Source of the DNA: Chiloscyllium plagiosum | Taxonomy: Eukaryota | Assembly: GCF_004010195.1 (NCBI RefSeq) | Contig: NC_057751.1 | Location: 17,327,960-17,391,959, forward strand | Reading direction: 5' to 3' | Length of the DNA stretch: 64,000 bases | Part shown: positions 1 to 64,000 of the stretch, in pieces | How positions within the stretch are numbered: position 1 is the stretch's first letter | Layout of the letters: the number at the start of each line of letters is the position of its first letter | The notes under the pieces: model-generated | Databases searched by the model: none | What the model was told of the DNA's origin: nothing | Seen by the model: only the letters and a program-made list of their open reading frames with translations | Program-made: the position numbers and the translations under genes

Positions 1-242
1 TTCCAATTCAGTCCACACGCTAACTATTTTCCAGTGTCAGAGAATTAGTTCAGCTGTCGTCATCTGTTTGTTCTCACTTTTCAAGAAGGAAAAAAAACAT
101 CAATTTGGAATGTTGTGCAATAGAAATATCCCCGTGGAGATACCGATGAGCATAAAATTAAAATCCTGCTGATCGTTCACAATAGATTCAAACTGACGGG
201 GATTGCCTGCAGAAGTTAGTGACACATTACTGCCCACTGAAA

Positions 243-309
243 ATGCGCGATCTGGTTCGAACAGTGAGAAAAATATTCTACCTGGTGCTCGGCGTCATTG
301 GCTTTCCTG
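243..309 (+). CDS. GPR139/GPR142-like class A GPCR, copy 1, exon 1
   Basis: ATG at 243 reads MRDLVRTVRKIFYLVLGVIGFP plus one G, then a G|GTGAGT donor at 310. Splices in phase 1 onto exon 2 to give ...GFPVNLAMVGIL (TM1). Missed by the ORF track. Confidence 0.88.
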
Positions 310-1313
310 GTGAGTGAAGATAATCACTGACTTTGATTAAATCCCTGCCTGACCTAGATTCTGCGGTTACCCAGTGAGCAAGAATGTTACTTCAACAGCA
401 CGTCAGCTCAAATATTCCGGACATACTTCAGCAGTTTCATTCTGCTGCTGTCACTGTTTCAATCTCTCCTCACGATGTTATTGCAACAGTGATGGACTAT
501 TCCATGAGTAGAACAAAGTCTCTGACGAATATTATGTGAAGGACTGTAATCATTTGTACAGTGATTGGATAGAACGAAATTGGGATATTATGTTTCAATC
601 GTTATGGTTCAGAAACTCGTCTTAAAAAGAAATTTATTTTTAAAAAAGATGGATTTCCAAGAAAACTCATGGACTGAAGAAAAGCAACATGCAATTCCAT
701 TGAACATATTATAGCTGAGGCAATGGCTGTCTGAACACATGAACACTCCTTGCCAGTTCTGGCTTGCTCAGGAAGAATGTTCACCCTCTCTTAACAGTTT
801 CTTTCTTTAATGCTCATTCCCCACAACATCAATAGTGCGACAACCTCGGAGCAAATGGCACCTGCCTTTGAGTTGCATCTAGTATGCATTTGATACCATC
901 CGCTACTGCTGAAAGTAGTATTGCAAATTCTTTCGAAGGAAGAAGCTGGAGTTTCAGGAACATTTCTCTTTTTATCAAGCATGTTGCAAGTTTGGTCTTT
1001 GGCATTGCATTGAACTGAAATTGGTCTGAAAGAATCAGGTAGTTTATAATCTGCATGTGCATTTGTTCCACATATAAAATCTTACTGGCCCATTTTCTTC
1101 TTCTAAAAACCCTGCTTCATGCTCACGTCCCATATGGATAAAACTGTAGGTGTGAGTTTCACTGCTGTGTTGTCAATTCAAATTATTGATCCTCTTACCA
1201 AATACTTTGACTTCCTTGTGTTGATGAAATCCATCCTTTACCACTTAGTTTCCATGATGGAGAATGTTCGTCTGAACTGATCATTTTTGTTTTCCCTTCT
1301 CCCTCTCTTATAG

Positions 1314-2176
1314 TCAATTTAGCGATGGTTGGAATCCTACTTCGGGCTAAGTGTGGACTCTCATCCTGCAGCAGGCGTTATCTGCTGGCCATGGCAGTGG
1401 TGGATCTGTTGGTCGTTATCATTGAGATCATACTCAAAAGAATCAAATATGATTTTTTCCCACCATCATTCTTGGACATTACCCCTGTGTGTTCTGTTCA
1501 CGCTGTTCTGCGCCGTCTACTCATAGACTGTTCTGTCTGGTTCACCATCGCTTTCACCTTTGATCGATATGTCACCATTTGTTGTGAGAAACTGAAAATT
1601 AAATACTGCACTCAAAAAACTGCAACTGTCGTTCTCACAACAATTGGCTGTCTGCTTTTTCTAAAAAATATTCCTGTCTACTTCAGGTTTGAACCATATG
1701 TGATCATTGACAATGTACCATGGTACTGTTCGAATTCAGATGCATACTATTATGACCCTGTGTGGATAGGATTTAACAACTTTGAGAAGATTCTAACACC
1801 AGTATTCCCTTTCTTTTTAATTCTGTTCCTCAACGCTCTGACAGTCAAACACATTTTAGTGACCAGTCGAGTTCGGAAAGGTCTGAAGGGTCAGAGTAAT
1901 GGAGAAAATTCTAGTGACCCAGAGATGGAGAGTAGAAGGCAGTGTATAATTTTACTTTTCGTCATTTCTGGAAACTTCATAATTTTGTGGCTGTTATATA
2001 TTTTATATTATTTCGATATTGATGATCCTTTAGATAGGGATGGGAAATATGCATTTGAAAGAGTTGCATACATGCTGCGAAATTTGAATTGCTGTACGAA
2101 CACCATTGTCTATGTGGCATCTCTGTCCAAGTTCAGAGAGAGGCTCAGGAATCCATTGGAAGCTATTTTTGCTTGA
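1314..2176 (+). CDS. GPR139/GPR142-like class A GPCR, copy 1, exon 2 (spliced protein 309 aa)
   Basis: Polypyrimidine tract and TAG acceptor at 1311-1313. Open frame with YLLAMAVVDL (TM2), FTFDRYVTICC (DRY), hydrophobic TM4-6, SDPEMESRR and NCCTNTIVY (NPxxY variant), then SKFRE. Confidence 0.92.
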
Positions 2177-4901
2177 AATATTCAATCAAACAAAAATCAA
2201 AGCAACTGACTGAGCAGCACTTAGTGTGTTCGATTCAGAAGAAGAAAATATCCGGGACATGTCTGAGCGATTTTGTCAGCTAGGGACAGGAAGTTGGACA
2301 ATCTGAGGAATACTGAGAACTGTTGTCAGATGCCAAATAGAAAGGGGCCAAGGAGGGTAGATGGCTCTGGTATGACCTGAAGTGAATGAAGAGAAGTAAG
2401 CAGTCTCCATTATAAAGAGTTTCACAACAATAGAAGAGGAGGAAACATAATTCTTGGAGGGAATAAATAGACACGAATTAGGAGCAGAAGGAGACCGTTT
2501 ATCTTTTTGAGTTCGCCAGACTTTTCAATCAAATCAGGGCTGATCACCTGCATCAATATCAGTTTCCTTCACCACATCGACTCCAGTTGTTCTGAAACTG
2601 AGGAAGTTGAACTATCCCCGTGCTGAACTGAGATTATTGGAGACCTGAAATTTACAAAAGTTGTCAGAAAAGTTATCAGTGCAGCGAACGTTCAGTTGAC
2701 CAGATATAAAAATGGCAGGAAAGCAATCGAAGTGCCTCCCGCAGGACAGGAAGTGAAGCTGATCGACAGATTCTCTTCCATGAGTTCTCAGCTACTCACA
2801 TTCGCTCACGCAAAGCAATTACAGCTTCACAAAAAAAATGTTGCGCATACGGCAAATCTTCATGTGTAATTGCATTCTAACAAAATTCACAATGAGAAAC
2901 AAGTGTTTTTAATTTTCATTCTGTCCCTATCCTGGTCCTTTCACTGCTGTCACCCGTCCACCTGAGTGAACACCTGGGCTTTTCATGTGTGAAAGTGCCG
3001 TGTTACAATTTCAGCACAGCAAGCAGATGAGTTTGGAAGTGAAATAATAGGCCATCACATAGATGTGGGGATGATACAGTTCCCCATTCATGTTAAGCGT
3101 TGACTGTCACTCAGAGCTAAACTGAGGACCGTTCACTTGCTCCATCTTCATCTGCATAAATACTTTCAGAATATATTCTTAGCAGACAGTCCGTTTTCGA
3201 GCCGAAAGTGATTAGAAGGTTTTCAGTTAGACGAGTCTTTTCCATTTTCATGACATTGATACCAGTCTCGTTGCTGAAAATTTCATAGATTGCATTTCTT
3301 CCCCAGTCTCGATTACGTCACTGCTGGAACTCAGAGATTCCACACTGTGGTAACTGGACTTTAGCAAATTCAATGCTGTCTGTTCTCCAACTGTCATGAC
3401 GTCCCACTCATCAGTCATTCCCGTCTGCTTACTACCCACATTCATACCCCCTATCAACTATCATCCTGAATGAAATAAGCTTGCCCTTTTATATCAATCT
3501 CTGCATGCCTCTACCTATCCAAACGTGGAAATTACTAATCTTCTATTACCGGATTTATGTTGATTGCCTCCTCCAGTCACTTTGTTTCTCCTTACTTCTG
3601 TTTCATGCTGGAGTCGTGCATGTCCCAAAGCACTCTACTCGTTGTCAAATCGCCATCATCACAAACGCCTGCAGCCCTTCCGTTCGCTGCAATGCCCTTC
3701 AGACCATCTATGATATTATCCTTAAAATGGTCCTGTCTCTAAAGTTCTCCATAACACGGTGCTGTCTATTGCCATCTCCAGCTTTGAAAACATCTACAAT
3801 TTATTAAAGCTCCAGCACCGAGAAATATTTTGAGTTCCTCTAATTCGACGAGTCCCTCAGCACGCACAGTCTCAGTTATACCATGCAGACCTCACAATGC
3901 TTGCCATGTGTTTCACAGTCTCCATCCCACCAGCAAACATATCAATCTCCCCAGTTTCCTTCTTCATTCCTATCTGTGTAACTCCTCCACCAATGAAGTT
4001 CTCCATATTTCTGCAACCTCTTCCTGACAGACAGTGTTCATTGGCTGCATACACCTGTACTTGGAAGTAACACTCAGTAACTCCTCCAGTTAATCTCCAG
4101 TTACTGCCTTCTAATATCTGTTATCGTCTCAAACACCAGCATATGTGACTATCTCTGCAGCTTCCAACATCCCTAACACAGCTCCTCGTTGTTCTAACCT
4201 TCGCCAATCACACGTACGCTCTCAACCTTGTATGTACCCTGACATGCGTCAAATTCGTCGAGCCATTCCTGCATCTGTAACATCTCATGCCGGCCTTTCC
4301 AATACCCCGACCTGTACATTCATTCCAACCAATGTCCATTCATCTGTGAGTCCAACACTCCTTACAATACTTCCCTTCGCTGCATTTTCCGACTACGCCC
4401 AAAGCACTACCCCACCTTTGTTCTGTCCGTTTCGTTAACATCTTCCAAACGCAAAAACATGCCCATTGCTGCTATCATCTTCAGTCCTAATACACCTACG
4501 TATCTTGGTACAATATTTCATTCAGCACAAATGCGAAGTGTGTTTCCGTCTGTCTCATTCAAGAATGTGTCAACATTTGCCATTGCAGAATTTGTTGAAT
4601 GCTGCTGTTTTGCAGGGTGCAACATTTTGATGACCGCTGCAGGCCACTCCTCCTGAACAATATCTGACGATGCTGAATGGAGGCCACTCCTCCCACACTT
4701 TCTTCATTGTGATGCTGCCTGCACGCTAGTCTGCCTGGCCTACATTCCAGTGTACCACACTGGAAGTCATTTTTCGATTCTTCCCAGCCAGACCTTATGT
4801 AACAGTTTTCAGAAGGTTTCTAGAAAGGACTCACTGCCTCACGACATGGAGAATCCACCACAGAAAATTGGGAAACATGCAGAATACCATGTACCTCACA
4901 T

Positions 4902-5514
4902 TGAAGATCTAAGATCACTTAAGAGGAACCTCTTGTTTCGAGGTCGGTCAAAATAATCGACAAATGCGGTCTGTTCACACAGCAACGGTCATGGGTTATT
5001 AGAATTAAGGTATCTTGACGCAATTCTATCAAACAACACTGAGTTTAAAGCTTCTGTGTTCCGTGGTGAAGTTGCAGAATTACATTTGAAAATTACACAT
5101 TATTTGTATGATTTTCTTAAGAGATAGTACAGCCTTAATTACAGGGAAGATCAATCACATGTAATAAGGTGACATGATTTACAGCAAGTTAGTCCAGTGG
5201 TTTTCCTGGGAAAGGGTTTTTAATTACAAGAAATTTTCAATCAACTGTGATATGGTGACATGATTGACAACAGGTTACTCGAATGATATTCCTTGGAAAA
5301 GAAATCTTATTTACGTAAATTATGATGCCATATATTTGTTCAAAGTTGTTCGAATGATCAATTAATGTATCAGTATTATTTTATGAAAACTCTATTGTCT
5401 CCATTTTTGAATTTAAGCTTAATTATGCAAATCAACAGTGCAGCGTCAGAGGGTTCAATCACTATTCTCAGCCATTTTATAGTATTCTTTTAGTTTGATT
5501 TTTTTTTTGTGGTT
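4902..5514 (-). repeat. ERV 3' LTR (copy 1; start of U3 and PPT deleted)
   Basis: Direct repeat of 16736-17355, e.g. shared AATCGACAAATGCGGTCTGTTC; terminus TGAAGATCT on the plus strand. Confidence 0.85.
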
Positions 5515-5533
5515 CATAAAGGCATGGATCAAA

Positions 5534-7750
5534 TTAATCCAATTCAATGGCAGCGAAGAATTTCTCTTCCTCAAAACGGGAACCAGGGGCAGGCAATGAT
5601 GATTCCTCATCATGATTTAAGAGGATACGAAGCACTTTCTGCTTGGAACCAATACTATTAATAGACGTTAATATTTTAGCAATAATACACTTAACTATAG
5701 CAATACCAACACAAAGACCAATTGAATCAATAGCACCATATATAGCCATCTTCATTAGCTAGTTGTACCATGATCCATAAACCCTAATCTCCCCATCCTG
5801 CATCATTGTTCATTTGGTTGATAAAAGTGCGAATATTATCAATTTGTCTAGTAATGTTTTTGATAAGATCAGTGACCCCGATACTGCCATTTTCTTTAAT
5901 TATAGCGCAAAATGCACCTTCCTTCACAAGTATGTAATCAGTTTCGTTGGGCGAATAGATGCAATTCTGAAAGCATGTCCTTAATTTCTATTAAGGCAGC
6001 AGTTGTCTAATTTCACCAAATCTTGAGTTCACAAATAAGAGAATTGTGGTTTTGATGACTAATAACTCCTGAAGACCCTCATCATGAAAGAACACTTAGA
6101 GCTGCATATGCCAATGAGTGTGCTTCACTTCTTGATATGGACTTTGGATTCTGCACAGAGGTCTGGAGAAACTTAACGTTGAAAGGGGGAGTTGTGATCC
6201 CCTTGCTAAGTAATTGGACAGGGAACAGTAGTTGGAAAATGTGTACCTACTGGTACCGCACGAGGAGTACGTGCTCTATTCAGGACTAACCATAACTAAA
6301 AAAAAAACACAATATCCAAGTTTAGTATCGATGATAGAGGGACCTTCCCAGTAAGAAGCGGGCCTATCTTTGTGACTTCGTGGGGTATGTGGATAATCCA
6401 TGATTACATAATTTGGCTCTGGGTGCTGAGAGTGAAAACCATCCAATCGAATGTGGTGAGTTTCTTAATAAGAAATATGGTTGGCATCCCAAAATGGTTC
6501 TACCCATTCAATGATTTGGAAAATATTCGTGCCATGAGGGGGATCATAAGGAATGTGGGTGTTGTTACCCTTTCCATATAGATAGGGATACATTTTTCGA
6601 TAAGGCTTAAACATGAGATGCGAGATCCTTCCGAAAAGCAGTGACGACTAATACATTTAATCATAGCACTGAGAATAATTTTAGGAACTCTTAATGAGCG
6701 CATCCCCATCCCTTACTATTGTAACAATTGGGATAGGATATTGTGCATTTTTTGGAGGAAGTCCATAAAAAGTCGCAAGTGGGAATAGGTAATAACCAAA
6801 AGAGATATTACATCCTGTCAATACTGTATTACTATTCCATGCCCCCATGTTAGGAGTTGGATGGATAAAAGGGGCCAGGGTGTCTCTTGCTGAAGTAAGG
6901 GCATAACAAACTACTTCATCCTCTCCACATATTTTATGACGGGTTTCTAGAAACAAATTGTTAGTGAAGGATAACATCCCCCACTCCCCTTTGTCTCTTT
7001 TGCTACGTGATCTATCTGAAAGGGGACAAGGCTGACCAGGTATGCCCAAAGTACAAATGTAATCAAAATGGAATGCAAAACCTTCACAGGGTAAAGACCA
7101 TTTAGACTTGTTCTGTTCATCTTTTTTGATGCAGCTGACCACTGCAAAAGTCATTCTTGGGAACATTCAGTCTTTCAGCTCGTAACGACATCTTCCTGGT
7201 ATATTTGGTACACAGTCTCTGTTTGCTCTGGATCGCACAGGTAAAGTGTCCCTTCCTCCGCACGAATGCTGGCAATGGCATGTTCACACAGCAGGTCAAG
7301 TTCGATCTTTGTCATCACCCACCTCGCAAGGTTGGAGACCCCGGAGTGTCCATTGTAATAAAGTATAAACCATTTCCTCCTTGTATATTGTATATAAGTG
7401 TATACAATATAGATATAATCTAGGAAAATTGGAAACAGCAAAGAGGTAGCACAAACTAATGTATTTGAGGTCATCAATATTCTGATGTGTGTATCGAGGG
7501 TGTACCTTATTTGAGGCTATAATTTGTGCTCTTCGGCAGGCTAGAATCCCTAGGAGCAATTTTGAAATAAATAATTCTCAAATTAATCAAACTCAAATAG
7601 CCCTCTGGAGTAAATATGTTTCCCATACTGGCAAAAAGCTCTTTCATGCTAACTGTACTGGAGATTCCCTTCCTACCCATTATTTTCTTACTTTATATGG
7701 AAAAGCCAAGGTATGGACGAATTGAGCAACCTATTTTTTTATAAATCCAG
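5534..7750 (-). pseudogene. env: ERV env remnant, copy 1
   Basis: Cys-rich fragments with a furin-like RSKR (ORF 6681-7166); TM ectodomain SELHLFAQRN/DYILVKEGAFCAIIK (immunosuppressive-domain-like); hydrophobic anchor and tail (ORF 5534-5755) ending just before the LTR. Confidence 0.75.
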
Positions 7751-9625
7751 CTTTACTAGGATGTATACTGTTTGAGGTGTTGCTACTTTAAACATTTATA
7801 TTGTATACAATTTAGATTAGATCAGCAATATATTGCATTCTCCTTTCCAAAAAAAAACCCTTGAGCCCAAATTAAATGGCTTGATCTACAACTGTAGATA
7901 ACAGTATTTAGAATTAAGTGTAAGAACCCAATGGTGATTTTCAGCAGAAAACCTGGTAATGAATATTACGTTGTCCCCAAATATGGGAACATGACACAAT
8001 GCTTTCAAATAACACTGATATATTTACAAATATTAAGCTTACGCTAGAATTTAGATATTGGTACAATCTTAAAATTATAAACCATCACTGGTTAGTATTG
8101 AATATCTAAGTAAAGTTAACAGCTCATCCCGACAGTCCTTCTTAGATCGAACAGCACAATTAAAAAATAACTCATGTCAACCAGTGTGTATTCTTATGAG
8201 CTCCACACACAAAGCAAAGATATTTAGGCTTAACGTCCATGTATGAAATTGAATCACTTGATAATTCAGTCGGTAGTATATTCTAAAATAAAGTATTTAT
8301 TTCAGAAATGGAAATTAGCACATGATTTCCAAATTTCAAAATAATTTTGAAAGCAATCTAAGCACTAAACCCATATGATTACAGTCACTAAGCAACAGAG
8401 AAATCAACATCTACATTGTGAATTGGCATTGAATCATTCCCCTGTGACTTTTGCACCTTACCCAGGTCTGGAATATCCATCCTTCTACTGCGTCTAACCG
8501 TGTTTTGTTGGGGATCCAATGGAAGCTTGAGGTGTAAAGCTGCCTGCTTGGCAGCTGCATATACTTGCCCACCACTTTAGAAACAGTATCAGTTTCATCA
8601 GCATGAGTCGAACGCCTTGATAATCGTCAGATTGATTGAACAAAATACTATTACTGTGATGAAGCGCCCTTGGGCTTAAAAATCTTCAATGTTCCGACAA
8701 GGCTCCAAAATGATGGATCATATTAAAATCACAATGAAGATTCAGTGTTTATTAGTAGATTTTGATCGGATGAAAGCATGTTGATACCCAACGTCAGCTC
8801 CGATGTAATATTGAAGAGACATTACTCCCAGTTGGCCACATTTCAACAGTTAAAGCAAGTCCAGGAATTTGCCCCTGGGGTTTTTGATGTCTTGTTGCCA
8901 GACTCAAAGTTGAAATGTTGGGGCCTGCCTGGCCCATTTTCAGGATCCTCTCGGGAAGAATTTGCCAAGCAGTGGTCTTTGGGGATGTACATGAGTTAGG
9001 TTTCTCACCCAGCAGGTATCCTGGTTCCAATCAAACTTATCAGTGCTGGTATACGGCCTTTTGGATCGCGACGGCGGTGTATACAATTTGTTTTATCTGT
9101 AACTTGCATCATGGTTCACTCCGGTTCTGGTCATAACATATAAATCCACTGCTCACCTCAATTGCGACTGGAAATTCCTGGACTGGTTCGTCGTGTTGTT
9201 CTGCATCCTGACAGTTACTCCAGGCAGACAACATTGCAAAAACAGTGGGTGAAAGAAAGGTAATTGAGCTGCTTGATCACTGTTCAATTGTTTATCACTT
9301 CCATCAGACAGATAGGTGCATCTTTCAGTCATGTAAATAAAGCCATTCGTATTTATGTTACTCCCAGAATTTTACTGTATTTACATTCGTATCACTCTCG
9401 GACATATTGAACAAATTTGGCCGGTTTGGTCTTGCAGTTGGACACATGCTTCATGAACATAACTCTAGTTCCCGGGGTGGGACTCGGTTTAGGATGGTGG
9501 AGGATACACATCCCCATAATATCGGCTATGAAGAATGGTTGCTTCACTTTCAAAAGAAGGAAAAGTGAACAATAAGTGGATGGTTTAAATTAAGCCTGAT
9601 GACAATCAGGAGATGATTACATTTC

Positions 9626-9912
9626 CTGCAGTGTGGAAACAGGCCCTTCAGCCCAAAACGTTCACACTGATCCATCAAAGAGTAATTAACCCAGACCCAT
9701 TTTCCTCTCAAAAGACTTTAGGCAAATTAGCATGACCAATTCACCTGATACGCACATCTTTGGACTGCGGGAAGAAACAGGAGCACCTGGAGAAAACCCA
9801 TGCAGACACAGGGGGAATGTGCAAACTCCAGGCAGACAGTAGCCTAAGGCTGGCAGTGAAACCAGGAACCTGGCTGCAGTGAGGCAGTAGTGCTAACAAT
9901 TGAAGCACCAGG
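9626..9912 (-). mobile_element. tRNA-derived SINE (HE1/V-SINE-like)
   Basis: tRNA-like head, TGGAGTTTGCACATTC core and AAGGGCCTGTTTCCACACTG tail. Confidence 0.85.
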
Positions 9913-12506
9913 TTCAGCACATATTTAACGGCAAAATCCCTATCCTCAAAGAGGGTACGCCAAACAAAGGCTCGGGATTCTGAGTAGAATCTAAGTTACC
10001 GTATTTTTTACAGTATTTACAATTTACATTATTGTTGCTTTATTATATATCTATCTCCCACATTATTCAACTGGCCAGTAAGGTAGCTTTGCATTCTTTA
10101 AATACCAATGAATTAATGCAGCTATGTTTCAAATTAAATATGAATTAATATTACAGTTCACCGACAATATGTGAAGAAATCCTGTCAATTAACTTTGATT
10201 TGGACTAAAACAATTGATTTATTAAAAATAATATAAATCATAATAAATGTAATAATAAATAAAATAATTAATTAAAATAATCATTATCTGTAATTCAGGG
10301 TGGAAACCAACAAGTGATGAAAACATTTCATAAACTGTACATTGCTGCTTTATTCTTCTTATCACATCATTCTCTTCTCTTCTGCAATTGATCTGCAAGC
10401 CGCTAATTGTATTTTAACCTTATTTAACCAATTTATCAATTTATGTTTGTCCATATTTAAAGCCTGTTCCGCCCTATACATTTTGGAATCTTGATTATCA
10501 TAATCTAAAAGTTAATCTTAGGATTTGAATATTCAGCTAACTCCATGGCAATGGGGCCGTGATGCGACAAAAGTAATAGTGATCGATATACCACCCTGTT
10601 CCTCGATAGTTTTGGCTGACCCTATTGTCCAAAGGGAAGAATGGTGGGTGACAGCAGTGCCTGGTTAAGTCAGGCAGCAGTTCTTTTTCATTTATTATGG
10701 ACACCGAATGATATGGATAGAATTCATTTTGGATTTTGGAGAGAGCACTGAGCGGAGTGGTACCAAGCATACTTTACGCATTACTGAGTGGGGATCCAGC
10801 TGAAGAAGATTACGGAAAATAAGTTTTTATTTATTCTTGTGGACATTGGAGAAGCAACAGAGCTGAGTTCTCTTTGTCTTGTTTTGAGAGCAGATATTCC
10901 CTGTGGTAATATATCAATGGTCATTATTTTTTACAATATATCTCTGAGTAGCATATTGGCTTATATATTTTATAAATACATATATTGGAAATTCATTTAT
11001 TCAATATATAATATTTAAAATGTAAAATGCACACCGTTCCCAGCTTTAAAACTCATCATAGTTAAATTTAGTCCCTTAATTTAAATCCAAAATTAGAATT
11101 CTAGAGTAGTCCTGAACAGTCATGGCTCAATTACAATGCTAAAGATCCTGAAATAACTGGAGCTGCCTCAAAAGGTTTTGTCTACTCACTGAAAAAAGAA
11201 CTTATACTGCACGAATAATAGCAGAATCCAAGACACAAATATTAATCAAAGGATATTAATTTTTAGATGATTTATCACAAGTTAATGTTGAGCTGCGACA
11301 TCAATTGTCATTGAAGGACTCCCTCCAAAAGATTACAACTTTCCTAACCAATAATCTCCAATAAAACACAGCAGTCTTAAAATTAAGTTGAAGTAAACGT
11401 GTCTGAAACAAATAAAAGGTTACAATGTTGTCTTCCTCGGTATTAAACTGATTTCAAATTGAATAAGGTTGGCTTTCATGTAAAGATAAAGGAGATTAGT
11501 TAGAAACTGAAAGTGGGACAGTCATGACCTGTCAAAAGAACAGGAGTTAATATTTTATTTCATAATCACTTAAGGTCCTTAAACGTAAAAGTAATCATGT
11601 TAAATTTCCAAAATGCGAACCAGATTCAAACCAGTCCTGGATCTTGAGCTGGAAGGACAAACATTCAATCACTGACAAACTAATGTGAATTCCAACAGAA
11701 TCACAAAGGGTTAAACTTTCTTCTATCTTTGACAGCTCTTTCTCTCTCACTCTCTCTCTCTCTCTCTCACACACACACGAGGGAGGGACATACACACACA
11801 CACCCCATATTTCAGGTTTTACCTTGGGAGTGAAGTCTCGTAAATCCTGGTTTTGCCTCATCGTTACTTAACCAACTGTGCAAGAATTGTTTCCGCTGGC
11901 CAGCCTTATCTTTTCACACATCAAGAACAACGACCACCCTCCATATTTCATGAACAAATAACAATTACCAAAACGAACAAAAAACAAAAAAGCAACAGAG
12001 CAAGACATGTCAAGCTGAACATTTGACGACGGAAAAGGGATTATTTTGTGAAAGAAAACTGTTGATTTGTACTCTGACTCTTGCGTGTGGTGGAGGATGA
12101 CTGTAATCAGGAGTTTATCCCAAGTGCCATAGGAATTCTGAGTGTAGCTCTCATGAAAACGTCTTTAGTTTCCCTGTGTGGTCTTTCGAGGGCAATTAGA
12201 GGTCGAATGGTGGAGACTGCCGCAAATAAGGCAGTTTCTAGTCGGGCAGTCACGAGCCCAGTGATATAGGCTGTTACAATTTAAACAGGTTGGGCATGAA
12301 CCCCAAGGGGGAGTCCCACTGCCATCCCCACGACCGTGGTCTTGATTGGTGCAGCGCCACTACTATGATGACCGGGTAGCTGTTGAGGTGTCTCCTCTTA
12401 GACTACAAATTCTGATTTTACACGGATTGGTAGTCTATCTTCACTCTGCTGATTCCACAAGGCCGCAATAGAACGATGGAGTTGATTAGGGATGTCTTCA
12501 AACCAG

Positions 12507-12780
12507 GAGAAAATGAGGTCTGCAGATGCTGGCGATCAGAGCTGAAAATGTGTTGCTGGATAGCGCAGCAGGTCAGGCAACATCCAGGGAACAGGAGAAT
12601 CGACGTTTCGGGCATAATCCCTTCTTCAGGAAAGAGGAAATTTTGTCCAGCAGACTAAGATAAAAGGTAGGGAGGAGGGACTTGGAGGAGGGGCGTAGGA
12701 AATGTGACAGGTGGAAAGAGGTCAAGGTGAGGGTGATAGGACAGACTGGGGTGGGGGCGGAGAGGTCAGGAAGAAGATTG
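12507..12780 (-). mobile_element. Penelope-like element terminal fragment
   Basis: Same ~130-bp module as 13191-13324 and 28526-28933 (minus strand CCTGAAGAAGGG-x4-GCCCGAAACGTCGATTC) plus a purine-biased extension. Confidence 0.65.
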
Positions 12781-13058
12781 TGATTTCAAATTGAATAAGG
12801 TTGGCTTTCATGTAAGGATAAAGTTAGAAAGTGAAAGTGGGACAGTCATGACCTGTAAAAAGAACAGGAGTTAATATTTTATTTCATAATCACTTAAGGG
12901 TCCTTAAACTTAAAAGTAATCATGTTAAATTTCCAAAATGCAAACCAGATTCAAAACAGCCCTGGATCTTGAGTTGGAAGGACAAACATTCAATTACTAA
13001 CAAACAAATGTGAGTTCAAACAGAATCACAAAGGGTTCAACGTTCTTCTATCTTTGAC

Positions 13059-13105
<47 letters not shown>

Positions 13106-13190
13106 ACACACATACACACACACATCATATCTCAGGTTTTACCTTGTGAGTTAAGTCTCGTAAATCCTGGCTGTGCCTCATCGTTACTTA

Positions 13191-13324
13191 GCCCTTCCTG
13201 AAGAAGGGTTTATGCCCGAAAAGTCGATTCTCCTGTTCCCTGGATGCTGCCTGACCTGCTGCGCTTTTTCAGCAACACATTTTCAGCTCTGATCTCCAGC
13301 ATCTGCAGACCTCACTTTCTCCTC
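13191..13324 (+). mobile_element. Short Penelope-like terminal module with flanking duplication
   Basis: Flanked by CCTCATCGTTACTTA at 13176-13190 and 13321-13335; absent at the paralogous sites ~11870 and ~37766. Confidence 0.7.
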
Positions 13325-14307
13325 ATCGTTACTTAACCAACTGTGCAAGAATTGTTACCACTGGCCAACCTTATCTTTTCATACATCAAGAACAACGACC
13401 ACCCTCCATATTTCATAAACAAAGAACAATTACCAAAACGAACAAAAAACAACAGAGCAAGACATGTCAAGCTGAACATTTGACTACGGAAAAGGAATTA
13501 TTTTGTGAAAGAAAACTGTTGATTTGTACTCTGACTCTTGTGTGTAGTGGAGGATGACTGTAAGCAGGAGTTTACCCCAAGTGTCATAGGAATTCTGAGT
13601 GTAGCTCTCATGAAAACGTCTTTAGTTTCCCTGTGTGATCTTTCGAGGGCAACCAGAGGTCAAATGGAGGAGACAGCCGCAAGTAACGCAGGTTCTGGTC
13701 GGGCAGTTACGAGCTCAATGATATCGGCTGTTACAATTTAAACAGGCTGGCATGAACCACAAGGAGGAGTCCCACTGCCATTGACCGTGGTCTCGATTGG
13801 TGCAGGGCCACTACTATGATGCCCGGGTAGCTGTTGAGGTGTCTCCTCTTAGACTACAAATTCTGATTATACACTGATTGGTAGTCTGTCTTAACTCTGC
13901 TGATTCCACAAGGCCGCAATAGAACGATGGAGTTGATTAGGGATGTCTTCAAACCAGTCTAGATTGTTTGTTTTGACTGCTGTGACTACACAGGGCGGCA
14001 GGCAGTTTAATACCATAGAATTATACTGAGCATTAATAGCATTGAAATTCCAAGCCCGATCGCCAGAATCGAACTCATAACATTCTCGAAAATGGTCAAT
14101 AAAATCCTCAGCAGACTCTTTATTTTTGGTGCGAAGTTCAAGGATACGAGTAAAGTCTGCTATTACAGCAGATGCAGCAATGAGAATATTATCTTGTCTC
14201 TTTTGTTCCTGGACTATAACACTAGCAAAATCAGTAAACTTGTCATGATTAATGTGTTCAATAAACGGGCATAATCGGAGCGAGTAAACATTTCCTGTTC
14301 AAAATTT

Positions 14308-14622
14308 GGGGGGGCACAGTGGTACACTGGTCAGCACTGCTGACTCTCAGCGCCAGAGACCTGGCTTCATTTCCCGCTTCAGGCGACTGACTGTGTGGAG
14401 TTTGCACTTTCTCCCCGTGTCTGCGTGAGTTTTCTCCGGGTGCACCGCTTTACTCCCACAGTCCAAAAATGTGCAGGTTAGGTGAATTGGCCATACTAAA
14501 TTGCCCTTAGTGTTCGGTGAAGGGGTAATGTAAGGGAATGGGTCTGGGTGGGTTGCGCTTCGGCAGGTTGGTGTGGACTTGTTGGGCCGAAGGGCCTGTT
14601 TCCAACTGTAAGTAATCTAATA
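14308..14622 (+). mobile_element. tRNA-derived SINE (HE1/V-SINE-like), inserted in gag
   Basis: Same head, core and tail; TAATC-type 3' end. Confidence 0.88.
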
Positions 14623-15358
14623 TAATCATAAATGAGACCAAATGTCTTTTACTTTACCATCATAAATCTAATTGTAGTACTTAAGAAATCGACAGATTAA
14701 AAGGATAATTGACAAGTTTGAACTGGAAAGATATAGAAGTGGGCTGTGGAAGAGCGACGGGAATTCGAGAATTAAGTTAAACAGCAGTACATTCCAAAGA
14801 CTGATCAGATTGTAATGAAGAATTTAAAATGGGATCCACAAAAAAGATCACTCGTGTAAATCCGAATTATCATTGGCTTCTACGTTAAAACGAAAGCCAA
14901 CCATCGAACTGCGCAGTTCTGTTTGTTTACCAGTCACTTGTGACTTTTCCTTTTGTTTCTGATGTTGTTTTTCTGGAGCACATTCACTTTTCAGAAGTTC
15001 AACAGATTTCATAGCACCATTTGCAGTTACTTCAATCCCCAATATGGTGGTAGTATCTTGCCACGAGCGCAAAACTGATTCCTTGTGCCTGTCACCATAA
15101 AACTGTCGCCTTGATCCAATTAACTCTTTCCGACCCGCACCCATGTTACATTGCGAAATCAACTGATGATCTTATTTAACCAATTGAACAGCTTTATGAC
15201 AACCTCATGGCCGTTTTTCACCATGCAATGTTTTGTTTCGACCTTCGGACAGTTTTCTAAAGGCTTCAGACTTTTCCTGAAAATTTTCACGAAATTTCAC
15301 GAACGTTGATGGTGGATCATCTGCTCTTTCTGTGTAATTACCCAATACAAAATAACTT

Positions 15359-15663
15359 GGGTGGCACGCTGGCATAGTGGTTAGCACTACTGCCTCACAG
15401 CGCTTGAGATCTGGGTTCAATTCCTGCCTCAGGCGATGGACTGTGTGGAGTTGGTACTTTCTCCCCGTGTCTGCGTGGGTTTCCTCCGGGTGCTCCGGTT
15501 TCCTCCTACAGTCCAAAGATGTGCAGGTCAGGTGAATTGACCACGCTAAATTGTCGGCAGTGTTAGGTTAGGGGTAAATGTAGGGGAATGGTTGAGTTGC
15601 ACTTCAGCGGGTCGGTGTGGACTTGTTTGGCCGAAGGGCCTGTTTCCACGCTCTAATCTAATC
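15359..15663 (+). mobile_element. tRNA-derived SINE (HE1/V-SINE-like)
   Basis: AGTGGTTAGC A-box-like and GGTTCAATTCC B-box; (CTAAT)n tail. Confidence 0.88.
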
Positions 15664-15826
15664 TTCAGTTTTATATATGTTACTCACTGATCGGACTTCT
15701 CCAAGGCCTAATTATTTCACAAAACCTTTTTTTAACTAAATAACATTTTTATTAAATATCGCGATATTTTATTTAGAAAAATCAACTTAACTATTGTGTT
15801 TTTATTAGTAATTTAGAACTCCCTCA

Positions 15827-16178
15827 ACGTCAAATATCTGGGGCCTTCTGCATCCCCCAAAACATCAAACACCAGAGGCCTCCTGGCTCCCTAAAAACAT
15901 CAAATATCGGACGCCTCCTGCCTCCGTAAAGACTTGAAATATCGTGGGCCTCCTGCCTCACTGAAAACTTCAAATTTCGGGGACCTCTTGCCTCCCTATA
16001 ACTTCAACTATCAGGGGCCTCCTGCCTCCCTAAAAACTTGAAACATCGGGGTCCTCTTGGCTTCCTAAAACTTCAAATATCGGGGCCTCCTGTCTGCCTG
16101 AAACTTCAAATATTGGGGGCCTCCTGCCTGCCTAAAACTGCAAATATCGGGGGCCTCCTGCCTCCCTAGAACTTCAAC
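15827..16178. repeat. Tandem array of ~10 x 33-35 bp in the ERV leader
   Basis: Consensus ACTTCAAATATCGGGGGCCTCCTGCCTCCCTAAA repeated head to tail without spacers. Confidence 0.92.
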
Positions 16179-16717
16179 GCCTTTATTAAAACTGTTCAGG
16201 CCACCAGCCTCCGAAAACTGCTGAAAATACAAAGATCCGATTTTTTTAGAACCTGGAAATTAACAAAGTTCAAGCAATCGAAGATTTTTTAAAAATGGAA
16301 ATTAACAAATCTCAGGGCATCGAACATGTTTTTGGAAATCAACGAAGCTAGATAAATCGATCTTGAAAACCCAGAAATTAACAAATCTCGAGATGTCAGA
16401 GTTTAATACTCCCCTCAGAGTTCAGCAATTTTCGGAGACCACTGTCCAAAAGTCCCAAAGCAAACTCAACCTCAATTAAATTTCTCCCCCCTTTTTTAAA
16501 CATATAAAAAGTCCCCCAGACCCAACCCGCGCTAAGACCGATCCTTTCGGGCTGGACTGGAAAATGAACAGTGAAGGGTCACGTCAGACACAACGTGAAT
16601 GAGAGGAAAAGCAAACGCTCTTAAAATACTCACGCCTGACCGGCTGAATTCCACAACACTCAATAGTGAAGGATATTTAACATTACACGACAGTTCGCAA
16701 TCTGCCCGAGCCTAAAA

Positions 16718-16732
16718 CGAGTCATGGCACCA
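16718..16732 (-). promoter_or_regulatory. Retroviral primer-binding site, tRNA-His type
   Basis: Minus strand TGGTGCCATGACTCG, 3 nt after the LTR's terminal CA; matches 14 of the first 15 nt of TGGTGCCGTGACTCGGAT, the complement of the vertebrate tRNA-His 3' end. Confidence 0.82.
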
Positions 16733-16735
16733 AAA

Positions 16736-17405
16736 TGAAGATGTAAGACCCCCTTAAGAAGGCCGCTTTGGTTGGGATCGGTCTAAAGAATCGACAAATG
16801 CGGTCTGTTCAAAAAGCAACGGTCATTAGTTTATTGAATGAAAGTACCTTGACGCAATTCTATCCAGCAACACAGGGGTTAAAGCTTCTGTGTTCCGTGG
16901 TGAAATGGCGCAGTTATATTTGAAAATTGCACATTATTTGTATGATTTTTTTTTCTCAAAGATAGTACAGCCTTCATTACAAGAAAGATCAATCGAATGT
17001 AATAAGGTGACATGATTTACAGCAAGTTAATCCAATGATATTTCCTGGGAAAGGGTTATTTACAAGAAAAGTACAATCAACTGTAATATGGTGGCATGAT
17101 TGACAACAGGCTAATCCAATGGTATTCCTTTGAGAAGAATCTTATTTATAGAAATTGTCATGCCGTGTATCAGTTCAAGGTTAAGTCGAATGATCAATTT
17201 CATCTGTCAGTATTTATTTTATGAAAACTATATTGTTCGCTTATCTTTGAATTTCAGCTTAATTCTGCAAATCAGAGGTACAGGTTCTTAGGATTCAATC
17301 AGTCTTCTCAGCCATTTTATAGAATTCTTTTAATTTGAAAAGCTATTCTGTGGTTATTCAAAATCTACATATCCTTGTTGCCTCAATTCAAATTTTAGAT
17401 CTTTA
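16736..17405 (-). repeat. ERV 5' LTR (copy 1, complete, ~670 bp)
   Basis: Aligns with 4902-5514 and 43648-44299; ends ...CTTCA 3 nt before the PBS; AATAAA on the minus strand at 16835-16830. Confidence 0.85.
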
Positions 17406-18900
17406 ACATACCTGGCTATCTTTGGGAAGAAGACCTACAAGACACTCGCATAGTTTGAAGCCAAGGCAACAGAGACACCGCAAGCTTTGAAGCCAAGCGT
17501 GTCCCGCTTGCTGAGTGCAAGCGGTCAGCTCGCTGGAACAAATTGCAGATTCACAGAGCTGCCAGGAACAAGGTTCATCAGACTTCCAGGCGTTGCACTG
17601 TCATGTACAGGACACAGCGAAGTGAGGAAATTCAGGTGGCCACTCTAATGGGTAACGTGAGGGGAATGTACAAAGGCATCAAGAATATACGAGGATGATC
17701 TGAAAGCAAGACAGGCCCCTTCAACCCGCTTAGAAGGGAGAAATCACAGACAAAAGCCAGCAGAAGACGAGGTGGGATGAACACTACTCTGATCTCGACG
17801 CCAGAGATGATACCGTGTCTGCTTCAGCACTTGATGTCGCCATATGCTTGCTGACTATGAAAGAGCAAGATGCAGATCCATCCTTAGAAAACTCAGCAAG
17901 GCCATGGATAGCTTGGCTCCGGTAAGACCCGGAGTAGCGACTGGATTCCTCCTGTTTGATCAAGTGCTGCAAAACAGTTTACAGCTCCCATTGCATGAAG
18001 TCCTCTGCCAATGCTGGCAAGAAGGAGTTGTCATGAGGGATGCCAATAATAGTGCCCACTACAACAGCAAGGTCGAGGGAAGCGACTTCAACATTTACAG
18101 AGGCAGCTCTCGCCTCAACACTTACGGCAAAGCCTTTGCTCGGTCATATTGACTCCCCTGGAGAAAGTGGCAAAATGTTGAAGATCAGAGGCACAGTGCG
18201 ACTTCCGACCAGTCATCACCATCGATGATTTGAACACAACGTTGCTCATCAGTTTGTGTACCTTGGCTCAACCATCATGAAAATATAAGCACAGTGCTGT
18301 AAGGCAGTGAAAATGGGACTACACATGACAGACAGGACAGAAGACTGAATACCTTCAATTTGAGGAGTATCTGCCTCATCCTGGACATGTCCTGGCAAGA
18401 CAGAATATGCAATGCCATGGTCCTAATTCGCGCTTGCCTTCGCAGCGTCCACAATGTGCTCAGGCAGCGGAGACTACACTGCCATGGCCACTTCCACCCA
18501 TTGGAGTATGGTCGCATCGCAATAGATATCCTCTATGGAGACCTTGCATCCGGGAAGAGAAACATTTGGCGACCATAGTAGGGCTTCAAAGACGTCTGTC
18601 AGAGGGACATGAAGGCGCTTGAAATCAGACTGGAATCCTGGAATGCACGAGATCTAGAAGCACCATGAACCAACACCTCAAAAAATGGGAGAAGAAGCTA
18701 ATGAGCACTACAGCAGAGACGCTGGCAATAAGAAATAAGTGTGGCTGTTCTAGCAGATCAACGACCACATACAGATGTGACCTCTGCTACCGGGTCTGAC
18801 ACTCCAGCATTGTTCTCTTCTGTCTCAAGCAACGTTGCTTCATGGAAGCAGGAACCGAGATCAACTAGGATACAACCTATTGTCAACCATTACCGAAAGA
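17406..18900 (+). mobile_element. RTE-clade LINE, degenerate 3' part (5' part at ~4660-4901, split by the ERV)
   Basis: LAIFGKKTYK...FEAK; LRSICLILDMSWQDR...LRQRRL...GRIAIDILYGDLASGKR; terminal RCDLC..V.HS zinc-finger-like motif, typical of an RTE ORF C-terminus. Confidence 0.8.
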
Positions 18901-18974
18901 GACCCACAAGCCATTCTTCCTCGTTTACTTCACTGTGATTCTGATTGTTGACCCAAATTCTCGGACTACTTCAC

Positions 18975-20260
18975 TCTGATTCTGCCAGTCGGTCACTTCT
19001 TCCAGACTGCTTCTCTGCAATGCTCACTGCAGTCAAATCGTACTCGCCTGATTTCTGAAGATGTTCACTGCAGGCGACCCTTTGCACATTATTTCGCTGC
19101 GGTGCTAACTGTAGTCCACTTTAACAAGACTACAGACCACTCTTCCCAGACTGCATCACTCAAATGGTGTCCTCAGGCCAATATCCCCAGTCTTCCTTTC
19201 CTGCACTGCATGCTGCAATCGCTCTTTCAAGTTCTTTCTCCTGGAATGCTCACTGCAGAATACACCTCCCAGAATGCATCATTATCATTCTGCCTGAAGT
19301 CCAATTTCCCTTACCACTGCTTTGACTGTCAGCCACGCCTTGCAAAATTTTACCCAGTAATGGTCGTAGCAATCTGTTCTGACAATTTACTTTAAATGAA
19401 ATTTGACCAGAGAGCCATCCGTCCCAGTCTTATTGACGGTGATGTTCTGTACAGGCCGCTCTCAACAATCATTTTGAATGCAATCTTGAATGAAGACCAT
19501 CCTTAACACAGTATTTAACTGCATTCGTCCCTGCACGCCACATTTCGCAGTCTGCATCACTGATTTGCTCACTCATCCCAAACTGATTCACTGCCATGTC
19601 GAACTCAGCCACCATCTTCTTAGACTGTCTCTGCGATACTCATGCCGGAAAAGTTTCGTGGCCTGCTCCACTGAGATAGTAACTTCAAGGCACTTATCAC
19701 TCGTGATTTTCCACGAGTTGCCCACTGCAGGTCACTCTTTACAAACTGCTTCATTGTGACACCCCTGGCACCGATTCTTCTCAAACTGCATCACTATGAT
19801 GCTATTGACAGGCCAATCTCCCGCAGTACCTAGTTGAATCCAGGCCACCGTTTGCAGACTAATTTAAGTTGTCGTACACTGCTGGCCACTTTTCCTCGTC
19901 TGATTCATTATGTTGCTCACAGTTGGCTACCATTTATCGACAATTTCCCTGTGACGATAAATGCAGGCCACATCTCACACACTGTTGCACTGCAGTGCTG
20001 ACTTCAGGTTATTCATCTTGGGCTGAATTACCAATATGCATTCTTGAAGCAGATCACACTCGCAGGATTGACTGCAAAACTTACAACCAGATATTGATCC
20101 CACTTTGTTGTTCTATAATTCTAAGTGTAGCCCATTCTTCCAGGACTAATTCACTTTCTTACGTGTATTATGTGTTTCTTGCCCAATTGCTTAATTGCGA
20201 TGCCCAGGGCAGGGAAAATTTCCAGACACCTTCTCTGCTAACTTTAAATCACTCTTTAAG
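18975..20260 (+). repeat. Highly degenerate ~40-bp tandem array (mirror at ~31440-32720)
   Basis: Recurring CACT..TCCAGACTGC.TC.CTGCA.TGCTCACTGCAGGC-like unit at ~40-bp spacing. Confidence 0.55.
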
Positions 20261-20283
20261 CATGTAGACACTCAAAGAAAATA

Positions 20284-20605
20284 GATTAGATTGCCTTCAG
20301 TGTGGAAACAGGCCCTTGGGCCCAGCACGTCCACACCGACCCTCTGAAGAGCAACCTACTCAGACACATTTCATTACATTTACTCCTCACTAATACACCT
20401 AACGCTGCAGGCAATTTAGCATTATCAATTCACCTGACCTGCACATTTTTGGACTATGGGAGGAAAGCAGAGCCCCTGGAGGAAACCCCCATAGATGTGG
20501 GGAGAATGTGCAAACTCTACATAGACAGTTGTCCGAGGCTGGAATCAAACCTTGGACCCTGGTGCTGTGAGACAGCAGCGCTAACCACTGAGACACCGTG
20601 CCGCC
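20284..20605 (-). mobile_element. tRNA-derived SINE (HE1/V-SINE-like)
   Basis: Reverse complement of the same family. Confidence 0.87.
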
Positions 20606-20609
20606 AAAC

Positions 20610-23580
20610 TATGGAGTCATTTTTTGAAAAGATGTAAAAATAGCATAAATTTGCAATGGTTGATTTTAACTTCAAATAGATTGACCGGAACTCGTTACCT
20701 TCGAGGAGTTTGGATGGGACTGGAATTTGAAAGAACATTAAGGAGAGATTATTAACATATCATGTAAAAAGTCCCAACTGGGAAGGGATTCACTGGGCCT
20801 AGATTTGAGGAATGAGGAAAATGACATGAATGAAGATTCAAGACTGTGGTATTTCGGGAGTAGACAACACAATGCCATGAGTTTTAAAATCTTCATTGAC
20901 GGGGACAACAGCAGTCTCCAAATGAAAGTGTTAAATTGGATGAAGGTGAATTGCATCAATATTTGGCAGGAACTGGAGCATTATTGATAGGAGGAATCGG
21001 TTGAGATAAACTGACTTCGGGCATATAGGTGCATTTGAAACGGTTTAGGTATGAATTGAGGAGCAGAATGTTCCTGTGAGATAGAAGAATATGCCTGGGG
21101 ACGTGAACCTTACATCGACAGGGATGTTATAACCTTTGTCAGAAAGATACAGGGAACACACATAATAGAAGGACAAGGAACAGCAAAGCCCTTGAAGTAA
21201 AAAAGGAAAGAAGGAAATAACTTCAACAATGTATCAGAAGGGCTAAATGGGTTCATGAAAAATCATTCACAAGCATGTTTAAGCAGAATACCAAGTCTTT
21301 TAGGACATATAAAAAAAGGCAAAATGATAGCCAGAGAAAGATTGGCACACTGTTGGAATAATGAATATATCTGTGTGCGAAGTCAGAATCGAGACATATA
21401 GTCCAAAATGAACACTTTCTGTGGGTATTCACCAAAATGAAGGATTTTTTTGACAGGTGATCTCAGGCAAGGGAATATCCAGTTTTTCGCCAAATTGCAG
21501 AAAAAAAGGAAGTGGTGTTGTGCGTCATAAATATTATTAAGGTAGTTAAGTCCCCGGGACCTGATGGACCCTACCCCACACTATTGAGGGAGACAGGTGA
21601 AGCAATTGCTGGAGCCCTAGAATCTACCTTGGTATCGCTTTGTGCACAGGAAATGTCTCAGAGGACTGGAGAATAGCCAATACTGTCCCGTTGATTAAGA
21701 AGGCTAGTAGGAATTATCCTGGAAATTACAGACCTGTGAGTGTAACGTTGGTGATAGGGAAACTTCTCGAAAAACATTTTTCAGGACAATTTCGACACAC
21801 ATTGAGAAACAAATGGAATTATTCACAATAGGCAGCATGGTTCTGTGCGAGAGAGACCGCAAACCATTAAATTAATCAAGTTTTACTGAGGAAGTGACAA
21901 AGAAGATAGATCAAGGAAAGTGAAGTTAAATGGTATCAAGAGTGATCTGGCAAGATGGAATCAGAACCAGTTCAATCATATCAGACAGATGGAATGATGT
22001 TTTTCAGAACGGAAGGCTGAGTCTAATGATGATCCTCAGTGATCACTGCTGAGACCTCTGCATTCGTGATCGACATAAATGATTTCGAGGACAACGTATG
22101 TGGTCTGATTAGTAAGTTTGGTACGATAAATGATTGGTGGAGTCATTATTACTGAGGAGGATTGTCAAAAGCTACAAGAGGATATGGATAATTAGTGGGC
22201 ACGGTCAGAAATATGCCAGATAGTGTTCAATCCGGACGAATGTGAAATGTTGCATTCTGGAAGAACAAGTCGTGATGAAAATTTTTAAAAACTGGTTATG
22301 AGAACTTTCTGGCTTATTTATATGCAGAGCCAGATGCCTTTTAAATATTTTAAGAAGTTAGCCTCGACTGTAACTTTTTCTTAAGTTAACCAGAGATGTG
22401 AAGTGGAAAAGAAGGGTTTGATGTAACTCATCAAACCACTCAGCTTTCAGCAAAATGCAGTTTAATCAAATTCTCCAGTTGAAACATGAAAAAAGAACCG
22501 GAACTTATAGTTCCTTAGCTATTGGAAAAATAACTGACCCAATCGAGCAACTTAGTTAAGGAGCTATTCCAATTTAACAACATCACACAAACACACCACT
22601 GGGAAAAAAGTTAAATTCAATTAAAACCTCTTTCATGAGGACGCGATCACTTCTAAAGAGATTTCCGAGAGATAAGTCAGTCAAGTGCATTCTGATGAAG
22701 CCTGTGATCTTTCTCAACTGCAGCAGCTTCTCACAGCTGCCGTTAAACCAAGCCAGAAAGAACTTAAGCTGGGAGAACGGGTCACTCCGCTGCCATTGTT
22801 AAACTCGTCTCTGTCTCGACCATTCACACCTTTGTCTTTACGACCGCAGATACAAAAATCGCAAGTACAAAGTAACGTTGTTAAAGTGAAAACATCGTCT
22901 GAAGACGATGTGGGTGTGCAGCTCCACAGACCACAGAGGGTGGCAGTGTGGTTAAGTAAGGCAGCAAAAGAAACGGCCGATGGTATGCTGACCTTCATTG
23001 GAAGGGGAATTCGGTATAAGGTTCGACCACTTATTATCACTGCAAATTATTATCACTTCAATTAGGCCACATTTGGAATATTGTGTACAGTTCAGTTCAT
23101 CACACGACCTGAAGAATATTGATGCTTTGGAGGGGGTGCAGTGAAGGTTTACCAGAATGTTGCCTTCTATGGACGATTTTAGCTGCGAAGAAAGTTTCAG
23201 TAGACTTTCTTTTAATGGAATGCAGGAGTTTGAAAGGTAACATTGTGAATGGCATGGATACTGTGGAACGTATGGGGCATTTTTCCCAGCATGGTGGATG
23301 CAATTATTGGGAACATAGGATCGAGCTGTAGGGGATAGGGGAAGTTGAAAAGAGATGTGTGAGACAAGTTTTCACACAAAGGGTAATCAGTTCCTGGATG
23401 GTGCTGACACAGAAGATGGTGGATGTAAATACAAAAGCATTGGAGAAGCACCCCAGTGAAAACATGTGTAGGTAGGGAATACAGAGATACAGATCATGTC
23501 AGTGAAGACAGTTTTAGTATCGAAGGGTAAAATGTGTCGACGCAGGCTTAGAGGGCCGAAGAGTCTATTCCAATAATGTG
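20610..23580 (+). mobile_element. Degenerate CR1-type LINE, with an unrelated ~600-bp insert at ~22275-22890
   Basis: KSPGPDG, EDWRIAN.VPL.KK..R..PGNYRPVS.T.VIGK (ORF 21640-21831), degenerate ISKF.DD-like motif and CR1 3' tail. Mirror of its 5' part at 29884-31090. Confidence 0.82.
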
Positions 23581-23599
23581 TTGATCTTTGTTGTAAACC

Positions 23600-24335
23600 T
23601 CCCTCTGAGTTTCCGCATCAAATGCTCCTTTGACAGGGATAGTGCATGGTGAGATATTGAATGAAGCTTCTTCAGCATTGTCCTCGTCAAACTCTCACAG
23701 GACACATTTGACATTGCGTTAGACACAGATTATAGCTTCCTGACACTGTCGTCATTAAATAATATATGATTGGAACAACACGGTGTTGGATACAGTGTAA
23801 TACATCACTAGAAGCCTCCCATAAAAACTCCAAGGACACGGACAGCGTGGATCAGATGCACATTAAAGTCCCTAGTTCAACGTCCCTATCAAGCACACCC
23901 AAGAATGGAACAACATTGATTTAGATACAGAGTAGAGCTGTCTTTAAACTGTTCCCATCTAACAAACCCAGTACAGGGATAGGAGGAGGTAAAAGGCAGA
24001 GGAAAGCTCTCCCTGTATTGTCCATCATTCATCATTCCAATTACTGGGATGGAATGTGTCTACATAGAGAGTGAAACTGTCCGGACACTGTCCTCATCAA
24101 ACTCTCCCAGAACAGGGAGACAACGAGGTTTGATAGAGTATAAACAGTATTCTGCACTGTCCTCAGGAAACACTCTCAGGGTTCATACAGCACCTGGTTA
24201 GATGCAGAGGAGAGGTCCTTCGAAAAGGCCCACATCAAACACTCCCAGGACAGAGACAGCATGACGAGAGGTGTAGAGAAAATCTCTTTGAACACTATCT
24301 TCATCAAACACTCCCAGGAAAGGGACAGCACGCAC
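23600..24335 (+). repeat. Degenerate 69-bp tandem repeat (~10 units); related units at ~27295-27570 and ~29070-29260
   Basis: AAACACTCCCAGG-like anchors at 24099, 24168, 24237 and 24306, exactly 69 bp apart. Confidence 0.82.
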
Positions 24336-24339
24336 CAAA

Positions 24340-26200
24340 CAATTGCATATAAACAATTGGATTCAACTGAAGTTCTAAACGATTATAAATAATATATGGG
24401 CATTCTCAAAAGGAAGGCAAAGACAGAATATGTGGTAGCCTAGGCAAATAATGTTAAGGAGAATCCAAACAGATTCCCGAAAGACGTTAAGATAAGTGTA
24501 ACAAATAAGAGACAGTCGGGCCCTTCACAGATGAAACACTCCATCTTTATGTTGAACCAAAACAGATAAGAGAGGCATTAAACTAATATGTTACATCAGT
24601 TATTGCAGTGGAGAAAGAAATGGCGGCTGGAGAAATCAAGGGAATAAGTATTGAGGCTTTGAGAAAAGTGTGCATTCCAAATGAGGAATTGCTGGATATC
24701 TTAGAAAATATTAAGCTGGAAATATGTCCAGGGGCCGATCTTTTGTGTCCCAGAATCTTGTCTGAAGTTAGGGAGGAAATTCCGGGATCACAGTTGCAAC
24801 ATATTCATGTCGCATACAACTACAGCAGAGGTATCAGATGGAGAGGCAGTGGAAAATGTGCATTTTTTTCAGAGGGTTTGTAAGCAGAAAATTGGGAACT
24901 ATACACATGTGAGTCTGACTTCAGTATTGGGTAAGTTTGGGAAGAGATTCTGAAAGATAGCAATTATGTGCATTTGTAGATGTAAAGAATCATTGGGTAT
25001 CCAACATGGTGTTGTGTGAGGGAAAACATGTCTCACAGACTTGATTAAGTTTGTTCAGCAATTAAGAAAGAAAATTGATAAATGCAGGGTGATTAATGTT
25101 GTTTACTTCGAATTTCGTAAAGCCTTTGACAAAATTAAGAAGATACAATAATCACTAAAGTTAGACCACATGGGATTCCGTGTGACCTTGCTGATTTGAT
25201 ACAATATTGGCTTAAGAACAGGAGAGAGAGAATTATGGCGAAGGTTTGTTTATTAGATTGAGATCTGTGATCATCGGTGATCCACAGGGATTGGTGCTAG
25301 GTCCACTTCCGTGTTTTATTGATATAAATGATTCAGATGAGACTATAGAAAGCACGGTTAGTAAGTTTCTAAATGATACAAATATTGGTGGTATAGTGGG
25401 CTGAAAACAAGGCTATCTAAGAATAGAAAATCGCCTTGATCAATTGGGTCAGTGGGTTCAAAAATTGCAAATGGAGCTTAATTTGGATAAATGCATGATC
25501 TTGCATTTTGGATAAAATAAACATTGACAAGACTTAAACAATTAAAGACAGACCCTTGGGCTATGTTGTAGAAGAGAATGACCTAGTGGTTCAGTTCCAT
25601 AACTCTTTAAATGTTGCATCACATTTAGTCACTTTTGTGCAGAAGCTATTTATCTTGTTTCCCTCAATTGTTGAGATCTTTGAATATAGGAATTGATATG
25701 TTACGTAGAAAACGAAGAAGATGTTGGCAAGGCCTCTTCTGGTCGAACTATTAGGAAGGGATACGAGAATGTTGTTGGGAATGAAACGTTTGCATTCGAA
25801 AGAGATGCAGAGTGGGAGGTTGTGAGCTGACGTTAAACAAGTGTACATAATAATGAGGGGAGAGATAAGGTGAATTTTAGTTGTATTTTCCCTGGGGTGG
25901 GACAGTTCAAGAATTTGAAAGCTTATTTTTAAGGTGAGCGATAAAAGATTTAAAAAGAGACATAAAATTCAAGCCTATTAACACAGAAAGTGGTTCGTGT
26001 GGAATGAAATTCCACAGGTAGTGGTGGATAAGTTTGCTGTGATACGTTTAAAACATACTAAGGGATATATGCAAATACAAAATATTTGAAGAGATCTGAC
26101 TCAGGCGCAGGTCGGTGGGATTCGTGTACTTTTGGATTATGGTCGGCACAGACAGGTGGAGTGAATGGTCTGGATTGGTGCTGTATGATTCTATTGCACT
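24340..26200 (+). mobile_element. Degenerate CR1-type LINE
   Basis: CPGAD..PRIL.EVREEI (ORF 24608-24883), DF.KAFDK-like at ~25110, VSKF.NDT.IGG at ~25360, CR1 3' tail. Confidence 0.8.
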
Positions 26201-28525
26201 GTAACTCTGAATCGATTCTGTAATTCGCGTCTTAATCAAACAAACCCTGCATATAACTTCAAACGTCTCTTCCCAACTGCTACTCCTTGCAAACAAAACT
26301 AACATTTCTATAACACAGGACTGAACGCATGATCGAAAACCGCTCGTGACACATTTCGTCCACTAACCCCGTGCTGACAGAAGTTCATTTCCAAATTAAT
26401 GTCTTGCCTGCCCTGTGCCATTGGACAATTAGACAATTAGTTGAAACTGTTCTCCTCAGTCAAACCCCCAAAAAGCACCACGACAAATCTCTCTGGGTTT
26501 CACATGCAGGAGGTCACAAGCTGATAATGTACACGTTGTGAGACGGGTTTAAATCTGCATGTTTCTGAAGGAGTGAGACATGCAATTTAGGTTTGTTCAC
26601 TTTAACCATTTGATCTTCACCCAGGAATGACATTTACTTTGTAATTGTAAAATGCAAGAAAGAGAACTGGAATTCGGAATTCACTCCATTTGATTGCAGT
26701 GGAGATTCACCAGAATGATAAATGGACTTTTCGGATGTAATGACTAGAGATCGAAATGATACAAACTCAGTGTTAATTTCCTGGAATTTATAATTGAATT
26801 GAGTCAATCTTAATTGTCACGTGCACTCGAATGTTTGAAGTGAACAGTTTGTAGTGTTGCCACTTTTGAGCTCTCTGACGCACAGGGTACGAAGATTTGG
26901 AATTCGTACTTCTGTTTTGCCATCTTGAATCCATCATAATTTTTTAAAACACATGAAAATAAAGAATAGAGAAGTTTTTTTCGAAAAGTACTCGAACTTT
27001 AGTCTTTACAATGGCACCATGCCAAGAAAAAGCATTCAGTCTGCCGTGGCCAAGTCTCTGGACCAAGCTAAGCTTCACGACTTTGAGGCCTCAGAAAAGA
27101 GTTGAGGTGATTTCAAATTTCAAAAGAATAATGGAAGCTGTTCTTTTTCATAGAGAGCAAAGTGTCTTGCCACATCTGGAGATTAGGGCTTGGATCAACG
27201 CCTAAATCTTTAACAATGGTCTGAAAACCTTTGGAAATCCCCGTGATATTTTCATCACGCTTTTCACTCTTGACGAGACCAACCCCAACATTATTATGAA
27301 CAAACGCTCCCAGGACAGATACAGCACAGTGTTCGTTCTACAATAAAATCTCACTGTACTCTCACCATCAAAAATATCTAAAGCAGGTATCACACAGGAT
27401 TTAATACAGAAATAAAGCAAGTAAATCTCTCTTTTTAATGTCTCATAAAATAATCCACCCGCCCGTACTGAATTGGCTTGCATGCCCTCTACTTCCTTGA
27501 AACCTCCCTTTACACTTTGCCGCCAAACAATTTGAGAACAGTTACAACACGGGGTTAGAAATAGAGCAAAGTTTGTTCCGGGTGCCAATGACTGAGCAGC
27601 ACAAAATGGCGAATGGATGCCCATGGTTAATGTAAAAGAACATGATAAACAGTAGTTCCAGTACTTGGCAAAATATTTGATTAATGTAGTCTTCACAAGA
27701 ACAATAATATTAGCTTTGTTCATCCACGGGAACATAACTGACATCGAATACGCAGCTGCATTTGTTTATGCATAAGACATAAATACCCAACGACATTTAA
27801 TGAGTGAATATTTCTAGAATACTAATAATAGTTTCCAGTTATTATCCTTCATATAGTCGTCGGTGCAAGTTTATGAAGCTGTTGTTTATTCAGTTATGTA
27901 CAACAAAATTGAGGGAAATGATTTAAATAAACTTATGTGAGCAAACCAGCCTCAGAGAGTAAGAGCAGCTCACTCGTCATAACGTGGAGATACGAGTCGT
28001 GGGTAAAGAACCTGTCAAACATTGTAGTGTAGTTTGAATAAACAATATGTGAGAGCCAGGAATAAAGGCAGGGGTATATCGTAAATACGACAAGAAAGAA
28101 AACGCTCATTGTTTGTTGTTAATGATTTCTAAAGTTAGGTGTGATCACAAACATGTGTTGGAACAGATATTTTCACATTTAGTAAAAATAAGTTTCATTT
28201 TGTATTTACTGCAACAAGGTGAATAAGCAATTTAAATTCATCCTAAATGATAGGCAAGTATCCATTTATTTAGTTGTTAACCTACTGCATCTGGAAATTG
28301 TTGAGGCAAGAATGAACTTGAATACCGTGTCCATTTTGAAAATCTGCAAGAAATAAGCTCAGAATGTCTGGGAAACGTCATGAGACCGTGAAGGGCTGGG
28401 GACTGACGACAAGCCTGCCCATCTCCGACGTTCAGTCATATTATTCGACTGACTGGAGAAGGACATAATTAATTAATAATATGACTGGTTTGTAAATGTT
28501 AAAGATGGAATTAAGCCAACGTATA

Positions 28526-28933
28526 ACAGTGTGGTGCTGAAAAAACACAGCAGACCAGGCAGCATCCGAGTAGCAGGAGAATCGACGTTTCAGGCAAAAA
28601 CCCTTCTTCAGGAATGGCTGAAGAAGGGCTTATGCCCGAAACGTTGATTCTCCTGCTCCTCGGATGCTGCCGGGCCTGCTGTGATTTTCCAGATCCACAT
28701 TTTTCAACTCTGGTCTCCAGCATCTGCAGCTGAAAATGTGTTGCTGGAGCAGCGCAGCACGTCAGGCAGTATTCAGGGAACAGGAGAATCGACATTTCGG
28801 GCATAAGCCCTTCTTCAGTCTTATGCCTGAAACGTCGATTCTCCTGTTCCCTTGATGCTGCCTGACCTGCTGCGCTGTTCCAGCAACACATTTTCAGCTC
28901 TGATCTCCAGCATCTGCAGCCCTCACTTTCTCC
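28526..28933. mobile_element. Two adjacent palindromic Penelope-like terminal elements (four half-modules)
   Basis: Inverted pairs centred near 28614 and 28819; module repeated elsewhere in the window; a decayed copy also at ~50195-50320. Confidence 0.7.
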
Positions 28934-29383
28934 AATGTACAACAATGTGCATTTTCCTTTCTTTGCAGAAGAAGCTGTTTGTATTTTCAGAGGATTTCTT
29001 CAATGAACACTTTGATTTTGGAAATTAATTCCTGGGTGTCGAGTGAATCATTTTGTGTTTCTACACCAAGAGCTTTCTCTGCACTGACTCCATCAAGTAC
29101 TCCTTGGGCAACAACAACACTGAGTTAAGTGTAAAATAAATTTCCATCTGCAGTATATTCTTTTTGTTCTCGCAAGATAGGTGCACTGCCATTTGAAAAT
29201 TGATTAATTCTCTCTCTGCACTGTTCACGTTAAGTAATCTTCAGTCACACTGAGGTAGATGTCTGCAGTACACAATCCAGAGTCGTAAATCTTCGGATTC
29301 GATCAGATTTTAGCTCCCACTGTAATGTCACAACTAGTGCTGGGACCCTTACTTGCAGGGAAGGTACGGGTGATGTGTGTTTA

Positions 29384-29883
29384 NNNNNNNNNNNNNNNNN
29401 NNNNNNNNNNNNNNNNNNNNNNNNNNNNNNNNNNNNNNNNNNNNNNNNNNNNNNNNNNNNNNNNNNNNNNNNNNNNNNNNNNNNNNNNNNNNNNNNNNNN
29501 NNNNNNNNNNNNNNNNNNNNNNNNNNNNNNNNNNNNNNNNNNNNNNNNNNNNNNNNNNNNNNNNNNNNNNNNNNNNNNNNNNNNNNNNNNNNNNNNNNNN
29601 NNNNNNNNNNNNNNNNNNNNNNNNNNNNNNNNNNNNNNNNNNNNNNNNNNNNNNNNNNNNNNNNNNNNNNNNNNNNNNNNNNNNNNNNNNNNNNNNNNNN
29701 NNNNNNNNNNNNNNNNNNNNNNNNNNNNNNNNNNNNNNNNNNNNNNNNNNNNNNNNNNNNNNNNNNNNNNNNNNNNNNNNNNNNNNNNNNNNNNNNNNNN
29801 NNNNNNNNNNNNNNNNNNNNNNNNNNNNNNNNNNNNNNNNNNNNNNNNNNNNNNNNNNNNNNNNNNNNNNNNNNNNNNNNNNN
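29384..29883. other. Assembly gap (500 N)
   Basis: Run of 500 N; a round number typical of a scaffolding spacer of unknown true size. Confidence 1.
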
Positions 29884-31095
29884 TGTTTCTCAATGTGTGT
29901 CGAACTTATCCTGAAAAATGTTTTTCGAAAAGTTTCCCTATAGCCAACGGTACACTCACAGGTCTGTAATTTCCACGATAATCCCTACTACCCTTCTAAA
30001 ACAACGGGACAGTATTGGCTATTCTCCAGTCCTCTGAGACAATTCCTGTGCACAAAACGATACCAAGGTAGATGTTAGGGCTCCAGCAATTGCTTCACCT
30101 GTCTCCCTCAATAGTCTGGGGTAGGGTCCATCAGGTCCCGGGGACTTAACTTACTTAATACTTTTTATGACGCACAACACCACTTCCTTCCTTTCTGCAA
30201 TTTAGCGAAAAACTGGACATTCCCTTGCCTGAGATCACCATGCAAAAATCCTTCATTTTGGTCAATACCCACAGAAAGTGTTCATTTTGGACTATATGTC
30301 TCTATTCTGACTCCACACACAGGTATACTCCTTTTTCCAACAGTGTGTCAATCCTTTCTCTGGCTAACATTTTGCCTTTTTTTTATATGTCCGAAAAGAC
30401 TTGGTATTCTCCTTAAACATGCTTGTGAATGATTTTCATGACCCCATTTAGCCCTTCTGATACATTGTTTAAGTTATTTCCTTCTTTCCTTATGTACTCC
30501 AATGGCTTTGTTATTCCTTGTCCTTCTATACCTTATGTGTTCTCCCTTTATCTTTCTGACAAAGGTTATAACATCCCTGTCGATCTAAGGTTCACGTCCC
30601 CAGCCATATTCTTCAATCTCACAGGAATATTCTGCTCCTCAACTCATAACTAAAGCCGTTTCATATGCACCCACATGCCCGATATCATTTTACCCTCAAA
30701 CAGATGCCTCCTATCAATAATTCTCCAGTTCCTGCCAAATATTGATACAATTCACCTTCATCCAATTTAACACGTTCATTTGGAGACTGCTGTTGTCCCC
30801 CTCAATGAAGAGTTTAAAACACATGGCATTGTGTTGTCTACTCCCAAAGTACCGCAGTCTTGAATCTTCATTCATGTCATTTTCCTCATTCCTTAAATCT
30901 AGGCCCAGTGAATTCCTTCCCAGTTTGGACTTTTTACATGATATGTTAATAATCTCTCCTTGATGTTCTGTAAAATTTCAGTCCGATCCAAACTCCTAGA
31001 AGGTAACGAGTTCCGGTCAATCTCTTTGAAGTTAAAATCAACCATTGCAAATTCATGCTATTTTTACATCTTTTGAAGAAAAGGACTACATAGTT

Positions 31096-31420
31096 TGGCG
31101 GCACGGTGTCTCAGTGGTTAGCACTGCTGTCTCACAGCACCAGGGTTCAAGGTTTGATTCCAGCCTCGGACAACTGTCTATGTGGAGTTTGCTCATTCTC
31201 CCCACATCTATGTGGATTTCCTCCGGGTGCTCTGCTTTCCTCACACAGTCCAAAAATGTGCAGGTCATGTGAATTGATCATTCTAAATTGCCTGTAGCGT
31301 TAGGTGTTTTAGTCAGGAGTAAATGTAAGCGAATATGTCCGAGTAGGTTGCTCTTCAGAGGGTCGGTGTGGACGTACTGGACCCAAGGGCCTGTTTCCAC
31401 ACTGAAGGCAATCTAATCTA
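31096..31420 (+). mobile_element. tRNA-derived SINE (mirror of 20284-20605)
   Basis: GGCGGCACGGTG...AGTGGTTAGCACTGCTG head and family tail. Confidence 0.87.
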
Positions 31421-32809
31421 TTTTCTTTGAGTGTCTACATGCTTAAAGAGTGACTTAATGTTAGCAGGGAAGGTGTCTGGAAATATTTCCTGCCCTGAGC
31501 ATCGCAATTAAGCAATTGGACAAGAAACACATAATACCCATAAGAGAGTGAATTAATCCTGAAAGAGTGGGCTACAGTTAGCATCATAGAACAGCAAAGT
31601 GGGATCAATATCTGGTTGTACGTTTTGCAGCCAATCCTGCGAGTGCGATTTGCTTCAAGAATGCATATTGGTAATTCAGCCCGGGAAGAAAAACCTGAAG
31701 TCAGCACTGCAGTGCAACAGTGTGTGAGAAGTGGCCTGCAGTTATCGTCACAGGGTAATTGTCGGTAAATGGTAGCCAACAGCGAGCAACATAATGAATC
31801 AGACTAGGAAAAGTGGCCTGCAGTGTACGACAACTTAAATTAGTCTGCAAACGGTGGCCTGGATTCAACTAGGTACTGCGGGAGATTGGCCTTCAATAGC
31901 ATCATAGTGATGTAGTTTGAGAAGAATCGCTGCCAGGGGGTGTCACAATGAAGCAGTTTGTAAAGAGTGACCTGCAGTGAGCAACTCGTGGAAAGTCAGT
32001 GAGAAGTGCCTTGAAGTTAGTATCTCAGTGGAGCAGGCCACGAAAGTTTTCTGGCAGTGAGCATCGTAGAGACAGTCTAAGAAGAGGGTGCCTGAGATCG
32101 AAATGGTAGTGAATCAGTCTGGGATGAGTGAGCAAATCAGTGATGCAGACTGCGAAATGTGGCGTGCAGACACGAATGCATTTAAATACTGTGTTAAGAA
32201 TGGTCTTCAGTCAAGATTGCATTCAAAATGATTGTTCAGAGCGGCCTGTACAGAACATTACCGTCAATAAGACTGGGACTGATGGCTCTCTGGTCAAATT
32301 TCAGTTAAAGTAAATTGTCAGAACAGATTGCAACGACCATTACTGGGTAAAATTTTGCAAGGCGTGGCTGACAGTCAAAGCAGTGGTATGGGAAATTGGA
32401 CTTCAGGCAGAATGATAATGATGCATTCTGGGAGGTGTTTTCTGCAGTGAGCATTCCAGGAGAAAGAACTTGGAAGAGCGATTGCAGCATGCAATGCAGG
32501 AAAGGAAGACTGAGGAGATTGGCCTGAGGACACCATTTGAGTGATGCAGTCTGGGAAGAGTGGTCTGCAGTCTTGTTAAAGTGGAATACAGTTAGCACCG
32601 CAGCGAAATAATGTGCAAAGGGTCGCCTGCAGTGAACATCTTCAGAAATCAGGCGAGTACGATTTGACTACAGTGCGCATTGCAGAGAAGCAGTCTGGAA
32701 GAAGTGACCGACTGGCAGAATCAGAGTGAAGTAGTCCGAGAATTTGGGTCAACAATCAGAATCACAGTGAAGTAAACGAGGAAGAGTGGCTTGTGGGGAC
32801 TCTTTCGGT

Positions 32810-34311
32810 AATGGATGACAATGGGTTGTATCCTAGTTGATCGATGTTCCTGCTTCCTGGAAGCAACGTTGCTTGCGACAGAAGAGAACAACGCTGGAGT
32901 GACAAACCCCGTCGCAGGGGTCACATCTGTATGTGGTCTTTGATCTGCTAGAATGGCCACACTCATTTCTTCTTGCCAGCGTCTCTGCTGTAGTGCTCAT
33001 TAGCTTCTTCTCCCATGTTGGTGTTGGTTCATGGTGCTTCTCGATTTTAGTGCATTCAGCTGCACAACTCTCGTTGCATTCCAGTCTGATTTCAAGCGCC
33101 TTCATGTCCCTCATACAGACGTCTTTGAAGCCCTACTTGGGACGCTAAGTATTTCTCTTCCCGGATGCAAGGTCTCCATAGAGGATATCTATTGCAATGC
33201 GACCATACTCCAATGGGTGGAAGTGGCCATGGCAGTGTAGTCTCCGCTGCCTGAGCACTTTGTGGACGCTGGGAAGGCAAGCGCGAATTAAGACCATGGC
33301 GTTGCATACTCTGTCTTGCCAGGACATGTCCAGGATGAGGCGAATACTCTTCAAATTGAAGATATTCAGTCTTCTGTCCTGTCTGTCATGTGTCGTCCCA
33401 TTTTCACTGCCTTACAGCACTGTGATTATGTTTTCATGATGGTTGAACCAATGTACACAGACTGATGAGCAACGTTGTGTTCAAATCATCGATGGTGATG
33501 ACTGGTCGGAAGTCGCACTGTGCCTCTGGATCTTCAACATTTTGCCACTTTCTCCCGGGGAGTCAATATGGCCCGAGCAAAGGCTTTGGCGTAAGTGTTG
33601 AGGAGAGAGCTGCCTCTGTAAATGTTGAAGTCGCTTCCCTCGACCTTGCTGTTGTCGTGGGCACTATTATTGGCATCCCTCATGACAACTCCTTCTTGCT
33701 AGCATTGGCAGAGGGCTTCATGCAATGGGAGCTGTACACTGTCTTGCAGCACTTGATCAGACCAGGAGGAATCCCGTCGCTACTCCGGGTCTTACCGGAG
33801 GCCAAGCTGTCCATGGCCTTGCTGAGTTTTCTAAGGATGGATCTGCATTTCGTTCGTTCATACTCAGCAAGCATGTGACGACATCAAGTGCTGAAGCAGA
33901 CACGGTATAATCTCTGGCGCAGAGATCAGAGTAGTGTTCATCCCACCTCGTCTTCTGCTGGCTTTTGTCTGTGATAACTTTCTTCTAAGCGGGTTGAAAG
34001 GGCGTGTCTTTTTTCAGCTCATCCTCGTGTATTCTTGATGCCTTTGTACATTCCCCTCACGTTACCCATTAGAGTGGCCACCTGAATTTCCTCACTTCGC
34101 TGTGTCCTGTACATGACAGTGCAATGCCTGGAAGTCTGCTGAACCTTGTTCCTGGCAGCTCTGTGAATCTGCAATTTGTTCCAGCGAGCTGACCGCTTGC
34201 ACTCAGCAAGTGGGACACGCTTGGCTTCAAAGCTTGCGGTGTCTCTGTTGCTTTGGCTTCAAAGTATTCGAGTGTCTTGTAGGTCTTCTTCCCAAAGATA
34301 GCCAGGGATGT
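32810..34311 (-). mobile_element. RTE-clade LINE, mirror copy (5' part at ~44300-44530)
   Basis: Reverse complement of 17406-18900; ORFs 33145-33354 and 32833-33114 are RTE C-terminal fragments. Confidence 0.8.
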
Positions 34312-34838
34312 TCAGGATCTAAAATTTGAATTGAGGCAACAAGATATGTAGATTTTTATTAACCACAGAATAGCTTTTCAAATTAAAAGAATACTATAAA
34401 ATGACTGAGAAGACTGATTGTATCCTAAGAACCTGTACTGCTGATATGCAGAATTAAGCTGAAATTCAAAGATAAGCGAACAATTTAGTTTTCATAAAAT
34501 GAATACTGACACATAAAATTGATCATTCGACTTAACCTTGAACTGATACACGGCATGACAATTTACGTAAATAAGATTCTTCTCACAGGAATACCATTGG
34601 ATTAGCCTGTTGGCAATCATGTCACCATATTACAGTTGATTGTACTTCTCTTGTAAATAAGAACCCTTTCCCAGGAAATATCATTGGATTAGCTTGCTGT
34701 AAATCATGTCATCTTCTTATATTCTATTGATCTTTCTTGTAGTCAAGGCTGTACTATCTCTGAGAAAAAAAAAGCATACAAATAATGTGCAATTTTCAAA
34801 TATAACTGCGTCATTTCACCACGGAACACAGAAGCTTA
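34312..34838 (+). repeat. ERV 5' LTR (copy 2, 3' end deleted)
   Basis: Mirror of 16878-17405; joins directly to leader sequence equivalent to ~16260. Confidence 0.8.
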
Positions 34839-34920
34839 ATTTCCAGGCTGTAAAAAAATCGGATCTTTGTATTTTCAGCAGTTTTCGGAGGCTGGTGGCC
34901 TGAATAGTTTTAATAAAGGT

Positions 34921-35273
34921 GTTGAAGTTCTAGGGAGGCAGGAGGCCACCGATATTTGCAGTTTTGGGGAGGCAGGAGGCCCCCAATATTTGAAGTTTCA
35001 GGCAGACAGGAGGCCCCAGATATTTGAAGTTTTAGGGAGCCAAGAGGACCCCGATGTTTCAAGTTATTAGGGAGGCAGGAGGCCCCTGATAGTTGAAGTT
35101 ATAGGGAGGCAAGAGGTCCCCGAAATTTGAAGTTTTCAGTGAGGCAGGAGGCCCACGATATTTCAAGTCTTTACGGAGGCAGGAGGCGTCCGATATTTGA
35201 TGTTTTTAGGGAGCCAGGAGGCCTCTGGTGTTTGATGTTTTGGGGGATGCAGAAGGCCCCAGATATTTGACGT
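34921..35273. repeat. Mirror copy of the 33-35-bp leader array
   Basis: Reverse complement of 15827-16178. Confidence 0.92.
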
Positions 35274-35446
35274 TGAGGGAGTTTTAAATTACTAATAAAA
35301 ACACAATAGTTAAGTTGATTTTTCTAAATAAAATATCGCGATATTTTATAGAAAAAGTTATTTAGTTAAAAAATGGTTTTGTGAAATAATTAGGCCTTGG
35401 AGAAGTCTGATCAGTGAGTAACATATATAAAACTATAAAACTGAAG

Positions 35447-35731
35447 TTTAGATTCGAGCGTGGAAACAGGCCCTTCGGCCCAACAAGTCCACACCGACCC
35501 GCCGAAGTGCAACCCACCCATTCCCCTACATTTACCCCTTACCTAACACTACGGACAATTTAGCGTGGCCAGTTCACCTGACCTGCACATCTTTGGACTA
35601 TGGGAGGAAACCCACGCAGACACGGGGAGAAAGTGCAAACTCCACACAGTCAGTCGCCTGAGGTGGGAATTGAACCCAGGTCTCAAGCGCTGTGAGGCAG
35701 TAGTGGTAACCACAATCCCACCGTGCCGCCC
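35447..35731 (-). mobile_element. tRNA-derived SINE (mirror of 15359-15663)
   Basis: Family match with a small internal deletion. Confidence 0.87.
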
Positions 35732-35744
35732 AAGTTATTTTATA

Positions 35745-37472
35745 TTGGGTAATTACATAGAAAGAGCAGATGATCCACCATCAACGTTCGTGAAATTTCG
35801 TGAAAATTTTCAGGAAAAGTCTGAGGCCTTTAGAAAACTGTCCGAAGGTCCAAACAAAACATTGCATGGTGAAGAACGGCCATTAGGTTGTCATAAAGCT
35901 GTTCAATTGGTTAAATAAGCTCATCAGTTGATTTCGCAATGTAACATGGGTGCGGGTAGGAAAGAGTTAATTGGATCAAGGCGACAGTTTTATGGTGACA
36001 GGCACAAGGAATCAGTTTTGTGCTCGTGGCAAGATACTACCACCATATTGGGGATTGAAGTGACTGCAAATGGTGCTGTGAAATCTGTTGAACTTCTGAA
36101 AAGTGAATGTGCTCGAGCAAAACATCAGAAACAAAAGGAAAAGTCACAAGTGACTGGTAAACAAAAAGAACTGCGCAGTTCGATGGTTGGCTTTCGTTTT
36201 AACGTGGAAGCCAATGATAATTCGGATTTAGATGAGTGATTTTTTTTGTGGATCCCATTTTAAATTCTTCATTACAGGCTGATCAGTCTTTGGAATGTAC
36301 CCTTGTTAAACTTAATTCTCGAATTCCCGTTGCTCTCCCACATCCCACGTCTATATCTTCCCAGTTTAAACTTGTCAATTATCCTTTTAATCTGTCGATT
36401 TCTTAAGTACTACAATTAGGTTTTTGATGGTAATGCAAAAGACATTTCGACTCATTTATGATTATATCAGATTACATACAGTGTGGAAACAGGCCCTTCG
36501 GCCCAACAAGTCCACACCAACCTGCCGAAGCGCAAACCACCCAGACCCATTCCCTTACATTTACCCCTTCACCGAACACTCTGGGCAATTTAGTATGGCC
36601 AATTGACCTGACCAGCACATTTTTGGACTGTGGAAGGAAAGCGGAGCACCCGGAGAAAACTCACGCAGACAAGGGGAGAAAGTGCAAACACCACACAGTC
36701 AGTCACCTGAGGCGTGAAATGAACCCAGGTCTCTGTCGCTGTGAGGCAGCAGTGCTGGCCAGTGTACCACTGTGCCCCCCAAATTTTCAACAGCAAATTT
36801 TTACTCGTTCCGAATATGCCCGTTTATTGAACACATTAATCATGACAAGTTTACTGATTTTGCTAGTGTTACAGTCCAGGAACAAAAGAGACAAGATAAT
36901 ATTCTCATTGCTGCATCTGCTTTAATAGCAGACTTTACTCGTATCCTTGAACTTCACATCAAAAATAAGGAGTCTGCTGAGGATTTTATTGACCGTTTTC
37001 GAGAATGTTATGAGTTCGATTCTGGCGATCGGGCTTGGAATTTCAATGCTATTAATGCTCAATATAATTCTATGGTATTAAACTGCCTGCCACCCGGTGT
37101 AATCACAGCAGTCAAAACAAACAATCTCGACTGGTTTGAAGACATCCCTAATCAACTCCATCGTTCTATTGCGGCCTTGTGGAATCAGCAGAGTGAAGAC
37201 AGACTACCAATCCGTGTAAAATCAGAATTTGTAGTCTGAGAGGACACACCTCAACAGCTACCCGGGCATCATAGTAGTGGCCATGCACCAATCGAGACCA
37301 CGGTCGTGGGGATGGCAGTGGGACTCCCCCTTGGGGTTCATGCCCAGCCTGTTTAAATTGTAACAGCCTATATCACTGGGCTCGTGACTGCCCGACTAGA
37401 AACTGCGTTACTTGCGGCTGTCTCCTCCATTTGACCTCTAGTTGCCATCGAAAGATCACACAGGGAAACTAA
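35745..37472 (+). pseudogene. gag: ERV gag remnant (MA-CA-NC), interrupted by a SINE at ~36468-36780
   Basis: Starts (L/M)GNYIERA; capsid MHR-like KNKESAEDFIDRFRECYE in ORF 36772-37239; CLNCNSLYHWARDC and CVTCGCLLHLTSSC (two CX2CX4HX4C) at 37350-37445; ends QGN* at 37472. Confidence 0.8.
36468..36780 (-). mobile_element. tRNA-derived SINE (mirror of 14308-14622)
   Basis: Family match. Confidence 0.87.
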
Positions 37473-37838
37473 AGACGTTTTCATGAGAGCTACACTCAGA
37501 ATTCCTATGACACTTGGGGTAAACTCCTGATTACAGTCATCCTCCAACACAAGCAAGAGTAAGAGTTCAAATCAACAGTTTTCTTTCACAAAATAATTCC
37601 TTTTCCGTAGTCAAATGTTCAGCTTGACATGTCTTGCTCTGTTGCTTTTTTGTTTTTTGTTCGTTTTGGTAATTGTTCATTGTTTATGAAATATGGAGGG
37701 TGGTCATTGTTCTTGATGTGCGAAAGATAAGGTTAGCCAGCGGTAAGAATTCTTGCACAGTTGGTTAAGTAACGATGAGGCACAGCCAGGATTTACGAGA
37801 CTGAACTCACAAGGTAAATAAAACCTGAGATATGTGGT

Positions 37839-37881
<43 letters not shown>

Positions 37882-39371
37882 TGAGAGAGAAAGAGCTGTC
37901 AAAGATAGAAGAAAGTTGAACCCTTTGTGATTCTGTTTGAATTCATATTTGTTTGTTAGTGATTGAATGTTTGTCCTTCCAGCTCAAGATCCAGAGCTGT
38001 TTTGAATCTGGTTTGCATTTTGGAAATTTAACATGATTACTTTTAAGTTTAAGGACCCTTAAGTGATTATGAAATAAAATATTAACTCCTGTTCTTTTTA
38101 CAGGTCATGACTGTCCCACTTTCACTTTCTAACTAATCTCCTTTATCCTTACATGAAAGCCAACCTTGTTCAATTTGAAATCAGTTTAATATCGAGGAAG
38201 ACAACATTGTAACCTTTTTTTGTTTCAGAAACGTTTGCTTCAACTTAATATTTAGACTGCTGTGCTTTATTGGCGATTATTGGTTAGGAAAGTTGTAATC
38301 TTTTGGAGGGAGTCCCTCAATGACAATTGATGTCTCAGTTCAACATTAGCTTGTGATAAATCATCTAAAAATTAATATCCTTTGATTAATATCCGTGTCT
38401 TTGGATTCGGCTATTATTCGTGCATTATAAGTTCTTTTTTCATTGAGTAGACAAAACCTCTTCAGGAAGCTCCAGTTATTTCATGATCTTTAGCATTGTA
38501 ATTGAGCCATGACTGGTCAGGACTACTCTAGAATTCTAATTTTTGATTTAAATTAAGGGACTAAATTTAACTATGATGAGTTTCAAAGCTGGGAACGGTG
38601 TGCATTTTACATTTTAAATATAATATACTGAATAAATGCATTTCCAATATATGTATTTATAAAATAAAAAGAAAATATGCTACTCAGATATATATAGTAA
38701 AAAATAATGACCATTGATATATTACCACAGGGAAGATCTGCTCTCAAAACAAGACAAAGAGAACTAAGCTCTGTTGATTCTCTAATGTCCACAAGAATAA
38801 ATGAAAACTTATCTTCCATAATCTTCTTCAGCTGGATCCCCACTCAGACAAACATAAATTGATAAATTGGTTAAATAAGGTTAAAATACAAATAGCGGCG
38901 TGCAGATCAATTGGAGAAGAGAAGAAGAATAAAGCAGCAAAGTACAGGTTTTGAAATGATTTCGTCACTTGCTGGTTTCCACCCTGAATTACAGATAATG
39001 AGTATTTTAATGTATTATTTTATTTATTATTACATTTACCATGATTTATATTATATTGAATAAATCAATTGTATTAGTCCAAATCAAAGTTAATTGACAG
39101 GATTTCTTCACATATTGTCGGTGAACTGTAATATTAATTAATATTTAATTTGAAACATAGCTGCATTAATTCATTGGTATTTAAAGAATGAAAAGCTACC
39201 TTACTGGCCAGTTGAATAATGTGGGAGATAGATATATAATAAAGCAACAATACTGTAAATTGTAAATACTGTAAACAATACTGTAACTTAGATTCTTCTC
39301 AGAATCCCGAGCCTTTGTCTGGCATACCGACCATCTTTGAGGATCAGGATTTTGCCGTTAAATATGTGCTG

Positions 39372-39662
39372 AACCTGGTGCTTCAATTGTTAGCACTACT
39401 GCCTCACTGCAGCCAGGTTCCTGGTTTCAATGCCAGCCTTAGGCTACTGTCTGCGTGGAGTTTGCACATTCCCCCTGTGTCTGCATGGGTTTTCTCCAAG
39501 TGCTCTTGTTTCTTCCCGCAGTCCAAAGATGTGCGTATCAGGTGAATTGATCATGCTAAATTGCCTACAGTCTTAGTGAGAGGAAAATGGGTCTGGGTTA
39601 ATTCCTCCTGATGGATCAGTGTGAACGTTTTGGGCTGAAGGGCCTGTTTCCACACTGCAGGA
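39372..39662 (+). mobile_element. tRNA-derived SINE (mirror of 9626-9912)
   Basis: Family match. Confidence 0.85.
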
Positions 39663-41379
39663 AATGTAATCATCCCCTGACTGTCATCAGCCTTAATTTA
39701 AACCATCCACTTATTGTTAACGTTTCCTTCTTTTGAAAGTGAAGTAACCATTCTTCATAGCCGATGTTATGGGGATGAGTGTCCTCCAACATCCTAAACC
39801 GAGTCCCACCCCGGGAACCAGAGTTATGTTAATGAAGCATGTCTCCAACTGCAAGACCAAACCGGCCAAATTTGCTCAATATGTCCGAGAGTGATACGAA
39901 TGTAAATACAGTAAAATTCTGGGAGTAACATAAATACGAATGGCTTTATTTACATGAATGAAAGATGCACCTATCTGTCTGATGGAAGTGATAATCAATT
40001 GAACAGTAATCTACAAGCTCAATTACCTTTATTTCACCCGATGTTTTTGCAATGTCTTCTGCCTGGAGTAACTATCAGGATGCAGACCAACACGAAGAAC
40101 CAGTCCAGGAATTTCCAGTCGCAACTGAGATGAGCAGTGGATTTCTATGTTATGGCCCGAACCGGACTGAACCATGATGCAAGTTACAAATAAAACAAAT
40201 TGTATACACCGCCCTAGCGATCCAAAAGGCCGTATGCCAGCCCTGATAGGTTTGATTGGAATCAGGATACCTGCTGGGGGAGAAACCTAACTCATGTACA
40301 TCCCCAAAGACCAATGCTTGGCAAATTTTTCCCGAGAGGATCCTGAAAATGGGGACAGGCAGGCCCCAACATTTCAACTTTGAGACTGGCAACAAGACAT
40401 CAAAAACCCGAGGGGCAAATTCCTGGACTTGCTTTAACTGTTGAAATGTGACCAACTGGGAGTAATGTCTCTTCAATATTACACTGGAGCTTACATTTGG
40501 AATCGAAATGCTTTCATCCGATCAAAATCTACTAAAAAACACAGAATCTTCATGGTGCTTTTAATATGATCCACGATTTTGGAGCCTTGTGGGAACATTG
40601 AAGATTTTTAAGCCCAAGGGGGCGCCGTCATAGTAATAGTAGTTTGTTCAATCAATCTGACGATTATCAAGGCGTTCGGCTCATGCTAATGAAACTGATA
40701 CTGCTTCTAAAGTGGTGGGCAAGTATATGCAGCTCAAACTTCTGATCCCATTGGATCCCCAACAAAACACGGTTAGACACTGTAGAAGGATGGGTATTCC
40801 AGACCTGGGTGAAACGACTGACTGAATTATCAAATGATTTAATTTCATACATGGACGTTAAACCTAAATATCTTTGCTTTGTGTGTGGAGCTCATAAGAA
40901 TACACACTGGTTGATATTATTTATTTTTTAATTGTGCTGTTAGATCTAAGAAGGACTGTCTGGCTGAGCTGTTAACTTCACTTAGATATTCAATACTAAC
41001 CAGTGCTGGTTTATAATTTTAAGATTGTACCAATGTATAAATTCTAGGGTAAGGTAATATTTGAAAAATTATCAGTGTTATTGGAAAGCATTTTATCATG
41101 TTCCCATATTTGAGGACAACGTTGCCCTCCAGCTAATATTCATTGCCAAGTTTCTGCTCAAAAGCACCATTGGGTTTCTACACTTAATTCTAAATATTGT
41201 TATCTACAGTTGGAGACCAAAGCTATTTTTTGGAAAGGAGAATGCAATATATTGCTGATCTAATCTAAATTGTAGACAATATAAATGTTTTTAGTAGCAA
41301 CACTTCAAAGAGTATACATTCTAGGAAAGCTGGATTTATAAAAATAGGATTGCTTAATTCGTCCATGCCTGGGCTTTTC

Positions 41380-43553
41380 CATATAAAGTATGAAAATAAT
41401 GGGTAGGAAGGGAATCTCTAGTGCAGTTAATATGAACGAGCTTTTTGCCAGTATGGTAAACATGTTTACACCAGAGGGCAATTTGAGTTTGATTAATTTG
41501 AGAATTAATTATTTCAAAATTGCTCTTAGGGATTCTAGCCTGCCGAAGAGCACAAATTATAGCCTCAAAAAAGGTACACCCTCGATACACACACCAGAAT
41601 ATTGGTGATCTCAAACAGATTAGTTTGTGTTGCCTCTTTGCTGTTTCCAATTTTACAAGGTTATATATATATTGTATACACTTATATACAATATACAAGG
41701 AGGAAATGGTTTATACTTTATTACAATGGACACTCCGGCGTCTCCAAACTTGCGAGGTGGGAGATGACAAAGATCGAACTTGACCTGCTGTATGAACGTA
41801 CCATTGCCAGCATTCGTGCGGAGGAAGGGACACTTTACCAGTGCGATCCTGAGCAAAGAGAGACAGTGTACCAACTATGCCAGGAAGATGCTGTTACGAG
41901 CTGAAAGACTGAATGTCCCCAAGAATGACTTTTGCAGTGGTCAGCTGCATCAAAAAAGATGAACAGTTAATTTACAGAACAAGTCTAAATGGTCTTGACC
42001 CTGTTAAGGTTTTGCGTTCCAGTTTGATTACATTTGTACTATGGGCATCCCTGGCCAGCCTTGTCCCCTTTCAGATAGATCACGTAGCAAAAGAGACAAA
42101 GGGGAGTGGGGGATGTTATCCTTCACTAACAATTTGTTTCTAGAAACCGGTAATAAAATATTTGGATAGGATGAAGTATTTTGTTACGCCCTTACTTCAG
42201 CAAGAGACACCCTGGCCGCTTTTATCCAACCAAATCCTAACATGGAATAGTAGTACAGTATTGACAGGATGCAATATCTCTTTTGGTTATTACTTATTCC
42301 CACTTGCGACTTTTTATGGACTTCCTACAATAAATGCACAATATCCTATCCCAATTGTTACAATAGTAAGGGATGGGGATGCGCTCATGTAAGAGTTCCT
42401 AAAATTATTCTCAGTGCTATGATTAAATGTATTAGTCGTCACTGCTTTTCGGAAGGATCTCGCATCTCATGTATAAGCCTTAACGAAAAATGTATCCCTA
42501 TCTATATGGGAAGGGTAACAACACCCACATTCCTTATGATACCCCTCATGGCACTAATATCTTCCCAATTATTGAATGGGTAGAACCATTTTGGGATGCC
42601 AACCATATATCGTATTATGAAACTCACCTCATTTGATTAGACAATTCTCACCCTCAACACCAAGAGCCAAATTATGTAATCATGGATTATCCATATATCC
42701 CACGCAGTCACAAAGATAGGCCCGCTTCTTACTGGGAAGGTCTCTCTATCATCTATACTAAACTAGGATATTGTGTTTTTTTTCAGTTATAGTTAGTCCT
42801 GAATAGAGCAATTACCCCTCGGGCGGTAGCTGTAGGTACACATTTTCCAACTACTGTTCCCTGTCCAATTGCTTGGCAAGGGGATCACAATTCCACTTTT
42901 AAATGTTAAGTTTCTCCAGACCTCTGTGTGGAATGGAAGAATCCAAAGTCTATATCATGAAGTAAAGCACATTCATTGGCATATGCAACTCTTAGTGTTC
43001 TTTCATGATGAGGGTCTTCAGGAATTATTAGTCATCAAACCATAATTCTCTCATTTGTGGACTCAAGATTTGGTGAAATTAGACAACTGCTGCCTTAATA
43101 GAAATTAAGGACATGCTTTCAGAATTGCAACTATTGCCCAACAAAATTGATTACATACTTGAGAAGGAAGGTGGATTTTGCGCTATAATTAAAGAAAATG
43201 GCATTATCGGGGTCACTGATCTTATCAAAAACATGACTAAACATATTGATAATATTCACACTTTTATCAACCAGATGAACAATGATGCAGGATGGGGAGA
43301 TTGGGGTTTTGGGTCATGGTACAACTAACTAATGAAGATGGCTATGCATGGTGCTATTGATTCAATTGGTCTTTTTGTTGGTATTGCTACAGTTAAGTGT
43401 ATTATTGCTAAAATATTAACGTCTATTAACAATATTGGTTCCAAGCAGAAAGTGCGTCTTATCCACTTAAATCATGATGAGGAATCATCAGTGCCTGCCC
43501 CTGGTTCCCATTTTGAGGAAGAGAAATTCTTCGCTGCTATTGAATTGGATTAA
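41380..43553 (+). pseudogene. env: ERV env remnant, copy 2
   Basis: ORF 43113-43328 DYILEKEGGFCAIIKEN...NMT...GWGDWGFGSW followed by membrane anchor IGLFVGIATVKCIIAKIL; mirror of copy 1. Confidence 0.75.
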
Positions 43554-43591
43554 TTTGATGCATGCCTTTATGGTGTGGTCATAGAATGACC

Positions 43592-43647
43592 AAAGGGGGT
43601 GGATGGGGGGTGGGGTGGGGTGGGGGGTGAGGCGGGGGGGGGCGGAA
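43592..43647 (+). promoter_or_regulatory. Polypurine tract, expanded into G-runs
   Basis: AAAGGGGGTGGATGGGGGGTGGGG...GGAA immediately 5' of the 3' LTR. Confidence 0.7.
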
Positions 43648-44299
43648 TTAGGATATAAAATTTGAATTTAGCCAACAAATACATGTAGATTTTTATTAAC
43701 CGCAAAATAGTTTCTCAAATTAAAAGAATACTATAAAATGGCTGAGAATACTGATTGAACTCTTTGAAGCTGCACTGTTGATTTGCATAATTAAGCTGAA
43801 ATTCAAAGATAGGGGACAATAGAGTTTTCATAAAATAAATACTGACACATTAATTGATCATTCGAGCTAACTTTGAACTGATACATGGCATCATAATTTA
43901 CGTAAATGAGATTTCTTTTCCAAGGAATATCATTCGAGTAACCTGTTGTCAATCATGTCAACATATTACAGCTGATTGGACATTTCTTGTAATTAAGAAC
44001 CCTTTCCCAGGAAAATCACTGGACTAACATGCTGTAAATCGTGTCACATTATTACATGTGATTGATCTTCCTTGTAATTAAGGCTATACTATCTCTTTAA
44101 AAAATCATACAAATAATGTGAAATTTTCAAATGTAATTGTGCAACTTCACCACGGAACACAGTGTTGTTTGATAGAATTGCGTCAAGTTACCTTAATTCC
44201 AATAACTCATGACCGTTGCTGTTTGAACAGTCTGCATTTGTCAATTATTTTGACCGATCTCGAACCAAGAGGTGCCTTTTGAGTGATCTTAGATCTTCA
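43648..44299 (+). repeat. ERV 3' LTR (copy 2)
   Basis: Follows the G-rich PPT, aligns with 34312-34838 and ends in CA. Confidence 0.85.
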
Positions 44300-47022
44300 A
44301 TGTGAGGTACATGGTATTCTGCAAGGTTTCCCATTTCTCTGTGGTGGATTCTCCATGTCGCGAGGCAATGAGTCCTTTCTAGAAACCTTCTGAACACTGT
44401 TACATAAGGTCTGGCTGGGAAGAATGGAAAAATGGCTTCCAGGGTGCAATACTGGAATGTAGGCCAGTCAGGGTAGCATGCAGGCAGCATCACAATGAAG
44501 AAAATGTGGGACGTGTGGCCACCAGTCAACATCGTCAGAAATTGTTTAGGAGGTGTGGCCCGCAGTGGTCATCAAAATGCAACACCCTGCAAAACAGCAG
44601 CATTCAACAAATTCTGCAATGGCAAATGTTGATGCATTTTTGAATGAGACAGACAGAAACACACTTCGCATTTGTGGTGAATGAAATATTGTACCAAGAT
44701 ACGTAGGTGTGTTAGGGCTGAAGGTGATCACAGCAATGGACATGTTTTTGAGTTTGGAAGATGTTAACGAAACGGACAGGACAAAGGTGGGGTCGTGCTG
44801 TGGGCGTAGTCGGAAAGTGCAGCGAAGGGATGTATGGTAAGGAGTGTTGGACTCACAGATGAATGGACATTGGTTTGAAAGAATGTACAGGTCTGGGTAT
44901 TGGAAAGGCCGGCATGAGAATATACAGATGCAGGAATGGCTAGACGAATTTGACGCATGTCAGGGTTGATACAAAGTTGAGAGCGTCGGTGTGATTGGCG
45001 CAGGTTAGAACAACGGGGAGGTGTGTTAGGGATGTTGGAAGCTGCAGAGAGAGTCACATATGCTGGTGTTTGCGACGATAACAGATATTAGAAGGCGGTA
45101 ACTGGAGATTAACTGGAGGAGTTACTGAGTGTTACTTCCAAGTACAGGTGTATGCAGCCAATGAACACTGTCGGTCAGGAAGAGGTTGCAGAAATATGGA
45201 GAACTTAACTGGTGGAGGAGTTACACAGATAGGAATGAAGAAGGAAACTGGGGAGATTGATATGTTTGCTGGTGGGATGGAGATAGTGAAGCACATGGGA
45301 AGCATTGTGAGGTCTGCATGGTGTAACTGAGACTGTGCGTGCTGCAGGCACTCGTCTCATTAGAGGAGATCAAAATGTTTCTCGGTGCTGGAGTTTTAAT
45401 AAATTGTAGATGTTTTCAAAGCTGGAGATGGGCATAGACAGCACCGTGTTATGGAGAACTTTAGAGACAGGTCCATTTTAAGGATAGTATCATAGATGGT
45501 CTGAAGTGCATTGCAGCGAACGGAAGGGCTGCAGGCGTTTGTGATGATGGCGATTTGACAACGAGTAGAGTGCTTTGGGACTTGCACACTCCAGCATGTT
45601 ACAGAAGTAAGGAGAAACAAAGTGACTCGAGGAGGCAATCAACATAAATCCGATAATAGAAGATTAGTAATTGCCACGTTTGGATAGGAAGAGGCATGCA
45701 GAGATTGATATAAAAGGGCAAGCTTATGTCATTCAGGATGATAGTTAATAGGGGGTCTGAGTGTGGGAAGTAAGCAGACGGGAATGACTGATGAGTGGGA
45801 CGTCATGACAGTTGGAGAACAGACAGCATCGAATTTGCTAAAGTCCAGTTACCACAGTGTGGAATCTCTGAGTTCCAGCAGTGACGTAATCGAGACTGGG
45901 GAAGAAATGCAATCTATGAAATTTTCAGCAACGAGACTGGTATCAATGTCATGAAAATGAAAAAGACTCGTCTAACTGAAAACCTTCTATTCAATTGCAG
46001 CTCGAAAAAGAACTTTCTGCAAAGAATATATTCTGAAAGTATTTATGCAGATGAAGATGGAGTAAGTGAACGGTCCTCAGTTTAGCTCTGAGTGACAGTC
46101 AACCCCTTACATGAATGGGGAACTCTATCATCCTCACATCTATGTGATGGACTATTATTTCACTTCCCAACTCATCTGCTTGCTGTGTAGAACCTGTAAC
46201 ACGGTACTTTCACACATGAAAAGCCCAGGTGTTCACTCAGGTGGACGGGTGACAGCAGTGAAAGGACCAGGATAGGGACAGAATGAAAATTAAGAACACT
46301 TGTTTCTCATTGTGAATTTTGTTGGAATGCAATTACACATGAAGATTTGCCGTATGCGCAACATTGTTTTTGTGAAGCTGTAATTGCTTTGCGTGAGTGA
46401 ATGTGAGTAGCTGAGAACTCGTGGAAGAGAATCTGTCGATCAGCTTCACTTCCTGTCCTGCGGGAGGCACTTCGACTGCTTTCCTGCCGTTTTTATATCT
46501 GGTCAACTGAACGTTCGTTGCACTGATAACTTTTCTGACACTTTTTGTAAATTTCAGCTCTCTAATAATCTCAGTTCAGCACGGGGATAGTTCAACTTCC
46601 TCAGTTTCAGAACAACTGGAGTCGATGTGGTGAAGGAAACTGATATTGATGCAAATGATCAGCCCTGATTTGTTTGAAAAGTCTGGCGAACTCAACAAGA
46701 TAAACGGTCTCCTTCTGCGCCTAATTCGTGTCTATTTATTCTCTCCAAGAATTATGTTTCCTCCTCTTCTGTTGTTGTGAAACTTTTTAAAGTGACTGCT
46801 TACTTCTCTTCATTCACTTCAGGTCATACCAGAGCCATCTGCCCTCCTTGGCCCCTTTCTATTTGGCATCTGACAACAGTTCTCAGTATTCCTCAGATTG
46901 TCCAACTTCCTGTCCCTAGTTGACAAAATCGCTCAGACATGTCCCGGATATTTTCTTCTTCTGAATCGAACACACTAAGTGCTGCTCAGTCAGTTGCTTT
47001 GATTTTTGTTTGATTGAATTTT

Positions 47023-47885
47023 TCAAGCAAAAATAGCTTCCAATGGATTCCTGAGCTTCTCTCTGAACTTGGACAGAGATGCCACATAAACAATGGTGTT
47101 CGTACAGCAATTCAAATTTCGCAGCATGTATGCAACTCTTTCAAATGCATATTCCCCATCCCTATCTAAAGGATCATCAATATCGAAATAATATAAAATA
47201 TATAACAGCCACAAAATTATGAAGTTTCCAGAAATGACGAAAAGTAAAATTATACACTGCCTTCTACTCTCCATCTCTGGGTCACTAGAATTTTCTCCAT
47301 TGCTCTGGCCCTTCAGAACTTTCCGGACTCGACTGGTCACTAAAATGTGTTTGACTGTCAGAGCGTTGAGGAGCAGAATTAAAAAGAAAGGGAATATTGG
47401 TGTTAGAATCTTCTCAAAGTTGTTAAATCCTCTCCATACAGGGTCATAATAGTATGCATCTGAATTCGAACAGTACCATGGTACATTGCCAATGATCTCA
47501 TATGGTTCAAACCTGAAGTAGACAGGAATATTTTTTAGAAAAAGCAGACAGCCGATTGTTGTGAGAACGACAGTTGCAGTTTTTTGAGTGCAGTATTTAA
47601 TTTTCAGTTTCTCACAACAAATGGTGACATATCGATCAAAGGTGAAAGCGATGGTGAACCAGACAGAACAGTCTATGAATAGACGGCGCAGAACAGCGTG
47701 AACAGAACACACAGGGGTAATGTCCAAGAATGATGGTGGGAAAAAATCATGTTTAATTCTTTTGAGTATGATCTCAATGACAACGACCAATAGATCCACC
47801 ACCGCCATGGCCAGCAGATAACGCCTGCTGCAGGAAGAGAGTCCACACTTACCCCGAAGTAGGATTCCAACCGTCGCTAAATTGA
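47023..47885 (-). CDS. GPR139/GPR142-like GPCR, copy 2, exon 2
   Basis: CAG acceptor; same 863-nt length as copy 1 exon 2; uninterrupted frame; 13 amino-acid differences from copy 1. Intron is 748 nt versus 1004 nt in copy 1. Confidence 0.92.
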
Positions 47886-48633
47886 CTGTAAGAGAGGGAG
47901 AAGGGAAAACAAAAATGATCAGTACAGACGAACATTCTCCATCATGGAAACTAAGTGGTAAAAGATGGATTTCATCAACACATGCAAGTCAAAGTATCAA
48001 TAATTTGAATTGACACAGCAGTAGCAGTTTCAGCAGTAGCAGACGGTATCAAATACATACTAGATGCAACTCAAAGGCAGGTGCCATTTGCTCCGAGGCT
48101 GTCGAACTATTGATGTTGTGGGGAATGAGCATTAAAGAAAGAAACTGTTAAGAGAGGGTGAACATTCTTCCTGAGCAAGCCAGAACTGGCAAGGAATGTT
48201 CATGTGTTCAGACAGCCATTGCCTCAGCTATAATATGTTCAATGGAATTGCATGTTGCTTTTCTTCAGCCCATGAGTTTTCTTGGAAATACATCTTTTTT
48301 AAAAAATAAATTTCTGTTTAAAACGAGTTTCTGAACCATAACGATTGAAACATAATATCCCAATTTCGTTCTATTCAATAACTGTACAAATGATTATAGT
48401 CCTTCACATAATATTCGTCAGAGACTATGTTCTACTCATGGAATAGTCCATCACTGTTGCAATAACATCGTGTGGAGAGATTGAAACAGTGACAGCAGCA
48501 GAATGAAACTGCTGAAGTATGTCCGGAATATTCGAGCTGATGTGCTGTTGAAGTAACATTCTTGCTCACTGGGTGACCGCAAAATCTAGGTCAGGCAGGG
48601 ATTTGATCAAAGTCAGTGATTATCTTCACTCAC

Positions 48634-48700
48634 CAGGAAAGCCAATGACGCCGAGCACCAGGTAGAATATTTTTCTCACTGTTCGAACCAGATCGCGCAT
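48634..48700 (-). CDS. GPR139/GPR142-like GPCR, copy 2, exon 1
   Basis: Reverse complement identical to 243-309; GTGAGT donor at 48633-48628. Confidence 0.88.
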
Positions 48701-51326
48701 TTTCAGTGGGCAGTAATGTGTCACTAACTTCTGCAGGCAATCCCCGTCAGTTTGAATCTATTGTGAACGATCAGCAGGATTTTAATTTTATGCTCATCGG
48801 TATCTCCACGGGGATATTTCTATTGCACAATATTCCAAATTGATGTTTTTTTCCTTCTTCAAAAGTGAGAACAAACAGATGACGACAGCTGAACTAATTC
48901 TCTGACACTGAAAAATAGTTAGCGTGTGGACTGAATTGGAAAAATCACAGACTCCCTCATGAATGACCGACACTGATCACATGAAATAATAAAACTGAAT
49001 TGGACACTGTGTCAATTTCCAATGGAAATGGCTCTTCAAATACTCCCCGTTCCATTTTGAAACCTCGTAATGATGACCTTCCCTCAATAACCAGTCAACG
49101 ACTGAATTTCAAGTACCAAACTCAGGCCTGCATTTTAGAGGACAGGTTTACCGCGCTCTTTAGTTCAAAAAAGGCAGCTAAATATTTCACAAAATAAAAA
49201 TGAGCAACACAGAATTCGCTATTTCCATTATCTTCTTCATATTTGTGACACATCGGATCAGTAAGTCTCACAACTCCTTATCTCTCCACAGTTACATCAC
49301 TCACTTCTCTTTCTGTTTCTTGATCATTTCTACCCCATTGAAGTAGCGTTCTTCCCGCTCTCAGTAGCTTTAATTCACACTTACCTCATGTTCTGTGAGC
49401 ACGGTAGTTCTCCATTATATGGACAATTACGTATTGCCAATTTCCTCAACTCTCTGTCTTCCATCGAGTGTCCATCGGTATAAAATCCCTGGGCGTCAGA
49501 GAAAAAAAACTGGAAGTGTAAATGTCTCAACCATTTCTCGAGAGTATTTCCCAACATTGGACAAACGTGATTTGTAATACCTCTAATCTCGAAAAGGTTC
49601 TGATTTATTCCGGTGCTTTGATGCACATTTCCATCCAAGGCACTGATAATACTTTTAGAAACATGAGACATTCTGCATGCAATCTCTGCCTCTACAGCTG
49701 TTTTAGAAGCAATCCAGTAATGATGCTTGCCTGGTTATCCATGAATTCCCTCTCTCCAAAATGAACATAGTGAGGGATAACATTGAATGGAAACCGAAGT
49801 TGTCGATTCAGACAAGTACAATCGCTCCAAGAGCAGTTCAGAGACTTAGATAATTACATACCTCCTGATTCCTCAATATTGTTCCACACTGACAAGTCGC
49901 AAGTTTGGTAGAATCATCCCCACTTGCCTGTATGGGTGCAGTTTCAACAAAGTGCAAGAAGCTCAATATTACCCATGTTTATGTACACCAATATCTTACT
50001 CCCACACAAAAAATAATCCTCCAGCTTGAGGACCCTTCAAAAATCGAAAATATTGTGCCTGATGGGAGAAGGCTGGGGAATCATCAGTCTGTGAATGTGA
50101 TTATGGTGACTGCAATAACGAGCTAGTTAGAATATGTTAGCATTTCGTGAACTCTGCCCGTCACATTATTACACGTGGATTGTGTAATACTGTGGAGAAT
50201 GTGAGGACTGTAGGTGATGGATTTGAGGGTCAAAAGTAACTGCTGGAAGAGGACAGCAGGTCAGCATCATCCGAGGAGCAGGAGAATTGACGTTTTGGGC
50301 ATAGGCCTTATACAGGAATACTGTGGCGTGTTCCCAGCAGGGAAAGTTGCACGGCGATGTTCAGTCAATGCTTCTGATTGCGTCTCTTGCTTCGACCTGT
50401 TAGCATTTTTTTTTGTTTTTGTGGGGCGCATTTGTATGTCGTGTTTGGATATGAGGTGAGGGGCCATTGTGAATGTTGTTTCCTGGGACTCTGAGATGTT
50501 TAGAGGTTGTTATGGGGAAGGAGAGTTTTCGTGCTGTTGGGATGGAGATAAGGGGCACGGGTGTCCACTATGTGGTTAATGAAGTGAGGCCACGTGTGGT
50601 TTTGGACATATGGATATTGGTCACCTTTTAACGATTAGTCTTAGGAACAGTCTTTATATTCAATGAAGGATTCAGTATCAATGGAACTGCAGTTCAGTGG
50701 TTTAGCATTCTGTTGAAATGTATCATCAGTGTTAGGCTGGATTCAGGGTTCAGTGTCATGTTTGTAGCATTAAGAGTACAGTGAATATTGAATTTGAATT
50801 ATAATTCTGTCAATGTTCGATTAGCAGTTCGGTTTAATGTTAGGAACAAGATTAATTTCCCGTCAATCTTAGATTTAGGGGAATCCGGGAGGGGTTAGCA
50901 TCAAGATAAGGTTGAGATCTGCACAGGGATAAGAGAATGAGAATTGGGTAGCTCATCCACATTTTATCTTGGGAGTGAGTTTCTGGAAGTTAGGTTCGTG
51001 ACACCGAAGAGCTAAAGACCTCAGGTAGTAAAGAAAAGTGGCTTGGAGGATCACTTACAGAGGTACTTTATTTGCACCCATTACACTTATCCTACTCGAT
51101 GTTGGAAGCCCTAAGCTTGCAAATTGCTATCAATGTCATTTTGATGAATTTCTGAACGGAATGGTATACACTGTTGTGGCTGAGAATTAGCTGTGGAGAG
51201 GGGAATGTCTCTGGGTGTGATGCCAGTTAAGTGGGTTTTTTTCTTCTGAATAGTGTCAAGATTTTTGAGTTTTGACGAAGCTGTACCATCCAGCTGAGTG
51301 GCAAGTATTGGATCACACATTTTACA

Positions 51327-51400
51327 TTTGCCCGATTCAGTCCCTTACTCATGTGATCCGGTCGACCGGATTTCATGAGTAAGGGACTGAATCGGGCAAA
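51327..51400. repeat. 74-bp spacerless palindrome
   Basis: 37-bp arms centred on GTC|GAC (51363/51364), 35 of 37 positions complementary. Confidence 0.95.
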
Positions 51401-51476
51401 ACCTCCCTGCGGCTGCAGTTGGAATACTGTGTGCAGTTCTGGTCATCGTAACAAAGGAATTATGCGACTGTACTGT

Positions 51477-51785
51477 GGGTGGCACGATGGCACAGTGGTT
51501 AGCACTGCTGCATCACAACGCTAGAGACACGGGTTCAATTCCCGCCTCAGGCGACTGACTGTGTGGAGTTTGCACGTTCTCCCCGTGTCTGTGTGGGTTT
51601 CCTCCGGGTGCTCTGGTTTCCTCCCGCAGTACAAAGATGTGCAGGTCAGGTGAATTGGCCATGCTAAATTGCCAATAGTGTTAGGTAAGAGGTAAATGTA
51701 GGGGTATGGGTGGGTTGCGCTTCGGCGGGTCGGTGTGGAATTGTTGGACCGAAGGGCCTGTTTCCACACTGTAATGTAATCTGTA
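51477..51785 (+). mobile_element. tRNA-derived SINE (HE1/V-SINE-like), well preserved
   Basis: GGGTGGCACGATGGCACAGTGGTTAGC...GGTTCAATTCCC...AAGGGCCTGTTTCCACACTGTAA. Confidence 0.9.
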
Positions 51786-54479
51786 AATCTGTAGATATGA
51801 TTCAGCATGTTACCTGGGATGGTGAATTCCGGTAACATAAAGTGAAAACATAAGTTTGGTAATATCTTAGAGCAGAGAAATTCTTGGGAAGGAAGCCTGG
51901 TAAAGATCGCCAAGACTATCAGGACCATGGACAAGTTGAATGGAAAACAGCAGAATTCAAAGCGGTAGTAAGAATGAGAAATAACTTTCATTTGCAAGGC
52001 ATGAGACTTGGAGGGAGGAAAATATTTGCATGCCTAATATAGCGGGTTTTGGAAGTTGCTGCCTGGAATAATTGCATGCCTAAATAAAGCGGGAAAACTC
52101 ACAACTTTGAAAATGCCCTGAGACAAAATTATGGAGGACCAAATAAGATAGAAGCAGGAACACGGTTTCCACAGGCGGGTGAAACTAGATTTCGGGACAA
52201 TAACCTCAGAATAAAGGGGAGCAGTATAGCAGATATGGAACTTCTTCAGCAAAATGGCAGTGATGTTGTGGATTTCCCTTCCGACTTAAAGAACTGAGAC
52301 AACCTCCATGAATGTTTTGAAGGTAAATTTGGATTTTTGATCAGATAAGGAATTAGGAGTTATCGTGAGAGACTGGACAAGTGAATCTGAGTCCATAAAA
52401 AGATCAGACATGATATTGTTGAAGGGTGCAACAGGTTGGCGGACCAGATGGTCTATCGTACTCCTACCTTTAATGTGCTTCTGTTTCTTTTTAATGTCGT
52501 TATATGCATTGATATGTTGTTAGGTGTCATAATTTCGAGGCAATGGAATGAACGTGAAAAATGGGGATGTGTAGACGTCATAGTATAATTTGGCAGGACC
52601 AATTCAACGGTGGGGCGTCGGGAAGGTGTCTGCTGTAGCGTTTCACTCCATGTTTTCATCGGCTTAAACGTGTATTCCATAATTTCTGGAATGTTACCAC
52701 ATTCATTCTTCAGAGAGGGACTAGATAAAGCATTCACTGTGTGACTGTTCGGAAAATTAGAAGTTCTTCTTGAAATATTAGGAATGGTCATGGAGAGATG
52801 TCTGTGTTGACCTTCACTACGTACCTGGCCCTTCCATTCTGGCGCTGCCTCTCTTTGATTGGATAAACCATTCAATCCGTGTGCAGGAAGATTGCGATCA
52901 GCCTCTCGGGTTTGCCCTATATTTCAATAAACTCACGACTGACCTGACTGAAATCTCAAACCTATATTTCCGTCCACCCTGGAAATCCAAAACTATCTTG
53001 TTATGCAGGATTCTCTGTATATTGTCCTGAACAAGGATTCAAATTCTTCGTTACCACCACCGTTCCAAGAAGAGTGTTCCAATTCTCTCAAGTAGACCAG
53101 AAGATGAAAGAGCCACAGTCGTCTATTTCGGTCATCGACTGCGATCTGCCATTCATTGGATTGTGGCTGACTTGCTCATCACATCTCCCCTTAATTCCCT
53201 TTTCCCCGTAATCCTTGATTGCATTCCTGAATAAACGTCTATACTGCACATCCTTGAATATTGTTGTTTGGCCAATTTTGAAAACTCTCTGCAGTGAAGA
53301 ATTCCATTGATATATTTCACTTTGAGAGAAGCAATTGCTTCTCAATGTGTGACTCCTTGTTCTCAGACTATTTCAATGTGGTCCAAGATTCATCCAAGAG
53401 GGGAAAGAAAACTTTCTGTTCCTATTTCCCTGTTCCTCCCACCTTGGCTGATATATCCTCTACCCTCACATTCTGCTGAATTCCAAAAAATCCAGCTACT
53501 CACCCTCTTCGGCAAGGATAGTCCTTAAATAATATCCTTAATAGTATCCCAGGGATTCAAATCGTCAAAGTAGCTTTAGATGAGTATTTGAGCAGGAAGA
53601 ATGCCCAATGTGGTGGGAACACGTCGGGATTTGGCGCTCCGATTGGTTTCCCAAGTTGACACAACTTCCAGGGCCAAAGGGACTGGACTGTGTTATAATG
53701 TTCCATGTTCTCTGATGGATATTTTCAGCAATTAATCTCATTTTGGCCAACGATTGTACAGTGATTATGTATGGACTGACTTGTTCCTTGTTATGTCATA
53801 TAAGCCCATCGAAGATCACCAAAAGCGATTTCAATATTTACTAACCACATTTTAAAAATAAACAAGCGCAGACTTTGCACATAATAAATTGCAGACTCCG
53901 ATATTGTGTCTCAAACAAAAGATCGAACAACTTAATAAGTACACAATGCCTTCACTTGGCTAGAAATTCAAAATGGTCAGTTGATTACTATCTCTGCTTT
54001 AAAACTGAATGTTTTTCTTATCATCCCTTCAGAGAGAAACGACACACAGTCAAATAAAGACACTTACGGGACAATGTCAAGTAAACAAGTAAACAACAAA
54101 GCTTGCTAGATTATTGAATAGAGTCATTCTGTACAAAAGCCTACCATTCAGTCCAACCACTTCATGCTTTCCCCGTTGCCAAATAAACTTAATCACAAGT
54201 GATTGCATTTGACGCTTTCCCATTCAACCTTTCCGACTGGTCTTCTCACAGAAATGACTTTTAAACGTCAGGAACGTGCATACATTTTTCCCCATAAGAA
54301 GATTCTCTGTGTAAAAACATGACCCCTCCTTTGCTTTGCATAGCTTTCTCCTCACACCTTAAACTTCGTTTTGAAGTTCCCCAACCAAGTGAAAAGATAC
54401 TTATTTTTCAACGGCCTACATCCCATGGAAACAAGCTCCAGCAAATTAAGTCTATTTGTTTTAATCAAAGCCTTCATTG

Positions 54480-57400
54480 GGTTGCTGCTAGGGAAGGGGG
54501 GATCTGTACATGAAGGACGAGTTGCACCTGGACTGGCACTAATGTCCTGGACAGCATATTATCTAAACCAGTTCGGTCGGTTATAACTTAGTTTGGCAGG
54601 TGAATGCAATCCAGCGCTACAGATCAGAAGAGAGAGTTGTTGCTCAACAGAAATAGAATACAAAGAGTCTGTCAGGAAGGACACTCAGTTGATAGTGCAG
54701 ATGGATGGGTTAACATGTGACTGTTTCAATGCAACGTGCTTATGAATAGTAGTGATGAAAACATAGAACATGGACTGGCACTTGGAACACGATGTTGTGG
54801 CTGTAACAAAGGCATGGATTTCTCAAGGGCAGGCATGGCTTCTGGGGATTCCAGGGTTTATACGTAGTTTAAAAAGCAAACACGGATTAAGTAAATGCGG
54901 TTGTGGAGTAGATTTGCTAATTAACTCGCATTTGTCTGCTGGGTCACTATGGGTGAAAGTCAGTAACTGGAAAGGATTAATCAAATGATTGGCTGTTGTC
55001 AATAGCACATCCACTCCGTTGCTGTTATAGATGACTTCATCCTCCCCAATATTGTTTCAAACCTCCTTAATGCAGATGGTCTTATTGGAGCCGATTTTGT
55101 GAGATGTATCCAAGAATGACTCCTGACACAATACGTAGATTGGCCGACTAACAGTTAGACCATATTGGATTTGGCGCAAAACAACGAACCGGGTCAGATG
55201 TCAGATCCGTTGGTGGGAGAGCATTTCGGTGACAGTTAGCACAATTGCCTTCCCTTTAATACAGCATGGAGAGGGAAAGGAAAATATTGTATGGGAAGGT
55301 ATGTAATTGGAGATGGCCAATTGTACTGCTACGAGTCAGGAGCTGTGGAGAAGTATTGGGAACAATTGTTGCATGGAAAACGCACAACAGAAATGTGGAG
55401 GCTGTTTGAGAAGAACTTGTTGTGAGAGTTGGAAAATTTTGTCCCACTGAGACAGGCAAGGAATGGAAACGGAAGGAGCTGTGACCAAAGTTGAGAAATC
55501 AAAGATCTGGCAGAGTTTTAGAGAATTGCAGGTTATTTAGGAAATAACTCAAAAATGCACTGCGTTGAGCTAGGAGGGGACACAGAAAAATCTTGGCGAG
55601 AAGGAGTATGAAAAACTCAAAGGTTTTCAACACTAACCTGATGCATACATAGACCTACAGAGTGAGAGAGAGGAGGGCCAATCATAGGTCGTGGAGACAA
55701 CTTGTGTCTGGAGTCTGACGAGGTAGGAGAGGCCCTAAATGACACGTTTTTCGCATCTGTAATCACTATACCGACATACCTTCTTGATAGTGTGAAATCT
55801 GTGGAACAGGTTAATAGGTTTAAACAGTTTTATATTAAGAAAGTGCGTGTGCTGAACATTCGGGCTAGCATTGGGATCGATGAGTCCCCTGGACCGGACG
55901 ACATGTTTCCAACCTAATTACGTGAAGTGAGTAATGGGATTGTTGCGCCACTAGCGATGATCTTTGCACTCTCACTCTCTACGGGAGTATTACTGAATTG
56001 TATGAAGGAGTCGAATGCTTTTTCTCAGTTCACAAAAAAGGAAACGAGATATCCCTGGTAATTACAGAACGTTAGTCTTACGACTGTGGTCAGCAAGGTA
56101 ATGGAAAGCACTGTGAATTATTGAGTTACACAGATATACAGTATGGAAGCAGACCATTTGGTCCAACTCGTCCATGTCAACCAGATCTCCGACATTTATC
56201 TCGTCCCATTTACAAGCACTTGGACCATATCACTCTAAATCCTTTGTAGTAATGTAGCAATCCACATTTCTTTTAAGTGTCATAAGTTTACCAGCCTCCA
56301 CCACTTCCTCTGGTGGCTTATCTCATCCACGCAACAAATGTTCCTCTGTTTCCATTTAAATTCTCTTATATAAACGTAAATTGCAATGGAAGCGGCACCA
56401 ATTCCTATATTCGCCACAGGGCTCTGGTTTGAAAAACATCCCTTCCCTCCTTTCAAACGAAAAAACTAAATGCAAAATGGCAAGAACTCCTGACACTGCT
56501 TGCATCAGACACTCTCAATACAGACTCAGCACCGGGTGAAACATTCTGCTCTTTAATGATGAGGAGGGGCCTTTATTGGACTTGGGTAGACAAAGTTAAA
56601 AATCACACAACACCACAAAACAGTCTAAAAATAAGATTTATTTCTATTTGGCTTGGCATAGCTTTATTAAAAACTGTCAATATGACTTTCGGAGGGGCTG
56701 GTCAGGCCTCACAAGCCTAATGATTTCTTCCAGAATTTATTGAGTCAGATTGACGAAGGAAGAACAGTGCATATTGTTCATATGGATTTGTCTATGAGAT
56801 TTGATAAATTTCGCCATTGTCGGTTGATTCAGAAAGTTCGGAGGTAATGGGGCACGGGGAAATCTGGCTGTCTGGACACAGACTTGGAAGGCCAAAAGGA
56901 GACAGCGAGTAGTAGTGCATGGATGGTATTCTGCCTATCGGTCTGTTACCAATGTTGGCCGGAAGGCATGTGTTCTTGGGCCTTTTGCTTTGGTAAGTTT
57001 TTATAAATAGCTTGGACGAAGAAGTGAAAGGCTGGGTGGTAAGTTTGCCGATGACAAAAATGTCAGCGGTGTTGTAGATTGTGCTGAGGGCTGTTGAAGT
57101 CTATAAGGAGACATTGACAGGATGCAGAGCCTGTCTGAGAAGTGGTATATGAAGTTCAACGTGGAAATATTTGCGAAATGATTCATTTTCGAATGTCAAA
57201 TTTGAATGCTGAATACAGGGTAGGAGATTCTTGGCAATGTGGTGGAGCAGCGGGACCTTTGCGTCCTCAGAGATGTAACCATTAAAATTGCCACCCAGGT
57301 TGATAGGGTTGTTAAGAAGGCGTATAGTGCTTTGGCTCATTAACATGAGATTCAGTTTGAAATCCATGAAATTTTGCTGCGGCTTTATAAAACCCGGGTT

Positions 57401-57765
57401 AGACAACACTTGGTACATTGTTTTGGTTATCTCATTATCAGAAGGATATAGATGCTTTAGAAAGGCTGCATAGGAGATTTACTGGCATGCTGCCTGGATT
57501 AGTTTATTTGCCTTATGAAGAGAGATTCATTCAGCCCGAGCTTTTCACCTTTGAGGAAAAGAGGTGACTTGAAAGAGGCGTCCAAAATAATGAGAGATAC
57601 AGATAGTGTAGATGGCCAAATATTTTATCCAGGCATAAATGGCTATCACGCGCTGTCATAGTTCTCAGGTGATTGGAGGAAAGTATCGGGTCATGTGAGA
57701 GGTAGGTTCTTTATGCAGAGAGTGGTGAGTGCGTGGAATGTACTGCCACCGGTGATAGTAGAGTC
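54480..57765 (+). mobile_element. Long degenerate CR1-type LINE with internal inverted or foreign pieces (~56125-56710)
   Basis: Endonuclease-like DVVAVT..W, ESPGPD, PGNYR.VSLT and SKFADD (57040-57056) in the expected order. Confidence 0.8.
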
Positions 57766-59656
57766 AGAAACCCTGTTAAAGTGGCATTCTCACATTTTGC
57801 AACATTATGCGCCATTTGCTGGAAATTTTCTCCCTTAATTCCCCAAACTATGCCTTTCTTATCTCCACAGTACAACTGACTTTCCTTTCTCACTTCAATT
57901 TTTGAGTAAATATGGTAAAACTACTTAACGTCGATTTAGATACGTTACTTGCTCAGATTGGAAGTAGTTGAGGTCCCAGAATATTTTCACCCTGAATACG
58001 TCTGACGAGAGTGCACACTGAGGTCCAGTTTCTGCTTCGTACTTGTCAGGAAACCTTCTATCATTACCGCAGGCTCCCAGTTACACGTGAATTTTTATTT
58101 TCCGAAACCAATATTTAAAGTAGCACTTTATCAAATACCACTGGAAAACTAAGTACTATAATTCTCTTTGCCCACAGCAGTCAACGTGGAGACATGTTTG
58201 TTCCATGATTCAATGGACTTCTGAAAGTGTCGATAGAGCAGTTGTTTGGAATTTGATACATTCATCACAGTTGTAGTTGGGATTTCAGGCAGTATCGAGT
58301 GTTAACTTGGTAATTTTGTGGCGAAAGTATTTGATTGTACTTTGGGGATTGTAAATGTTTTTACCCCTCTCTCTAGAAATTTGCTCTTGCCATCGGGAAG
58401 CGGAATTGAGTTGAACAAATTAATAGCTGAGTACTTCTGAAGAATCCCAAATGAACACGAGTGACCAAGCCTTTTCCTGAACAAATTCTGCTTCGGAGCA
58501 CTGTCAACGTCCCCGTGCAATTCTTTAATGATAGTTGAGAGTGGTCTAATGGGGCCATTAGAGATCAGTTTGAAGTTGTCATACGTTAAGTGCAGAGGAA
58601 ATGAGTGGACACTTTTCCAAGTTGGAACACAGTTAACAGTGTTACATTATTATTGGATCAGCTTCGTTAAATATATATCAGATTTTAGAGGAGATATCTT
58701 CAGTATCATTTTCAGAATATTTTCTGGGGCCATAACCTTTCCTGTGAGTTCTTGTTAATTGTGTGACTGCCACCATATCCAGACTTCATGTGGAGTGAAG
58801 GAAATTGGCGACCTACTGATATGTGTCATGTTGGGGACCTCTGAAGTAGTTTTTATGTTATGTCTTTATACTTTTACACTGTTTATAGATTGCCCATAAC
58901 AGCTGTTTTATGTTTTTAGCATTTAACAAGCATTGTATTGTATTTGAGGCATCAAAGTGAAACAAAATGGTTGAATGCATTCATTGAATATTTGTAAATG
59001 ACTTTCTTGGCGATATAACTTGAGTTTCTCACTGGCAGATTGACATCTGTAAAAATCTAAGTTAGTTTCCATTGCCCCAACCATGAATCAGTCCTTTGGA
59101 TGCTACACACTTCTCCCACTGTCACAGAATGTTGGCTAACCAGTGATTCTACTCATAATATATCTTTACTATCTGATAATGGCAGCCATCAGTGTGCCAG
59201 GTACTGACTTACATATTTATATTTTCCTGTTTATTTATGTTAAATGCCTTTCTTCTTGCTAACTTGATTTTGAGAACAATGCAAAATGTGTCGACAAATG
59301 CGGAGAAACTGGCATTTGCAAAATACATGAAATTTATGGATATTCTCTGCAGTTTTGGCAACATTGCTGAAGACAGAAGTAGAGTGAACACTTCAGGTCC
59401 AGTCAGCCACCACCAGCAATTTCTCTTTGGCAAAAAAATGGTTTTTTGTTTTTATTTTGCAGTTAGTTTACGATAGATAGTAATTGTTTTAGCTGGCCAG
59501 CAATTATTTTACATCTTACTCACAATCAAAAAATGTTAATTATATTTTGCGACTATCAGATGACCGTTCGATTCTTTCATGTAGATTGAAGGATGCAATA
59601 GATCATGACCATTTATCGGTAGTCGTCTAAGGCAACTGATATAATACAAGTCATAT

Positions 59657-60477
59657 TCTTTTTTTAAAATTTTTTAAACGATATTTTTATTAGAAATTTA
59701 ACATTTTTACAAGTTTACAAAAATAAACAAAACTCTCAGATATAAACATTGATATACAATTAGCTCAAATATACAATAGCCAAAATTTGTCAAAAAAAAA
59801 CAAAACAACAAAAAAAACCGAAAAGAAAGAAAGAAAAACAAAACAAAACTCAACTATCTACTAATCTAACCTACAACTAACCAGAGTGTATATTTAAGTC
59901 TCTTACATGCTCGGGATGTGTTAACATCAGATATGATAAAACCCGTATTCGTGCGGGATTCCTCCCCCGAGGGGCCGCGGACCAGCCAGGTTCGTAGTCT
60001 CAATTAAATAAAAGCCCTTGTTAGGATAGCCGAAATATCTGTATTTATGTAATTCAAAAAGGGCTGCCATATTTTATAAAATAATTCGGTCTTTCGGTAC
60101 ACCACCAATATCTACGGATCTTATGACCGGTCCATAAGCAATGTACAAGAGTGTCCACCTCTATTTTGCATTTGGGACACATTGGAGATGCTCCTGCCTT
60201 AAATTTTGCCAATCGAACCGGTGCTATATGGGCCCTATGAAGTATCTTCAGCTGGATATCCTGGGTTCTGTTACAAATAGTAATTCTTCTAGCATTTTCC
60301 CGGATATCATTCCACGTTTCTGTGGAGATTTCTAGTCCCAGATCCTGATCCCATGTTTTAAGCAGATTATCCATATCTCCCGATACTTCATCATGTAGTA
60401 AATGATAAATATTACTGACGGAAGATACCCCCACTGGTCGTAGGACACTACATTCTCTATCGGATTTATAAAGAACC
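59657..60477 (-). mobile_element. 5'-truncated L1-clade LINE (ORF2 C-terminus, 3' UTR, poly-A)
   Basis: ORF 60054-60434 QLKILHRAHIAP...CPKCKIEVDTLVHCLW (ORF2 C-terminal zinc finger); T-rich tail at 59657-59675; 12-bp TSD AGTCATATTCTT at 59649-59660 and 60478-60489. Confidence 0.88.
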
Positions 60478-60608
60478 AGTCATATTCTTACAAGACACTT
60501 TATTCATCATCCCATTGGTAGCAGGAAACTAAGTTGCATTTTGATCACAAAAACTTTCTTTTCTATGTAATCGAATATTATTCACCCCTTTGTCACTTTT
60601 TTTTACAG

Positions 60609-61150
60609 CGAACCTGATGACAATTATGATTCTCGTCTGAGGAAACTGCGGACTTTTTGAGTGTATATCTGTGTAGATGGATGCTATGGCAGCAGCAGAT
60701 CAACTGATCATGCTTAGTAACGTCATGGTATACCACGTTTTCATTTATAATTCCCAACATCATTTTTATCTTCGACCTCCGTTTGTAAGTTCATTACTAT
60801 GACTATTGTCACCCTGGACTGTTCTGCTTGGTTCACCAGTTCCTTCAATTTCGGCCGGTTTGTAGTGATCTGCTACGGGAAGCATAAGTCAAAATATTGC
60901 ACTGTACTAATGGCATTATAATTGACACAACACTCGTTGTTCTTATCTTTTTAAAAGATATCCTGATTTTGCTTGCTTTTGATTCTGAGCTAATAATTAA
61001 CAAAATACTTAGAGGTTGCCGAAAAGAACAACTTTCCTGTGGAATTTGAGCTCCTCTGTTAATATTTAGATTTATACTTCAACCCAGAGGAAATTCAGAG
61101 AACAGATCACAAATATATTTGCATCTCCCTGGACCCTAATGTAGATGTTG
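60609..61150 (+). pseudogene. Divergent GPR139-like GPCR pseudogene (exon 2 remnant)
   Basis: After a TTTTACAG acceptor: ANLMTIMILV*GNCGLFECISV*MDAMAAADQL, later LDCSAWFTSSFNFGRFVVICYGKHKSKYCT, LIFLKDI and RKFREQI. Colinear with the intact receptors but with stops, frameshifts and loss of most of TM5-7. Confidence 0.82.
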
Positions 61151-64000
61151 ATTAGAAGGCATGGACTAAATGAAACAAGAACACTAAAAGCTTTCTCGAA
61201 ATAAAACAGAAATTAAACATATTCTTCTTGCAGAACTGCTTCTTCTTTTGTACAATGAAAATGGGATATTACTTTGTCAACTTTGCATCCATTCTGTAGC
61301 ATACGTGTGATTGCATTCCTTTTAAGCATGCTTCTTCCTGTGAATTGACAGAACTACGAAGCTCATCACCATGAGACAGAAAATACCATCAAATCTGAGG
61401 TGAGTGCATTCTCAGGTGGCGTCATGCAACATTGGTCATGGGGAAAGACATGGCGTAAATAGAAGCAAAAGAAATGCTGAGAATGAAGAATCAATTGCTT
61501 CCTTTCCAGAACTGCACTTAAATGATTAAGTAGACTATTAGAAGTAATTATATTTGTAATAGCAAAGAAACAAAGCACAGCTTGATCCATCTTTTTTGGC
61601 AGACATTGGGGAACGTTTGTGTATTGTGGGATGAGTCCAATCGGGGGAAATTGGACTGCGGACTGAATGTGTTTATTAAAACATCGACCAGGGTTTCTTG
61701 ATACTTTGTGAAAATCAGAGACATTTAATTGGACTTCTATGCAAAGAAAATTCACAGAGTGGGAATTTGCACAATGTTAGGGTCAATAAGCGTATGTATT
61801 TAAGAAGACTTTCCATTGTCAATCGGCCAGAGAAGGTTCACCAGGATGAAGCCCGGAATGGAGGCATTGTCTTATGAGCAAAGTTTTTCAGATTCGCATT
61901 CCATTCACCAGAGTTTAGAACAATGAGAATAAGTCACGTTGAAGGAACTAGGATTCCTGAGGAGTTTCATACTGTCGATATTGAGAAAATATATCCCTTT
62001 GCGTGGATTCTAAGATTAATTGAAAAATGTTAAGATGAAAAATCGCTTTTAGTTAAAATCTGTTTTAGTTAATTTTCAAATTCCACCTTTTTCAAAATAG
62101 ATGCGTCTGATTGCCAATAATATGAAAAAAATTGCATTTTGTGTGAACACGTCCCAAGCAGATTTTACAGGCAATGATTGGTGTTGTCCAGCTCCTTTTC
62201 TCAGCAAGCACGACTTATGTCATCAAATGTACAACATTTCCAAATCACGGCTAATATATAACAATTACTGGTTTCTGTTAAGATGTCACAAATGTGGACT
62301 GCCTTGGAAACTGCCAGTGTTAGATGGGAGTCACCAGCTTAAAATCATCAGTCGCGTTTATGAAGGTGCCAACAAATGCCTTTTGATCGATAATCTGGAT
62401 AATTCCTCTCGAAGCTTGATATGGATATTTCGGTCGAGGAACTCACAAATGTGCACACTTTCTCAAGGATAAATGCAACATCGTTCGTGTGAATTAATGA
62501 AATCACAAAACGCAGGCAGCAGCCTGTTGGGGCAACGTTGTCACTGGCTGCAAACGTGAACCTGATTTGACGGACCTTTCTTATTTAATGAGACAGCCTC
62601 ATACAGAAGTACAAGCGGGCGATATGGCAGGTTTGGTTTCAAAATAAGGCTTACGTTTATGACGGTAAAATAATGAAGTTTAATCAGATAAACCAAGCAG
62701 AAACATTTAGCACAATTTGACAGACTGCAAGAGACATCAGAGAAATTCAAGCCAATCTAATTTCACCACGTCACCGTGTTCAAATGGAGGGAATGCCATT
62801 CCCGAAAACAACCACAGTTTCGACTTAAGTGTTGATTTATGCTCCCAGACTTGAGCGTTTTATAAATCATCCTTCGTTGAGGAATTGAGCTAATTTTAAA
62901 AAGTTCTTCAAACATCTAATTCGGATTTCTCAACGAAAATATCTGGATTGGAATTTTCAGTGTAAAGCATTTTAAATAAATTATTTTCCAATGTTATGAG
63001 CTGTCTCTTTTCTTCGCGATTAACAGCATTATTAACATTTTGCTTCAACCAGGACATCTGCAATTACAATGCAAACACATTCAATTTAAGAATCTTTAAC
63101 CTAAGTGAATAAAGAAACACCCTGACTCTTCTCAATCGAAAACAAATTACTGTTTTTAGTACATACTCTGCCCGATTATAAAAAAAAATCACCATGCAAT
63201 GAAAGTCTCACGATCACTTCAATACTTTCACACTCTCACCCGAAGGTCGTAACATGAACTGTGACTCCAAAAAGAACAGTGAATTTACCACTAAGCTCCA
63301 TTAGATAACAAAGCAAATCTTCCATCTCGGTAGTTCGATTGCCATTCTCTCTGCTTTGTCCGTCCCTTTGACTGTCTCTTCCTTCTTGAAATGCTGTATT
63401 ATCTCTACTTTTTATTGAACTTAAAGAATTTATCCTCAAGTGAAAGTTATTAAGTAAGTTTTTATAAGAATTATTGCCAATCAAGTTGACTCTACTCATT
63501 GGAATCTAGAAAAACGAGACGTGGTATGTGCAGGATTATTTAAGTCTTGACTGGGTAAATGTTAAGTAACCCCTTCCTTTATGGAAGAGTTTAGGACCAC
63601 AGCGTAAAGTCTCAGAATATAAGTGTGCCAATAGAAGAATGAATGAGAAGGAATTCTCTTTCTCAGAGGATTCCGAGATTTTGACGCTCCTTGCCACAGA
63701 CAACTGTGGGTATCGAGACCATGTGCGTGGTTAAAGCTGAGATACATTCTTGAGCATCAGACGAATCGATGTTATGCAAACACAGGAGGAAAGTGGAACA
63801 GCATCATTAAATTGGGATGAATTTGATCAATTTGGTCAATTCATTTGGTGCAAAGGAACACAAATGGTCATGAAGTGAGAAGACTGTTATAATTGATTAA
63901 GGAGAAATCGGTAGGTAAGAATTCAGAAACCACATATTTGGACAATGTCTCAAATTTAGTGAATGATTAAAAGAGCTGAGGAGTTGGCTAGAGACCATTT

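What the first reader, a model, noticed from the sequence alone, without database searches (positions are those of the whole stretch)
4902..17405. Reconstructable, probably uncharacterised cartilaginous-fish endogenous retrovirus with a tRNA-His PBS
Seen: paired ~670-bp LTRs, 4-bp TSD ACAT, PBS TGGTGCCATGACTCG, gag with MHR-like and CCHC motifs, env with ISD-like DYIL.KEGGFCAII and a membrane anchor. Known: tRNA-His priming is used by walleye dermal sarcoma virus (epsilonretrovirus) and HERV-H. Inferred: an old class I, possibly epsilon-like, lineage. The ORF track shows it only as scattered fragments.
Basis: partly seen in the sequence, partly recalled or inferred. Interest (0 to 1): 0.75.

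Follow-up and report, generated by a model that had tools for sequence, protein, structure and literature searches.

The report
Polymerase-less shark retrovirus with filovirus-like envelope
This is a dead copy of a many-times-copied retrovirus family of a shark-like fish whose polymerase region has decayed almost beyond recognition, so it likely spread by borrowing enzymes from polymerase-bearing relatives, and its envelope is of the filovirus-like kind already reported from sharks and rays.

Summary
The provirus is real (minus strand): LTRs 84% identical, ACAT target duplication, tRNA-His primer site, capsid, two zinc knuckles, env. But it has no working pol. The 4.7 kb between the gag end and the env start is non-coding and keeps only a faint RNase H trace (19 of 33 stretches from family copies; 0 of 33 in each control).

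The genome holds hundreds of LTRs and two forms of the family. The pol-less form looks commoner. The other carries gag-UGA-PR-(2H-like)-RT-RH-IN-env, is class I, and sits outside gammaretroviruses in a shark/skate clade. Env trees mix the two forms (AU p=0.002), so env was exchanged.

The TM subunit has a cysteine-bounded internal fusion loop and CX6C without the third cysteine. Its best PDB matches are filovirus GP2, a shark-ERV link published in 2024 (PMC11521997).

The window's two arms are one already dead insertion copied by a later inverted duplication. They share most stops and both lack pol, so 'reconstructable' is not supported. Sequence look-ups found no earlier scan note on this family.

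Verdict: a non-autonomous variant of a known ERV kind; moderate interest.

The parts
17406..17409 (.). Target site duplication, 5' side (ACAT on +)
16736..17405 (-). 5' LTR, 670 bp; terminal TG decayed to TA, ends in CA; internal ~86-bp tandem duplication
16718..16732 (-). Primer binding site complementary to the tRNA-His 3' end (14/15)
15819..16177 (-). 35-bp tandem array (10.5 units) in the leader; expanded to over 3.5 kb in pol-bearing copy L077
15358..15664 (.). Inserted ~300-bp dispersed repeat (SINE-like; label recalled, not tested)
14640..15355 (-). 5' part of gag (matrix region by position), broken
14310..14624 (.). Second ~300-bp dispersed repeat; the N-terminal half of capsid is missing at this place
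13891..14298 (-). Capsid C-terminal half with MHR-like stretch
12781..13957 (-). Internal tandem duplication of the NC/gag-end stretch (second copy 11449-12506), arm A only, K2P 0.06-0.09
12031..12330 (-). Nucleocapsid with two CCHC knuckles, and end of gag; likeness to pol-bearing copies stops at about 12031, a few bases before their gag stop codon
7330..12030 (-). Non-coding middle in the place of pro-pol, about 4.7 kb, shared by the pol-less copies
9600..9950 (.). Dispersed ~300-bp repeat at the same place in L036, L047 and L052, so inserted before those copies spread
8635..8772 (-). Faint RNase H remnant (mapped from arm B 40515-40652; arm A itself scores below threshold)
5534..7315 (-). 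env, full length but broken by stops and frameshifts: SU, Cys-bounded internal fusion loop, HR1 sequon, ISD, CX6C region, membrane anchor
4902..5515 (-). 3' LTR, lacking the polypurine tract and its first ~70 nt
4898..4901 (.). Target site duplication, 3' side (ACAT)
34314..44299 (+). Second copy of the same insertion in the other arm of an inverted segmental duplication; lacks the 5' LTR's 3' end, PBS and leader

Best explanation
This is a dead provirus of a multicopy class I endogenous retrovirus family whose pro-pol region has decayed to non-coding DNA, and its lineage likely spread as a non-autonomous element using the enzymes of pol-bearing relatives that share its LTR, primer site, gag and env. 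Shown: two forms with the same ends; a non-coding middle with an RNase H trace at the expected place; likeness to the partner ending at the gag stop and resuming at the env start; env trees that mix the two forms; later decay and segmental duplication of this copy. Inferred: its RNA was packaged in partner particles, primed with tRNA-His, reverse transcribed and integrated (4-bp duplication) by partner Pol; co-packaging let template switching refresh gag, env and LTR while the middle, no longer alike, kept drifting. In the sampled copies gag and env were passengers.
For: Copies: 959 LTR, 856 and 375 middle, 273 TM, 101 CA and 132 RT first-look candidates, 40 scored each, so only rough lower bounds. 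Of 13 loci picked by capsid, 1 has pol, 10 have the middle, 2 are undetermined. 20 of 20 loci picked by the middle lie behind family LTR, leader or gag pieces, 0 of 20 match the partner's pol, 1 of 20 keeps CA+NC, and 12 of 20 have TM within the 6-10 kb fetched. Seven pol-bearing copies found, none with a long intact frame. Stop-free 150-nt windows: gag 57%, pol 67%, env 56%, middle 5-10%, shuffled 6-22%. RNase H trace in 19 of 33 middle stretches, sense strand only, same profile positions; 0 of 33 antisense, 0 of 33 reversed. Junctions at the gene ends. Pol-less envs are not one clade (p-AU 0.0024, 22 rows), pol-less gags are (93/98, unstarred, 18 rows). Shared env variants among 19 pol-less copies fall evenly on codon positions (23/18/23) and include stops. 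Precedent: MusD supplies ETn in trans (PMC6466679, passages).
Against: Mobilisation in trans cannot be shown in dead copies. No intact partner was seen. Only about 250 nt of the 4.7 kb middle is recognisable as pol, so the rest could be foreign DNA. Arm A's own middle scores below threshold. Junctions exactly at gene ends fit past selection on Gag and Env better than random crossovers, yet no such selection is seen within pol-less sublineages (low power, 2-23 sites per comparison). Candidate counts depend on query length and age.
Confidence: 0.72

Rival explanations
1. recKoRV-type origin: one recombination put the decayed middle of an older, different retroelement between the gag and env of a then-active virus, and the recombinant spread in trans.
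For: The middle is barely alignable to partner pol at DNA level (best E 0.03-0.3) while gag and env are 70-85% identical; pol-less gags form one group. recKoRV lost all of pro-pol to PhER sequence (PMC12032406, passages).
Against: All 20 sampled middles sit in this family's LTR/leader context. The RNase H trace is colinear with the partner's pol and both junctions coincide with gene ends, whereas recKoRV also loses parts of gag and env.
Confidence: 0.18
2. Semi-autonomous lineage: the pol-less element kept making its own Gag and Env under selection for a long time, borrowed only Pol, and spread by reinfection.
For: Homology ends at the gag stop and env start. Differences separating pol-less from pol-bearing gag are enriched at third codon positions, 55 of 110, p 2e-4. 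Many copies keep env after losing gag.
Against: That signal cannot be placed on the pol-less stem. Variants shared within pol-less copies show no third-position excess, and shared stops occur. Most sampled copies have lost CA and NC.
Confidence: 0.2
3. An ordinary autonomous provirus that decayed in place after insertion.
For: The window copy is heavily decayed, LTR K2P 0.18.
Against: The same non-coding middle is 75-84% identical in dozens of unlinked copies, some with LTR pairs only 4-9% apart, while pol in the partner copies stays strongly recognisable.
Confidence: 0.02

Closest known systems
Chondrichthyan retroelements with filovirus-like ectodomains (Nino Barreat and Katzourakis 2024, PMC11521997; section 11, passages and one supplement part read)
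   Same: Shark and ray ERV env whose best viral matches are filovirus GP2; 14 chondrichthyan loci listed, 2 in Chiloscyllium without LTR coordinates. My family's TM falls in a clade with Heterodontus, Pristiophorus and Mobula env proteins (96/99).
   Different: In what I read they give no family anatomy, primer site, pol-less form or cysteine pattern. Their shark+filovirus sister group (posterior 0.83) is neither recovered nor rejected here (AU p 0.45). Whether their loci are this family is untested.
Anamniote ERVs with gamma-type Env (Chen et al., bioRxiv 10.1101/2021.11.23.469661; parts 1-3 of 6 and passages read, supplements closed)
   Same: Class I pol with ISD-bearing env in cartilaginous fish, over 500 copies in 3 species; CXnC subtype without the third cysteine; frequent pol/env recombination.
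   Different: No mention found of a primer site or of non-autonomous forms (0 hits for 'PBS', 'non-autonomous'). This family may be one of their lineages; the unseen supplements would decide.
Mouse ETn/MusD pair (PMC6466679, passages)
   Same: Non-coding element with traces of retroviral homology, more numerous than the coding partner that shares its LTRs and mobilises it.
   Different: ETn is class II, env-less and has no coding capacity; here gag and env frames were kept at both sides of the decayed pro-pol, and env moved between forms.
recKoRV (PMC12032406, passages)
   Same: Retroviral ends around a middle that lacks pro-pol, often more abundant than the complete virus.
   Different: Its middle comes from another element (PhER) and breakpoints cut into gag and env; here the middle carries a colinear RNase H trace and the junctions are at gene ends.
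Epsilon-like fish ERVs with a CNPase domain (PMC4977317, passage citing Basta 2009)
   Same: Pol-bearing copies have a PR-RT spacer with HITL and PHI(T/I) motifs of the 2H type.
   Different: No Pfam or PDB hit for the spacer; no trace of it in the window.

Membership tests
Class I endogenous retrovirus | LTRs, short target duplication, tRNA primer site | tested here: met
Class I endogenous retrovirus | gag-pro-pol-env order | tested here: met
   Met in partner copy L033; the window keeps gag and env and only an RNase H trace of pol
Class I endogenous retrovirus | RT groups with gamma/epsilon-like elements | tested here: met
   Partner RT in class I branch 94/95 (unstarred); MLV 4e-11 against foamy 3e-3
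Gammaretrovirus | RT inside the gammaretrovirus clade | tested here: not met
   Outside the 98/98 clade, in a 99/99 shark/skate clade (IMG/VR rows are unnamed, their identity as gammaretroviruses is inferred from grouping with a named sequence)
Gammaretrovirus | One CCHC knuckle and UAG read-through (recalled) | tested here: not met
   Two knuckles; in-frame TGA-CTA at the gag-pro junction in 3 readable of 11 stretches examined
Epsilonretrovirus (WDSV, WEHV) | RT groups with walleye viruses | not testable with these tools
   No walleye virus sequence identified among the hits
Epsilonretrovirus (WDSV, WEHV) | Env lacking gamma-type hallmarks (PMC9967133) | tested here: not met
   ISD present, TLV_coat hit
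Epsilonretrovirus (WDSV, WEHV) | Accessory genes | tested here: inconclusive
   No Pfam hit or coding trace outside gag, pol, env, but copies are decayed
Epsilonretrovirus (WDSV, WEHV) | tRNA-His primer (use by WDSV recalled, from no call) | tested here: met
Gamma-type Env | ISD between HR1 and HR2 | tested here: met
Gamma-type Env | CX6CC with third cysteine bonding SU | tested here: not met
   Third position is Ile in 29 of 30 readable rows (33 rows examined, a few may repeat a locus); also absent in the named shark and ray relatives
Alpharetroviral/filoviral variant of gamma-type Env | Internal fusion peptide flanked by two cysteines; N-glycan site in HR1 | tested here: met
   First Cys 28 of 31, second 23 of 30, sequon Asn 23 of 23 readable rows; loop 44 residues; second Cys 29 residues before the ISD as in filovirus GP2 and Tapajos GP
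Chondrichthyan filovirus-like ectodomain elements of PMC11521997 | Best viral matches are filovirus glycoproteins | tested here: met
Chondrichthyan filovirus-like ectodomain elements of PMC11521997 | Same family as the listed loci | not tested
   The supplement part read gives coordinates, not sequences
ETn-type non-autonomous ERV | Shares LTR and ends with a coding partner, lacks pol, multicopy | tested here: met
ETn-type non-autonomous ERV | Mobilised in trans by the partner | not testable with these tools
   All copies seen are dead

The most novel reading that the evidence does not exclude
A long-lived 'Pol-borrowing' retroviral lineage that kept Gag and Env while pro-pol eroded to spacer DNA, outnumbered its helper, and served as an envelope reservoir from which later pol-bearing viruses took env. 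That envelope (internal Cys-bounded fusion loop, no SU-TM cysteine, SU end resembling Tapajos virus GP) would be the nearest fossil of the protein that filoviruses captured.
Probability: 0.2. Interest if true: 0.65.

Novelty: new variant of a known kind. Interest (0 to 1): 0.38.

Why it matters
Two modest points. First, pol-based ERV screens miss the commoner form of this family, and it shows a non-autonomous design that keeps gag and env frames and trades env with its helper. Second, the family offers hundreds of copies of the shark envelope type proposed as sister to Ebola/Marburg GP2. It shares the loop cysteines and their spacing but lacks the SU-linking cysteine, as does Tapajos virus GP, which gives characters beyond a short-domain tree for the open question of how often filoviruses captured a retroviral envelope. 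The window copy itself is a dead fossil with no sign of host use.

Tried and rejected
Pfam on the window's frames read with X: only weak zf-CCHC. Word-indexed protein searches with capsid and TM, longer proteins only: nothing. Rfam over 4800-17500: 0 matches at E 0.5. Single-protein scan of viral contigs: nothing. PR-RT spacer against PDB and Pfam: no real hit. Capsid against PDB: only weak HTLV-1 capsid, E 0.03; Atlas features 0.84-0.89 to Gag clusters, a lead only.

Rejected readings. (1) The middle is a captured host gene or accessory ORF: no coding trace on either strand, RNase H trace found instead. (2) GAGGAAGAGAAA near 5560 is the polypurine tract: it is env coding sequence. (3) The inverted arms are an assembly artefact: they differ by 5-9% substitutions with few gaps and the same transition/transversion balance as the LTR pair. 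A 500-N gap at 29384-29883 borders arm B, so its orientation is unverified and no reads were laid. (4) Selection on env or gag within pol-less copies: not found. (5) Sharks as sister to mammalian filoviruses: unresolved. The quick tree (88 of 147 rows, my query row dropped) put Tapajos GP plus Mabuya Mab2 next to the shark clade, unstarred; the careful tree (32 of 36 rows, Mab2 dropped) left a polytomy. (6) An absolute date: the rate assumed in PMC4422223 would give about 400 million years, which I do not trust.

The journal version of Chen et al. was not held. Dfam and Repbase could not be searched.
Full report
Observation. The element lies on the minus strand. The 5' LTR is 16736-17405, the 3' LTR ends at 4902, and ACAT flanks both ends. 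The LTRs are 84% identical over 592 columns, K2P 0.177. The 3' LTR has lost the polypurine tract and its first ~70 nt compared with copy L033. The primer site TGGTGCCATGACTCG begins 3 nt after the 5' LTR and matches 14 of 15 nt of a tRNA-His(GTG) gene end from the same genome. Many other copies read TGGTGCCGTGAC there. Of 47 genomic matches to that tRNA end, 6 were scanned: 3 His, 1 Gln, 1 Tyr, 1 uncalled. The capsid fragment is 34% identical to a skate Gag-Pol (E 6e-17), whose matching stretch has a sub-cutoff Gag_p30 hit. Two CCHC knuckles follow. Pfam finds no capsid, pol or env family in the window itself.

The two arms. Bases 1-21.8 kb are repeated inverted at 29.9-48.9 kb with 91-97% identity. 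Arm-to-arm distance is 0.05-0.09 in flanks, LTRs and env alike, against 0.16-0.18 between the LTRs of either arm. The insertion is therefore older than the duplication. Six of arm A's 7 stops in a 228-codon env stretch are shared with arm B. Arm B lacks the primer site and leader; arm A has an extra internal duplication. The arms are not independent witnesses of the virus. A 500-N gap borders arm B, so its orientation is not verified.

A family with two forms. Searches of G000 gave 959 first-look candidates for the LTR, 101 for capsid, 273 for TM, 375 and 856 for two pieces of the middle, and 132 for RT; 40 were scored each time, so these are rough. Of 13 loci picked by capsid, 10 share the window's middle (one of them a close paralogue of the window itself), 2 are undetermined, and 1 (L033) has protease, RT and RNase H Pfam hits there instead. 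Six more pol-bearing copies and four protease-RT fragments came from the RT search; none has a long intact frame. Of 20 loci picked by the middle, 20 lie behind family LTR, leader or gag pieces, 0 match the partner's pol, 1 keeps capsid and nucleocapsid, and 12 have TM in the stretch fetched. Later sublineages thus lost gag too, while env often stayed.

The partner. In 3 readable of 11 stretches gag ends in an in-frame TGA followed by CTA and protease; read-through of such a context is recalled, not tested. RT is 61-71% identical to proteins of Heptranchias, Scyliorhinus, Leucoraja and Amblyraja, which is my basis for an elasmobranch host. It forms a 99/99 clade with them inside class I (94/95) and outside the gammaretrovirus clade (98/98) (32 rows). 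No walleye virus was identified in the set. A spacer between protease and RT has HITL and PHI(T/I) motifs. An earlier scan note (e1-7858212) prompted this check, and CNPase domains are known in fish ERVs (PMC4977317, passage); profile searches gave no hit.

The middle. Likeness between the forms stops a few bases before the partner's gag stop and resumes just inside the env start. In between, only 5-10% of 150-nt windows have a stop-free frame, as in shuffles, against 56-67% in gag, pol and env. Rfam finds nothing. A profile of pol proteins from other species finds one recurring hit, in RNase H, on the sense strand in 19 of 33 stretches (not all span the site), and in 0 of 33 antisense and 0 of 33 reversed. 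Arm B shows it at 40515-40652 (E 0.002); arm A scores below threshold. Its distance from both gene ends is roughly that of RNase H in the partner. The middle is thus at least partly an anciently decayed pro-pol, far more diverged from partner pol (DNA E 0.03-0.3) than gag and env are.

Exchange and selection. In an env tree of 22 copies, 3 pol-bearing copies nest among pol-less ones, and holding the pol-less copies together is rejected (p-AU 0.0024). In a gag tree of 18 copies the 11 pol-less ones are one side of a branch (93/98, unstarred). The trees are unrooted, so the direction of env transfer is open. Variants shared by 3 or more of 19 pol-less env copies fall 23/18/23 on the codon positions, and their synonymous share does not differ significantly from singletons (p 0.26) or from non-coding controls. 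Differences between pol-less and pol-bearing gag are third-position rich (55 of 110, p 2e-4), but sublineage differences within pol-less copies are not, on few sites. I read this as spread in trans with gag and env as passengers, refreshed by recombination with the helper. Earlier selection on them is not excluded.

The envelope. The TM stretch of L033 hits TLV_coat above cutoff. In PDB its best matches are filovirus GP2 chains (8e-10 to 1e-7), ahead of MLV p15E (4e-5), syncytins (4e-4) and ASLV (0.17, a short construct). Across copies it has two loop cysteines (28 of 31 and 23 of 30 readable), 44 residues apart, an HR1 sequon, the ISD, and CX6C followed by Ile in 29 of 30. The 14 best of 146 hits in the representative library score below 1e-10; those that carry names are from Heterodontus, Pristiophorus, Mobula and Hemiscyllium. 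The next hit is Tapajos virus GP (1.7e-9), which also lacks the third cysteine and aligns to shark env over about 230 residues, including the end of SU (29-33%). The second loop cysteine is 29 residues before the ISD in the shark clade, filoviruses and Tapajos GP. This hit set was chosen by likeness to my query, so reciprocal ranks within it are biased. My careful tree places the family in the shark clade (96/99) and leaves its link to filoviruses open (p-AU 0.45, 32 of 36 rows).

What is known. PMC11521997 (section 11, passages, one supplement part; two supplement files not searched) reports filovirus-like ectodomains in shark and ray retroelements, sister to Ebola/Marburg-type GP at posterior 0.83, with Tapajos GP grouping with lizard elements. 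PMC11398700 (passages) restates this. The Chen preprint (parts 1-3 of 6, passages; supplements closed) covers Chiloscyllium env-bearing ERVs and the CXnC subtype. PMC4422223 (part 1 of 2) and PMC6001957 (passages) describe epsilon-like shark ERVs. PMC9967133 (passages) defines gamma-type Env. Two Hoetzel preprints (passages) do not mention sharks. ETn/MusD and recKoRV are the nearest non-autonomous models. I found no description of a pol-less shark family in searches (listings); repeat databases were not available. EAV-HP as a further analogue is recalled; one search was a listing only. Earlier scan notes gave no sequence match.

Verdict. A real, dead, non-autonomous copy of an elasmobranch class I ERV family. 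The envelope kinship is published; the two-form anatomy with a decayed pro-pol and env exchange is, as far as I could search, undescribed. New variant of a known kind, interest 0.38.

Noticed in passing
window 1-21811 and 29884-48941: Large inverted segmental duplication, 91-97% identical, with a 500-N gap at 29384-29883 right before the second arm. Further close paralogues at G000:C2:0.92 Mb (96%) and C78966 (93%).
   Followed up: partly
window 15819-16177; L077 3420-7001: 35-bp GC-rich tandem array in the ERV leader, 10.5 units here and over 3.5 kb in a pol-bearing copy.
   Followed up: no
L033 4639-5235: PR-RT spacer with two His motifs of the 2H phosphoesterase type in pol-bearing copies; also visible in skate protein P0155.
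   Followed up: partly
L033 4360-4400, L083, L085: In-frame TGA-CTA at the gag-pro junction rather than the TAG recalled for gammaretroviruses.
   Followed up: partly
L069-L076 and L062: Five protease-RT fragments on different contigs with identical search scores, several next to N gaps, without LTRs; probably segmental duplicates.
   Followed up: no
P0020 against P0006, P0007, P0009, P0012: Tapajos virus GP aligns with shark ERV env through the end of SU as well as TM, and also lacks the third cysteine.
   Followed up: partly
L005/L006 (G000:C9:54.22 Mb): Tandem 2.5-kb repeat of env end plus LTR with identical LTR scores.
   Followed up: no
window 17410-18700 and 2800-4900: Flanks look like decayed LINE-type sequence by eye; no Pfam hit at E 0.01.
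   Followed up: no
window 12505-12780 and 13195-13323: Short ~130-bp dispersed repeat inserted at the ends of the internal duplication; also at 28530-28933.
   Followed up: no
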